From NCBI GenBank assembly GCA_964187785.1, contig OZ076409.1, forward strand, positions 55,058,001-55,122,000: a stretch of DNA of 64,000 nt, given 5' to 3'. Shown here in pieces: positions 1 through 64,000 of this stretch. Every line of letters starts with the position of its first letter. The first letter of the stretch is position 1. The translations under genes were made by a program, and so were the position numbers. The DNA is from Amphiscolops sp. MND2022 (Eukaryota). Under the pieces are notes generated by a model. That model saw only the letters and a list, made by a program, of their open reading frames with translations. It searched no databases and had not been told where the DNA came from.

Positions 1-307
1 CACGTGACATTCTAGCATTCATTTCCCCTGATAGCATGTTGATTGACTCCATTAGTCTACTTTCCCTAATAGGTTCATTTCTGCTATCAATGTTCCTAAT
101 CTCATTGTCTTGAGATGAGTTTTCTCTATTTGGAAAGGACTGAGAGTCCTGTTGCCCTTCAGGGGCATTAATGAGGCTGTCTAGTTCCCTTTCTATAGAG
201 TTGGAATTTCCATCACCTAGCATTATGTCCATGTTTCCATAGTCGGACAACATATCTAGCTCTCTCGATTTTCTAGCTTTTGCCTTTTGTCTCCTCGTAG
301 AAGGCAT
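1..307 (-). mobile_element. 5' part of first (gag-region) ORF of a Gypsy-like element running off the window start
   Basis: ATG at 307 (minus) opens an uninterrupted frame MPSTRRQKAKARKSRELDMLSDYGNMDIMLGDGNSNSIERELD... to the window edge. It is clearly homologous to MPSTRRQKARARKSREMDMM...DVMIGSENANPIERELA at 3826 (+), which precedes gag/PR/RT remnants. Absent from the ORF track because there is no stop in the window. Confidence 0.7.
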
Positions 308-1672
308 TGAAAATGATTTTCCAGGAGAAAATACTTGAATTGTTCCTGTGGACAAGTGTTTCTCTTTTCAGGTTAATCAAAATGAGCGTAATGTATCAGA
401 TAACTGCAAAACTATGATTAACATTTGTCAGGCCGACTTGGGTATAAATACCCCAAAGGACATGACAGACAAAATTGTTATGGTCATGATACTAAAAATA
501 GCACGCAGACTAAAAATAGTTACATCATTGCTATAAATAGTATCATTACGTCACTAAGCGCCTGAAGGGGCGGCAAGTTCAAAGCACCCAATCAGGTTAT
601 GGCGGGACGCGTTGATTCAGTGTTTTTTCACAGATTTCATGTATAAATAACATTTCATGCGCGCTGAATATATGTAGGACCTACATGGTCAAACGCCATA
701 AGGGCTATTTCAACTATATCCATCTCGGGTAATGTCATAACACTCTCCCTCCGATTATATCCATGCATCAGAAGGAAACTTTACATGTATTTCATACATT
801 GGCGTACAAATGTAGCATCATCTCGTATCATGATCAAAGTTAAGTAGCGCTCATCTTGGCAAACGGCCGTACTGGGCCTTGTTTCCATTTATATAAAGGC
901 GTCACTACTTCATTCGATAGGACTAATTAACTCGTAAGCCGAGTCCGTCCTTACTTTATTTATTCAATCAGCAATATAGTATAGCAACAAGATGATTTGG
1001 ACCGGCCTTGTCGAGTGGCCAAACTAGTCTTTTCCGAGTAAATACAAATAACGACAGCAATTGTGAATGAAATTAGCACGGCTGTGATTGGTCAATATGC
1101 CGTGCGCGGCTATGTTAGCTATACCGAACAGGCAGACATTTGAACTCGTTTCCTTTCTGCCTGTCAGTATAGCTTGTTGTCAATTATTAAGCACACAAAA
1201 TACCCACTACATTTACATGTATTACAAACATTATAAATACCACAACTAAAAGTTCCAAATTTATTACCTTTTAATTGAAAGTTTCATTACAATGGCAATG
1301 TGCCAGGTAGGGCGTTTTGTCTGCTTGCGTCGATTGTATAGAAGTTGCCGTCGCAGACGGGAGCCTGCGACAGGCAAAAACACACCAAGCTATACTTCTA
1401 TGCAAATTCTGAAAGAATTGAGAATGTTTGATCCAAGAAAAGTTTCAGCTTTTCCTGATAGAAGTCACATCAATATTCATGGATTTTCAGTAGTCCCGGT
1501 TGCATTTAGGGAACTGGCCTGAAACACTAACATCGAAAAAAGGGACCCTTCTTTCGAAGAAGCTGCTGATTAGATCGAATAACTTTTGCAATTCCGGAAA
1601 TGCAATCAACAAAAATCGGAATTGTGTTGACAAATGCTTTTCTACCTGTTTCCAAATCATCTGTTGAACGTA

Positions 1673-2962
1673 TACCCCCGCGTCAAAAAAATGTCAAATA
1701 TTTTGAACTGAAATTACTCTGAAACTAATGCATGAAAATTGATTTTTCTTTTTTTACATGCAAGGCAAAACCATGCAAACCTAATCTGGCGGAAACAGCT
1801 CAAATATTTCACGCCGAATTTTACGTTTTACATAGGAGTGTTGGTAACTAGCACTTAAACATGTCAAAGGAAGAGAAAAATAATAGGCTCCTTTTACTGT
1901 ACGACATGGGAGTTAGAGATTTCAACGAACTACAGATAATGACAAGAATACACCCAAAAACATTATATCGGAATTTGACAAAATTACGAGAGGGGCAAAC
2001 CTTGGAACGCAGGCCTGGAAGTGGGCGTCCAAAGACATTTTGGGGTGATAATAAGAGGTCCCTCACTCTCTTGGCTCGAAATAACCCAGAGTTTTCAGAG
2101 AAAGATCCGAAACAAGCAGTAGCCTCTAAAGGAGGTCCGAGTGCATCAATCCGAACAATTCAAAGAAGTCTGCGAGATAGTGGATACACGAAAAAGAGCA
2201 AAAAAGACCCTGATCTCACTGTTTCCCAAATGGGAAAACGGCTAGAATTTTCACTGCAAATGAAGGGATTTTTATGGGATAATGTATTCATTACCGATGA
2301 GTGTCTATTCTACCTTCACAGGAATACAATCAAGTATTGGGCAAAAAGCAAAGACAAACCTCACAAAAAATGGCTAAATTTTCGCCATCAATTATGATCT
2401 GGGGGGCTCTATCCCACAAAGGGCTTTACATAACGACGATAGATGGGAACATAAATTCGGAAAAATACATCCAAATTGTTAGCGACTTCATCGCATACGC
2501 CAATGCACTTTATCCCGACGGCTGGGTCTTACAGCAAGACGAGGCAAGGCCACATACGTCGAAAAAGACACTAGAATTCTTCCAGGAAAATTCTATACAG
2601 AAAATGCAGTGGCCTGTAAATAGCCCAGATCTGTCGCCAATTGAAAAACTGTGGTCCATAATGAAGACACATATTGAGAAAGTGTCTCCTGCAACTCTGG
2701 GGGAACTAAAATTGTCAATTCAGTCCAAAGCCGGATCAAGTTCCCGCCAGACACAGGTGAACTTGATGAATTCAATCTCCCGTCGTTTACACCTCTGTAT
2801 TGCGAATCGTGGGGGAGTAATCCCATATTAAATAAGGTCAGTATTAACTGACTATCGGTTGATGGCTTTGTTGTGGTAAAATATTACACTTCTATGTTGC
2901 GTCAAATACAAGATATTTGCAATTTAAAATTTGTATTTTTTGACATTTTTAGACGCGGGGTA
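1673..2962 (+). mobile_element. Tc1-family (DD34E) DNA transposon, full length, frameshifted transposase
   Basis: Imperfect ~25-bp TIRs (TACCCCCGCGTCAAAAAAATGTCAAA / TTTGACATTTTTAGACGCGGGGTA) flanked by TA at 1671-1672 and 2963-2964, with an internal transposase. Confidence 0.92.
1861..2831 (+). pseudogene. Tc1 transposase split over two frames (1861-2397 and 2301-2831)
   Basis: HTH region with GRPK motif, VFITDE (D1), QQDEARPH (D2) and SPDLSPIE (E), with 34 residues between D2 and E. Frameshift near the A-run at ~2365-2370. Confidence 0.9.
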
Positions 2963-3437
2963 TAACTTTAGTTACTTTAATAAGCTTTGTTCCGATGATA
3001 GACAAAGTCTTCATTCGGAAGCTTTGAAAATGTTACTCATTCTTTGTTGCAATGCCTGAAAATAGTACCTTTTTTCTTTGTTTTTTCCGCGATATTTAGC
3101 GCAAATTGCAGAAAAATTGAGCGCAAATTGACCTGCGAATTTCCGTTTTTCCGCCTGCGATTAGCTACTAGGCCTTAATGCTATCGACGATCAGCGCACA
3201 GGAGAACGATTTCTTTATTACACTATTGAATTTCGGAAGTTATATTTATCATCAACAGCAAACTGTCGTTAAAATGAAACAGTTTTTTTGCTCATTTCAA
3301 CCGAATAGATTTGGGAATGCGGTTATTAAAGTAAGATAGCTCCCCCAGACTCGGATTGTACTTCAGCTAGCTCAACTGGAAACTGCTCTTGAACTACATT
3401 CCCACAAACGGACTGCTAGACTAAGGCGCATGAACGA

Positions 3438-3438
3438 A

Positions 3439-3473
<35 letters not shown>

Positions 3474-3493
3474 GTATATATATATGCATGTAT
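3438..3493. repeat. (TA)n microsatellite, imperfect
   Basis: ATATATATATATATATATATACATATATATATATATGTATATATATATG. Confidence 0.95.
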
Positions 3494-6400
3494 GTTGTTG
3501 CTTGTCCTTGAAAGCCTCACAGTTCAACCGCCTCAAAAACAGTTCTGTGACCGGCGGAAAATCCCTTTGAAGCTATTCATAACAGCTATGATGCAAGAGG
3601 CTATAAATAGTTGATGCTCTTTTCGGACAGCCCATCAGGCTTTTTTTGGATGACGATATCTGATTTTACGAATGTCATGTAGTCTATACTATATATACCC
3701 AGGACCGAAGGTCCAACACAACATTGTTGGTATTAAACTCATACGATAAAGTTGTGTAAATCCAAACAAATTCTGTTCTACAAGTTGGGGAAGTACAATT
3801 TATTCTTACCTTGTACTCGTCCTATATGCCTTCCACAAGAAGACAGAAAGCGAGAGCAAGAAAGTCCAGAGAAATGGACATGATGTCCGTTCGAAAATTT
3901 TGAAAGCTTGGATGTGATGATAGGAAGTGAAAATGCAAATCCCATTGAAAGGGAACTAGCAAATGCAACTGAGGGATCATCAGTACAAGGTGACACTGAG
4001 TCCAATATGTACTCAAGGAATGATTTCAGAGATTTTACTTGGGAAAATGATAGTCATAGACAAAATGAAGCCAGGGAGTCCATTGAGCAGGCTTTCGCTA
4101 TTGAATTTAATCTGAGGTTATTTCAAGAACTGGTTTCAATGGTAGCAATGATACATACCCAGATCAACAGGGCTATTAGCTCGGCTATATCTGATAGAGT
4201 AATTCATGAAATAAGGAACATTGTGAGTTCTATGTCTTCATCAGGGAATAGGGACACTAAGGTTAGTTCGTCTCCAAATAGTCAAGAGAACAGAGAGAAT
4301 AACCGTGGAAGTAAGAACAAAAATTACAAAAAAGGATTCTCGGTCCGGTGGTGATTTACTGAACACCGACGACGTTAATCCTAACATGGTGACAGGAGCT
4401 ACCGACACCTAACGGCAATTTCCTGAATTTCTGACTGGACGAACCCACTCAAACCCGAATCTTGAAAGGCAAGAATCCGCTCACAATATCTCACTGGATA
4501 CTACTCTACCAGTACAAGACCCTGTAAAGCCCGAAATACCACAAGACCCCATTAATAGGTTGGCGGACGTCCTGACCAACATGCAGAATAAAACACAATC
4601 AATGACAATTAGACCAATCACAACAAATCCCATGACATTTGACGGCAAAAGTGAAAAGTTTGAGCTCTTAGAGGACTTGTTCCACACCATGATTAAACTG
4701 CAACCCGCCATGACAGAGCGAATGAAAATTAATTATTTTCACTCATTGCTACGAAAAGGGGCTCTGCAGACATTTAGGAACATAAATTCTACCAACCGTC
4801 AAACCCTTGAGGACGTACTGGTCATGTTCCGGAGAAAGTACGTCAAACTGGAATCCCGAGAGACGGCAAAGCACAAAAGGCACAGATTCACTTTTGACCC
4901 CAGTACCATGAAATTGCCGGATTTTTTAGAAGAGCTCATCCAAGGTGCAGAAGAAGCCTTTGGTGAAAACGCCAAAAGCATGATTAACAGCCTGTCGGAC
5001 GCCAAATTGTCACCAAAGTTAACACGATCTGTCAATGTGGCCCGCCTGGAGAATAGGACATACGAAGAGATCGTAGCTCATCTCGAACGTGTGCTACATC
5101 TCATTGCATTGGAAGAATCAGAAGACTTACCAATGGCCACCGTGGCTTCGGCGTCCACCGGCAACCGAAACATATTGTCGAATGGCACCGACAGAAACAA
5201 GGGTGTCCAATGCACCTACTGTAAGGCGAATGACCACTTCTGGAAGTCGTACCCGAAACTAAAAAAGATATGGAGGATAATAACGGCAAAAAGCCCCAGC
5301 GTCAAAAATACCCAGAAAGTCCAACATGCGGGAAAAAGAAACATCCCGCTGAACGGTGCTGGAAAAGGGCAGAGGCACACCTACGTCCAAGAAAACACGC
5401 CGTGACACGACAAGGCCAATGAAACCCCCGGAGACGAAAAAGCACCCAAGTAGACCAATAACGCGGAAACAACACCTTCAGGCCAATTGACCTCAAGGAA
5501 AATTGATTCAAAAAACTAATTTTGCCACGATTCCAAATACATGACTATATGACGTTTCGACAATATGTCATATCAGACTCTCCAATAATTGAATTCGGCC
5601 AATTTATCAAAGATACCAATGGCACCCCGTCCGTTGTCTGGCAGCAATAGATGGAAAAAGGCTACATCAAGACTTAAAAATAGGACATAATGATCGCCCA
5701 GATAGATACTATGAAATGAATTACACTAACGACTTGAGACTCAATTTTAAACACTACAAACTATTTAAGATTATAACCCTCAATACGTTGACCCCGAGTA
5801 CGGCATGGACCCGAAGATCTCTATGATGATGCAACTTTACAATTAAAATGTGACGACTACCCTTCAAGAGACGACGAGGACGATCCCGTGATTGGAACCA
5901 ACAAATTATCGCGGGCCCTCTTTGAATTGTGAAAACCTAACCCAGAAATCACAACTTCTAACGAAAGAGATGAAAGATATGGCCACAACACAACAAAAGC
6001 CCACAAAGTCTTTTGTACGAAATGGACTTTTCACATATCTTGGTAGTGAAGGAAGGTGAATCTTCATACATTCCCCTTTCCACAAATCTCAACCTCAAAC
6101 TTAAACGACGGATGCTGGATATCCCAATGGACTTTGGGGAACTAATTATTGACGGACTTTTTGACACTGGGGCCCACTCCAGTGCAATACCTGAAGCAGA
6201 TCTCAAGAAAATACGACTATTGGCGACTCAATCCATAATCAAAGAGGGACCTACCCCGTCTTTTCAAATCGTGGTCGCAAATGGCGACCTAGAAACTCCA
6301 AAACGCACCGTCGAACTAAAGTTTGAAGTCAGGGACATTTAATTCCACGAAGATTTTATTGTCATGGAAAAGCTGTCTAACCCCATTATTGGACTAAGGT

Positions 6401-8108
6401 TGCTTCAGCGGAACCATACAGTGCTAGACATGCGCCAAGGTGTACTAAATTTCTCCTTCCTTTCTATGCAACTCAAAACAGCTGACCACAAACACTCGAA
6501 TGTAATGGAACCTATATTTAATCCAAAAGTTGTTACCATTCCACCAAATCGTCACATTTCAGTCCCAAAAATATGCAGAAAACACAGTTACAGGCATATT
6601 AAATCCTAGTGAAAACCTACAAAAGACTGAAATGTACCATTTTGCGCAGCAATTGTTACACTGAACGAAGGGTCTACAAGGCTACATGTTAATAATTTCA
6701 CTGACCAGACTTGTAAACTTGAAAAAGTATTGGATATTGCAAACTTCTCAGTGATGACACACGAACAGATGGAACACTTCAAACCAATACTTGGCACGGT
6801 GTCTACTGAACGAAAAGAAAGAGGATGAAATATACTATGTAAGTAGCGTCCTCAAAGCCAATTGCAACAATGACCAAAATGAACAATATTGGTTTCCAAC
6901 GCCAGAAAATCCAGAAAAACGAGCAGTCCCACACGCACGCGAATACAACAAGGGATTCTTCGAGAACTTCGCAACTTACAAGAAACAGAAAAACTCAATC
7001 CAAACGACAATGAAGCATCTGGGCGAAAACTCCTCAGCAACTCTGACTGGAGAGACTCAATGCTACAACAGCACGAAATAAAGAGGATCGAATCACTTTT
7101 GGTAGAATTTTATGACAGCTTTGCCCGCCTTAGGTTTGATATTGGAATGCATAAGGAATTTATGGTCAAACTGACCCCAAAGTACAGTACGCCTGCATTC
7201 AGACAAATTTCCCTACTCCAGTATATCTGAAAGAGGACATATTGGCCGAATTGCCAATGCTACACAAGTATGGCATCATCACAACTTTGCCATTGTCCCA
7301 GTACGCTAGTGGCATGTTAGCGCAAAAGAAACCCAATGGGAAATTAGGACTACTGGTTGACCTGAGAAAAATCAACCACCACATCTCAGACGATTATTTT
7401 AACACTAACCACCCAGTCAGTACCTTGACAGACGCAGCGCAACATATGGCAGGAAAGGAGCTTGTTTGTATGCTAGATTGTTCACAAGCTTACCACTGCC
7501 TCCAAATGGCAGACCAAAGGTCCATTGAGATGCTTGCCTTTCTTTGCCAGCAGGACTTTGCCAGCAGGATTTTGCCAGCAGGACTTTGCCCCCAGGACTT
7601 TCGCTTATAAAAGACTGGCCCAAGGACTCAGCAGAGCCCTCTCGCCCTTATCCAGCTTCATGAGAGAATACTTGGATCAGGTTATGAAGCTGATCAATGC
7701 GCCCAATATGTCGATGACACAGGCATTGCAGCGAACGACGCCAACCACCTTCTCAGTAACCTGAGGGCGACATTTGAAGGTATCAGAGAAGCTGGATTGA
7801 AACTCACTATGCACAAGTGCCACTTCGGCGCAACTGATATCGATTTCTTTGGGGGAACCATCACTTCTGAAGGAGTAAAACCGCAAAAAGAATCACAAAT
7901 TTCTTGCAAAAAAAAAACAAAATTTCCGAAGTCCAAGAAGGCCTTACAACGATATATTGGTTTCTTCAACTACTACAGGGACTATATATCAGGACTATCC
8001 GAAAAATTAGTACCCTTCTTCTAATTACTTGAGAAGGACGAGAAAGTCCTTTTTACAACTGAATTAGTTGAACAATTCAACGAAATCAATAGAGACTTGG
8101 ACAGATGC
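3493..8108 (+). mobile_element. Degenerate, 3'-truncated Ty3/Gypsy LTR retrotransposon (gag, protease, RT remnants)
   Basis: Gag-like ORFs at 3826-4354 and 4560-5405 (FDGKSEKFELLEDLF; decayed knuckle CTYCKANDHFWKS), protease LFDTGAHSS (6013-6342), RT motifs LLVDLRKIN, LDCSQAY and FAYKRLAQGL, and connection region LQRYIGFFNYYRDYI. Many stops and frameshifts. The left boundary (TG at 3493) is tentative. Confidence 0.85.
7542..7597 (+). repeat. 14-bp minisatellite x4 (CTTTGCCAGCAGGA) inside the Gypsy RT remnant
   Basis: CTTTGCCAGCAGGA CTTTGCCAGCAGGA TTTTGCCAGCAGGA CTTTGCCCCCAGGA. Confidence 0.9.
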
Positions 8109-11100
8109 AGCCAACTAATTTCTTTGGTGAGAAGGCTCTTTTTGAACTTGAAGGCTTACTTAGAAGTGCCTTTGCAGATAGAATTGTATCTGCCAAGTAT
8201 CCAGGTGGCGAAAGCATGTGTGACATTAGGCAGGTGCCTATCATGCACATCTTGCGGTACCACACTGGAAACAGTTCTGGAGTACCAAACAACCAACTGA
8301 CAACTTTTAAAACATCAGCGGATTGATTTCGCTCTGTCTAAGTTGTAAAATACAGGGGAAATACTGGATCTGACTGGACTTCGGACTCTGCTGAGGAAGC
8401 AAAAGTTGGCGAAATCGAAAGAAAGATTGGAGTCATTCACGAAGATGTCAGATAAAATCAATGAACACGTGGAGTTTAACATGGAATCAAGGCGCTTGTG
8501 TTTTGAAAAAAAAACGGACAAGATCATTGTCAAGCAGGGAGACTTACCGGAAAAAATGAAAATTTCTTGGTTGAAATGAAACCGAACTCCGAAGCTAAGA
8601 ATCTGAAACTGATAAAGAAAGAAACCCTGGAGCAACAGAAGAAGAACAAATTTGAGAACGAAAAGAGGAAAGCAAATTTGGTACGATTTAGAGAACCTGA
8701 AAGATCAACGCAGCGAAGGAAAGGATGGGAAAAACGCGGAAATGTATTTTATCTCGTACGAGGACCGCCATTTCATTTGGAGCTGCAAGGAAGAAAAAGA
8801 AACCACCGGAGATTGAAGGGAGCAATGATAACTGACTACGTACTTCATCGAATGCGCTACTGTACAACGTTCATTGCCTGATTAACCGTGAAAGATGTCT
8901 GGAGTTTGCTGACTTCGTACCAAGACACAGCTATGATTCGACAATATCTACTGAGACTTGGCTGAAACACGAGGAACATCAAAATTTCGGAACTGTTCTG
9001 GACCCACTACAATATCATCTGTGCTGATAGACCAACTGCATATAAATCGGAGACGTCGAACCACGGTGGTTGCCTTTTAGCTACTGAAAAATCTTTACCT
9101 TAATTGGAGCTGAACTTCGATAGATTACGTGAAAGACTTCATGTGTCGCTACTGATTGTTAAATTGTAGAAGGAAGCTGCACTATACATAGTCTTGCTGT
9201 TCAACAATCAAAGAGGGAGCCCTTCTCGGCTGTCAACTACTCAATTACAAGCTTTCTTAGCATTGCTGAAAACAACAAAGAATGGAAATCTCTAACTAGC
9301 TGGAGATTTTAGTCTAGTTGATATCGACTGGGAAACATACAGCTCCCGTGACGACTATGATATCCACTTTGTTTCTAAGACCTCACTGTGAAACAGTCCG
9401 TGGATTTTAAGATTGAAAGTCTTCTTGCCTGGACCTGGAATTCTGCCGGATGGAATCTAACATCATCGCGACAGAAGTAGTAGAGGACATTCCACTGTTT
9501 TCAAATTCTTTACCAGTATCATTCGAGCTGAGCAGCTGTACTACGAGAACATGAATGCACTGATGACAATGCACCCATTCGAACTTTATTTCAATAACAA
9601 CGTCGATGTGATTTGAACGCTTTGGCATGAGTCGCTTCACAAATTGATTGAACTGAACACTCCTGTTAGAACACGCACAAGGCAACTGCATCCGCCTTGT
9701 ATTATATCGGAGACATCCCATTGTCTTAATTATCTCAATACTCTGCGAAGAAAGGCGATTCGGAAAATAGTGCAAAAACTCACAGCGCTTGATCAATTGG
9801 AAAAGAAATGGGAAGAAAGGCAATCAACACACCGTCAACAGTACGAAGTAAAACTCTTTGCAAAAAGAGGTAAATCAGAAACATTCAAGTGTTTCCAATA
9901 TTCAAAATTTTCAATGAAAACAATTACCTCCGAAAAAAAGAACACTCGCAAATGAAAGTGAGTGCTGTCGAGGACCTTGAGCGAGCTAAAATTTTCATTA
10001 AAAATTTCATGTCAATAGTGACAGAGAATGATTACAGAACCTTCGAAACTAGTAGATAGCAAATTTTTTGAAACGAAGAGACGGAACTCACCGTGTTGCT
10101 TTTTAAAGAAGATCTGGAAACTCTACAAGTTTTGCAAAGTAGAAGCGCCAATAATAATTCACCATTTTTCCAATGAATGCTTGCGCATTATCGCAAAATC
10201 CTTGATGTTACTTTTCCAAAGTATCAAAAGACTACCTAAGTTCCCAAGCATTTGGAAGCTTGGTAATGTGCCTCCTATCTGAAGAGATGCGAAGAAGAGG
10301 TGATTTGCCCAAATATAGGCATGTAATCTTTCTACCTATTGTCTCGAAAATCTTCGTAAAGCTCATAGCGAGGACGTTATGAAACAAGAAGCAAAAGTCA
10401 CTAGTAGAGACCAACACGGTTTTCTTCCTAGAAAATCTGTCGTCATCCCTTTTTTGCACAGTCTGTCCAAGATATACCAAAAAATCAATGTAACTAAAGA
10501 CTATCTCACTGACAGAACACAAAGTGTTAGGGTAAATGGCGTTGTTCCGGAAAAGATTAGTAAATTCATTCGGTGTCCTTCAGGGATCGGTTGTTCGACC
10601 CATCCTGTTTTTGTTGTGTATCAACCACTTGCTGCTTGTAGTATTCTCATCCATAGCACTACTGTTCGCTGATGATCTGAAATTGATCAGTAAAACAGCT
10701 ACGAAAAATCTGACTGCCTGACAGAATTTTATCAGCAATCTTTTTTCCTTGAGTCTTCAAAATTGCCTCCCCTTCAAGTACAAGGGTTCTTCGGTTATTA
10801 CATTTACTTTTGGAAGAAATCATGAACAGCAGGAGTTGCTGCGTGGACATATTGGATTAAAGCTTCGGATTATAGCAAGGGACCTTGGACTTCAAGTTGT
10901 GGAAGAGCTCAGATTGACTGAACATTTCAAAACGCGATTTGGAAAGGCAAGGCGATGTTGGTATCTAATTAAAAAGAACACTAGCCTAAGAAGTGCTTCA
11001 TTTGCGAAAAGTCACCTCCACAGCACTTTTGGTTGTCCAATTCTTATGTTTGCATCTGACTGCTGGACCTTAAAAGGAGTGATTATCGGATCATGTATCA

Positions 11101-11500
11101 AATAGGTTCTTCGCTGGATTACCGCATGCATGGTTACCGAGAGGCTATGATAGCGTCAAACTTGTTACCTCCCCGCTACCTGAAAGGGTTGAAGGACCTA
11201 CTGTTATTCTCGAGGATCTTGTTTCACAATTATGATGTTGACTTCACGAAGTTTTATCATGTTAACTGGAGTGCCAACAGAACAGGAGTCACGCTACCCA
11301 AAATTCGCTACGAAGCTCAGAGACACAATTTCTAGTACGGAACATGTTTCAGAGTGAATGTCTTGCTACAAAGAAACATTAACTCTTTCGAAAACACTGA
11401 CGTTAAGTAGTGTTTTACGCCTCTCCTGTGGGACTTTCTTCTAGTAATCCATGTAGTTTGATTTACTTATGTTTATGTTCAAGTTGTCGCGCCTGTCCAA
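8109..11500 (+). mobile_element. Degenerate APE-type LINE (CR1/L2/Jockey-like)
   Basis: Charged coiled-coil-like ORF1 remnants (8300-8880), endonuclease motifs TETWL, HGGCLLA and AGDFS (8950-9330), RT motifs DQHGFLPRKS, GVLQGSV and LFADDLKL (10400-10690). Multiple frameshifts; boundaries approximate. Confidence 0.8.
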
Positions 11501-11899
11501 TGACATAACCTAGGAAGTGACTCTCCCAGTGATGCATTTATCACGAAGTCCTCATATTAAAAATAATAATATTATTAGAGGCTCCAGGACAAAGTCTATG
11601 GGTGTGTTAATCCCCAGTTTGAGTGGTTCACTTCGGGTTGCTATTAGAAAGTTGATCTTCTTCACTTCCTGGCAGTTTCTGCATTCACCTAATCTTCTGC
11701 TCCTGCACAGAGTGATTGACTTTATCGAAAACTGTTTGCAAATCGATGTTGAAGGCAGCTAAGTAAAGACATGTTGGGTCGTCAAATAGTTCATACAGCG
11801 CATGTAAGTATTCGATCAGATTTTATTATTCATTATCATTATTCATGAGTGTCTTTTGCGGAAGCCATGTTGAGCATTTGAAGGAGATCTCGTTGGGAT

Positions 11900-14036
11900 G
11901 GGGGAGAAGTTTGTAGCATATTAATTTGTCAAGGAGCTTTGAAACAGTAAACAGGCTGCTAATGGGTCTATTTTGTCGGAAAGATACATAGGTTAACATT
12001 AAGATTAAAGAAAAAGTGATACGACTTAAGTATTGAGTCGAAAAAATTAATCAGAAGCACATAAGAGATTTTGTCGGAGCCATTCGCTTTGCTACATGAA
12101 GTTCGTTCGATTAGAGCGTCGTATATTTCAGTGGTGTTGAAGGGGAGTTCAGTCAAAATTGTCCAAGTTGATTGCTCAATGGTTGCATGATAAACAGCTT
12201 GAAAAAAAAACGAAATGAAAAGAAACATTTAACATGTTCGCTTTCTCAATATTTGGTTGTGGCGTTTCATTGTCCAGGTAAACTTCATTGGGCAAGTAGT
12301 TCGAATAGTTCATAAACTAGGTAGTTTTGTAGGTTCGAGAATTTCCCTCCTTGAAAAGGGGATATTTCGTATTGATATTGCTCGAATTTTAAGTAAAGTG
12401 GGAGTTCAGATGTGAGACTCTCGATTTACCGTTCTTTGAGGATTGACGGAGTGCGTGAGCATTCTGCAGTTTTTTGAAAAGATAGGATGTTTTTGATGTT
12501 ACCCAGGGTAATAGGTGCATCCAGTGATTCGTTTGACTTGGTATGTGAGTTTTTATGTTTTGTACAATCTGTCATACGTCAAGCATCGGTTCCTCATTAC
12601 GCAAACAGTATGAGTTGAATGGCGTCTGTTTTATGAAGTCAATAATCTATTTCCAGTCAGCTTTCTCCAGTCATTTGGTGTTGTATCCACGGGATTTAGG
12701 AAGTCTGAGGTTTTGACGTGAAGATTTAAGTTGGCTGCGTATCGTTGGTGGTTAGCGCTCAAAAGGAATTCAAGATGAGTATAAACTCCTACCTTGACGA
12801 GAAAAGCATCATGCTTGTTAAATATGAGGATATTGAGTGGCTTCCTCTTTTTCGTAATGGTTAGCTGTTCTAAGTTTGCAGAGATCATCTGGTTGAGGCA
12901 GTGCTGTTCTTCCCAGTGTGTTGAGGTCATCGACTGCGGTTCGGTGTAACTAAAATTGATGTCTCCCACAATGATGCAACATTGGTTGAATTCGTATTTC
13001 TTCTTGTGAAGAAAGTTCATCAAAGAGGTGAACTGGGCTGTTGGCCAGGGGTAACATCTACCACTTGGGCCGCTGAATAAGCAACAGGTAAGGATTAGTT
13101 CTTTTAAAAGAAGTCGTGTGATTTTGATAGTCACATTTAGTGGCACAGCTTGGGTTGTTTTTGGAAAAACCGATAAAACGCCTTCATGTTTCGTGAGACC
13201 ATTTACACTCAGTCGGTTTTTTCGGTTCATTTTATATTTCGACAAAATAGAGCGACATTGGTTATATTTTCTGTCAGCCAAGTTTCAGTGAGGCAAAGTA
13301 TGTCGTAGACGTTAGTTACTTGACTAGCATTTGAGAAATTTGGTTCCTCGTTCGGTTTCCAGGAGACTTCGGAGGTTGTACACTACCAGAATGACAGTCA
13401 ATGTTAGTCAAAACTCGCTCTCCGTACGGGGGAGCTTATTTTCGACTTTGGTCCATTGATTGTTTTTACGTATTAACAAGAAACCGTCTTTGACTCGGAG
13501 ATCTTTTGATTTTGTGCCCTTGTGGATCAGGTGAATCTTTTCAATAAAGCTTCGTTTTTTAACACGGTCTCATTCTTCGACAATTGTCCGCTTTGATAGC
13601 AGGATGACTGTATTTCAGTTTCATTGCAGTGGGAAGAATCGTTTTTCGCTGCCACACCATGGGAACTACTGTAAGATCGCTCTCGTTTTCTTTTCCTCAT
13701 ACAGCCCTAGTCTAATAATGTCACTAAGTTCCGCATTCACCTCAAGGTATGACAAAATCTTTCGAAAGTCGCTGCAGTCGTGTTCGTTTCTCAGGCTGGC
13801 AATCTTGTCCTTTAGATCTGGGATTAGTCGTATCCTTATTACATCATGTTTTTCTGTCAGAGATGCTAGTTTCTTGTTAGGCTGGGATCCATCTCGATCC
13901 CTTGGTAAGCGTTGCGTATCTCGTTCTTCACTAGAAAAGATTTTGTTTCTCAGACAGTTTTTTTTTCATTTCAACGATTTCAGACTCCACATGCTCCATT
14001 TGCATATTATTTTGATTTTAATTTGCGCTGTGGTAA
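11900..14036 (-). mobile_element. Degenerate APE-type LINE, 3' part (ORF1 tail, endonuclease, start of RT), interrupted by the large Gypsy element
   Basis: ORF 12631-13281 has HEGVL, IVGDINF and SANH endonuclease motifs. ORF 11968-12228 has KANGSDKIS (K.pG.D.I, pre-RT motif). Coiled-coil-like minus-strand sequence continues up to the LTR edge at 14036. Confidence 0.7.
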
Positions 14037-14747
14037 TGTAACGTCAAGCTAACAGCTACATTCCAGAACCGGGACAATGCCCAGGTTGCCTTAACAAGAG
14101 ACCAGTGTCTTACAACAACCTAAACATTAGTTTTTGGTCCCAAATGGTCTCTGTAGGGACTTTTCCAAGACGCCGAGGAGACTCCTCATATTAGAGCTCC
14201 GTGGCGACGTGCCGGCACACTCAAAGTCCGGACACGTCCCAGAAGCACGTAAAAACGGTCCTAAAGGCTTCCTGCGATCCTACATACCTCCGAGGTCTAA
14301 AAACAGGGGTTTAGTCAGAGCACATCTCAATTAAGTGAATAATGTCTAAAATCAACACCTTCCAGGTTTACCATTAACAAATACCTGAAAATCTGCCAAA
14401 ATACTACAAAACAGCACTGGGGAGGCATTCTGAACAGTTCTCAGCGAGTTTTGAGCTTTGGGTTCAACTCACGCAAAAATCGCACCTTCTTCTTCATCTC
14501 TTTTCCGGCTCATTCTTGCGATTTTCCGGTTTTGATGGCACAACACTGGGGTATTGGCTAGTTTCTGTTTCTGAATATCTTCTTTCGCCGCTTTTCGGTC
14601 TTCTCTGTGTTCTGGGGGGGTCTTTTTGCTTTGTGTGTGCTTCCTTTTCGATTTCAACGACCTGCTAGGTCGGCCATTTTGATTCGCACACTTTTTGGGT
14701 ATTCTTCGAATTTTTGAAATTTTTGACCTTGACTGGTGGACGTTACA
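14037..14747 (-). repeat. 3' LTR (711 bp)
   Basis: TGTAACGTC...GACGTTACA 9-bp terminal inverted repeat; near-identical to 28385-29095 (about 4 substitutions counted by eye). Confidence 0.97.
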
Positions 14748-14760
14748 TCCTCCCCGGGCC
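14748..14760 (-). other. Polypurine tract (PPT)
   Basis: Minus strand reads GGCCCGGGGAGGA directly before the 3' LTR. Confidence 0.7.
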
Positions 14761-15995
14761 GTAGTTTGTCGTCCTCGGCAAACGAGAGAGAATGATACAT
14801 ACCCAGCGGGTCTTTTAGCAACATTATTTCATTTTTTTTACTGCTCCAAATTTCTGCATCATTTTTACAGCACTTTTTTTTTGACGTTAGCACTTTTTCA
14901 TCTTTTGAATTTAGCACTTTTTCAACATTCTAGAGGATAAAAACTTTTTCTCTAAAAGAAAACTCTTTCCACTCGTTTCAATCTAGTTAAAACTTCTTTG
15001 AAGGGTGGTAATGTACGCGGCATTCCAAGAATTGCAAGAAAGCATAGTTGCAGGAATTTCAATTGCAAATTTTTTGTTTTTGGGCAGGGAGGCACCAAGT
15101 TGGGACCCACCTACCAGGTAGGGTATAACAGAATGCACAATAGCACTTGAATCGGGTGTAATCAAAGCGTTGCAATGCCAAATGAACAGCTCCAATATAG
15201 AAACACTACAAATAACACGTCAAAGAAGATCACAACGTGAGAGTCCATTCAGTCCATCGTGTTCTGATGTTTGTTTGGGATCCCTTTCCACTGCGCTCAT
15301 TTTGAGTTCCAGGAATTCATTCATCGTCCACTCAAGTGTATAAAAGTCTGGCAGAACAAGCATTTCTGAAGTCAACAACCATGTGGCTTGAATGTATAAC
15401 ACTATTCAGACGACAAATACGTGATTGTATCTGGAACCGGTTCCGTATGGGGTGCTTCGCACAAATCGCAGGCTGAGTCAAATGTTTGGAGGCTGGTGGT
15501 TTGAAATTGACCACATATTCGTCTCTTATCATGTACGGTCTCACCATTCCATAGTTGATAACAGCAGTTGGTCGACGGTGATCTCCGGACAATTATGTTG
15601 ATTTCTTGTCGCTGTCAGTTGAATCCACATTGCTCGGACCGCTCTCTCATCCAAGTGAAAGATTAATGCACTGTGTACAAACAAGAAATGATAGCATACT
15701 GCGTTGGTGTGTAGCACCTGGGGTATAATCTGAAGAAGTTGCGAGGATGTAACTGGGATTTATGATCTGATACCGTGCAGGTTCAGCGAAATAGGACACA
15801 ACTGTAAAACAAGCAGCAGTTGTAGATTAAAACCTTTTTTGAATTGGAGCGAAATACAATATGATCAGACACAGACGAGACAGATAGTAAAACAATCCGC
15901 ATTAAGAACCAGTTCGCCAATTAGTTAAAACGACACATAAGCTTAAAAGAAGGCGAGTGGCCTTTCGAATGGCTATTTCTGAGTGCCACAGGCTT

Positions 15996-18900
15996 TCAAT
16001 CAAGCTTGTGCTTTACGTGGCTAGGGTGTGCTTTGACTGATGCAATCGACACATACACCCTGTCATGGAGAACTATGTCAACGTCTGAGTCAATGAAGTG
16101 ATCTCTCAACATAGAATACCAAGCTGGTAGTATGTTGATTGACCTTTCAGGATCATAGATAGGAAGGTGAACTCGGGTAATTTGAGCTTGGGCGAGCTTC
16201 TGCACCAGATCTGTCAGGCACAGATGTAGCACATCATGTAACGTGGGATGTTTGTTGGAGGCTCTTGTGAATAGTAGAAACATGTCGTTATTCCATGGCG
16301 CATCTGGTGATTTGGCGAGGTGTATGGCTTTTCCTACGGCTGGTCGTAGTTTGAAAATCTCTTCTTGGCCATATTCCCTGATGACGTAACGCGCCATTGC
16401 TGAGTATGACAGAAGATCAGCCGGACAGCATATCACCACAGTACCACGTGCTTGCAGTATATCGGTTTCATCGTAGGATATCCATGGTAGATAGTTCGGC
16501 TTGACTTTCGGGTGCGTTGTCAACAGTTTTTCCGTGACGGTGCTTTGATTGTCTTGACTTGGTTTGAGATGATCTAGAATGGCTTTACGGTCTTGCCACA
16601 CTGTTCTGCGCAAAGGCCTGTCTCTCAAATTCGTGCAAGACCAATCATGAACTACGGAGAGTGCTTCTAGCACGGTCACTGGGTTCTCAAACGTATACGT
16701 GTGTTTGTCCAGCAGGCGTATTTTGGCTTGGCGACAGAAAGTGATAGCTAGTAGCTGTAACCAATGTTGACTAAGGAATTTCCCGCGATAGATATCTGCT
16801 AGATGAAAACAAAGTGTGTCCTCGAACTCTACAAGTGTGCGCAAGTTCTCTAGACAAATCAATAGCGTTCCTGGGTTCACTGGTGATGTTTCGTCCAAGG
16901 AGGTGACTAATAGCCACCAACCAGCCGTTGGGTGATACACATCTCCAGGGGGGGAGGTCACACCGTATTGTTGCCATAGCTTTTGCGCGGTGATACAGCG
17001 TACCATTGCTACTTTCGTGTCTTCTGGCTCTATTTTTCCAAACACCATCGATGGTGGGAGCGGGGGAATGATAGCGGCCAACGTAAACTCTAATCCGCTC
17101 TTGTCGTGCCACGTCCACTCCTTGAACCGATAGGTGGGACAGTCTGAGGGCGGTGTTCCTTGCATGGCCTTTAGCGTGGTTTCCAATGGTGGGACCACAC
17201 CTGGTCCAATGCTCGAGTACGTCTTTTCTATTGAAATTACACCATGATGTACTTGTGGAACATCCTGGTCCTTTGCGTGTATGGATCTGATTGTATGTTG
17301 TATATGGTCTTCGAATATTTCGGTGTCGGCTAAGTCAAGAGCAGGAGCGTCCACTCCCCGGGCCAATCGCTTGTCCGGTGTTCTCACTTCAACTAGGTTG
17401 ACGCAACTACAGTTGCGGGAACCACAGGTTCCACACCTGTATCGTGGTGCTCTGTTACGTCGTAGCTGATAAGGTGGGGCTTGTGAAGGGGTTGGTTGCT
17501 CCGCTTCTCGTTGCTCTGGCGATATGCTTTCCGCTATGTTGGGTAATGTCATTGCACGTTCCAAAGTTTGAGACTGAGCTCTGGCTCTTACTCGGCCTCT
17601 CGCTCGCGTGTATGGTCTGTGCGCTCTTGTAAGTGTTCTGCTTGATGGAGTGGTACTTCCTCTTCTACGACCTTGAGGTCTGCCTCTTGGTCTGCCTCTT
17701 CTAGTTGCAGTTCTCCCTGATGAGGGTAACGTTTCCATGCTTTGACCGGGTTCTTGAATTTCTCTGTCAGTTCCTTCTTGGGGTTCGGCTTCCTCGGCAA
17801 GTTCTAGTCTTACCGAGCTACCAGCTCGAGAACTGAACAGTGGAAAATTACTCAATGTATCAGTTAAAGCTGGGTTCGAGAGCAATGGTGCTGATGTTCC
17901 TGATGGTGAGGGTATCAGACTTGGTGCTGGTTCAGGCAAGACTACTTCTTGATCCGAATACAGTGGTTCTAGGTCATCAATATCGGGAAAAACCACTGGT
18001 TGCTGTACTTCTTCAATAGGTTGACCCATTGGTTCTCGGTCAGATTCCGACTCAGACGGATATCCAAAGTGACTGAACCGTCGACGTGGGATTCCTCGTT
18101 CCAAAGCAGACTGGGCACGTGTCTGAATGGTGCGCGGTGGGACAGGCGCGGTTGGTTCCATTTCGAACGATGCCTCCGGCAGTTGTTCTGGAAGAAATGA
18201 GTCGCGCGATATGTCTGACGTTATCTCCTCATTACTCTCTTCCACGTACGGATCGGCAATGATGGCTACATTCTGGTCCAACCCGAAGGGTTGATGTGCT
18301 GCCCAATCCCATGGCGCTGGCACATGCTTCTTCAGACGTTCAAAATGAACTTTTTGACCTGTATCTAGCACATATAATCTTCCATCTTGCAACACATCCG
18401 TGACCTTGTGAGGTCCACGCCAGGCACGCAGAAGTTTGCGGGTACCACCCTTGGGAATTATATGGCAGAAGACCCAAACGGCATCACCCACGGCATGAGC
18501 TTTTGCCTTCAAGTGTCTGTCGAACTTCTGTTTTTGACGTACCTGCGCTTGATGAGTATTTCGACGAACGAGCTCGTGGATTTCTTGTTGTCTAGCAAGC
18601 AGGTGCTCTACGAATTCTTCTTTGGACTCAAACTCTCGCGCTGCGAATTCTGGGTATATAAACGAGAGCGGAATGGATTTTTCTGCGCCATGTTGGAGCA
18701 TATACGGGGAAAATCCGGTTGTTGCATGTCTAGTCGAATTGTAGGCACCCAAGACTCCGTCTATGTGCTCATCCCAGTCAAGCATTCTGCGAGACGTGTA
18801 GACTCGGAGCAAGGACAGTAACGTTCGGTTCTGGCGTTCCACTAAACCGTTGCCTCTCGGATGAGCTGGAGTAGACGTTACCTTGGTTACTTGCGAAGCT

Positions 18901-21314
18901 TTCATCAATTCTTGAGCAATTTCGGCAGTGAAGTTGGTGGCATTATCTGACTGCATCCTGGCAGGAGTGCCATGTCTCGCAAACCATTTGTTCAGGATAA
19001 TCTTTGCAGTCGTCTGTGCGTCATATTCATAGTGTGCACATGGGATTGCCTCTGCAAACTTGGTAAAATGGTCGATGATGACTAGCAATGCATTATTTCC
19101 TGACGTTGTCTTGCACAGTTTCAAATGGTCAAATTGCACTAGGTCATTAAAATTGCTGCTGTTAATACTCTGTAGGGGGTAACAGGGATTCCCAGCGGGA
19201 TGTTTTGTCTGTTGGCACGTTAAGCAGTGCTTAATATGATTGACGACATCACGTTTAATGCCTGGCCAAGTGTGGCGCTCCTGGATTCTCGCCAACACTT
19301 TACCAACGCCTTGGTGTCCTGATTCATCATGTGCTCTGTACAAAATCTCGTGCTGGTACAGCTGGGGCATGACGATCATACACGGTCGTACGTGCATCGC
19401 GCGTTGCTGCGGAATGTAGTTGACACACAAAATGTCATTTTGGTTCAGGAACAGCAAATCTTTCTTCTGATGGAAGTACCGTTTGGCAAAGTCTTGCACA
19501 TCCTCGGGGAACAAAGCGTCATCCAATGGCTCGTTCTTCATGAGCTTCTTCAGCGCTAGAAGGTGAACATCCCTGTTTTGAGCTAGATGTAGATCCTTTA
19601 TTCCACGCATTGTCGACTGATGCTCGTGAAGCTCAGTCCCAACTAGCCTAAGGACATCAGCTTGTTCTTGACACTGCATTGGCAATCTACGCAACGCTGG
19701 GTCGCGTTTGGTGGTGTCAAGACGTGCCGCTGGCACTTTGGTTGTTACAATAAGGATACAATTTGGTCTGTCGTTTTCGGTTGATGTCGGAGTGGTTTCC
19801 CATTGCACCTGTGGATACCACGGTATGGAGCTCGAAGACTGATCTGAGGTTAGATCCTCCTTTGGTGACTTCTTCAAAATGTACAGCACGGGGAGTTGTG
19901 CTCGAGCTTCGGGCGGAAGCTCCGGATGGTTTCGGATGAATTTTCCGTGTTTGTCAATATATGGCACAGTGGGGAGTTCTTCGTAGTCTTTCTGGGACAT
20001 GAAGCTGAATCCCTTACTCGCTTCTGGTAGAGCTTCCACAATCTTTTCCCGATGCACGTAGTCATTGGTCCTTTTGCTAAGACCGTCTGCATTTCGGTGT
20101 TGCGTGCGTGGTCTGTGGATCGTCTTGAAGTGATATTGGTCGAGGCGCGCAATCCAGCGTCCAATCATGGCTTGATCCATTGAATATGTCTTTAGCCACG
20201 AGAGAGCCTGGTTGTCCACGCGCAGCGTGAATTCCCGGCCTGCAAGGTAGGAATGAAATTTCTCGATAAAATAGAATACTGCATACATTTCCAGCTTCGG
20301 GGCACCATAATTCATTTGTGTTCGAGTCAGTGACTTGCTACCATAAACGATGGGACGAAGAATGGTCTTCCCATTGTACTCTTGTTCTTGGTGCAGTATG
20401 CCGGCTATAGCAACTGCACTGGCATCTGTGTCCAGAACAAAACGTCCTTCTTCGTTTGGCGCTGCCAAAGCTGTGGCATCGGCTAATGACTGTTTCACTG
20501 AGTCAAACGCTTCTTGATGTTTTTCTTTCCAGTAGAAGTGTTGGTTCTTCCTTAACAACTCCTGCATAGGTTGCACCTTAGCAGCGTGAAAAGGAATGAA
20601 GTCCCGGTAGTAGTTCGCAAATCCGAGGAAGCTTTGAAGTTCCTCTTTATTTCTCGGGGGCATCCATTCTTGGATTTTGCTAACAGCTGCCGGGTCTGGT
20701 TTTATACCTTCGGCTGAGACTACCCGTCCGAGGTATTTGGTTTCAGTGCGCATGAAATCACACTTCTCGGCTCGCATCTTGAAACCTGCCTCTCTGAGAC
20801 ACTCGAACACTTCTCTGATCCTCTCCAAATGATCTTCAATTGTTTCGGTGGCAATTACTATGTCGTCAATGTATGCCATGACAACACTTCCATGGCGTTG
20901 TTGAATCTTCTGAAGAGCTCTCGTGATCGACCGCTGAAATGTGGCCGATGCATTGCAAAGCCCAAAGGGCATTCGTCGCCATTCGAACAGTCCAAGCTCG
21001 CACGCGAACGCGGTCTTTCTGCGGTCACGTTTCTTCAGTGGAATCTGCCAAAAGGCCCACGCTAAGTCGATGCTCGTGAAGATTTTTGCATTCGCGATCC
21101 TTGAAAGATTTTCATCAATCCTGGGCAGTGGGAACGCGTCTTTCACTGTTACATCGTTCAGCGGGCGGAAGTCACAGCAAAAGCGAAGCTCGCCTGATTT
21201 CTTTTTCACCATGACAATCCCACTAGCCCACGGCGAGTAAGAGGGTTGTATCAGACCAAGGGCCAGCAAATTGTGCACTTCTTGGTTTGCTTTGGCTGCT
21301 TTGTCGGGAGACAT
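15996..21314 (-). CDS. Gypsy Pol: RT, RNase H, integrase, plus ~750-aa C-terminal extension with macrodomain-like modules
   Basis: RT (SPWASG, LRFCCDFRPLN, MPFGLCNA, YIDD), RNase H (LDTDAS, LEMYAV, VDNQAL, NADGLS), integrase HHCC (AHDESGH...CLTC), catalytic core (QFDH, QSDNA, GLVER) and GPF/Y-like WRGPHKV. Confidence 0.95.
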   Translation of the reverse strand: MSPDKAAKANQEVHNLLALGLIQPSYSPWASGIVMVKKKSGELRFCCDFRPLNDVTVKDAFPLPRIDENLSRIANAKIFTSIDLAWAFWQIPLKKRDRRKTAFACELGLFEWRRMPFGLCNASATFQRSITRALQKIQQRHGSVVMAYIDDIVIATETIEDHLERIREVFECLREAGFKMRAEKCDFMRTETKYLGRVVSAEGIKPDPAAVSKIQEWMPPRNKEELQSFLGFANYYRDFIPFHAAKVQPMQELLRKNQHFYWKEKHQEAFDSVKQSLADATALAAPNEEGRFVLDTDASAVAIAGILHQEQEYNGKTILRPIVYGSKSLTRTQMNYGAPKLEMYAVFYFIEKFHSYLAGREFTLRVDNQALSWLKTYSMDQAMIGRWIARLDQYHFKTIHRPRTQHRNADGLSKRTNDYVHREKIVEALPEASKGFSFMSQKDYEELPTVPYIDKHGKFIRNHPELPPEARAQLPVLYILKKSPKEDLTSDQSSSSIPWYPQVQWETTPTSTENDRPNCILIVTTKVPAARLDTTKRDPALRRLPMQCQEQADVLRLVGTELHEHQSTMRGIKDLHLAQNRDVHLLALKKLMKNEPLDDALFPEDVQDFAKRYFHQKKDLLFLNQNDILCVNYIPQQRAMHVRPCMIVMPQLYQHEILYRAHDESGHQGVGKVLARIQERHTWPGIKRDVVNHIKHCLTCQQTKHPAGNPCYPLQSINSSNFNDLVQFDHLKLCKTTSGNNALLVIIDHFTKFAEAIPCAHYEYDAQTTAKIILNKWFARHGTPARMQSDNATNFTAEIAQELMKASQVTKVTSTPAHPRGNGLVERQNRTLLSLLRVYTSRRMLDWDEHIDGVLGAYNSTRHATTGFSPYMLQHGAEKSIPLSFIYPEFAAREFESKEEFVEHLLARQQEIHELVRRNTHQAQVRQKQKFDRHLKAKAHAVGDAVWVFCHIIPKGGTRKLLRAWRGPHKVTDVLQDGRLYVLDTGQKVHFERLKKHVPAPWDWAAHQPFGLDQNVAIIADPYVEESNEEITSDISRDSFLPEQLPEASFEMEPTAPVPPRTIQTRAQSALERGIPRRRFSHFGYPSESESDREPMGQPIEEVQQPVVFPDIDDLEPLYSDQEVVLPEPAPSLIPSPSGTSAPLLSNPALTDTLSNFPLFSSRAGSSVRLELAEEAEPQEGTDREIQEPGQSMETLPSSGRTATRRGRPRGRPQGRRRGSTTPSSRTLTRAHRPYTRARGRVRARAQSQTLERAMTLPNIAESISPEQREAEQPTPSQAPPYQLRRNRAPRYRCGTCGSRNCSCVNLVEVRTPDKRLARGVDAPALDLADTEIFEDHIQHTIRSIHAKDQDVPQVHHGVISIEKTYSSIGPGVVPPLETTLKAMQGTPPSDCPTYRFKEWTWHDKSGLEFTLAAIIPPLPPSMVFGKIEPEDTKVAMVRCITAQKLWQQYGVTSPPGDVYHPTAGWWLLVTSLDETSPVNPGTLLICLENLRTLVEFEDTLCFHLADIYRGKFLSQHWLQLLAITFCRQAKIRLLDKHTYTFENPVTVLEALSVVHDWSCTNLRDRPLRRTVWQDRKAILDHLKPSQDNQSTVTEKLLTTHPKVKPNYLPWISYDETDILQARGTVVICCPADLLSYSAMARYVIREYGQEEIFKLRPAVGKAIHLAKSPDAPWNNDMFLLFTRASNKHPTLHDVLHLCLTDLVQKLAQAQITRVHLPIYDPERSINILPAWYSMLRDHFIDSDVDIVLHDRVYVSIASVKAHPSHVKHKLD

Positions 21315-21380
21315 GCGCCTTGCCCCTTTTCTGTGTGGTATTGCCTGCGACTCTAGCTCTATGCGATGTTTTGCAATTTT

Positions 21381-24300
21381 TCATCGTCCTATGTCGGATT
21401 TATTTTTCATGAACAGGTCATCGTATTCACTCAAAACGCTCGCTAATTTGTCTCTCGCCCCTTCCCCCCAAGAAGAAAGGACGGAAGAGAGATCAGGGCC
21501 TGGAATTGGCTTCAGCAATTGTGGATCTGTCCTTCTGCGTTTTTCATTTTCCGATAGTCCAATCTCTGACGGCTCAGTTGAAGACAAGAAGTTCTGTGCA
21601 AAGGAACTAAACTCTGAACTCGTGTCCAAATCTAAGTCTCTGTGCACTTGATTCACAAATTCGGCTGAAAGCTTCGAAGCTTCACGACTGTCTTGAATGG
21701 GAACGGAGTTGAACACAAAATTGGTGAGCACCGCTTTCCCAATTACGGTTTGTTCCTTGATTCTTACCCCTTCTTTAGCAGTTTGGTTTTTTAGGGCTAA
21801 GAAAACTACACCGTCTTCTCCCACGGAGGTTAGTGTATCTTCAGAAACAAATACTGCATTGAACTTAACATTACACGGGTTCACCATTACATTTCGGAAA
21901 TGAAACACGTTAGGTTGCTGCGTTATGATCTTCGCGCGCACAACTTTTCGTTCGAAAGGCCCTAAAGTAACCTCCTCGGCAGAAACAACGAATGATGGCT
22001 CTTGGTCACTGACCTCGTGAACTGCTTTGAAGATCCTAGGCGTTTCCGGGTCACGGATGGTTACTTTCATGGCTGCCAGGTCCACCAACACGTTGTATAT
22101 GCGCAAGAAGTTTCGGCCCAAGAGAAAGTCCTCTGAACCAATGTGGTCGGCTATGACTACGAAATTGGTCTTCAGCGTATGTCCGCCGAGCTGAAAGCTT
22201 ACATCCTCGGCTATGCCAACGGTGGTGATGCTTTTGCCATTGGCAGCGAAAAGTTCAATGTCACATGGTGATAGACTCAGCTCATGCTGGGAAGCGATTT
22301 TCTTGTACGCGCTCAATGAGAGGATGGAGACTCCCGAACCGGTGTCTATCATGCCGAAGAGTGGTATCGGCTTTTGCAAAGGAGTTCCGAATGCTACCAT
22401 TAGTGAGGCTCGCTCATCAATCTGGGCCTCTCCATGTGCATCCTGCATTCCGATGTTATAACAGCGCAGTTCTTGCGTGCCCAAATACAGGCCTTGTGGA
22501 AAGTGTCCTTCCAGGACAACAATTGCATCGAATTTCATGTCAACCCCATCAACCGTGATCGCTATGGGGACTGGTGCGATTGTCTTGACCTTCTGTATTG
22601 GGGCTAGCTTAGTCTCGTCACTTCTGGTGAAATGTGGTAAGGGTCTTGAAGCTATGGTAAGATTGGTGTTGCGACAAAGTTCTTCTTTCAATTGAGCCAA
22701 TGTAAGGTTGGGACGTGCTTTTTGTTCTGCTGATAATAACAGGTGAATGGATATTAGCGTCTCAGTACAATTAGGTGCTGGGGCTTCAAGCGTCGTCAGG
22801 ATTTGTTTTTCACCGCAAGTTACGACCACAGGACGTGAGGGGCCTCCTTCTTCAGAAGTCGAGATCACCCGTATTTGATCATCAGTATCAACAAAGTCCG
22901 CGGAATTCGTGACTGGGGCGTACCGCGCCGCTTTCACTTGTTCTTCTGTTGCTGCACTTTCAGGCACCATGCATTCGGACGCAGTGTTGCCCGTACAATC
23001 AAAATTGACGCGTAATGTGGGCGGTCCTTGTGCTGATGGTGCCGCAGGCACAACGTCGTTATTCATGCCATGAGGGTTAGAAGGACTAGTCCATTCACAA
23101 GCTGGGTTCGTTCGACATGAAGTAACTAGTTGTTGCACTGATTTGCGTGCGCGATCTTTCAAAGGGCAATCGGCAATGAAATGTGACGGGTCGCCACAAT
23201 TGAAACACGCTCTAGATGGCTTCGGTGGTTGCTGTCGAACAGCCACTGGCTGTGGAGGTAGCTGCCAATTAGGCGCTTGAGGAGCCGCTGCCAGTATCGG
23301 GTTTTGTTGTCTTGCAAGTAAAGGCTGTTGCTGTTGCTGAGGCGCTGGATAATTCTCCGAGCGGATAGGGCCGCGCATGTGCAAGTATTGTTGTACCGTG
23401 AACCGTAGTGCTTCCACTGTTGGAGGAGTATCCACGTACTGTTCTTGTGCGTACATGAGTGCGAGATTTCGCTTCAACTCAAAGCTGCGTACCCCTTCGA
23501 TGAACCTCTGCATGATTTCGTAGCGCCTTACAGTAACTTCTTCGTTAGGAAAACCTTGGCTGCGCAAACCTTCAAGAGCGTCAAGATACTGCATGTGGTC
23601 TTCGTCGTCGGACTGATTGCGTGTACGGAACTGCTGTTGTATTTGGAACTTGCTAGATCCCGTTCCAAATCGACGCGCTAGTAGCGCAAAGACTTTTTCA
23701 TCCGTGTCGCGCTCAGCCTCGGATTTGTTCATGATGTAGTCTTGTGCCTCATTCTCTAGGAATTCAACGATGGTCCATGCTCTGTCCAGTGGAGTATCCT
23801 TTGCGTGTGCTTTCTCCAAATAACGTTTCATGAGCATTAGCCAACCATCTATTATCCCGTCGCGCGTACCGCGGTATTTTGTTGGTATATTTTTGGCTTC
23901 TTTTGCTGCTAGCAAGGGTTCCAAACCCTTGGACATCGCGGTTGTTATTGCTTCGGCTAACGCTTGCCCATGTATTGTGTTCGGTGTATTGCTTTTTGCA
24001 GCATCTTCTACTGTTTCTGGATTCAAGTTTCTTTGATCGGGTTTCGTTCTGCTCTGGCGCTGAACTACTTCTCTATTGGTGGGTTGCTGAATTGAAGATT
24101 CATTAGTGGATGGTACGTTCGCAGGGTTTAGTGCCACCGGCACAGGTGAAGGACGACTTGGTACCGTCGCCACTACAGCTTTTACACCTAGGGTTAAATC
24201 TTGAACTGTAGTCATGAGGTCCACCATGCGCTTGTCGACATCTATTTCTCTGCGATGCATCGTTTCGGACATGAGCGTCAGTCTTTCATCGGCTTGTTGA

Positions 24301-25343
24301 TCTCTTTGCGCCATTATCGCCGTCATTTCCGATATGCGCTGTTCAGTTAGACCCTTGACTGATGCCATTGTCGTTTCCATTTTGTCCTGATTGATGCGCC
24401 CTTCCGTCTTCATTTTAAGCACTCCTCTTCTCAGTTCCTCCATTTCTTTCATTAAGACTTCAGCTGGCAGAGCATGGTCACCATTCTCTTGGACTAAATT
24501 GGCTTGGACTTGTTTCAACTGTGCTAAGCTCCGTCCCAAGTCTTCCCTTGTGGCTTCAGTTTCCTTGATGCAGCCAGTGATGGTCGAGCTTGGGGACGCT
24601 ATGCTATCTGAGCCTGAATATTGGGAAATTGCCGTCCCTCCTAGTTGGAAGGTACTAGGGCCTAGCAGAGGTGATGTGGTTAAGGTATAGTTCTGGAAGT
24701 TCACCTCTTTTATTGTCTCCCGCTTTCCCAGCTGGTTTCCTGGAGGAGTACTTGCGGTGTCAGCAACAGCGTTTCTACTAGCAGCAAACACTGGAACTCC
24801 GGAACCCAGCGGGTCCACACCCAAACTCACTTGTGGTGTAATCTCTCCTAAGGCCATGCCTGCATTCTTGTCCTCTACACTTTTGCTGATGTTCGAGCTG
24901 GTAGCTTGTTCTCCATTCGAATTTGGCCAATCTGCCCAGGCAATCGCAGAGTTATTCACGGGAGGCCAGACGCTGCCACAGTTCATGGCAGTGCCATTTA
25001 CAAAGTAAGCGCTATCCGAAGATGCTCGAGAGGAGTTTAGTTGCCTGATGTATGCCATTTGCGAGTTTTGCTCGGCATCTGACATGTTATTTGACATGAC
25101 GTCGCATAAGAACATGTTCGCAATCATGTCATCCGCTGCTATCTCAGCACGTGCACTAAGCCTAGACAACTCCTCTACATCGCTTGCAAATGGATTCGTA
25201 GCGTGGAAGCCACTAGACTGCCTGTTCGACTCATTCAAAGACTTCAGATACTCAATCTCGCCTGATTTCATGCTCGATGGACTGCTCTGACTACTGTTTC
25301 CTCTGGTAACCCAGCTTTTGAACAGGGCTTTGGCTTTTTTCAT
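21381..25343 (-). CDS. Gypsy Gag-protease (in frame with Pol, separated by a single TGA)
   Basis: Coiled-coil N-terminus, retrotransposon capsid-like region, CCHC knuckle CFNCGDPSHFIADC, aspartic protease MIDTGSGVS...FLLGRNFL, then a dUTPase-like beta-rich segment. Confidence 0.93.
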   Translation of the reverse strand: MKKAKALFKSWVTRGNSSQSSPSSMKSGEIEYLKSLNESNRQSSGFHATNPFASDVEELSRLSARAEIAADDMIANMFLCDVMSNNMSDAEQNSQMAYIRQLNSSRASSDSAYFVNGTAMNCGSVWPPVNNSAIAWADWPNSNGEQATSSNISKSVEDKNAGMALGEITPQVSLGVDPLGSGVPVFAASRNAVADTASTPPGNQLGKRETIKEVNFQNYTLTTSPLLGPSTFQLGGTAISQYSGSDSIASPSSTITGCIKETEATREDLGRSLAQLKQVQANLVQENGDHALPAEVLMKEMEELRRGVLKMKTEGRINQDKMETTMASVKGLTEQRISEMTAIMAQRDQQADERLTLMSETMHRREIDVDKRMVDLMTTVQDLTLGVKAVVATVPSRPSPVPVALNPANVPSTNESSIQQPTNREVVQRQSRTKPDQRNLNPETVEDAAKSNTPNTIHGQALAEAITTAMSKGLEPLLAAKEAKNIPTKYRGTRDGIIDGWLMLMKRYLEKAHAKDTPLDRAWTIVEFLENEAQDYIMNKSEAERDTDEKVFALLARRFGTGSSKFQIQQQFRTRNQSDDEDHMQYLDALEGLRSQGFPNEEVTVRRYEIMQRFIEGVRSFELKRNLALMYAQEQYVDTPPTVEALRFTVQQYLHMRGPIRSENYPAPQQQQQPLLARQQNPILAAAPQAPNWQLPPQPVAVRQQPPKPSRACFNCGDPSHFIADCPLKDRARKSVQQLVTSCRTNPACEWTSPSNPHGMNNDVVPAAPSAQGPPTLRVNFDCTGNTASECMVPESAATEEQVKAARYAPVTNSADFVDTDDQIRVISTSEEGGPSRPVVVTCGEKQILTTLEAPAPNCTETLISIHLLLSAEQKARPNLTLAQLKEELCRNTNLTIASRPLPHFTRSDETKLAPIQKVKTIAPVPIAITVDGVDMKFDAIVVLEGHFPQGLYLGTQELRCYNIGMQDAHGEAQIDERASLMVAFGTPLQKPIPLFGMIDTGSGVSILSLSAYKKIASQHELSLSPCDIELFAANGKSITTVGIAEDVSFQLGGHTLKTNFVVIADHIGSEDFLLGRNFLRIYNVLVDLAAMKVTIRDPETPRIFKAVHEVSDQEPSFVVSAEEVTLGPFERKVVRAKIITQQPNVFHFRNVMVNPCNVKFNAVFVSEDTLTSVGEDGVVFLALKNQTAKEGVRIKEQTVIGKAVLTNFVFNSVPIQDSREASKLSAEFVNQVHRDLDLDTSSEFSSFAQNFLSSTEPSEIGLSENEKRRRTDPQLLKPIPGPDLSSVLSSWGEGARDKLASVLSEYDDLFMKNKSDIGR

Positions 25344-28300
25344 TACTCACTCTATCCTTCTTTGTGCAAAGTCAAACGTAAGACAAACAAAAATAGGAAG
25401 TTTTCGATGTACTCCCTAACTATCATTTAAACTAAACTATGGGACCACTACGTTCTGGAGCTTGCAGCTCGTGATTGCTTTCTAGATTCTAAATCGAAAA
25501 TAGCTGGCCTTCACAAACCTCAGACTCCAGATTACATGCACTGGTGCTAATCACCACTAATCAGAACAGAAATGTTTGCTACCCCACTAACTGGAGATAG
25601 TTATCCTACGAAAAGTTAAAGATGAGTTTTTTTAAAAATTTTTTTTGAAGTACTTTAGAGGTTACTCACACTAAACTACGCTTTACCCAGCCACAGGCTA
25701 TGCGGTTGGAATGAACAGAAAGGTTTTGGCACGCTAACAGAGCTTTATGGAGATTTATTCAAGAAATCTCCGCACTTTATTCTGTGAGCGCACTCTATGT
25801 TACTCGCACTGCCTTTTATGAGGAGAGCACAAGTAGGGTTACTACAATTAGGGAACTCGGGGATAGACCTTGGGGGTGAGTAGGTGCTAGGAGACTAACA
25901 AACAAGAGAGTTTTACTAATCTGATGATTACAAGATCAATGGAGACACGGTTCTTCACACTTTCAGATGCTACTGTACTTAATGTACTTTGGCGAGACGC
26001 AGCGCGTCCTAAGTCTAAGTCTCGTGGGAAACTCCTAAATGCGTTCTGATTCTTACACTATGCTTCGCATTCGAAGTATGCGTGGCTACAACTGTCAGTT
26101 CGCACTTAGGTGACTCTGGTGGCTGTTAACAGAGAAAACACGATTTTGGTGTTTTTCGCTTCTACGTCTCGTTGACAATCTTTCCACGAACCCAAGATCT
26201 TAGGGTTGAGCTAGCTCTATACTGATTGCCTCAACAAGACGTGCTATGGGTGTCTGGTGTAGAACTAGGGTCGTTGGAGCACTCACTTGCGACTATACCT
26301 ACGAAAAATACGTAATTTTTCGCAAAATTTCTCAAAATCAGCAACTTTTTCGCCAATATGCACGCCTGGAACAGGTGGAAATCACTTCTAGAGCTAGTAG
26401 CGACCTGAAAATTTAACACGGTATACTACTGTGGCCAAATCGTGGGAAAATTACCATCGATTGCGCTAAAATTAATTGCACGTGACTTGGGGTCGTTCAA
26501 CAATGTTATTGCAAAATTTTACAATGTTGTGAAATTCACACAAGTCTGTCAAACTCGCCTTCTAGGCTTCCTAGCTACCTGAAATTTTGTATGCGAGCGT
26601 GAATTATGCCCACATAACAGAAAAATAAGTTGGCAGGGTGCCCAGGTCAATATTCCGCAATCCGAGTCGACAAAACTATAATGTACCCTGTATGTCACTT
26701 TCAGGGGTTAAAATTCACAAAATTGTCAATTTCTCTAAGTTGGGCAGTAGCAAGCTGCTCAAAATGCACAAATCGTCGGGATCGAGTGCCGTATGCACGA
26801 AAATGCAAGAATTTTAGTGCTGGGATACCTGCAAGGTATTGCACTATGCTCAACTAAAATTCAATTTTTTCGACATTTTCGGATCATTTTTGAGCAAAAC
26901 TGCGGCTAAGATTTCTCGATCACTAGTAACAGTAGCGCTACGAAAATTACACCACTAACGTTCCTTTTTGCGGTCTACACGATGGTGCAATCCGTTTTGG
27001 GCTACTCTTGCTAGGAGAGATTTCGACCTTTCTTTGAAACACTATTCCAATGTTCCGATAATGTCGCAAAAATAGCACGTTTTGGGCTATTTCTCAACAA
27101 CCACTGGTTGGAATCACTCGCGGTTTTCGGCGTTAGTAATCTAGTACTCTCTACTAACAGAAAATAGGCAAGCGAAACCTGGCAGGTTCCAAATAAGGTC
27201 TCTCAAAATTGATTTTAGGTTACACCTTGGACACTCTGGGAACACCTATGAAAAACACGTATTTTCCCTGGGAACTTTTTATTCTTCGGTTCCCAGAGGT
27301 TCGGGATGGTTTTAACAGTACAGTAGGAAGGTGTAACTACTTTATTTAGGGGACTGGGGTTCTTTCAATTATTACTTTTGATGTTATACCTCTCAGGTCT
27401 ATGGGGTCCTGTACTCAGGTCTATGTATATTGAAAGAAATAAGCTGTTAAAGTTTCAATTTTAATAGGGGAGCCTTAAAAAAACAACTTGGTAGTAGTGT
27501 CTCGTACTACCAAGCTAGGGAACAGAGCTTTTGGGCTGATCTAGAAGCTTTGGGACTATCGCCCAAGACTTTGCCCTCGTCAAATTTGGTCTTTTTGGCC
27601 AATTTCGACTTTTTCTCAATAAAAATCACACAAGTTCTCGATTTTACACCAAGTTGGCCCAACAAGTTTTTCTGTTCCTGACCTAGCAGGTCTGATGGAA
27701 CGTTTTTCCCGTATTCCCACTGGCCGTATCCTTTTCCACTAATTTTCACCCTTCAAAATCCGTAAAATCGCTATTTGAGCTATATAGGGTGTTGTTTTCA
27801 AGGTTTTCGCGCTCAAATTTTTAATCAACTGGTTCAAACACCCTCAGGGTATTTTTCCCAGCTGATTTTAGTGGGGATAGGCCTAGGAATATGCTTTTTG
27901 GGCCGATTATTAGCAAGAATTGGCAATACAACCCGATTGTCGTGGGTATTCGGCAACTAGAGGGGTACTGGAGGTGTGACGTCTGAGGTGCTCACACACT
28001 GTCGTCAGCTAGCTGGGGCCTTCAGCACTCGTCCTCTCGGTCCCCATACATTGCCAATTTACTGAAATAGAGCTGCAAAACCCTTTAAAACCAGTTCCGG
28101 ATAGGCCGGATTCACTTTTTCAACAGATATTATCGAAATACAGGGGGTACACTGTTTGAAATCGCCGATTTTCGGTTCCAGACCTCGGAAATACGCAGGA
28201 AACGCAGGAAAAACACTACTACAAGGCCCACAGGGCTAGAATGAGGCAATAAAAACAATCTAGGACTCACCAGAAGAATTTCCTAGATCCGAACCTAGCA

Positions 28301-28350
28301 GGGCCGGAAAGCAGGAAAAACTCCAACTATGGCGAAAAGATGGAAAAAAT

Positions 28351-28368
28351 GTCCCTTGTGGGGCGCCA
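28351..28368 (-). other. Primer-binding site, tRNA-Lys-like
   Basis: Minus strand TGGCGCCCCACAAGGGAC matches the well-known tRNA-Lys3 PBS TGGCGCCCGAACAGGGAC at 15/18 positions. It lies 16 nt inside the 5' LTR edge. Confidence 0.7.
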
Positions 28369-28384
28369 TAAAAACTATCCTAGA

Positions 28385-29095
28385 TGTAACGTCAAGCTAA
28401 CAGCTACATTCCAGAACCGGGACAATGCCCAGGTTGCCTTAACAAGAGACCAGTGTCTTACAACAACCTAAACATTAGTTTTTGGTCCCAAATGGTCTCT
28501 GTAGGGACTTTTCCAAGACGCCGAGGAGACTCCTCATATTAGAGCTCCGTGGCGACGTGCCGGCACACTCAAAGTCCGGACACGTCCCACAAGCACGTAA
28601 AAACGGTCCTAAAGGCTTCCTGCGATCCTACATACCTCCGAGGTCTGAAAACAGGGGTTTAGTCAGAGCACATCTCAATTAAGTGAATAACGTCTAAAAT
28701 CAACACCTTCCAGGTTTACCATTAACAAATACCTGAAAATCTGCCAAAATACTACAAAACAGCACTGGGGAGGCATTCTGAACAGTTCTCAGCGAGTTTT
28801 GAGCTTTGGGTTCAACTCACGCAAAAATCGCACCTTCTTCTTCATCTCTTTTCCGGCTCATTCTTGCGATTTTCCGGTTTTGATGGCACAACACTGGGGT
28901 ATTGGCTAGTTTCTGTTTCTGAATATCTTCTTTCGCCGCTTTTCGGTCTTCTCTGTGGTCTGGGGGGGTCTTTTTGCTTTGTGTGTGCTTCCTTTTCGAT
29001 TTCAACGACCTGCTAGGTCGGCCATTTTGATTCGCACACTTTTTGGGTATTCTTCGAATTTTTGAAATTTTTGACCTTGACTGGTGGACGTTACA
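28385..29095 (-). repeat. 5' LTR (711 bp)
   Basis: Direct repeat of 14037-14747 with TGTAACGTC...GACGTTACA ends. Confidence 0.97.
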
Positions 29096-29296
29096 TAATC
29101 TGATGACGTTTTTCATTTTCATAGATGTAACATAGCAGTATGCAATTGTTTCCGAGTGCAGTAATGCCTTTTGAAGCAGTCTCGTTCAAGTTGGAACTTT
29201 TTTGTTAGGTGCACCCTGTAACCGCATGCAGAGCAGTCAAACAAATTTTCGTTGTTTTGAAAATTCACATTACATATCAAGCAGCAGTCAAAAAGA
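29096..29296 (-). pseudogene. PHD-finger-like N-terminal fragment of LINE ORF1 (probable 5' continuation of the LINE at 11900-14036)
   Basis: CLIC-x10-DCSAC-x4-H-x10-C pattern in ORF 29119-29331; same strand as the LINE on the other side of the Gypsy insertion. Confidence 0.55.
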
Positions 29297-29645
29297 GGGT
29301 GGGTGGAAATAGGTCGAAGGAACGGGATCAAAAATCAGAGTTAGTCCTCAGGTCGACTTGCCAAATTTTTGAATGGGATCGAAACAACTCGGATCGAAAT
29401 TTTTATAACGTAGTCAGATATGTTCACATACCCCTAGTGCCCTGAATGCAGGAGCGAAGCGAAGCGGATCGACGTGCCATGTGGCCATGCCTCAATATTG
29501 CTACTTGGCGAAGGGAGCGAAACGACCGTGCCATACAACAAATACGATAAAATTCGACCGCATTCCAATCGATCCCTGCAATTCGAATAAAAGGTTCGAC
29601 CTCTGTCCTTTCGACCGGAAAAATTCGACCTATTTATAGGCACCC
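29297..29645 (-). mobile_element. Mutator-like MITE (GGGTG...CACCC)
   Basis: TIRs GGGTG..AAATAGGTCGAA / TTCGACCTATTT..CACCC; 9-bp TSD TCAAAAAGA/TCCAAAAGA; inverted homolog of 61506-61841. Confidence 0.85.
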
Positions 29646-29685
29646 TCCAAAAGAGACTTAAAACGAGCTCGTGTAATATGAGGAA

Positions 29686-30171
29686 TTATCGATTGAACTT
29701 AGGCAGGTAGGTTGATTTCGATCGAGAGACATAAAAACTAACATTTTTGTTAGTTTGGTCTTTTTCAGATATATTTGTCTTTCGGCTGAAGATGTTCTCT
29801 TCGAACCACGGGTTTTGAAAACGCGTTCGATCCAAGGATAGTTGTGCAGTAACACAGAGGGTTCTGAGTTCTTGATCAATCGATTGATTAAGCACCCGAT
29901 ACATCTTCGTTCTTGTGTTGTTGAGTTGCTCGGATTTGCTGAAAACGTGTTTTGTAATGGCAACCACGAAACACTTCAGTAATTTGTTTAGCATGTAGAA
30001 GACATTTGGTGTTCCATTGCGTTGACAGTAGACTATACAGTAAAGGTTTGGAAAAGACTTGAAAGTTTTTATCAGTTGATTTGGTGACAAACGTGTATCG
30101 TTATTGGTGCTGTGCTTCGAAATCTTCAAAATCGCGTTGTTGATCAAATCGTGCCACGCAATTATGTGCAC
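29686..30171 (-). pseudogene. Unknown LINE-associated ORF remnant (IIAWHDLINN...IVYCQRNG)
   Basis: 161-aa protein-like ORF lying between LINE RT remnants and a PHD-type ORF1 fragment; function not recognised. Confidence 0.35.
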
Positions 30172-30492
30172 TTTTTTATATTCCTTCAGAAAGAGATTTT
30201 TGTTCGTTTTTGAAAGTAACGTTTTTTTGAAGAATTTGTGGAGTTTGGGTTCAGTAAGTTTGTAAGCAAAAGTACACTGATTTCCATAATTTCATCATGA
30301 AAGTTGGTTTGGTAAAAAATACAATGAAGAATCTTCAAATTTTTTACTAAGCAAAGTAGACTTCCTATGTGAAGAGGCGAATCTAAAATCCTCCTAATTC
30401 AAGTTGTAATCAAGTGCTGGGTTCGTCCTCATTTTGAAATGATACATCTCTTGCTTTTCATTTGAATTGTTGATGTTTTGATTGAAAATACA

Positions 30493-32060
30493 TTAGATTC
30501 TTGGGTAACGAGTTCCAAACAGACACCACACCATGTGCTTGAAATCGGAAACTTTCCTAAATTTTGAAACGACGAAGAAGTTGAAATACAAAAGGTTCGA
30601 TTTGGGGGACTTTCTTATGAAGAACATTTGATAGAAGATGGGATTGTCACTAGCAGCAGGCAACTCATTTTTTTTTCCTTTCAGTAGATTGTTAGTCATG
30701 TTAATGTCAACAAAGTTTCGAACGGTGAATATACTGTGCTTCAATTTTGTATCGGACGATCTTTGGAATTTTGTCCGAAAAAAAACAGACTTTATTGCCC
30801 ACCTGTTTTGCTTCTCCAGAGAAGTTATGAATTTTTTCTGGACTCCGCCCAATAAAATAGAAGAATATTGCAAGTTGCTCATGATAAGAGTTTTGAAAAC
30901 AAGGAGAGTGTTATTTTCGCTTAGATTGTATAGATGTAACCATTTGGGCTAACCCTTTTTTCGATTCGTAGGTTGGGTCAGGGACATTTCGTCACCAGCC
31001 ATTTGGGCGACAATATGGCGTCGGTCACATGGGCGACAAAAGTGTCGACCAAATGGGTTGATCAAATTGATCAATTAACTGATATATTTAAAGAGGTTAG
31101 CATATTTGTTGTATGGCTCGGTCGCTTCGCTCCCTTCGCCAAGTAGCAACATTGAGGCATGGCCATATGGCACGTCGCTCCGCTTCGCTCCTGAATTTAG
31201 GGCACTAGGGATATGTGAACATATTTGACGGGAAATTTGGGCGACATTATTGTCGCCGAAATGGGCAGAAATTTTTGTCGCCCAAATGGCTGGTGACGAA
31301 ATGTCCCTGCCCCCGTAGGTTAGACATTGATCAATATGATCTCCTAGGTGTTTCACATATTGGAAACAGTCGATTGTTTCGTTACCCAATGTAGTTTTTT
31401 TCTCTTTGAACTTTTGTTTTGTTACATAATTTGCAAAAACATTGAATTTTTTTATCATTCATCATTAGTTCATTTCGTTGGAAATAGATTTGAAGTTTTT
31501 CAAGCATTTTCTGAATTATCTCAGTTCCGTCCCTTAACTCCTGGTGTTCCGCAAATATAATAGTGTCATCTGCGTTTTGAAAAAAGTTGCAACCTTTCTC
31601 GATGTATTGATCGATGTCGTTCACATATAGACTGAATAACAAAGGACCCAAGAATGTCCCCTGAACGAAACCTTGAAGGAGAATAACCCAATTGGAAAAC
31701 GGACTGTGTAAGGGGACTCTTTGTTTTTTATCTTTCGGAAAAATTTCAACCATTCGACAGAAGATGTCGTGGAAGTCTATGAAAGGAAGAATATCGAAAC
31801 CTTGGTCAATTTTCGATCTGAGGAACTCAGTAAAAACCACCAATGCATTAGTTGTGGAGGTATTTTTACGAAATCCAAAAATTTTTCAAGATTAAGTTTT
31901 CTTCAAAAGGTTTCATTTGCATGTTCATTAGGTTTTCAAAAACTTTTGAGAGTGCTGGAGTGATAGCTATAGGTCGGTACTTTCAGGGTCTTCGGACTTG
32001 GACTTGAATAAAGGTAAAACATCAGCCAGTTTTAGCTTGGATGGAAAACGATTAGATAAG
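30493..32060 (-). mobile_element. Degenerate LINE reverse-transcriptase remnant
   Basis: KLADVLPLFK..YRPIAI (~31960-32040), GFVQGTFLGPLLFSLYVND and NADDT (31382-31843), VKHLG, and a C-terminal segment at 30493-30882. Interrupted by a MITE. Confidence 0.8.
30975..31313. mobile_element. MITE with ~38-bp TIRs inserted in the LINE remnant
   Basis: GGGTCAGGGACATTTCGTCACCAGCCATTTGGGCGACAA / TTGTCGCCCAAATGGCTGGTGACGAAATGTCCCTGCCCC; TSD CGTAGGTT (8-9 bp). Confidence 0.88.
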
Positions 32061-32199
32061 TAAATAAAAAACGAAAATGTTCAGCAAGAACCACCTTTCA
32101 ATGACCACGTGGGTACGGGGATTGGAATTATGGTATGGCTATATAAAAGGTACCTGAAAAAGACCCCTCATAAATATCCATATTTTTGAAGGAAGCCAT

Positions 32200-32890
32200 A
32201 AATAATGGCCATATATATGGTGTCAAAAAACAAGAGACAAATGATGAATTGAATCAACCATTTCCGAAAACTTCAATCACTGTTCACGACAAGCAAGAGA
32301 GTTTCGACGTCCCAGTAGTTTTTATTCACAGCCAGGTACAGATTCTCCTCAAAATTCACTGGAAGGATCGTTTCGCAGGGGTGTTCGGATGTCCATCTAC
32401 AATCAAACCAAAGTTGCTGGGTTGGGCACTGGTTATCTTCTTTTCGACTTCCAAGGAAACCAGGTCTATATATTTCTGCAGAGTCTTCTGGCATATCGGC
32501 TCCAAATTAGTGTTCTTTCGTACTAATGGTTTGTCGACAAAACTGTACTCGCGATTTTCCAAAATCACCCAACCAACGGAAAATATTTTCCGCCTTCTTG
32601 TTCACTTAGGGTACGGCAATATTGCTTGCTCTTTGGTTTTTGACTTCCTATACTCATCTTCCCAGGAGTCTTTGTGAACATTTTTCAAGTGATTCATCAA
32701 ATTTGTATATCCTTTCTTGGATATAATGGTAATTGGCGGTCTTAGATTATAAGGTACTAGAATTGTTTCTGAATCAACCGTTTCTCTATGGCGGAGATAA
32801 TTCAGGCTGAAGTCGCTCATGTGAGTAATAGCCATCTTTTCAGTATTAGCCTTATCAATACTACAAGCTTGTTGTTCAATGAAAAACACT
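32200..32890 (-). pseudogene. hAT-like transposase remnant (BED-finger end, N-terminal catalytic region)
   Basis: GYTNLMNHLKNVH (BED-type H..H), ENREYSFVDKPLVRK...KTLQKY...VEKKI and FGLIVDG/WTSE (hAT D-x-W motif) across frameshifts. Confidence 0.65.
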
Positions 32891-33528
32891 CTAGAATTTT
32901 TTGTGTATTAAAACTAATTTAGTTAGCTGTTGTTTTTTTTACACTTTTGCAGTGGGGTGATTTCCTGTCATTGCGCTGTCCACTGTTGGATTCAGTTGAT
33001 AGATTTGATAACAGGTTGTGATGCAGTAGAAAAATTCACAGGCCACCACAGCTGCCCCAAGCAATCAATTCAATCTGAACTTATTTAATATCATTCGCCC
33101 TTCGATGAACTTAAAAACTAGAATACATTTTTTAGGTTTTGTATGGTTAAGCTTGAACACTAAATCACTACGGCGATGTCCACTGCAAGTGAGTCTGGAT
33201 CCTCTATTATTTTTTGAAAAATCACTGAGTGCAAGTAGTTTATGTGTTGATATTTGATAGTGTAAAGCTGAAATGAATGTAGTTTTGTTTCGTTTTGTGT
33301 GTGCCATTGCTATTATTTTTGCAAACGGTTGGTTATCTTTTTGGCGAGCATTGTTGGGGACAAGTTCAGTTTTTTTTCAAATTTGATCTCTCGGTTCGAA
33401 ACAGTGAAAGCAAAATCAATATATTGCTTCGAAACTTTTTGGGAAAAAATTATGTAATTACAAAGCACTCTCATTCCTGTAAATATGTGATCTTTTAGTT
33501 GCGTGAACTCATACGATGTTTGCTAAAT

Positions 33529-36500
33529 ATGAGGGTTGTCTCCACGATTGATATTTTAGGGCGAATTTTGCCGTCATTGAGGAGCGCGGACATCTCACTG
33601 AGAGCTCTTGTGGAGTCAGCGTCTTCATTTGGTTTGTTCGTCAAGTTTTTACTTCTCGAAGTGACTCTTTTCTATTGTTTATCTTTCATCGAAGGCATCG
33701 AAGAACACCTTGGCATTACTCCAGGAAATTTGATTCCCAGTTTCAAAATTTGGACGCTTTTTACGTACGCATTGATTGATGTTCATGTTTGGAATTTATT
33801 ACGGAATTTGTTTTTCATATTTTTGGCCGGTAAGTATGTTCAACCTCTATGGGGTGACTTGGAGTTGCTGCTTTTTTATTTAATCACAAACACCATCAGT
33901 GGTTTATGGGTGACTTTACTGTATCTGCTGTCGTTCATGTCGATGGGAAACGAGGAATTCCTTTTCGAAACTAAAATTTGTGGACTAGCTGCTTTCATCG
34001 GAGGTGTGTTCGTCGCTTTGAAACAGCTCTTACCCGAAGAAGTGATATCTTCGCTACCCTTCTTGCATATCCGAGTCAAGCATTTACCTTTCACGATGTT
34101 CGTCCTCAATCTCATCCTGAAGCTCGCGGGATTGTCAGGAAGTATGCTTATATTCCTTTCTATGAAAGATGCTTGTGATGGAATGGTCATCCAATTTGTT
34201 TTATTTCAGCCCCATCATTTTTGCTTTTCACGTGCGGTATGTTGGTTAGCTGGATGTACCTCCGATTTTATCAACTTCATACAAGCACCCGCGGAGATCT
34301 ATCTGATGGATTTACATTTGCTTCCTTCTTTCCCGAAATTGCACAACCTGCCGTAGCAAGTAAATCGAATTTATTATACGTTGGCATTATTTCGAGATCA
34401 TTACAGTTAACACTGTTGACAGCGATTATGAATATTATTATTCAATATTATTATTTTCCGCCCATATTTCATATGGGAAAGGAAAATATTTAAATCAAAC
34501 GGTTTTTTTACAAAATTTGCCAAGCACGAAATTTATATTCAACTTAAAGGGTGTTACCCATAGAATTCAACTCACATAAATTTAGTTTCGTGCGATATGT
34601 ATTTGTAGAAATTTTTGGACTTTTTTGGGAACGACGAAAATGACCTCATAATGACCCGAAAATGACAACAATTCCAAAATTTCCCAATTTTCAACGTTTT
34701 TGCAATTTTTGTCCTTTTTTCAATAGACACCGTGGATTAGAATGTTGAAAACGTTCAACAATGCATGGATTCGTTGTCCAATAGTCTTCTATGAAGAGAT
34801 AAATTCGGTTTTTTAAAAGAAAAATTACCCAAAATAACAAAAATTCCAAAATTTTTTGATTTATAACGTTTTTATGCAATTTTTGTCAAATTTTCGATAG
34901 ACTTCGTGGATAGACAACGCTCAACATGGCAGAAATTTGTTGTCCAGTAGGCTTTTCCGAAGAAATAGTTGCTGTTTTCTAAATGAAAATATCCCAAATT
35001 GAACCGAAAGTGACAAAAAATCCAAAATTTTCAAAGTTTTTAATGCAATTTTTGTCGAAATTTCGACAGACTTCGTAGATTGGAATGTTGAAAACGGTTA
35101 TCAAACTAAGAATTCGTTGTCCAGTAGTGTTTTATGAAGAGTTGATTGTGGTTTTCAAGTTGAAAAATATCTCAAATTGGCACTGAAATAGACAAAAAAT
35201 CCAAAATTTTCAAACTTTCAAAGATTTTATGCAAAAGGTAGAAATTTTGCCTATTTCTGACTTTTCCAGTGAATTTTTGAAACTAGAAAATTTTGACGTT
35301 GGAAAAATTTAAAGATAAAAGCTTCCAAAAACTTTAGATGGTAAAATTAGGTTCGCAGCACGTTTTTTGAAGAGAAATTTGCATATTTTATGGCAGAAAG
35401 TTTTTGTCAATGACCCAAATAATGCAAAAACTACTGAGAATTTTCATTTTTTAAAACACTTTTTGCACTTTTCTGTACAATTTTTAAGCTACTTCCTTGC
35501 ATAAAGAGGGTCAAAAAACTGAGTAATGACTAATCCCGGTATCCAGTAGAAATTTTTGAAGACATAACTACACTGTTTTTGGAATTGGCCTGAAAAACAC
35601 ACCAAAATCCAACAAACGACCAAAAAGCACGTTTTTTGACAAATCAATCCAACTTTTTGTTCAAACCACGAAACTTTTGAGGAATAGAAATTCAGTTTGC
35701 CTGAACGTTGAAACAATAAGGTATTCAAAACACAATTTGGGAAAGAAAGTACGATGTAACAATCTTGGAACCTTTCCAAAAATTTAGTTCAATCAGAAAA
35801 CCCATAGGCTCAGGATTGAAACGTGTAGCTGCCGGTAGTGTTTCGGAAAGATATCAGACAAGGTTTTGTGCACAATTTTCTGAAAAAAAACATATGAAAA
35901 CGTAAAATTTTTTTTCGACCTTATTTGTGAAATATTTAATATTCAAAAAGCTCCAAGTAAAATCACTAGATATGGAGTAAACCTTCAAAGGGAAATGTTT
36001 TTGCAGTTTTCCACGTAGGAAAAACCTGAGAATGACCCAAAAACAAAAATGAAAAGAGGCATTATCCACAATCATCAAGAAAACTCATCAGTTCGAAAGT
36101 ATCAAAAGTAACAAAGAGGTCACCCCCCAAGACTCGGGAAACCTATTTCCTTTACAGAAGACCTCAAAAACTAAAATTTGTGAAAAATGTTTTTCGAAAA
36201 TTGTCTTGGAAAAGTTTCTTTCACGCGGTAAGTCGCATAGTGCCGAAAATACAAAAAGGTGGCAGCTATTGCAGAAATAATAAATTAGGCGTTGCCTTTA
36301 AAAATTGACTAACATGAATCAGTTTTTTTCTTCGAACCTTTTTTTCATAGTGCATTGGTTATTCTTGAGCATCAAATTTATATAGTTGTTGAGAACAGTT
36401 TGGGGCGGAAAATATCTCGCTGCTCAGCGGGCGTCTTGTTATCATTAAAAAACGCCCGCAGAGTACCGTGATTACTTCCGCCCAGAATTGTTTTATCGAC

Positions 36501-37436
36501 AACATATTTTTAGGCCCCGAACGTAGACAATTTCTGAAGAAACTTCGGCACTTTCTGGTTTAAGTCATCCTTTTCACTATTGTTGCTAAAATTTCCAGGG
36601 CGGAAAATGTAACGACTCTCAACGGGCCTCTTGTAGCAGTTTCTTGCATCATTGTTTATTCGACTCATTGTTCTGATGTTTTAGTCGTCGCTAATACCAT
36701 CCATGCTGGTCTTGTGAAGATGGGAGTTTGCAGAAAAATGGTTCGTAGATACGACGTGGGTGCTGGTTCCAGTGGAGCAAGCGGACTCACTCTTCAGCTT
36801 ACACCTGCTGAACGAGCGGATAACGACCGCAGACGGTTAGTTAATCGTGGCAACAGCTACTTCGTTTCAAATCAAGTTAGACTTTCAAATTCTACTTTTA
36901 TAAGGCATGTAGTGGTTTGTAATTAGAAAGCTTTGGTAGTTTGTCTAGCTACCGAAAAGGCCAGTGTATATTGTATGAAACACGTGAATGGAAGCATAGA
37001 GCTAAATTATATTTATGTGTATGAACTGAGCGAAATTTTCAAGAATTTTAGTTTTGATCTCGAGAACCTTCGATTCTCGCACTTGAATGGTGACGAAAGT
37101 TTTGAAAAATCATCCCAATAGTAGATACACCCTAGGAAATTGTCTCATTGTTTCGAATGGTAATGAAATTCTTGCTATAAACAGTCAACTTGACAGTTAC
37201 CTGTAAGCATGCATGTGTTTTACAGACACTTGGCTCTGAAAGCATTAAGCGAAAGACTGGGACATACTGGCACGTCCACATTGCCCACCACAGTATCCAG
37301 TACAGGGGGTTCCGTGTCCAGCATCAATGACCCAGAGTCTGTTCAGTCAGAGTGGCCCGTTATCGATAATCCAAAAAACTCTGGAGTTGGTGCTACACAG
37401 CTTGATTCTGTCGTCGTCGAATCCAACATCCCTTAG
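33529..37436 (+). CDS. TMEM115: Transmembrane protein 115 (rhomboid-like Golgi protein); exons 33529-34141, 34210-34359, 36685-36835, 37226-37436 (374 aa)
   Basis: Motifs GITPGNLIP..IWTL, QPLWGDLELL, GGVFVALKQ, SWMYLRFYQ, RGDLSDGFTFASFFPE, RRYDVGA and DRRRHLALKALSERL match TMEM115. All three introns are GT-AG and phase-consistent (total 1125 nt). Confidence 0.93.
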
Positions 37437-37588
37437 AAAATAATCTAGGGAATCTTCTTGATTCTTCGGAATCAAATGTTAGTTATTTCTATTGAATTTC
37501 ATTGTCGTGATTTTGATCAGGGTTTGCTCTGTTGTTTACTACGATGTCTGCTGATAGATTTGTTTAAAACAATGGTCAAAAGTTGCTA

Positions 37589-37594
37589 AATAAA
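37589..37594 (+). terminator. Candidate polyadenylation signal of TMEM115
   Basis: AATAAA ~150 nt after the stop codon. Confidence 0.45.
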
Positions 37595-37636
37595 GCATAC
37601 TCGTTGATTTTTTGGCTTTTGAAACATTGGCTTAGA

Positions 37637-37957
37637 CAGAGTTTTGACATCGCTATTTTTTCGCTAAAACCACCGAACCGCTAATTTCAAAATTGCTATT
37701 TCGCTGAAAAACTTTTTCTTCGAACTATTAAATGTTTGCATACAAGAGCGTTTTAAATATAAACGATAACTTGATTCAGGTCTTGCGAGAAATTTTTTCA
37801 TTTTGTGTTGGTATTCAGAAACTCCTCGTTTTGTGCGAGGAAACTTTGAATTTGGACAATTTATTAGTTGTCGCTAATGTGAATCGCTAGTAGAATTGCT
37901 GAAAAATTATCTGCGGCCGCTAACGTTTAATCGCTGATTAGCTGTGTCAAAACTCTG
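37637..37957. mobile_element. hAT-like MITE
   Basis: TIRs CAGAGTTTTGACATCGCTA / TAGCTGTGTCAAAACTCTG; flanks GCTTAGA(C)/GCTTCGAC approximate an 8-bp TSD. Confidence 0.65.
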
Positions 37958-38424
37958 GCTTCGACAAAAATGGGCTTGTTTTTATGGTCTCCCGACACTT
38001 GCTACTGAGAGGCAAAATGCTACCAGGACATTTGCTACTACAAGCAGAATGCTACTAAGCTAATTGCCACTGATTAGGTGCTACTACGGAGTCAACTATC
38101 AATAATGAATTATGAAAACAATCAACTTTGTTAGAATTTGGCAAAGCCGTGAACAGGAAGATTTGACAGTGTATTTCATGTCTCTTTGCACCCTAAATCA
38201 GAAAATCTGACATCTAGTCTCATACAATCCTTTGAATAAACAAGCCGGGAACGGCCCAAGTTGGCGCCCCGCTCAAGGCACAAAAGTGTACTCGGGGACG
38301 TGGTTCTAGTATCACTTGTTGCAAAAAAGATTTTTCGAAAATCCAAAAAAGTTTTATAGTACTGAAAAGGTGACACTAAAACTTAACATGGGATGTAAAT
38401 TATATGAAATTTTGGGGAAAAAAT

Positions 38425-38912
38425 CAATAACGTTATACAAGAAATAAAAACGTTATATCTGAACTTTGAAAACGTTACATCCGAACTTTGAAAACGTTTT
38501 ATCCGAATTACGGTACGTGTTAGATGTTATGAGAATCTTTTTACTTAGCACTTTTTACAGCTTTGGAAAATTCTCCAAGAAACGTTATATCCGGAATTCG
38601 TTATATCCGGTTTGCGTTAAATCCGGTATGGGTTGTGTCGTTATTTCCGGCATACGTTATATCGGGTGTTTGTTATATCCGGCTTGCGTTAATTCGGGTT
38701 TGCGCCAAAAAAATCCAAAGGCGGGACCCTTTTGTAACATTGGAAATTCTCCAAGAAACGTTGTATCCGGTGTACGTTATATCCGAAATTAGTTGTATCT
38801 GGTTTGCGTTAAATCCGGCATGGGTTTTGTTTTATTGTCGAAGGGGACTCCTCAGCGCTTTCTACAGCTTTCAAAAATTCTCCAAGAAACGTTATATCCG
38901 GTATACGTTACA
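38425..38912. repeat. Cluster of CGTTATATCCG(G) sub-repeats, probably MITE-derived
   Basis: More than 10 copies of a CGTTATATCC/GTTAAATCCGG motif, with a ~170-180-bp internal duplication (TCTCCAAGAAACGTT...). Confidence 0.6.
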
Positions 38913-40156
38913 GCTTATAAAGCTTATAAAATCTGTCACTTAGTTGGTCTTAAAAAAGCCACTCCTATAGTCGTCCCTTTCTACGAAAGAGCCTACTAAA
39001 AACGAAAGCTGTTTGGTAATGTTTGGAACGACTTGGAAATTCAGTTGCAGAGATACGAGCAGAAGTTAGTCATTGTTTATTTTCTGATATTGTTAAGATG
39101 CCCGTCATTGACTGATTACACTCGGAAAACTTGAGTTCCCTAGTACACGTAAAAAGATACTCGTAACCCGTGGTATTAAATCTATACCCAATCCTAATTT
39201 GGGACGTGTAAAAACTAAGGGTCTCAAAATTTGATAATGCAATCAGTGGACAGCGATGAATCGAAAGATGAATAAAAACCTTGTCAGAATGCTTCCTAAA
39301 ATCCGCAAAAATCAAAAAATTGGATTGCATACGAAATGATATAAGAGGTGTTTAAAGCTAATTCCCACAAAATTTGTCATAGATATGAGCAGAGAAATGA
39401 AGTGTTGCAAACATTAATATCAATTAGTGGTTGCTTTCTTTGTAGTACTGTAGTTAACAGTTAATAGACCCAGAGTTAGAATTAACAGCAACTAGACATT
39501 AGTAGCAAACGTCTTGTACCTATTTTTATAACACTGAATGGTGATCTTATTTTACGTGATTTGAATTAGAGAGAATCATTATTAAAATTTTGTTCCCATC
39601 TTGTTATTGTTTTCACTCGAATTATAACTCAGTTTTGTAAAGGTTTGCCACCTGATTACTTTTTTAATACTTGAGAGAAGTCAGTTTTTAATTTCGCAGT
39701 GTTCTCTGGAAATCGAAAATACTAGCAGTGCTATGTTTTTTAGGTATCATGTGTGAATGTGAATTGTTGATAATGGTTTTTCAAGATCGCTATTTTTTGT
39801 TATTGCTTTCTGCAGGTCACAAGAGGTTAACAGGTCTGTTAAGTTTGAAAAGTGTCGGTATCCCTGCTCTTTTGTCATTAGTAGGTTAGATTCATTTTAT
39901 GCCGCTCTTTTCAAAATCTAACGGATTTTGCATCAAATTTCTGCATCAATCAATATCATTGTTCATGCGAAACCGTTCTTGAAATAACTTTTTCCTTCTT
40001 GGAACATCTTATTCTGAACTATTAAATTATTTGATTGAAAGGATGAAAGCCAATAACTATTTAAAAATTGCAGTTATTGTTTCTAAATGTTGAAAGTACA
40101 AGTACTTAAAATTTTTATATCGGTTCTAGGCAGTTTTGTTAAAAATCTTGATTTTA

Positions 40157-40716
40157 TTAATATTTCTGCTTTAGCAGGAATATTATTAATATTTCTGCTT
40201 TAGCAGGAATATTATTGAAATCTGGAAGCGTCTACTTTTTTTTCAGAACAATTTTTCGGACGATCTGAATAATTCAGATTTTTTGTTCGGCAGTGAGTGT
40301 AAGCGAGAGATTTAAATTCAATTCTAGTGCGATGGAACGAGCGAGTGGTAATTATCCATTCGTATGCTGACGTCATTGAGATGAAGCGAGCGAATGTTCG
40401 TAATTGTGCTTTCGTTGCCCCGAGTTTTTGAGATGAAGCGAATGAGTGTTAATTATTCGTTCGTTGAGAGCTTCGCCTGCATTCAAATGCGAATGCGAAA
40501 CTTCGTCTACGCTTAGTAGTTATATCTTTTTTAGTCCGAGAAAAATTAAAGGCGGTGTAAACTTGTACAGTGATTACATGTAATTGTGCGCTAAATAATG
40601 ATTAACCAAGAGTGTATTGGTATTCCAGATATGATTCTTTTATTAATGAATTTTTTTTGTTTAAAAAAATAAAGATTAAAGCAGAAATAGTACTGCGCCC
40701 CGGAGGGGCCTTTTTT
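40157..40716 (+). mobile_element. Non-autonomous Helentron-associated element (HINE/DINE-1-like)
   Basis: 5' palindrome AATATTTCTGCTTTAGCAGGAATATT (present twice), 3' sub-terminal inverted repeat AAAGCAGAAATA, then hairpin GCCCC-GGA-GGGGC and a T-run. Homologous to 48808-49195. Confidence 0.65.
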
Positions 40717-40820
40717 TACACTTGCGATAAGCAAGTGTTATGGGAACGTGCGAATTTTTATTTTTTCCGGCTGACAACTCTCTCATTTCAGACCGCAAGT
40801 CGCATAATTCAGACTTTTTT

Positions 40821-41037
40821 GGTCTAGTGGTAAGATGCTTGCTTTTCAACCCAGAGGGCCTGGGTTCGAACCCGTGCCTATGCACTATTTTTTTACAAGC
40901 TGTGCTGCTTCCAATACTTGCAATTGTTTTGAAACACTTGCTTTTCAACCCAGAGGGTCTGGGTTCGAACCCGTGCCTATGCACTAATTTTTTTACAAGC
41001 TGTGCTTCTTCCAATACTTGCAATTGTTTTGAAACAC
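40821..41037 (+). repeat. tRNA-derived (Glu-TTC-like) SINE-type head with a ~100-bp tandem duplication
   Basis: A-box-like TAGTGGTAAG, anticodon-arm-like CTTTTCAAC and B-box GGTTCGAACCC followed by a T-run. 40838-40936 is repeated at 40937-41037. No proper acceptor stem. Confidence 0.6.
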
Positions 41038-41280
41038 ATTTTTTAAATGATCAAGTTGAGTTCATGCATTCATGTAACATGTAATGATGTACCTAGCAAG
41101 GTTTTATTTTTGAGTGTATGAGGTTTACCTGAAAAATGTTCCGGCAAATCTTGGTACAAATCAGCCATAATAAAAAGGTTTGTTAGGCTGAAGATTGCAG
41201 CAGTTGATGTCGACGACGAAATACAAAATTTCAAGAGTTGAGACATGGCGTACCAAGACTGTCGAGTCCGAGATTTTAGC

Positions 41281-42089
41281 AAGTTGCATGTAGAAGGGGT
41301 GCGAAACTAGCGAGTCCTTCCCGGGCAGGTCGTTCCGGGCCACCCAAGGTTAAACACATGTAGCAAAATATGAAACTGAGTTCACCGAATTAAAAATTTT
41401 TTTAGTATAATTATGGTTCATTTTGTTTTTCGTATTTTCACAATGTGTTTTGGCGGACGTTTTATGTTACATCAGTTTATGGATGTTTTCCTATTGCGGA
41501 ATCATTTGATCCCTAAGATGTCATTTTTTTGGTCCTCAACTGAGCAGAGGTTGCTGGCCTTTTTTTCGGTAATTTAGCTTTTCATATAAAGACTGAGGAA
41601 ACTTTTCAGGTTGTTTCAACATTTTTTCCGAACTCAGTTGATCCATTTTTTAATGAAACATTATTCTACCCAAAAATGCCAAATTTAAGTTGCATGTAGA
41701 AGGGGTGCGAAACTAGCGAGTCTTTCCCGGGCACGTCGTTCCGGGCCACCCAAGGTTAAACACATGTAACAAAATATGAAACTGAGTTCATCGAATTAAA
41801 AATTTTTTTAGTATAAATATGGTTCACTTGTTTTTCGTATTTTCACAATGTGTTTTGGCGGACATTTTATGTTACATCAGTTTATGGATGTTTTCCTATT
41901 GGGAAATGATTTGATCCCTAAGATGTCATTTTTTGGTCCTCAACTGAGCACATGTTGCTCGCCTTTTTTCGGTAATTCAGCTTTTCATATTAAGACTGAG
42001 GAAACTTTTCAGGTTGTTTCAACATTTTTTTCGAACTCAGTTGATCCATTTTTTAATGAAACATCATTCTATCCAAAAATGCCAAATTT
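41281..42089 (-). repeat. ~406-bp tandem duplication carrying a Helitron 3' terminus in each copy
   Basis: Units start at 41281 and 41687. Minus strand reads GGCCCGGAACGACCTGCCCGGGAAGGACTCGCTAG|T: a GC hairpin ~10 nt before CTAG, followed by T. Confidence 0.75.
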
Positions 42090-42661
42090 GAAGCGATCGT
42101 CCCAATTTTTAACGGACGCCATTCGTGCTTGAATTCACTCAATACGATCTCGAACAGTATCTCTCGATGTTGCTCAGAAGAAAACTTTGTTAAACCTAAA
42201 ATCTGAGACCGCAAACCGGGTTCGACCTTGCCCTGATCCAGTTTTTCTGGATTGTCGAACCTGTGTATGGGAAAACCCTGTCCTAGTGGTTAACCTATGC
42301 CCAAATTTTTTCCAACCCCTATGCTTTGCCCGTGTGATTTTTCTTCCGTAGATTCGATGTTAGCAACTCTACTAAATTGAGACTTCGGACGAAAAGTTCG
42401 TTGCCTATTCAATCGAACATTTCAGTGATGTTTCAACCAATTCACTCTTCCAAAATAATTTCGAGGAAAGTCTTTCCTTTGCCAACTGATATTCATCGAG
42501 TTGTTAACATTAAACGCTAATAGTGTAGTGCTACATGTGTTGTATATTTTTCTACGATAATTTTTTCATCAATCATCAACTCCTTTGGCTTCATCATGAA
42601 TTATTGTCACTCCCGCCTCGTGTTTTAGTTACTTCTTTTCAACATTTTCTGTGAAACTTGG

Positions 42662-43174
42662 TTGATGTCATCAGACACACTTCCATCCACATTCAATGAT
42701 ATGTTCATCACACGACTTGATTTTCCTACGTGTAATTCGAATCAGAGACACAGAGGAGGATTTGTAATTTTCTCGAAAGTTCGTCTCGACATAACATCCG
42801 AAGTCACGAACAATGTGCAAATAGCATGTTTCGAATTCATGAATCTTCTTTTCATTTTTGTTCATCGACGACCGTCAGAAACACCAATATCATTGTTCAA
42901 AGAATGTCTTTCTCAGAAGTTTCGCCAACAGAAGAAACCAACCATTGTTATGGGTGATTTCAATGTAAACTTGAAATGCGACAACAGCTCCTTTTTACGC
43001 TTTATGGGGTCAGAAGGTTTCCACTGTCTAATTGATGATACCACCACGAAAGAGCACACACTTCTTGATCACGTATACTGCAATGAATCGAATCTTCTTC
43101 ATAAGTTGAACTGTTTTGTGGCCTACAATGTTTATAGTTTCCATGAGCCCATTGTTTTAGAAGTTTGTGATTGA
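42662..43174 (+). pseudogene. APE/EEP endonuclease fragment, probably Helentron-type
   Basis: HRGGFVIF, VHRRP, IVMGDFNVNL, TTTKEHTLLDHVYCN and YSFHEPI, then a stop with no RT downstream (C-terminal EN, as in Helentron Rep/Hel-EN). Confidence 0.65.
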
Positions 43175-44711
43175 TTTTGTTTCAGTAGTTTAGCTTGTTT
43201 ATCTTATCTTGAATTATATCCAGCTGAGATGAGAAATTTCGAAACAAGAAAAATGATAGCGTATAATGTTTTTTCTCGCTTTTCGATTTTCGGAAATCCA
43301 GGCACCATATGTGCAAAGATTTTCGCGCTTAGTCAAAAGCCTACTTCACGTTGCGAGCCATGATTGCTAACATTTGAGAGAAAGCTTTAGGCCATCTTAT
43401 CGGGCCGAATGAGTTGCCGGAGTTGTTTTTAAAGAGATTCCACAGTTTGAAGTTGAAGGCCGGAGGCTCGAGAAGTGAACTCAAGGTTAAAACTCAATAA
43501 TTTCTATTTTCAATTCCAAATTACAACCCAATGATTTTCTCTTTAGAATTAGTACCCACTTTTGTAGTATGATTTATTAGTGCTAATGAATATGATTTAT
43601 TTTCAGAGGTGTAAAATGCATTTTCGTTGGTAAAATCTCAAATGTTGCCTGGCAAATAGCGATGTGACGTGTTGTGCTTTAATAAAAGCGATGTGTTTTG
43701 CGCTGTGCTGTTGCCTTCGTCAAGAATGCAGGCTTTTTTTCTGAGGAAATCGGCCACTCAAGACATTTTTTGGCTGGTTCCCCCAACAAGCATTTTCATT
43801 TCAGGACCTAATTTGTGTCTTTTTGTGCTGTTTTTAAATTGATCAGTAAGTAAAAAATTGTCTTGCCTTTTAAGCCATGGTCCTTCGTGTGATATTGCTT
43901 ATGCGGTTTTTTCAAAATTTGCAACTTCGCAAGTGTTTGCGAAGCACGGCTTCGCCTCTGTGTCAAAAATATCCGATTTTTATCAAGAATTATCAAAATC
44001 CGATAAAAATTGGGTTAGGCAGAAACAATTGAATTATATGTAAGCCAATGACAAAATCAAACTTCGCTAGTTATTCGGAACTTTGAAACAGAAAACAAGT
44101 TTTCCCGCTCTGTGAACACACTCTCCGACGCTCAGATAACGTAAAGTTGATCAGGTCTGGGTACCGTGCAAGTGAACGCCTGCTCAGTTAGACGACTGTG
44201 CAGTCGAACAATTTGGCGAGCATTCCTAGGTGGTGTGGAATAATTAAAGATTCGGTTGAAATCACAAGCGGCTATAATCCTTTTTGGTTAAAATCACGGC
44301 TACCACATTCCTATTACAGTTCTGCTCACTGCTGGTAATGATTACGTAATCGGAGTATGTCAGCGAAGTTGAATAAACCAATGAAATTATAGAAATAGCT
44401 GATAGTCTTCCAATTGATCAATCGGTTAGTTGAGCGGCGGTCGTCAAATTGAGCTAGACCCGATCAGGCCTGCAAGCGTCGTATTTGCTTTTAATCGGTG
44501 ATAATGAAAACTGAGCTCTATAATTATCTTGATTTTTATCATTGATATTTATCAATTGATTTTTATCTAACAACACTAGTTCTAGGACATTACGCCCAAT
44601 GAAATTACGCCAAATAATTTGAAAGATCGTTGTATGTATAATATTGGGCGTAATATCCGGACACCCTTTATATCGTATATTGAATCACAACGGTACTCGA
44701 AATTCACAGTG

Positions 44712-45394
44712 CAGTAGCGTTCTAAAATATCGCAACTAAAATTGCTTAAAATTGCGAATTTCAAATCCAAATATCTTTAAAACTGTTACAAATACAAAAA
44801 TTTGCCAGCTACAAAAGTTTGTTACAATTTCATCTTGTTTACAAAAATGTTTGTTTGAAATTTCTGCGACTAAAATTACCGTTAGAAATTGGAAATTTTG
44901 ACAAAATTTAATCAAATTTGCAATTTTCCTTGATTTTCAATAATTTGGATTTGGAAATTTTTGGATTGCCAATAAAAATCATCATCTTCTAAATACAATT
45001 CTCATAGCCTATCTTAATACATGTACTTCAGTGCTTATAGACACAAAATATAATGCATTTTTTCTAATTCGAAACAAATTCTTGATCGAAACAATACAGT
45101 AGGTTCGGGAGATTATAGGGAGTCTCCGAATGAAAAAACCCAAAAATTTTTATTCTAAGCTACTCACTTTTCGAAAAAAAACTCGAATTTCAATTAAAAT
45201 TTTCTAAAATTTGCATTTTAAACTTTTTCAGTATGGGTCGCAGAATTTTCAAACGAACATTTTTGTAAACGAGATGAAATTCTAAGAAACTTTTGTAGCT
45301 GGCAAATGTTGGTATTCGTGACACCTTACGAGATAATTGGTTTTGAATTTTGTCATTTTAAGCAATGAGGTTGCGATATTTTAGAACGCTACTG
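44712..45394. mobile_element. Tc1/mariner-type MITE with long (~190-bp) imperfect TIRs
   Basis: CAGTAGCGTTCTAAAATATCGCAAC / GTTGCGATATTTTAGAACGCTACTG-TA. Inverted homology extends to TTTGCCAGCTACAAAAGTTT / AAACTTTTGTAGCTGGCAAA. Confidence 0.8.
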
Positions 45395-46320
45395 TACGTG
45401 CTGTGCTGTCAACGATACCCACCCCACGTTTGTTGAATTAGCTGACATTCACTTACTCCTATTGTACTTATTGGTATAGTAGGTTATTTCAGGTGTTTGC
45501 ACCTTTCAACGGATGGCTCGCTAGAAGCACTGCGCAAATTGGATTGGATGTTATTCAGAAATATTGGATTCAACAGATTGCGTTTTGGTACAAGAAGCCA
45601 TTTTGGAGCAACTGTTTCGCAATCTGACCGATAAAATAATCAATCTTCATTCATCAATTGACTGTTTTCTTCGTCCTCCTGATCTGATCCTTATCTTTTA
45701 ATTACGAGAAAACTTTATTGTGTAATTTACATGTTCGTCATTAAGCGGGCACAATTATCATATAAATGTATATAAATATGAAATGAAATATATTCGTGGC
45801 CGTCGCATTCGCCTCTAATATTGGTGTTCAGTTTGCAAACATAGTTCTGTATAAATTCATTTTTCCTACGAAAACCTTTTAATGGCAATAGGTTTGGTTT
45901 TCACCAGCGGCATTTCTGGAATTTCTGAGGGCGAAATGAATCTTTATCAGAGAAAAATATTGAATGTATGTACGTTTTTAATGTTTTTAATGTCGATGTA
46001 CGGTAAAATTTTTCATCTTTACTGTGAAAGAAAATAGAAGCAACAAAAAATATGCTTTCTTTCTGAGGCTCTCTTTACCCCCATATTAAAATTTTTAATG
46101 GAAAAAAATTTCAAACTTGACATGGCCAACTTAAAATGTCCAACTAATTCGCCGCCAAGTTACCTTGTTGAAATTTTCCAAGAGAAGGAGGCAGTCGCAT
46201 TCTCCATAAAGACGCCGCTGGTTTTTGCTCGAGCGATCATAACGGTCATCTCGTTTCTCATGAAAGTTCCTAACAAAAAACGAGGTAATGGAATATCATT
46301 TTCCTCTTTCGCGAATCCTG

Positions 46321-46856
46321 TTTTTAGTCGGCGCATTTTAGTAGAAAATGTGCCCGACTATTACAGTGGGTAGTTTTTTTTTTAGACACGAAAGGTCCAC
46401 TTTTTTGTTCATTTGTTCAACAACCTCAAACTTCAACAACTTCAAACCTCAACAACTCCAACCTCAGAAGCGCGTCCAAAACGAAAAGAAAAAACAAAAC
46501 AGACGTCCACAACCTCGAAAACACACCTTAGCCCCACTTTTTTTCAGCACTTTTTTTGAAGTTTTTTGGATTGCACCAGAGGGTCCCCCCTTCATTTGTT
46601 TCGATATTTTGCAACACAATGGATGTCAAAAAACCGCAAAGGGTCCCCCCTTTTACATTTTTTGGCACTGTGACACTGTTCAAAAATCTCATTTAAAAAA
46701 TTTTTTTTTGGGAAGTTTTTTCATGTCTCCGAAGGGTCCCCCTTCATTTTTTTCAAATTTTTTGCAACCAGCTGGAGTTTCACAAAGCCCGAAGGGTCCC
46801 CCTTTTAAATTTTGAGCTTTAGATATGGCGCCGACTTTGGCCGTTCTCGGCTTGTT
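46321..46856 (+). mobile_element. HINE/DINE-1-like non-autonomous Helentron, copy 1
   Basis: 5' hairpin TAGTCGGCGC...CCCGACTA, internal AAGGGTCCCCC sub-repeats, 3' GGCGCCGACTT...CGTTCTCGGCTTGTT; T-rich insertion site, no TSD. Confidence 0.72.
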
Positions 46857-47126
46857 CATCGTTATCCTATGCAAATACTTTTTTTCCAGAAGCGGTTAAT
46901 TTATGTGCGCAGGTCACGGGTGCCAACACACTGTTATCCGATGGTAACTGGAAATATCTTTTCTTTCTAATTTCCTTGGCGCTGAATTTCAGGGTTTAAC
47001 TTTGTGATCCCTTTTGAGATGCAAATTCATTCAAGTACTAGCTCCGGGTACAAATTTTGACTTTGGTACGTGCCTATCTATCGCCTGTGCTTATATTTCA
47101 CAAAGGTTTTCGGAACAATTTTGCAG

Positions 47127-47339
47127 ATGGAAAATGGGAGTAATAAAAACGTGCCTCATGTCCGTAGATCATGCAAGAAGTTGGCATGTGCTATTCAGGA
47201 CTGCCTAGAACGCCACCGGTACCAACAAGAAAAATGTCGGCCACAAATCGAAGCTTTGATCGAGTGCTGCAAAAATACTAATGATACAATCTCACCCTAC
47301 TGCAACGGATGGGTCAGTGCTACTGAGGGCTCAAAATGA
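47127..47339 (+). CDS. CMC4: Cx9C motif-containing protein 4 (mitochondrial intermembrane space, p8-MTCP1-like), 70 aa
   Basis: SCKKLACAIQDCLERHRYQQEKCRPQIEALIECC...SPYCNGW matches the CMC4 cysteine pattern. The ATG directly follows a TTTTGCAG splice acceptor; AATAAA at 47427. Confidence 0.85.
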   Translation: MENGSNKNVPHVRRSCKKLACAIQDCLERHRYQQEKCRPQIEALIECCKNTNDTISPYCNGWVSATEGSK

Positions 47340-47792
47340 TATGAATTTAAAATCCTGACCACGCTACTAAAATTGTCAATTTAGTTTTGAATTAATGTAT
47401 TTCTGTAAAGTTATGTGACTGACAAAAATAAAAAGATGGTGCTGTAGGAGAGGGCGTTTTGAGAGCACTTGAAAAAGGAGGTCAATTTCAATGATCAGAT
47501 TTTGAACGTTGATCTTCAAAATAAATGTGGATCGACTTCGAAAGTTTCATTAGTAAATGCTGTTGTCGCAACTTTCCGATGAGATACGCAAATCAATTGG
47601 AATTAGAGTTATAGTTGAATTCTACCGAAAGGCTCATTAACACTGGGTTTTTTGTTGCCTTGAATGGACTCACTGGTTTGCAAAAACTAGCCCCAATCAT
47701 TAATATTCTCGGGACTTACTGTGGGAATCATAGCGCTTCAAAGCGGAACTGAAAAGGATAAACTTAAGCGGTGTGAGACCCGACAAAATAAA

Positions 47793-48442
47793 AACAAGAC
47801 GGGAACGTCTCAAGTCGGCGCTATATCTAAGGCTCAAAAAGCGCAAATTTTTTTTTGGAAAAAAACTTGAAATTTTTGAAAAAAAAATTCAAACTTGTCA
47901 TGGCCAACTTAAAATGTCCAACTAATTCGCCGCCAAGTTATCTTGTTGAAATTAGTTGGACATTTTAAGTTGGCCATGTCAAGTTTGAAATTTTTTTTCC
48001 ATTAAAAATTTTAATATGGGGGTAAAGAGAGCCTCAGAAAGAAAGCATATTTTTTCTTTTTCGGAAAATGTCGCACAGTGCCGAAAAATGTAAAAGGGGG
48101 ACCCTTTTTGATTTATAAACACGCATTCTGTAGCAAAATAACAAAAAACTCAAAGGGGGGACCCTTTGGGGACATTAAAAAAATTTCGAAAAAAGTGTCA
48201 CAGCGCCGAAAAAAAATCGAAAGGGGGGGGGACTTTAGTCCCGTCCGGGCTTGTATGTTGTAACGTTTAAAAAGTAAATGAATGCGCTCCCCGTTTGCCT
48301 TTACCGGTCCAGTAGTTTAGTACTTATTTAGTAGTTGAACGTTAATTTTAACGTTCGTCGCTTCGAGTCTGTCTTAAATGAAAAAAAAAACGAGTGACTG
48401 TAATAGTCGGGCTCTTTTCTTAAGAAAAGCGCCGACTAAAAA
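47793..48442 (-). mobile_element. HINE/DINE-1-like element, copy 2 (inverted), carrying a templated insertion
   Basis: Reverse complement of the family ends (AACAAGACGGGAACG...AGTCGGCGC; GTAATAGTCGGG...GCGCCGACTAAAAA) with GGGGGACCCTT sub-repeats. Confidence 0.72.
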
Positions 48443-48968
48443 CTGATGGAATCAACAAGTTTAAAGCCGATACGCCTTACTGATGCTGCAGCGTTGAAAA
48501 GTCAAAAGTAAGAACTACACATGGTCATTTTTCCGAATGAAGTGTCAAATAGTTAAGTGAAGTGTTTCGACACGAAGCTTATAGTCCAAAATTTGGATGC
48601 TTCCAGTGAAGTTTACAAATTTTGCCTTATGCAAGAATCACTAATGCAATATTTTATATTATGATTTCATCCCAAAATGAGCAGCAAAACTAAACAGAAA
48701 ATTGGGAAAAACTGAATTCTGCGCAGTTCGACTAATTCTCTAAAGGAATTTCTATACTTGTCAAGATTTTGGGCATCAAAATTTCCAACTAGAAAACGCG
48801 CTTTTTGATATTTCTGTGATAGCAGGAATGATATGAAACCGGAGAGGTAGTTTTTTTCAGCCGATAGTGTTTGTTATCAGAGTACCTACTGAAAAAAATT
48901 CAGAGTTTGTTCGGCAATGAGCCTAAGCGTGAGATTTAAATGTCTCAAGCTGTAGACAATTTTTTTGC

Positions 48969-51900
48969 GATGAAGCGAGCGAGCGTCGCTTCAACTCAAA
49001 TGCGAATGTCAAACGGTATATGCTTAGTAGTTATAATTTCTTCAGTCCGAGAAGAATTAAAGGCGGTGTAATCGAAGTGATTAATTGTTCGCTATATGAC
49101 GATTAAACGAGTGTACAGTTATTCCAGGAACGCTCCTTTTATTGAACATGAAAGCCTAAAGCAGAAATAATACTGTGCCCATAGGGGCCTATTTGGAGGA
49201 AAAAACTCTCCATAAAGCGTTATTTACCTAAATCTAGAACTACTTAGTGAAAATAAAATTTAGTTATGTCCATCTAAAATCTTTGAGGCTTTTCAATTCG
49301 TGTGAAGTACTTCAAAAAAGTACTTTTAAAGTATTTGCTGACCTTTTTTATGAACATAGCTTCACAAAATTGCTTGAGAGCTGAGAAACACGCCTGAAAG
49401 AGGCCCTGGTCATCAATGAAACACTCTGTTTGGGACCTTTTTTCAAGAGATGCAAAACAAGCTGAAGATTGACCAAATTATCATGAACAAGTTACTTTCA
49501 AGTTTTCCATGGCCAGTAAGTATCGTAACTAGTAATCTCAGGTAGAAATACCCAGGCGTTTCTTTCAAGTGTTCAAAACTTTTAATAAGCGGAACCAATG
49601 ACGCCTTGGAAAAAGTTTCTCTTACACTTTTCTCAGCCTGAGGGCTTCAAAGATGCAACTACTTTTATGCCATTGTCTCTATGGCAACACAAGAACTAAA
49701 AAAGTAACAACGTATTAGGAATTTTTTCTGCAAAAATCATTGATAATGAGCACGATTACGGGGACAATTTATTGTTCGAACTTTGCTTTCGCACACTTCG
49801 CATAAACCTATGAATGTCAATCAAACGAAAACCAGTTTGTCGAGAACGAACTCAGTAAAAATCTAACAATCTATGGAGAAACGATTTACCCTTCGGTTTA
49901 TGAAAATTTCGAACAACGTTATACCTAGGGATGCTGATCCCGGATCACTATTCTTAATCCCAGTATTTGGGATTAACCAATGTCCGATCCCGGGATAAAG
50001 TTTTTTTTGCATCAGGATTTATCAATATAAAAACAATGTTTGGAAGATTTTTTATTTGCTTGTGTAGTATTGCAAACAACGATATCAAATTTATGGTGTA
50101 TCCTGTCCGTTCTGAAAATCAGTTCATGCCTTTGTGAATAAAAACTTTCTAAATGGCACTTCGGAAGAAAAATGAAGCTGTCTCCCCTTTGGTCTATCCG
50201 ATCAAATTCCAGAATAACGACAATATTGCGGATATAGAAGTTCGATGTTACGAAATTTTAGCAAAATTAGTGATTAGAGATGATAGTTAGAACTTAGCAA
50301 AAAAGTATCGTAATGAAAAGTGTTTAAAAGAAGAAGTTTAGAAACAGGTTTTGAAAATATTTACAAAGTTTTGGCTATGCATTCGTATGCCGAATTCATT
50401 GAGATGAAGCGAATGAGTGAAACTATTTCGCTCACTGAGAGCGTCGCTTTAAATCAAATGCGAATGTGGAACGGTATATGCTTAGTAGTTATATTTTCTT
50501 CAGACCGAGAAGAATTGAATGCGGTGTAATCGTAGTGACTAATTGTTCGCTGAATGACGATAAAAGAGTGTACAGTTATTCCAGGAATGCTCCTTTTATT
50601 GAACATGAAAGCCTAAAGCAGAGCTAATACTGTGCCCACAGGAGCCTATTTTTGAAGAAAAAAAGTTCTCCATAAACCGTTATTTACCTAAATCTAGAAC
50701 TACTTAGTGAAAATAAAATTTAGTTATGTCCATCTAAAATCTTTGAGGCTTTTCAATTCGTGTGAAGTACTTCAAAAAAGTACTTTTAAAGTATTTGCTG
50801 ACCTTTTTTTATGAACACAGCTTCACAAAATTGCTTGAGAGCTGAGAAACACGCCTGAAAGAGGCCCTGGTCATCAATGAAACACTCTGTTTGGGACCTT
50901 TTTTCAAGAGATGCAAAACAAGCTGAAGATTGACCAAATTATCATGAACAAGTTACTTTCAAGTTTTCCATGGCCAGTAAGTATCGTAACTAGTAATCTC
51001 AGGTAGAAATACCCAGGCGTTTCTTTCAAGTGTTCAAAACTTTTAATAAGCGGAACCAATGACGCCTTGGAAAAAGTTTCTCTTACACTTTTCTCAGCCT
51101 GAGGGCTTCAAAGATGCATCTACTTTTATGCCATTGTCTCTATGGCAACACAAGAACTAAAAAAGTAACAACGTATTAGGAATTTTTTCTGCAAAAATCA
51201 TTGATAATGAGCACGATTACGGGGACAATTTATTGTTCGAACTTTGCTTTCGCACACTTCGCATAAACCTATGAATGTCAATCAAACGAAAACCAGTTTG
51301 TCGAGAACGAACTCAGTAAAAATCTAACAATCTATGGAGAAACGATTTACCCTTCGGTTTATGAAAATTTCGAACAACGTTATACCTAGGGATGCTGATC
51401 CCGGATCACTATTCTTAATCCCAGTATTTGGGATTAACCAATGTCCGATCCCGGGATAAAGGTTTTTTTGCATCAGGATTTATCAATATAAAAACAATAT
51501 TTGGAAGATTTTTTATTTGCTTGTGTAGTATTGGAAACAACGATATCAAATTTATGGTGTATCCTGTCCGTTCTGAAAATCAGTTCATGCCTTTGTGAAT
51601 AAAAACTTTCTAAATGGCACTTCGGAAGAAAAATGAAGCTGTCTCCCCTTTGGTCTATCCGATCAAATTCCAGAATAACGACAATATTGCGGATATAGAA
51701 GTTCGATGTTACGAAATTTTAGCAAAATTAGTGATTAGAGATGATAGTTAGAACTTAGCAAAAAAGTATCGTAATGAAAAGTGTTAAAAAGAAGAAGTTT
51801 AGAAACAGGTTTTGAAAATATTTACAAATTTTGGCTATGCATTCGTATGCCGAATTCATTGGGATGAAGCGAATGAGTGAAACTATTTCGCTCACTGAGA

Positions 51901-54900
51901 GCGTCGCTTTAAATCAAATGCGAATGTGAAACGGTATATGCTTAGTAGTTATATTTTCTTCAGTCCGAGAAGAATTGAATGCGGTGTAATCGTAGTGACT
52001 AATTGTTCGCTGAATGACGATAAACGAGTGTACAGTTATTCCAGGAATGCTCCTTTTATTGAACATGAAAGCCTAAAGCAGAGCTAATACTGTGCCCACA
52101 GGAGCCTATTTTTGAAGAAAAAAAGTTCTCCATAAACCGTTATTTACCTAAATCTAGAACTACTTAGTGAAAATGAAATTCAGTTATGTCCATCTGAAAT
52201 CTTTGAGGCTTTTCAATTCGTCTGATGTACTTCAAAACGTACTTTTAAAGTATTTGCTAACCTTTTTATATGAACATAGCTTCACAAAATTGCTTGAGAG
52301 CTGAGAAACACGCCTGAAAGAGGCCCTGGTCATCAATGAAACACTCTGTTTGGGACCTTTTTTCAAGAGATGCAAAACAAGCTGAAGATTGACCAAATTA
52401 TCATGAACAAGTTACTTTCAAGTTTTCCATGGCCAGTAAGTATCGTAACTAGTAATCTCAGGTAGAAATACCCAGGCGTTTCTTTCAAGTGTTCAAAACT
52501 TTTAATAAGCGGAACCAATGACGCCTTGGAAAAAGTTTCTCTTACACTTTTCTCAGCCTGAGGGCTTCAAAGATGCAACTACTTTTATGCCATTGTCTCT
52601 ATGGCAACACAAGAACTAAAAAAGTAACAACGTATTAGGAATTTTTTCTGCAAAAATCATTGATAATGAGCACGATTACGGGGACAATTTATTGTTCGAA
52701 CTTTGCTTTCGCACACTTCGCATAAACCTATGAATGTCAATCAAACGAAAACCAGTTTGTCGAGAACGAACTCAGTAAAAATCTAACAATCTATGGAGAA
52801 ACAATTTACCCCTCAGGTTATAAAAATTTCGAACAACGTTATACCTAGGGATGCTGATCCCGGATCACTATTCTTAATCCCAGTATTTGGGATTAACCAA
52901 TGTCCGATCCCGGGATGAAGGTTTTTTTGCATCAGGATTTATCAATATAAAAACAATGTTTGGAAGATTTCTTATTTGCTTGTGTAGTATTGCAAACAAC
53001 GATATCAATTTTATGGTGTATCCTGTCCGTTCTGAAAACTAGTTCATGCCTTTATGAATAAAAACTTTCTAAATGGCACTTCGGAAGAAAAATGAAGCTG
53101 TCTCCCCTTTGGTCTATCCGATCAAATTCCAGAATAACGACAATAATGCGGATATAGAAGTTCGATGTTACGAAATTTTAGCAAAATTAGTGATTAGAGA
53201 TGATGGTTAGAACTTAGCAAAAAAAGTATCGTAATGAAAAGTGTTAAAAAGAAAGAGAAGTTTAGAAACAAGTTTTGAAAGTATTTACAAAGTTTTGGCT
53301 ATGCATTTGTATGCCGAATTCATTGAGATTTCATTGAAACTATTTCGTTCACTGAGAGCGTCGCTTTAAATCAAATGCGAATGTGAAACGGTATATGCTT
53401 AGTAGTTATATTTTCTTCAGTCCGAGAAGAATTGAATGCGGTGTAATCGTAGTGACTAATTGTTCGCTGAATGACGATAAACGAGTGTACAGTTATTCCA
53501 GGAATGCTCCTTTTATTGAACATGAAAGCCTAAAGCAGAGCTAATACTGTGCCCACAGGAGCCTATTTTTGAAGAAAAAAAGTTCTCCATAAACCGTTAT
53601 TTACCTAAATCTAGAACTACTTAGTGAAAATGAAATTCAGTTATGTCCATCTGAAATCTTTGAGGCTTTTCAATTCGTCTGATGTACTTCAAAACGTACT
53701 TTTAAAGTATTTGCTAACCTTTTTTTATGAACATAGCTTCACAAAATTGCTTGAGAGCTGAGAAACACGCCTGAAACAGGCCCTGGTCATCAATGAAACA
53801 CTCTGTTTGGGACCTTTTTTCAAGAGATGCAAAACAAGCTGAAGATTGACCAAATTATCATGAACAAGTTACTTTCAAGTTTTCCATGGCCAGTAAGTAT
53901 CGTAACTAGTAATCTTAGGTAGAAATACCCAGGCGTTTCTTTCAAGTGTTCAAAACTTTTAATAAGCAGAACCAATGACGCCTTGGAAAAAGTTTCTCCT
54001 ACACTTTTCTCAGCCTGAGGGCTTCAAAGATGCATTGAACGTTGTGCCATTGTCTCTATGGCAACACAAAAACAAAAAAGGAAATTACGCATAAGGAATT
54101 TTTTCTGCAAAAATTATTGATAATGAGCACTATTACGGGGACATTTTATTGTTTGAACTTTGCTTTCGCACACTTCTCATAAACCTATGAATGGCAATCA
54201 AACGAAAACCAGTTTGTCAAGAACGAACTTGGTAATAATCTAACAATCTGTGGAGAAACGCTTTACCCCTCGGTTCATAAAAATTGCGAACAACGTTATA
54301 CCTAGGAATGCTGATCCCGGATCACTATTTTTAATCCCGGTATTTGGGGTTAGCGAATGTCCGATCCCGGGATTAATGTTTTTCTGCATCAGGATTTATC
54401 AATATAAAAACAATGTTTGGAAGATTTCCTATTGGCTTGTGTAGCATTGCAAACAACGATATCAATTTTATGGCGTATCCTGTTCGTTCTGGAAACTAGT
54501 TCATGTACTTGTGCATGAACAATTCTTAAATGGCACTTTGGAAGAAAATGAATCTGTCTCTCCTTTGTCCTATCCGATCAAATTCCAGAATAACGACAAT
54601 AATGCGGGTATAGATGTTCTATGTTACGGAATTTTAGCAAAATTAGTGAATAGAGATGATGGTTAGAACTTAGCAAAAAAGTATCGTTATGAAAAGTGTT
54701 AAAAAGAGAAAGAAGTTCATAAACAGGTTTTGAAATTTTTTACAAAGTTTTGGTTATGCATTCGTACGCCGAATTCATTGAGATGAAGCGAATGAGGGTA
54801 ACTATTTCGTTTACTGAGAGCGTCGCTTCAACTCAAATGCGAATGTCAAACGGTATATGCTTAGTAGTTTTATTTTCTTCAGTCCGAGAAGAATTAAAGG

Positions 54901-57900
54901 CGGTGTAATCGTATTGATTAATTGTTCGCTATATGACGATTAAACGAATGTACTTATTCCAGGAACGCTCCTTTTATTGAACATGAAAGCCTAAAGCTGA
55001 AATAATACTGTGCCCATAGGGGACTATTTTGGAGGAAAAAACTCCATAAAGCGTTATTTACCTAAATCTAAAACTACTTAGTGAAAATGAAATTTAGTTG
55101 TTCTTCTAAAATCTTTGAGGCTTTTCACTTCGTCTGATGTACTTCAAAAAGTACTTTTAAAGTATTTGCTGACCCTTTTTCATGAACATAGCTTCACAAA
55201 GTTGCTTGAGAGCTGAGAAACACGCCTGAAAGAGGCCCTGGTCATCAATGAAACACTCTTTTTGGACCTTTTTTCAAGAGATACAAAACAAGCTGAAGAT
55301 TGACCAAATTATCATGAACAAGTTACTTTTAAGTTTTCCATGGCCAGTAAGTATCGTAACTAGAAATCTTAGGTAGAAATACCCAGGCGTTTCTTTCAAG
55401 TGTTCAAAACCTTTAATAAGCAGAACCATTGACGCCTTGGAAAAAGTTTCTGTTACAATTTTCTCAGTCTGAAGGCTTCAAATATGCATTGAAATTTGTG
55501 CCATTGTCTCTATGGCAACACAAAAATTAAAAAGGAAATTACGCATAGGGATTTTTTCCTGCAAAAATCATTGATAATGAGCACGATTACGGGGACAATT
55601 CATTGTTCGAACTTTGCTTTCGCACAATTCGCATAAACTATGGATGTCAATCAAACGAAAACCAGTTCGTCAAGAACGAACTCAGTAAAAATCTAACAAT
55701 CTGGGGAGAAACGGTTTACCCCCTCGGTTTATAAAAAATTCGAACAACGTTATACCTAGAGATGCTGATCCCGGATCACTATTCTTAATCCCGGAATTTG
55801 GGGTTAGCCAATGTCCGGTCCCGGGATTAAGGTTTTTCTGCATCAGGATTTATCAATATAAAAACAATGTTTGGAAGATTTTCTATTGGCTTGTGTAGCC
55901 TTGCAAACAACGATATCAAATTCATGGCGTATCTTGTCCGTTCTGAAAACTAGTTCATGCACTTGTGCATGAAAAATTCCTAAATGGCACTTCGGAAGAA
56001 AAATGAATCTGTCTGCCCTTTGGTCTATCCGATCAAATTCCAGAATAACGACAATAATGCGGATATAGATGTTCTATGTTACGACATTTTAGCAAAATTA
56101 GTGATTAGAGATGATGGTTAGAACTTAGCAAAAAAAGTATCGTAATGAAAAGTGTTAAAAAGAAAGAGAAGTTTAGAAACAAGTTTTGAAAGTATTTACA
56201 AAGTTTTGGCTATGCATTTGTATGCCGAATTCATTGAGATTTCATTGAAACTATTTCGTTCACTGAGAGCGTCGCTTTAAATCAAATGCGAATGTGAAAC
56301 GGTATATGCTTAGTAGTTATATTTTCTTCAGTCCGAGAAGAATTGAATGCGGTGTAATCGTAGTGACTAATTGTTCGCTGAATGACGATAAACGAGTGTA
56401 CAGTTATTCCAGGAATGCTCCTTTTATTGAACATGAAAGCCTAAAGCAGAGCTAATACTGTGCCCACAGGAGCCTATTTTTGAAGAAAAAAATTTCTCCA
56501 TAAACCGTTTTTTACCTAAATCTAGAACTACTTAGTGAAAATGAAATTCAGTTATGTCCATCTGAAATCTTTGAGGCTTTTCAATTCGTCTGATGTACTT
56601 CAAAACGTACTTTTAAAGTATTTGCTAACCTTTTTTTATGAACATAGCTTCACAAAATTGCTTGAGAGCTGAGAAACACGCCTGAAAGAGGCCCTGGTCA
56701 TCAATGAAACACTCTGTTTGGGACCTTTTTTCAAGAGATGCCAAACAAGCTGAAGATTGACCAAATTATCATGAACAAGTTACTTTCAAGTTTTCCATGG
56801 CCAGTAAGTATCGTAACTAGTAATCTTAGGTAGAAATACCCAGGCGTTTCTTTCAAGTGTTCAAAACTTTTAATAAGCAGAACCAATGACGCCTTGGAAA
56901 AAGTTTCTCCTACACTTTTCTCAGCCTGAGGGCTTCAAAGATGCATTGAACGTTGTGCCATTGTCTCTATGGCAACACAAAAACAAAAAAGGAAATTACG
57001 CATAAGGAATTTTTTCTGCAAAAATTATTGATAATGAGCACGATTACGGGGACATTTTATTGTTTGAACTTTGCTTTCGCACACTTCTCATAAACCTATG
57101 AATAGCAATCAAACGAAAACCAGTTTGTCAAGAACGAACTTGGTAATAATCTAACAATCTGTGGAGAAACGCTTTACCCCTCGGTTCATAAAAATTGCGA
57201 ACAACGTTATACCTAGGAATGCTGATCCCGGATCACTATTTTTAATCCCGGTATTTGGGGTTAGCCAATGTCCGATCCCGGGATTAATGTTTTTCTGCAT
57301 CAGGATTTATCAATATAAAAACAATGTTTGGAAGATTTCCTATTGGCTTGTGTAGCATTGCAAACAACGATATCAATTTTATGGCGTATCCTGTTCGTTC
57401 TGGAAACTAGTTCATGTACTTGTGCATGAACAATTCTTAAATGGCACTTTGGAAGAAAATGAATCTGTCTCTCCTTTGTCCTATCCGATCAAATTCCAGA
57501 ATAACGACAATAATGCGGGTATAGATGTTCTATGTTACGGAATTTTAGCAAAATTAGTGAATAGAGATGATGGTTAGAACTTAGCAAAAAAGTATCGTTA
57601 TGAAAAGTGTTATAAAGAGAAAGAAGTTCATAAACAGGTTTTGAAATTTTTTACAAAGTTTTGGTTATGCATTCGTACGCCGAATTCATTGAGATGAAGC
57701 GAATAAGGGTAACTATTTCGTTTACTGAGAGCGTCGCTTCAACTCAAATGCGAATGTCAAACGGTATATGCTTAGTAGTTTTATTTTCTTCAGTCCGAGA
57801 AGAATTAAAGGCGGTGTAATCGTATTGATTAATTGTTCGCTATATGACGATTAAACGAATGTACTTATTCCAGGAACGCTCCTTTTATTGAACATGAAAG

Positions 57901-59110
57901 CCTAAAGCAGAAATAATACTGTGCCCATAGGGGACTATTTTGGAGGAAAAAACTCCATAAAGCGTTATTTACCTAAATCTAAAACTACTTAGTGAAAATG
58001 AAATTTAGTTGTTCTTCTAAAATCTTTGAGGCTTTTCACTTCGTCTGATGTACTTCAAAAAGTACTTTTAAAGTATTTGCTGACCCTTTTTCATGAACAT
58101 AGCTTCACAAAGTTGCTTGAGAGCTGAGAAACACGCCTGAAAGTGGCCCTGGTCATCAATGAAACACTCTTTTTGGACCTTTTTTCAAGAGATACAAAAC
58201 AAGCTGAAGATTGACCAAATTATCATGAACAAGTTACTTTTAAGTTTTCCATGGCCAGTAAGTATCGTAACTAGAAATCTTAGGTAGAAATACCCAGGCG
58301 TTTCTTTCAAGTGTTCAAAACCTTTAATAAGCAGAACCATTGACGCCTTGGAAAAAGTTTCTGTTACAATTTTCTCAGTCTGAAGGCTTCAAATATGCAT
58401 TGAAATTTGTGCCATTGTCTCTATGGCAACACAAAAATTAAAAAGGAAATTACGCATAGGGATTTTTTCCTGCAAAAATCATTGATAATGAGCACGATTA
58501 CGGGGACAATTCATTGTTCGAACTTTGCTTTCGCACAATTCGCATAAACTATGGATGTCAATCAAACGAAAACCAGTTCGTCAAGAACGAACTCAGTAAA
58601 AATCTAACAATCTGGGGAGAAACGGTTTACCCCCTCGGTTTATAAAAAATTCGAACAACGTTATACCTAGAGATGCTGATCCCGGATCACTATTCTTAAT
58701 CCCGGAATTTGGGGTTAGCCAATGTCCGGTCCCGGGATTAAGGTTTTTCTGCATCAGGATTTATCAATATAAAAACAATGTTTGGAAGATTTTCTATTGG
58801 CGTTGTAGCCTTGCAAACAACGATATCAAATTCATGGCGTATCTTGTCCGTTCTGAAAACTAGTTCATGCACTTGTGCATGAAAAATTCCTAAATGGCAC
58901 TTCGGAAGAAAAATGAATCTGTCTGCCCTTTGGTCTATCCGATCAAATTCCAGAATAACGACAATAATGCAGATATAGATGTTCTATGTTACGACATTTT
59001 AGCAAAATTAGTGATTAGAGATGATGGTTAGAACTTAGCAAAAAGTATCGTTATTAAAAAAGTGTTATAAAGAGGAAGAAGTTCAGAAACAGTTTTTGAA
59101 AATGTTTACA
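48969..59110 (+). repeat. Tandem array of ~7 units of ~1457 bp with a 2911-bp higher-order dimer
   Basis: Marker GAACATGAAAGCC at 49144, 50601, 52061, 53518, 54979, 56429 and 57890. Units 4/6 and 5/7 are near-identical at a 2911-bp offset (e.g. ORFs at 54250 and 57161). Confidence 0.95.
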
Positions 59111-59226
59111 CTGGTATGATACAAAAGTTACACTCTGACAAGTATCGAGCACCGCAATCAACATAGCAAAACACTAAATACCAATTTGATGTCCAAATTC
59201 ATACGGATTCAACAAATTTTTAAGAT

Positions 59227-59298
59227 TGAAGTTACCGTTTGCTGGTGAAAAGTGTGTAACTATAGTTACACACTTTTCACCAGCAAACGGTAACTTCA
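59227..59298. repeat. Perfect 72-bp palindrome
   Basis: TGAAGTTACCGTTTGCTGGTGAAAAGTGTGTAACTA|TAGTTACACACTTTTCACCAGCAAACGGTAACTTCA. Confidence 0.95.
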
Positions 59299-59329
59299 TT
59301 GTTCAAATTGAGAGCGACAATGCTTCGAC

Positions 59330-61350
59330 TTTGGTGAATGTGATTCTCGAAGAAAAAGTACTTTTCGAACTTCGGCCGTACTTCTTTCGTGCCAAACTAA
59401 TTGCGCTGAAAAAAGCCCGATGGAGGACTTCGTCCTATCGCTGTAGGCAATACTTTCCGCCGATTGTCCGCAAAATGTACCGGATACCACGTCTTCGAAT
59501 CACGTCAAGCAAGATATGGAAATCGACAAGTAGGTGTAGGTACCAAAAGGGGCGCTGAATTGGCCTCACATGTTTTCCGTTGTTTGATAGAAAGCCCTCA
59601 GCCCAAAGAAAACGTAATTTTGAAAATTGACTTTGAAAACGCTTTCAATTCGATAAATCGGCAGTTCATGCTAGAGAAAGTTTTTGAAATACACCCTGAA
59701 GTTTATAAGTATTCACACTCTGCGTACAGTCAGTCAAGTTTTCTTTTTTACGGTGATTCAGTAATCAAATCTTGCGAAGGGACCCAGCAAGGAGATCTTG
59801 AGTCTCCAGCTTTGTTTTCGGATTCCATTCAGGGTCTGATTGACAGTTTGGAGTCGAAAATAATTTGATGGTACCTTGACGATGGAAATTTAAGTGACGA
59901 TTACCGAACCGTTTTTAAAGAGCTCAAAAAAATTGTTGAAGCGGAAAGAACCCTGGGACTCAAAATTTAACCCACGAAATGTGAAACTTTTTTCCCTGGT
60001 GACATCACTGAAAAACGACGATCGACAATTTTAGCATCTTTCCAAAAACTTTGCCCCTGGATCAAAACACCAAAGAAAGATGAATTTATCATTCTTGGTT
60101 CACCGCTCGGTCCGAAATCACAAGCAGACCTATTGGAAAAAAAATTAATGAACTGGAAAAAGTTAACGGGATTGCTGAGAAACTAGAATCCCACTATGGT
60201 TTTTTTATGTTGAAAAATTGCTTCAGTTTGCCAAAGTTGTTGTACTTCCTGAGAACCAGTACATGTTTTAATCATCCACCTCTCTTGGGGAAATATGACA
60301 AAACCGTGCGCGATGGACTTTCCAAAGTGTGTAACGTGAACTTCGACGATATTTCGAGTACTCAGCTGGCTCTGCCTGCTGAGATGGGTGGTCTTGGGGT
60401 TTCATCCGCATCATTACTAGCACTTCCCGCCTCTCTGGCCTCAACTTTTGGTGCGAGTGACTTTCTCACGATGATTTTCTTGGAAACATTCGAAGATAGT
60501 TCGTTTACAAAAGCGCTTGAAAAGTGGTTGAGTTTGACGAATGAACAGGAAAGTCCTGTCGATGGAACTCAAAAAAGGTGGACACAACCTGTCTACGTCA
60601 AAACCGCCCAAGGTTTGATTTCTAGAATGGATGACAAACGTTCGAAAGTTTTCAACGCTCATCAAGGCAAATTCGGGTCTCAATGGCTGAACGTCGTTCC
60701 TTGCAAGAACCTAGGCCTGAAACATGATGATCAGTAACTTCGAACTTCAATTGGTTTGCGTCTCGGTGCCAACATATGCGTTGGGCATACGTGCCACTGT
60801 GGTAAAAGAGTTGAACGGGAGGGTTTACACGGTCTTTCTTGCACCAAGAGTGCTGGTCGCTTCTCACGTCATGCTACTCTCAATTCACTCATAAAGCAGA
60901 CGTTGGGATCTCTCGACTTGCCTTCAATGCTCGAACCGCGTGGACTGTACCGAACTGATGGCAAACGCCCAGACGGTGTTACCATGATTCCTTGGGAAAT
61001 GGGTAAACAGCTGGTGTGGGATGTCACGGTTGTGGATGATTTTGCACCCAGTCGCCTGAATCAAGGCTCTTTATGCAACCCGGGAACCACCGCCACCGAA
61101 GTATCGCGAATTAATTGACAATGGATACATTTTTCAGCCTGTGGCCTTGGAAGTACAGGGTTCTTTAGGCGAGAGCAGTGAAATTTTCATAACGCGTCTC
61201 TGTAAAATGCTCTGTCGTTCGCACGACGATCAACGAGCTGGCAGCTTTTTGAAGCAACGGATTTCAATGGCTCTTCAGATTGGCAATGCGGCCTGTGTTC
61301 TAGGAACTGTGAGCGACAGAGATGTGTTCGAATAAATTTATTACATATAA
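59330..61350 (+). mobile_element. 5'-truncated CRE-like non-LTR retrotransposon (RT + restriction-like endonuclease), degenerate
   Basis: RPYFF.AKLIALKK.DGGLRPIAVG, LKIDFENAFNS, GTQQGD, YLDD, zinc finger CHCG...HGLSC, RH motif and GKRPDG...WDVTV (RLE). Several stops and frameshifts. Confidence 0.88.
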
Positions 61351-61505
61351 CCTAATTTTTTTGACCTTTATATCAAAGCAGCTTTTTAAAAAATTCCACC
61401 GGTCGACTGCATAGTGGCTGGTTTGAGTAGTTTGTTGGTTGTTTTTTTTGTTACTGGTCTACTGGGATAGTGGCTGGTATGGGGTTCCCTACTTTCGTTG
61501 CAGAC

Positions 61506-61841
61506 GGGTGGCTGTAAATAGGTCGAATTTTTTAGAGGTTGAACCTTTCGATCGAATTGCAGGGATCGACTGGAATGCGGTCGAATTTCATCGTATTTGT
61601 TGTATGGCTCGGTCGCGTCGCTCCGTTCGCCAAGTAGCAACATTGAGGCATGGCCATATGGCACGTCGCTCCGCTTCGCTTCGCTCCTGCATTCAGGGCA
61701 TTAGGGGTATGTGAACATATCTAACTACGTTATAAAAATTTCGATCCGAGTTGTTTCGATCTCATCCAAAAATTTGGTATGTCAACCTGAGGACTAACTC
61801 TGACTTTCGATCCCGTTCCTTCGACCTACTTTCGCCCACCC
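61506..61841 (+). mobile_element. Mutator-like MITE (same family as 29297-29645)
   Basis: GGGTG...CACCC TIRs; perfect 9-bp TSD GTTGCAGAC (61497-61505 and 61842-61850). Confidence 0.9.
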
Positions 61842-62349
61842 GTTGCAGACCACGGGTATGTGTCTTCTCCCCCTAACACGATGATATACATGGCACTTGA
61901 TTGATGACAAAGATCCATGATATCTGATAGAGAAAAAGAAAAAAAAGGAAAAAAAATTCCTCAAAAACTGTCCATACGATTCGAGCGAAATTTTCTACAG
62001 TCATTCAACAATGTATTAGAGTCCTATATGTGCAGTGGCACCAAATTTGTATAGCTGGGATGTGAGAAACATTGCCTAAATTAGCCCAAAAATGGCCAAA
62101 AAACAGTCATTTTTCGATTCTCGCAAAAACTGTCTATACGATTCAAACGAAATTTTCTACAGCCATTTTCTACACCGGAACATGGTCATATATGTGCAAT
62201 TTTATTAAATTCGTATGACTGGGGATGGAGCGAGTCAGAAGGAAAAAGACCTAAGCCGACTCCTTTACCGCATATGCGGCTCTGGTTTTTTACTTCAATT
62301 GACAATTCAGAAAAAGTGTTCCAAATGACTTCAAAGTTGTTTGTGGCCG

Positions 62350-62828
62350 TTTTTAGTCGGCGTTTTTTTTGTGAAAAAAGACCGACTATAAGAGTTTTTT
62401 TTCGTCAGCCTACAATCTCGCTCTTATTGGGCCACTTTTCTTACAATCGAAACTACTACCATAAGGCGAAGTCCGGTCAGCGGAAGTTAGTGCAAAAGGG
62501 TCCCCCTTTCATTTTTCACTTTTTTCAACGTAACCTACAAAACCGGACGAGACTAAAAGGTCCCCCTTTTGAGTTTTTTCGGCACTATGCGACTTTTTTG
62601 CCGAAATTTCTTCAATGTCTCAAAAGAGTCCCCTTTCCAGATTTGTGATATTTAGCAACAAAATATATGTCAATAAATCCCAAAGGGTCCCCCTTCTACA
62701 TTTTTTCGGCACTATGCGACATTTTCTCTAAGAAAAAAATCAAAAATTTCAAGTTTTCTTTCAAACAAAAGTCTTGCGCTTTTTGAGCCTTAGATATAGC
62801 TCCGACTTTAGACGTTCATGTCTTGTTT
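62350..62828 (+). mobile_element. HINE/DINE-1-like element, copy 3
   Basis: TTTTAGTCGGCG...CCGACTA start, AAGGGTCCCC sub-repeats, TTTGAGCCTTAGATATAGCTCCGACTT...TCTTGTTT end. Confidence 0.72.
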
Positions 62829-64000
62829 GTGATTCGACAAGATTGAAAAAACTTGCGTGAAGCCATTATATTAGTGTCGTTTTCATATAAATTGCCTAGT
62901 TTTTGTTTACTGTTTTTTTCGTTTTTCACACGAAGTCTAACGAAATGATCAGCGACACATGGAGATTATGAGCTGATGTGTTTCTAAACTTTTGCATGTG
63001 ACCTATGTTCATCGTTGTCACGGCTGCCGAGTTCCTAATAATAATGATTATATAAGTTGTTCCTTATCGGGTGCCTTACGTGGTTTTATGTTACCAAGTG
63101 GTTGGCACACACCCGTGGGCTCCAAATGAGGAGAAACAATGAGCGAGAATGCTTATCAGAAGACTTATTACCCATGCGGGCCCTTATTTCAGTAAACCGG
63201 CAGAAATGAACGAAATTGTTAAATTAGCAACCCATCATTGTCCAAAAGAGCAACCGCCTGAAAACTGAAAAGTTTACATCCTCGTTTCTGTGAAAATCAC
63301 TTCTTGCAGCTCCGACCCGCAATGTCAGTAATTTTTTGTCAGTGTTGCATGTATGTGTAACAGGCAACTACCTGCTTAGTCGTGGTTTTTGTCTCACTCA
63401 GTTAATCCCATGCTTTTGATTTATACTTTGAAGAGATTAGAAATGAGTTCCATAGCAGGAATACGACCCTATGATTTTGCTAATTCAACTATGACTATAA
63501 CGATTGTCTCATTCCTCATCATGAAAAAAGATTGTGGACAAACTTTTCGGAATTTACATAGTTTGTCGTTTTTTTGCAACTGAAAACGTGTGATATGAAA
63601 GTTTTATGTTGAAAATCAAAAAGATGCAAAAAGTGCTGTCTTGAGCCTCAGTTGTCTCCTATTGCGTTTTTATCCTCTATTCGGTACCCTTGTCACTATT
63701 GATCCTTAGCATTTTCATATATGGAGAACTCTGGCCTTTCTCGGAAAACGCCCAAATGATGTTTACTGTTTTATAAATTTTTTCGCAGAATTTTTAAATT
63801 AATCTGAACTGCTCTTGCGTGCTACTGAATTCTCTTTTTGTATTTCACCCATTTCTTTTCAGTAATATTCAAATTTCCGAGTTTGTTTATAATGAGTTGT
63901 TTAACTGCACATCATAGATGTTCTTGACACAAAGCGATGTGTTATTTTATTTCCTGAGAATGAACTTCAGTAGATTTTTTTGTTTCAATTTTACCTGCTT

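What the first reader, a model, noticed from the sequence alone, without database searches (positions are those of the whole stretch)
15996..17133. Gypsy integrase tail ends in tandem TARG1/OARD1-like macrodomains
Seen: after the integrase GPF/Y motif the ORF continues ~750 aa. The last ~140 aa (16062-16481: ISYDETDILQARGTVVICCPADLLSYSAMARYVIREYGQEEIFKLRPAVGKAIHL...MFLLFTRASNKHPTLHDVLHLCLTDLVQKLAQAQITRVHLP...WYSMLRDHFIDSDVDIVLH) align by eye along their whole length with the TARG1/C6orf130 (Poa1p-like) macrodomain (ITYVKGDLF..LAHCISED..GIAVLFKKKFG..YIYYLITK..LQKSLEAM..VTDLSMPRIG..W..VSAMIEEVF..IKITVY). A more degenerate second copy appears just upstream (16707-17133: PPGDVY..WWLLVT..TLLICLENLR..HWLQLLAITF..KIRLLD). 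Established: macrodomains bind or remove ADP-ribose, and chromoviruses carry a chromatin-reading chromodomain at this same post-integrase position. Inference: the TARG1 GCGLD loop is replaced by DPERS and the catalytic Lys by Arg, so this is probably a non-catalytic module. It could steer integration to ADP-ribosylated chromatin or DNA-damage sites, or act as a decoy against host ADP-ribosylation defence. Macrodomains are reported in some retroelements, so novelty rests on this position and the tandem arrangement.
Basis: partly seen in the sequence, partly recalled or inferred. Interest (0 to 1): 0.8.

Follow-up and report, generated by a model that had tools for sequence, protein, structure and literature searches.

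The report
Gypsy integrase tail with twin pseudo-macrodomains
A group of jumping-gene families ends its integrase-containing protein with two domains predicted to fold like TARG1, the human enzyme that removes ADP-ribose tags, but their pocket residues are replaced in a way that likely blocks ADP-ribose binding, so they likely serve as a reused DNA- or chromatin-gripping module rather than as enzymes.

Summary
Observation confirmed. A 15-kb Ty3/Gypsy element (LTRs 99.4% identical) ends its pol frame in two macrodomain folds. For both AlphaFold models the best PDB match is human TARG1 (last domain: Foldseek E 3e-8, Z 17; upstream domain: E 2e-4, Z 10.6). The two are homologous to each other, so they likely arose by duplication. 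The pair is kept in related families down to about 29% identity. The pocket is rebuilt: Arg at the TARG1 Lys84 position (201 of 207 homologues), Glu at Gly123 (199 of 207), and Asp125 lost. Gly123Glu is the laboratory mutant that abolishes TARG1's ADP-ribose binding but keeps RNA binding. Best reading (about 50%): an ADP-ribose-independent nucleic-acid/chromatin tether on integrase. No function was tested and dN/dS could not be run. The scan has noted TARG1-like domains at Pol ends before, on other DNA and in this genome, so what is new is the tandem, pocket-altered form.

The parts
28384..29096 (-). 5' LTR (713 bp repeat; TG...CA core one base inside each end)
   Evidence: 4 mismatches to the other LTR, 99.4% identical
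28351..28368 (-). primer-binding-site-like TGGCGCC stretch, 15 nt inside the 5' LTR end
   Evidence: sequence; tRNA not identified with a tool
21381..25346 (-). Gag (PNMA-like capsid, CCHC knuckle) and aspartic protease; ends at an in-frame stop peculiar to this copy
   Evidence: 54 stored homologues over 2000 aa read through this point as one frame
20727..21209 (-). reverse transcriptase
   Evidence: Pfam RVT_1 E 1e-36; best PDB match Ty3 Gag-Pol E 5e-106
20133..20531 (-). RNase H
   Evidence: Pfam RT_RNaseH_2 / RT_RNaseH
18729..19367 (-). integrase zinc finger and catalytic core
   Evidence: Pfam Integrase_H2C2, rve
18402..18422 (-). GPY/F-type motif (WRGPHKV) of the integrase C-terminal part
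   Evidence: sequence; motif name recalled
17700..18260 (-). acidic, Pro/Ser-rich linker, poorly conserved
   Evidence: 35 D+E against 15 K+R in 191 aa; 26-42% identity to distant families
17676..17699 (-). two AT-hook-like RGRP motifs at the start of a basic stretch (15 K+R, 2 D+E in 56 aa)
   Evidence: RGRP in 87 of 88 homologues that span the 260 aa before the first macrodomain; AT-hook label recalled
17403..17435 (-). CxxC-x4-CxC motif after a YxLRxxRxPRY stretch; predicted zinc site
   Evidence: 88 of 88; low confidence in the model (pLDDT 29-55)
17061..17252 (-). conserved, well-folded alpha/beta addition in front of macrodomain 1, with no fold match of its own
   Evidence: pLDDT 85-94; outside the ranges matched, barely tested
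16704..17060 (-). macrodomain 1 (M1), shortened, TARG1-like fold; Ser/Ala at the Lys84 position, D-x-[YF]-R-G loop
16059..16490 (-). macrodomain 2 (M2), TARG1-like fold; Arg at Lys84 (16263-16265), Asp at Gly121 (16152-16154), Glu at Gly123 (16146-16148)
14749..14760 (-). short purine-rich tract before the 3' LTR
14036..14748 (-). 3' LTR

Best explanation
The element's Gag-Pol protein ends in RGRP motifs, a four-cysteine motif and two domains predicted to have the TARG1 macrodomain fold, which likely arose from a captured TARG1-type ADP-ribose eraser that was duplicated, likely no longer bind or cut ADP-ribose, and likely work together as a nucleic-acid- or chromatin-gripping extension of the integrase. 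Shown: the architecture, its conservation, the predicted folds, the homology of the two domains and the pocket replacements. Inferred: after protease processing the tail stays on integrase behind a flexible acidic linker. The RGRP/basic stretch and cysteine motif would contact DNA, and the pseudo-macrodomain pair would present a new conserved surface (the invariant Arg, Asp-x-Glu-Arg, Arg-Glu and Pro-Ala-Asp residues) for nucleic acid or a chromatin protein. This would tether the integration complex much as a chromodomain does in chromoviruses. The acidic loop residues would fill or repel the diphosphate site, possibly paired with the Arg that replaced the catalytic Lys.
For: Folds. Duplication: M1 against M2 profiles give HHalign probability 74%, E 2.7e-5, score 34.3, against 15.2 reversed and at most 19.3 in 30 column shuffles; D-x-x-R is in register in both (5 visibly frameshifted rows were dropped from each of 28 and 27). 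Shared loss of the glycine loop in both copies suggests the pocket changed before or with the duplication. Pocket: Arg 201, Asp 198, Glu 199 of 207 M2-covering proteins; Asp125 position Ser 124 / Pro 73 / Asp 0. Asp367, Glu369 and Arg370 are invariant in 9 of 9 family representatives (median 42% identity) and Arg330 is in 8 of 9, so the new residues are kept, not drifting. TARG1-G123E loses ADP-ribose binding and activity but still binds RNA (PMC5928194 passages). Precedent: SARS SUD is two macrodomains that fail to bind ADP-ribose and bind G-quadruplex DNA/RNA (PMC2674928 abstract). Neighbouring DNA-binding-type motifs: 87 of 88 and 88 of 88. Domains are better conserved than their flanks: against P0060/P0061, M1 43/47% and M2 42/43% versus basic linker 26-31% and spacer 25-32%.
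Against: No binding, processing or insertion-site data. The tail is far less conserved than RT (82-83%) or integrase (67-68%). M2 is net acidic (14 K+R, 18 D+E) and M1 neutral (11/12), which does not favour direct nucleic-acid binding by the domains themselves. The most distant relative P0212 keeps Lys at the Lys84 position (1 of 207). The long low-complexity linker could hold a protease site that frees the tail. The model coordinates could not be inspected, so pocket occlusion is inferred from sequence register only.
Confidence: 0.5

Rival explanations
1. M2 still recognises or removes ADP-ribose by a changed mechanism (Arg positions the ribose or phosphates; the rebuilt loop opens as in SCO6735), and the tail counters host ADP-ribosylation of the element's RNA, cDNA or proteins, or reads ADP-ribosylated chromatin.
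For: The presumed adenine-binding Asp and the Thr-[Lys/Arg] position are conserved. SCO6735 is active without the Lys/Asp dyad and its phosphate loop can stay open. The invariant residues cluster around the old pocket. Scan notes report apparently intact TARG1-type domains at other Pol ends, one in this genome (unchecked).
Against: Two acidic residues replace both loop glycines in 198-199 of 207 proteins. Gly-to-Glu at this position abolishes binding in TARG1 and strongly lowers SCO6735 activity. M1 has also lost the Lys position (Ser 122 / Ala 23 of 150).
Confidence: 0.25
2. The tail is cut off by the element's protease and acts as a separate accessory protein, binding the element's RNA or a host factor in the cytoplasm or particle, as SARS SUD does, with no role in target-site choice.
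For: About 270 aa of poorly conserved low-complexity linker separates the integrase from the cysteine motif. TARG1-G123E binds RNA. SUD precedent.
Against: The tail is in frame with integrase in all 64 long homologues found (each carries PF17921). RGRP motifs are typical of nuclear DNA binders (recalled). No conserved cleavage site was identified, though none was searched for systematically.
Confidence: 0.2
3. The tail is a decaying passenger with no present function.
For: No Pfam match, 10-18% identity to known macrodomains, all catalytic residues gone.
Against: The frame is open and the domains complete in 56 of 64 long homologues (the search favours such proteins). The same M1-M2 layout persists down to about 29% identity. 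35 of 144 M2 positions are conserved in at least 8 of 9 family representatives.
Confidence: 0.05

Closest known systems
Human TARG1/OARD1/C6orf130 (PDB 4J5S, 4J5Q, 2LGR), ALC1-like macrodomain class
   Same: Fold (TM 0.83 for M2, 0.60 for M1); best structural and profile match for both domains; same loop length between the last strands and helix.
   Different: 14-16% identity; Lys84 is Arg (M2) or Ser/Ala (M1); Gly121/Gly123 are Asp/Glu (M2) or Asp/aromatic (M1); no Asp125; two copies, fused to a retrotransposon Pol.
DarG, SCO6735/Bt_1257-type and yeast Poa1p macrodomains
   Same: Next-best folds (M2: Z 15.5, 12.9, 12.1; M1: Z 9.9, 10.3, 9.1); the class tolerates loss of the TARG1 dyad.
   Different: TARG1, DarG, SCO6735 and Bt_1257 keep the loop glycine; the element does not.
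SARS-CoV SUD (SUD-N/SUD-M tandem macrodomains; PMC2674928, abstract read)
   Same: Works like: a tandem macrodomain pair inside a viral polyprotein that has lost ADP-ribose binding and binds nucleic acid.
   Different: Different macrodomain lineage (Z 6.6-7.6 only), RNA virus, cytoplasmic; no integrase.
Chromoviruses (Ty3/Gypsy with an integrase C-terminal chromodomain; recalled)
   Same: Ty3/Gypsy order PR-RT-RH-IN, GPY/F-type motif, an added folded module after integrase.
   Different: No chromodomain match; the module is about 750 aa with RGRP, a cysteine motif and two macro folds; targeting untested.
Fish epsilon-like endogenous retroviruses with macro domain ORFs (PMC4977317, passage read, citing Basta et al. 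2009, not readable here)
   Same: A retroelement that has captured a macrodomain.
   Different: Retroviruses, described as additional ORFs; no tandem or pocket-altered form mentioned in the passage seen.

Membership tests
Ty3/Gypsy LTR retrotransposon | Two LTRs with TG...CA ends flanking gag-pol | tested here: met
   713-bp repeats, 99.4% identical
Ty3/Gypsy LTR retrotransposon | Domain order PR-RT-RH-IN; RT closest to Ty3 | tested here: met
   Pfam; Ty3 E 5e-106 against foamy virus 2e-32
Ty3/Gypsy LTR retrotransposon | 4-5 bp target-site duplication | tested here: inconclusive
   Only a 3-nt match (TTA) flanks the TG...CA ends
ALC1-like (TARG1/DarG/Poa1p) macrodomain fold | Minimal alpha/beta macro fold | tested here: met
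   On predicted models: M2 Z 17.1, TM 0.83; M1 Z 10.6, TM 0.60
TARG1-type hydrolase | Catalytic Lys84 | tested here: not met
   M2 Arg 201, Lys 1 of 207; M1 Ser/Ala 145 of 150
TARG1-type hydrolase | Catalytic Asp125 | tested here: not met
   Ser 124, Pro 73, Asp 0 of 207
TARG1-type hydrolase | Glycine-rich diphosphate loop (Gly121/Gly123) | tested here: not met
   Asp 198 and Glu 199 of 207; register
TARG1-type hydrolase | Adenine-binding Asp in the first strand region | tested here: inconclusive
   An Asp is conserved there (193 of 207), but the register rests on quoted and recalled TARG1 numbering
TARG1-type hydrolase | ADP-ribose binding and hydrolysis | not testable with these tools
Chromovirus | Chromodomain after the GPY/F motif | tested here: not met
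   No chromodomain in Pfam scans; the folded parts of the tail model as macro folds
Chromovirus | RT falls in the chromovirus clade | not tested
   No reference RT set was available

The most novel reading that the evidence does not exclude
This lineage has turned a captured ADP-ribose eraser into a new kind of integrase-targeting module: AT-hook, zinc knuckle and a duplicated pseudo-macrodomain that reads a chromatin mark or protein other than ADP-ribose. It would be a macrodomain counterpart of the chromovirus chromodomain, with intact single-TARG1 elements in the same genome as the ancestral state.
Probability: 0.3. Interest if true: 0.8.

Novelty: new variant of a known kind. Interest (0 to 1): 0.58.

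Why it matters
Few integrase-tethering modules of LTR retrotransposons are known. A conserved pseudo-macrodomain pair would add one, and would show an ADP-ribose enzyme fold reused in the same way as SARS SUD. The family has naturally fixed the Gly-to-Glu change that laboratories use to kill ADP-ribose binding. It therefore gives a direct test of whether retroelement macrodomains are kept only to counter host ADP-ribosylation, as other scan notes assume: the two 120-145 aa domains can be expressed and assayed beside TARG1. If M2 does bind ADP-ribose despite this loop, that would be a new binding mode.

Tried and rejected
Pfam, PHROGs and single-sequence PDB searches gave no macrodomain hit. 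ESM Atlas gave only leads: clusters at 0.90-0.91 with PF01661 on 14-25% of members, mostly phage proteins; this is no evidence of a phage donor. The tool-side profile comparison A3 against A4 was uninformative because the rows overlapped and was redone on trimmed domains. Homodimer prediction of the tail with ADP-ribose riding along: no verdict. No host genome is held. The metagenome scan matched 30 stretches and confirmed none; the viral scan was not run because the alignment had no usable pattern. One sequencing run held 6% of the words, no RNA holder listed; its contigs were short low-depth pieces. No DNA of other copies was obtained, so dN/dS was not computed. No Rfam match in the window. 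Programmed read-through at the gag/pol stop was rejected because other copies have a sense codon there. An env-like or extra ORF was rejected: nothing over 86 aa from stop to stop in the 3-kb leader or the 1.25-kb 3' region. Papers not held: three look-ups. PMC7217437 proved irrelevant.

Full report
Setting. The finding lies at the 3' end of the pol frame of a complete LTR element on the minus strand. Two 713-bp repeats (14036-14748, 28384-29096) differ at 4 positions, so the insertion is young. Gag and protease (21381-25346) and RT-RNase H-integrase (15996-21380) are in one frame, split by a single stop. 54 stored homologues over 2000 aa read through this point, so the family encodes one protein of about 3000-3100 aa and this copy is broken there. 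The domain order and the best solved match (Ty3, E 5e-106) make it Ty3/Gypsy. There is no env-sized ORF. No host genome is held.

Are the macrodomains real? Yes, on predicted structures. Pfam and single-sequence searches see nothing. A 32-sequence family alignment searched against PDB sequences returned only TARG1/C6orf130 chains (5 of 5 rows, E 0.23-0.3), and a profile centred on the last domain did so at E 0.005. The AF2 model of the last 418 aa (mean pLDDT 77) gave TARG1 at Foldseek ranks 1-8 (E 2.9e-8, TM 0.83) and VIA Z 17.1, with DarG next at 15.5, for residues that map to window 16059-16490 (M2). A second model of the upstream part alone again gave TARG1 at ranks 1-8 (E 1.7e-4, TM 0.60) and Z 10.6, tied with Bt 2afc and DarG, for window 16704-17060 (M1). 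Trimmed profiles of M1 and M2 align to each other with probability 74% and score 34.3, against at most 19.3 in 30 shuffles, with D-x-x-R in register (5 of 28 and 5 of 27 visibly frameshifted representatives left out). The pair is most simply one captured domain that was duplicated.

Conservation. Of 64 long homologues, 56 cover at least 96% of the tail and all carry the integrase zinc finger; the search selects for tail-bearing proteins. A wider search found 385 cluster representatives at E up to 0.001, of which the best 150 were shown. Among 406 stored proteins, 170 score as plain M1-M2 and none shows a third separate unit; the few extra hits are cross-matches of one profile onto the other domain or split fragments. 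Against two distant families, identity is 82-83% in RT, 67-68% in integrase, 26-42% in the linker, 43-47% in M1, 25-32% in the spacer and 42-43% in M2. The layout persists at 28-30% identity (P0208, P0212). All homologues with a stated source are ENA records and several contig lengths recur, so many may come from one assembly; host breadth is not established. No DNA of other copies could be obtained, so there is no dN/dS.

The pocket. The HMMER alignments are ungapped from the last central strand to the final helix. The Lys and Asp that lie 41 residues apart in the TARG1 chain match the Lys84/Asp125 dyad of the literature (PMC9411070 passages), which fixes the numbering. In 207 proteins covering M2, the Lys84 position is Arg in 201 (Lys in 1), Gly121 is Asp in 198, Gly123 is Glu in 199 (Gly in 1), and Asp125 is Ser in 124 or Pro in 73, never Asp. 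These counts are weighted toward one large family (118 of 207). In 9 family representatives of median 42% identity, Asp, Glu and the following Arg are invariant and Arg330 is in 8 (9 of 24 clusters used: the 7 with two or more members plus the two most distant singletons). M1 has Ser or Ala at the Lys position (145 of 150) and D-x-[YF]-R-G in the loop. Loss of the dyad is not proof of inactivity, because SCO6735 lacks it and is active (PMC7050489 and PMC9411070 passages). But Gly123Glu is the standard binding-dead TARG1 mutant: no stabilisation by ADP-ribose, no activity, no recruitment to DNA damage, yet RNA binding is retained (PMC5928194 passages). The same change cripples SCO6735 (PMC5087735 passages). 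Against this, an Asp at the likely adenine-binding site is kept (193 of 207). I could not inspect model coordinates.

Between the integrase and M1 lie an acidic linker, then two RGRP motifs opening a basic stretch (17676-17699), then a CxxC-x4-CxC motif (17403-17435). Among 88 homologues that span this region, 87 have RGRP and 88 have the cysteine motif. AT-hook and zinc-site labels are recalled and predicted, and the region is low-confidence in the model. A well-folded addition of about 65 aa precedes M1 and two helices follow it; neither was matched by the fold searches, which barely tested them.

Mechanism. I favour an ADP-ribose-independent tether (0.5): the tail likely stays on integrase, the RGRP/basic/cysteine block would grip DNA, and the pseudo-macrodomain pair would bind nucleic acid or a chromatin protein through its newly fixed residues. 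SARS SUD shows that a tandem macrodomain can lose ADP-ribose binding and bind G-quadruplexes (PMC2674928, abstract). Against direct nucleic-acid binding, M2 is net acidic, so a protein partner is at least as likely. Rivals: altered ADP-ribose binding or removal (0.25), a cleaved accessory protein (0.2), a relic (0.05).

Novelty. Eight full-text searches on macrodomains with retrotransposon, Gypsy, integrase, retroelement, OARD1 or endogenous retrovirus terms listed no paper describing a TARG1-like domain at a Gypsy integrase C-terminus. I saw only the listings, apart from passages of PMC4977317 (macro domain ORFs in fish epsilon-like retroviruses, citing Basta et al. 2009, which was not readable), PMC4695847, PMC7050489, PMC7217437 and, from another search, PMC8120803. 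Subscription papers, repeat databases and supplements were not seen and may describe such elements. I recall that domain databases annotate Poa1p-like macrodomains in some invertebrate Gypsy polyproteins; this is untested here. The scan's own notes report TARG1-like domains at Pol ends in two other genomes and twice in this one, and a bacterial-type one between gag and protease (unchecked), while no look-alike of this tail was indexed. Capture of a TARG1-type domain by LTR elements is therefore recurrent. The distinctive features here are the duplication, the fixed pocket-blocking loop and the adjacent RGRP and cysteine motifs. Verdict: real, a new variant of a known kind, interest 0.58.

Noticed in passing
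window 48981-59077: Tandem array of at least 7 units of about 1457 bp, 76-100% alike, with a related single piece at 40404-40575; no Rfam match.
   Followed up: no
window 7293-8117 (+): Fragment of a second, distant Ty3/Gypsy-like reverse transcriptase, 26-27% identical to this family.
   Followed up: no
window 10319-10672 (+) and 12631-13284 (-): Short frames that look by eye like decayed non-LTR (LINE) RT and endonuclease pieces.
   Followed up: no
window about 19370-20130 (-): About 250 aa between RNase H and the integrase zinc finger with no Pfam family; a similar, longer stretch is present in the distant family P0061. It was not folded.
   Followed up: no
window 25347-28383 and 14749-15995: Unusually long non-coding leader (3 kb) and 3' region (1.25 kb); the primer-site-like motif lies 15 nt from the LTR rather than next to it.
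   Followed up: partly
P0212 and P0208: Most distant relatives (28-30% identity): both keep M1-M2 and D-x-E-R-G in M2, and P0212 alone keeps Lys at the catalytic position.
   Followed up: partly
window 29297-29604 / 61534-61841 and 44741-48456: A dispersed 308-bp repeat (92%) in opposite orientation, and nested inverted repeats resembling small non-autonomous DNA transposons.
   Followed up: no
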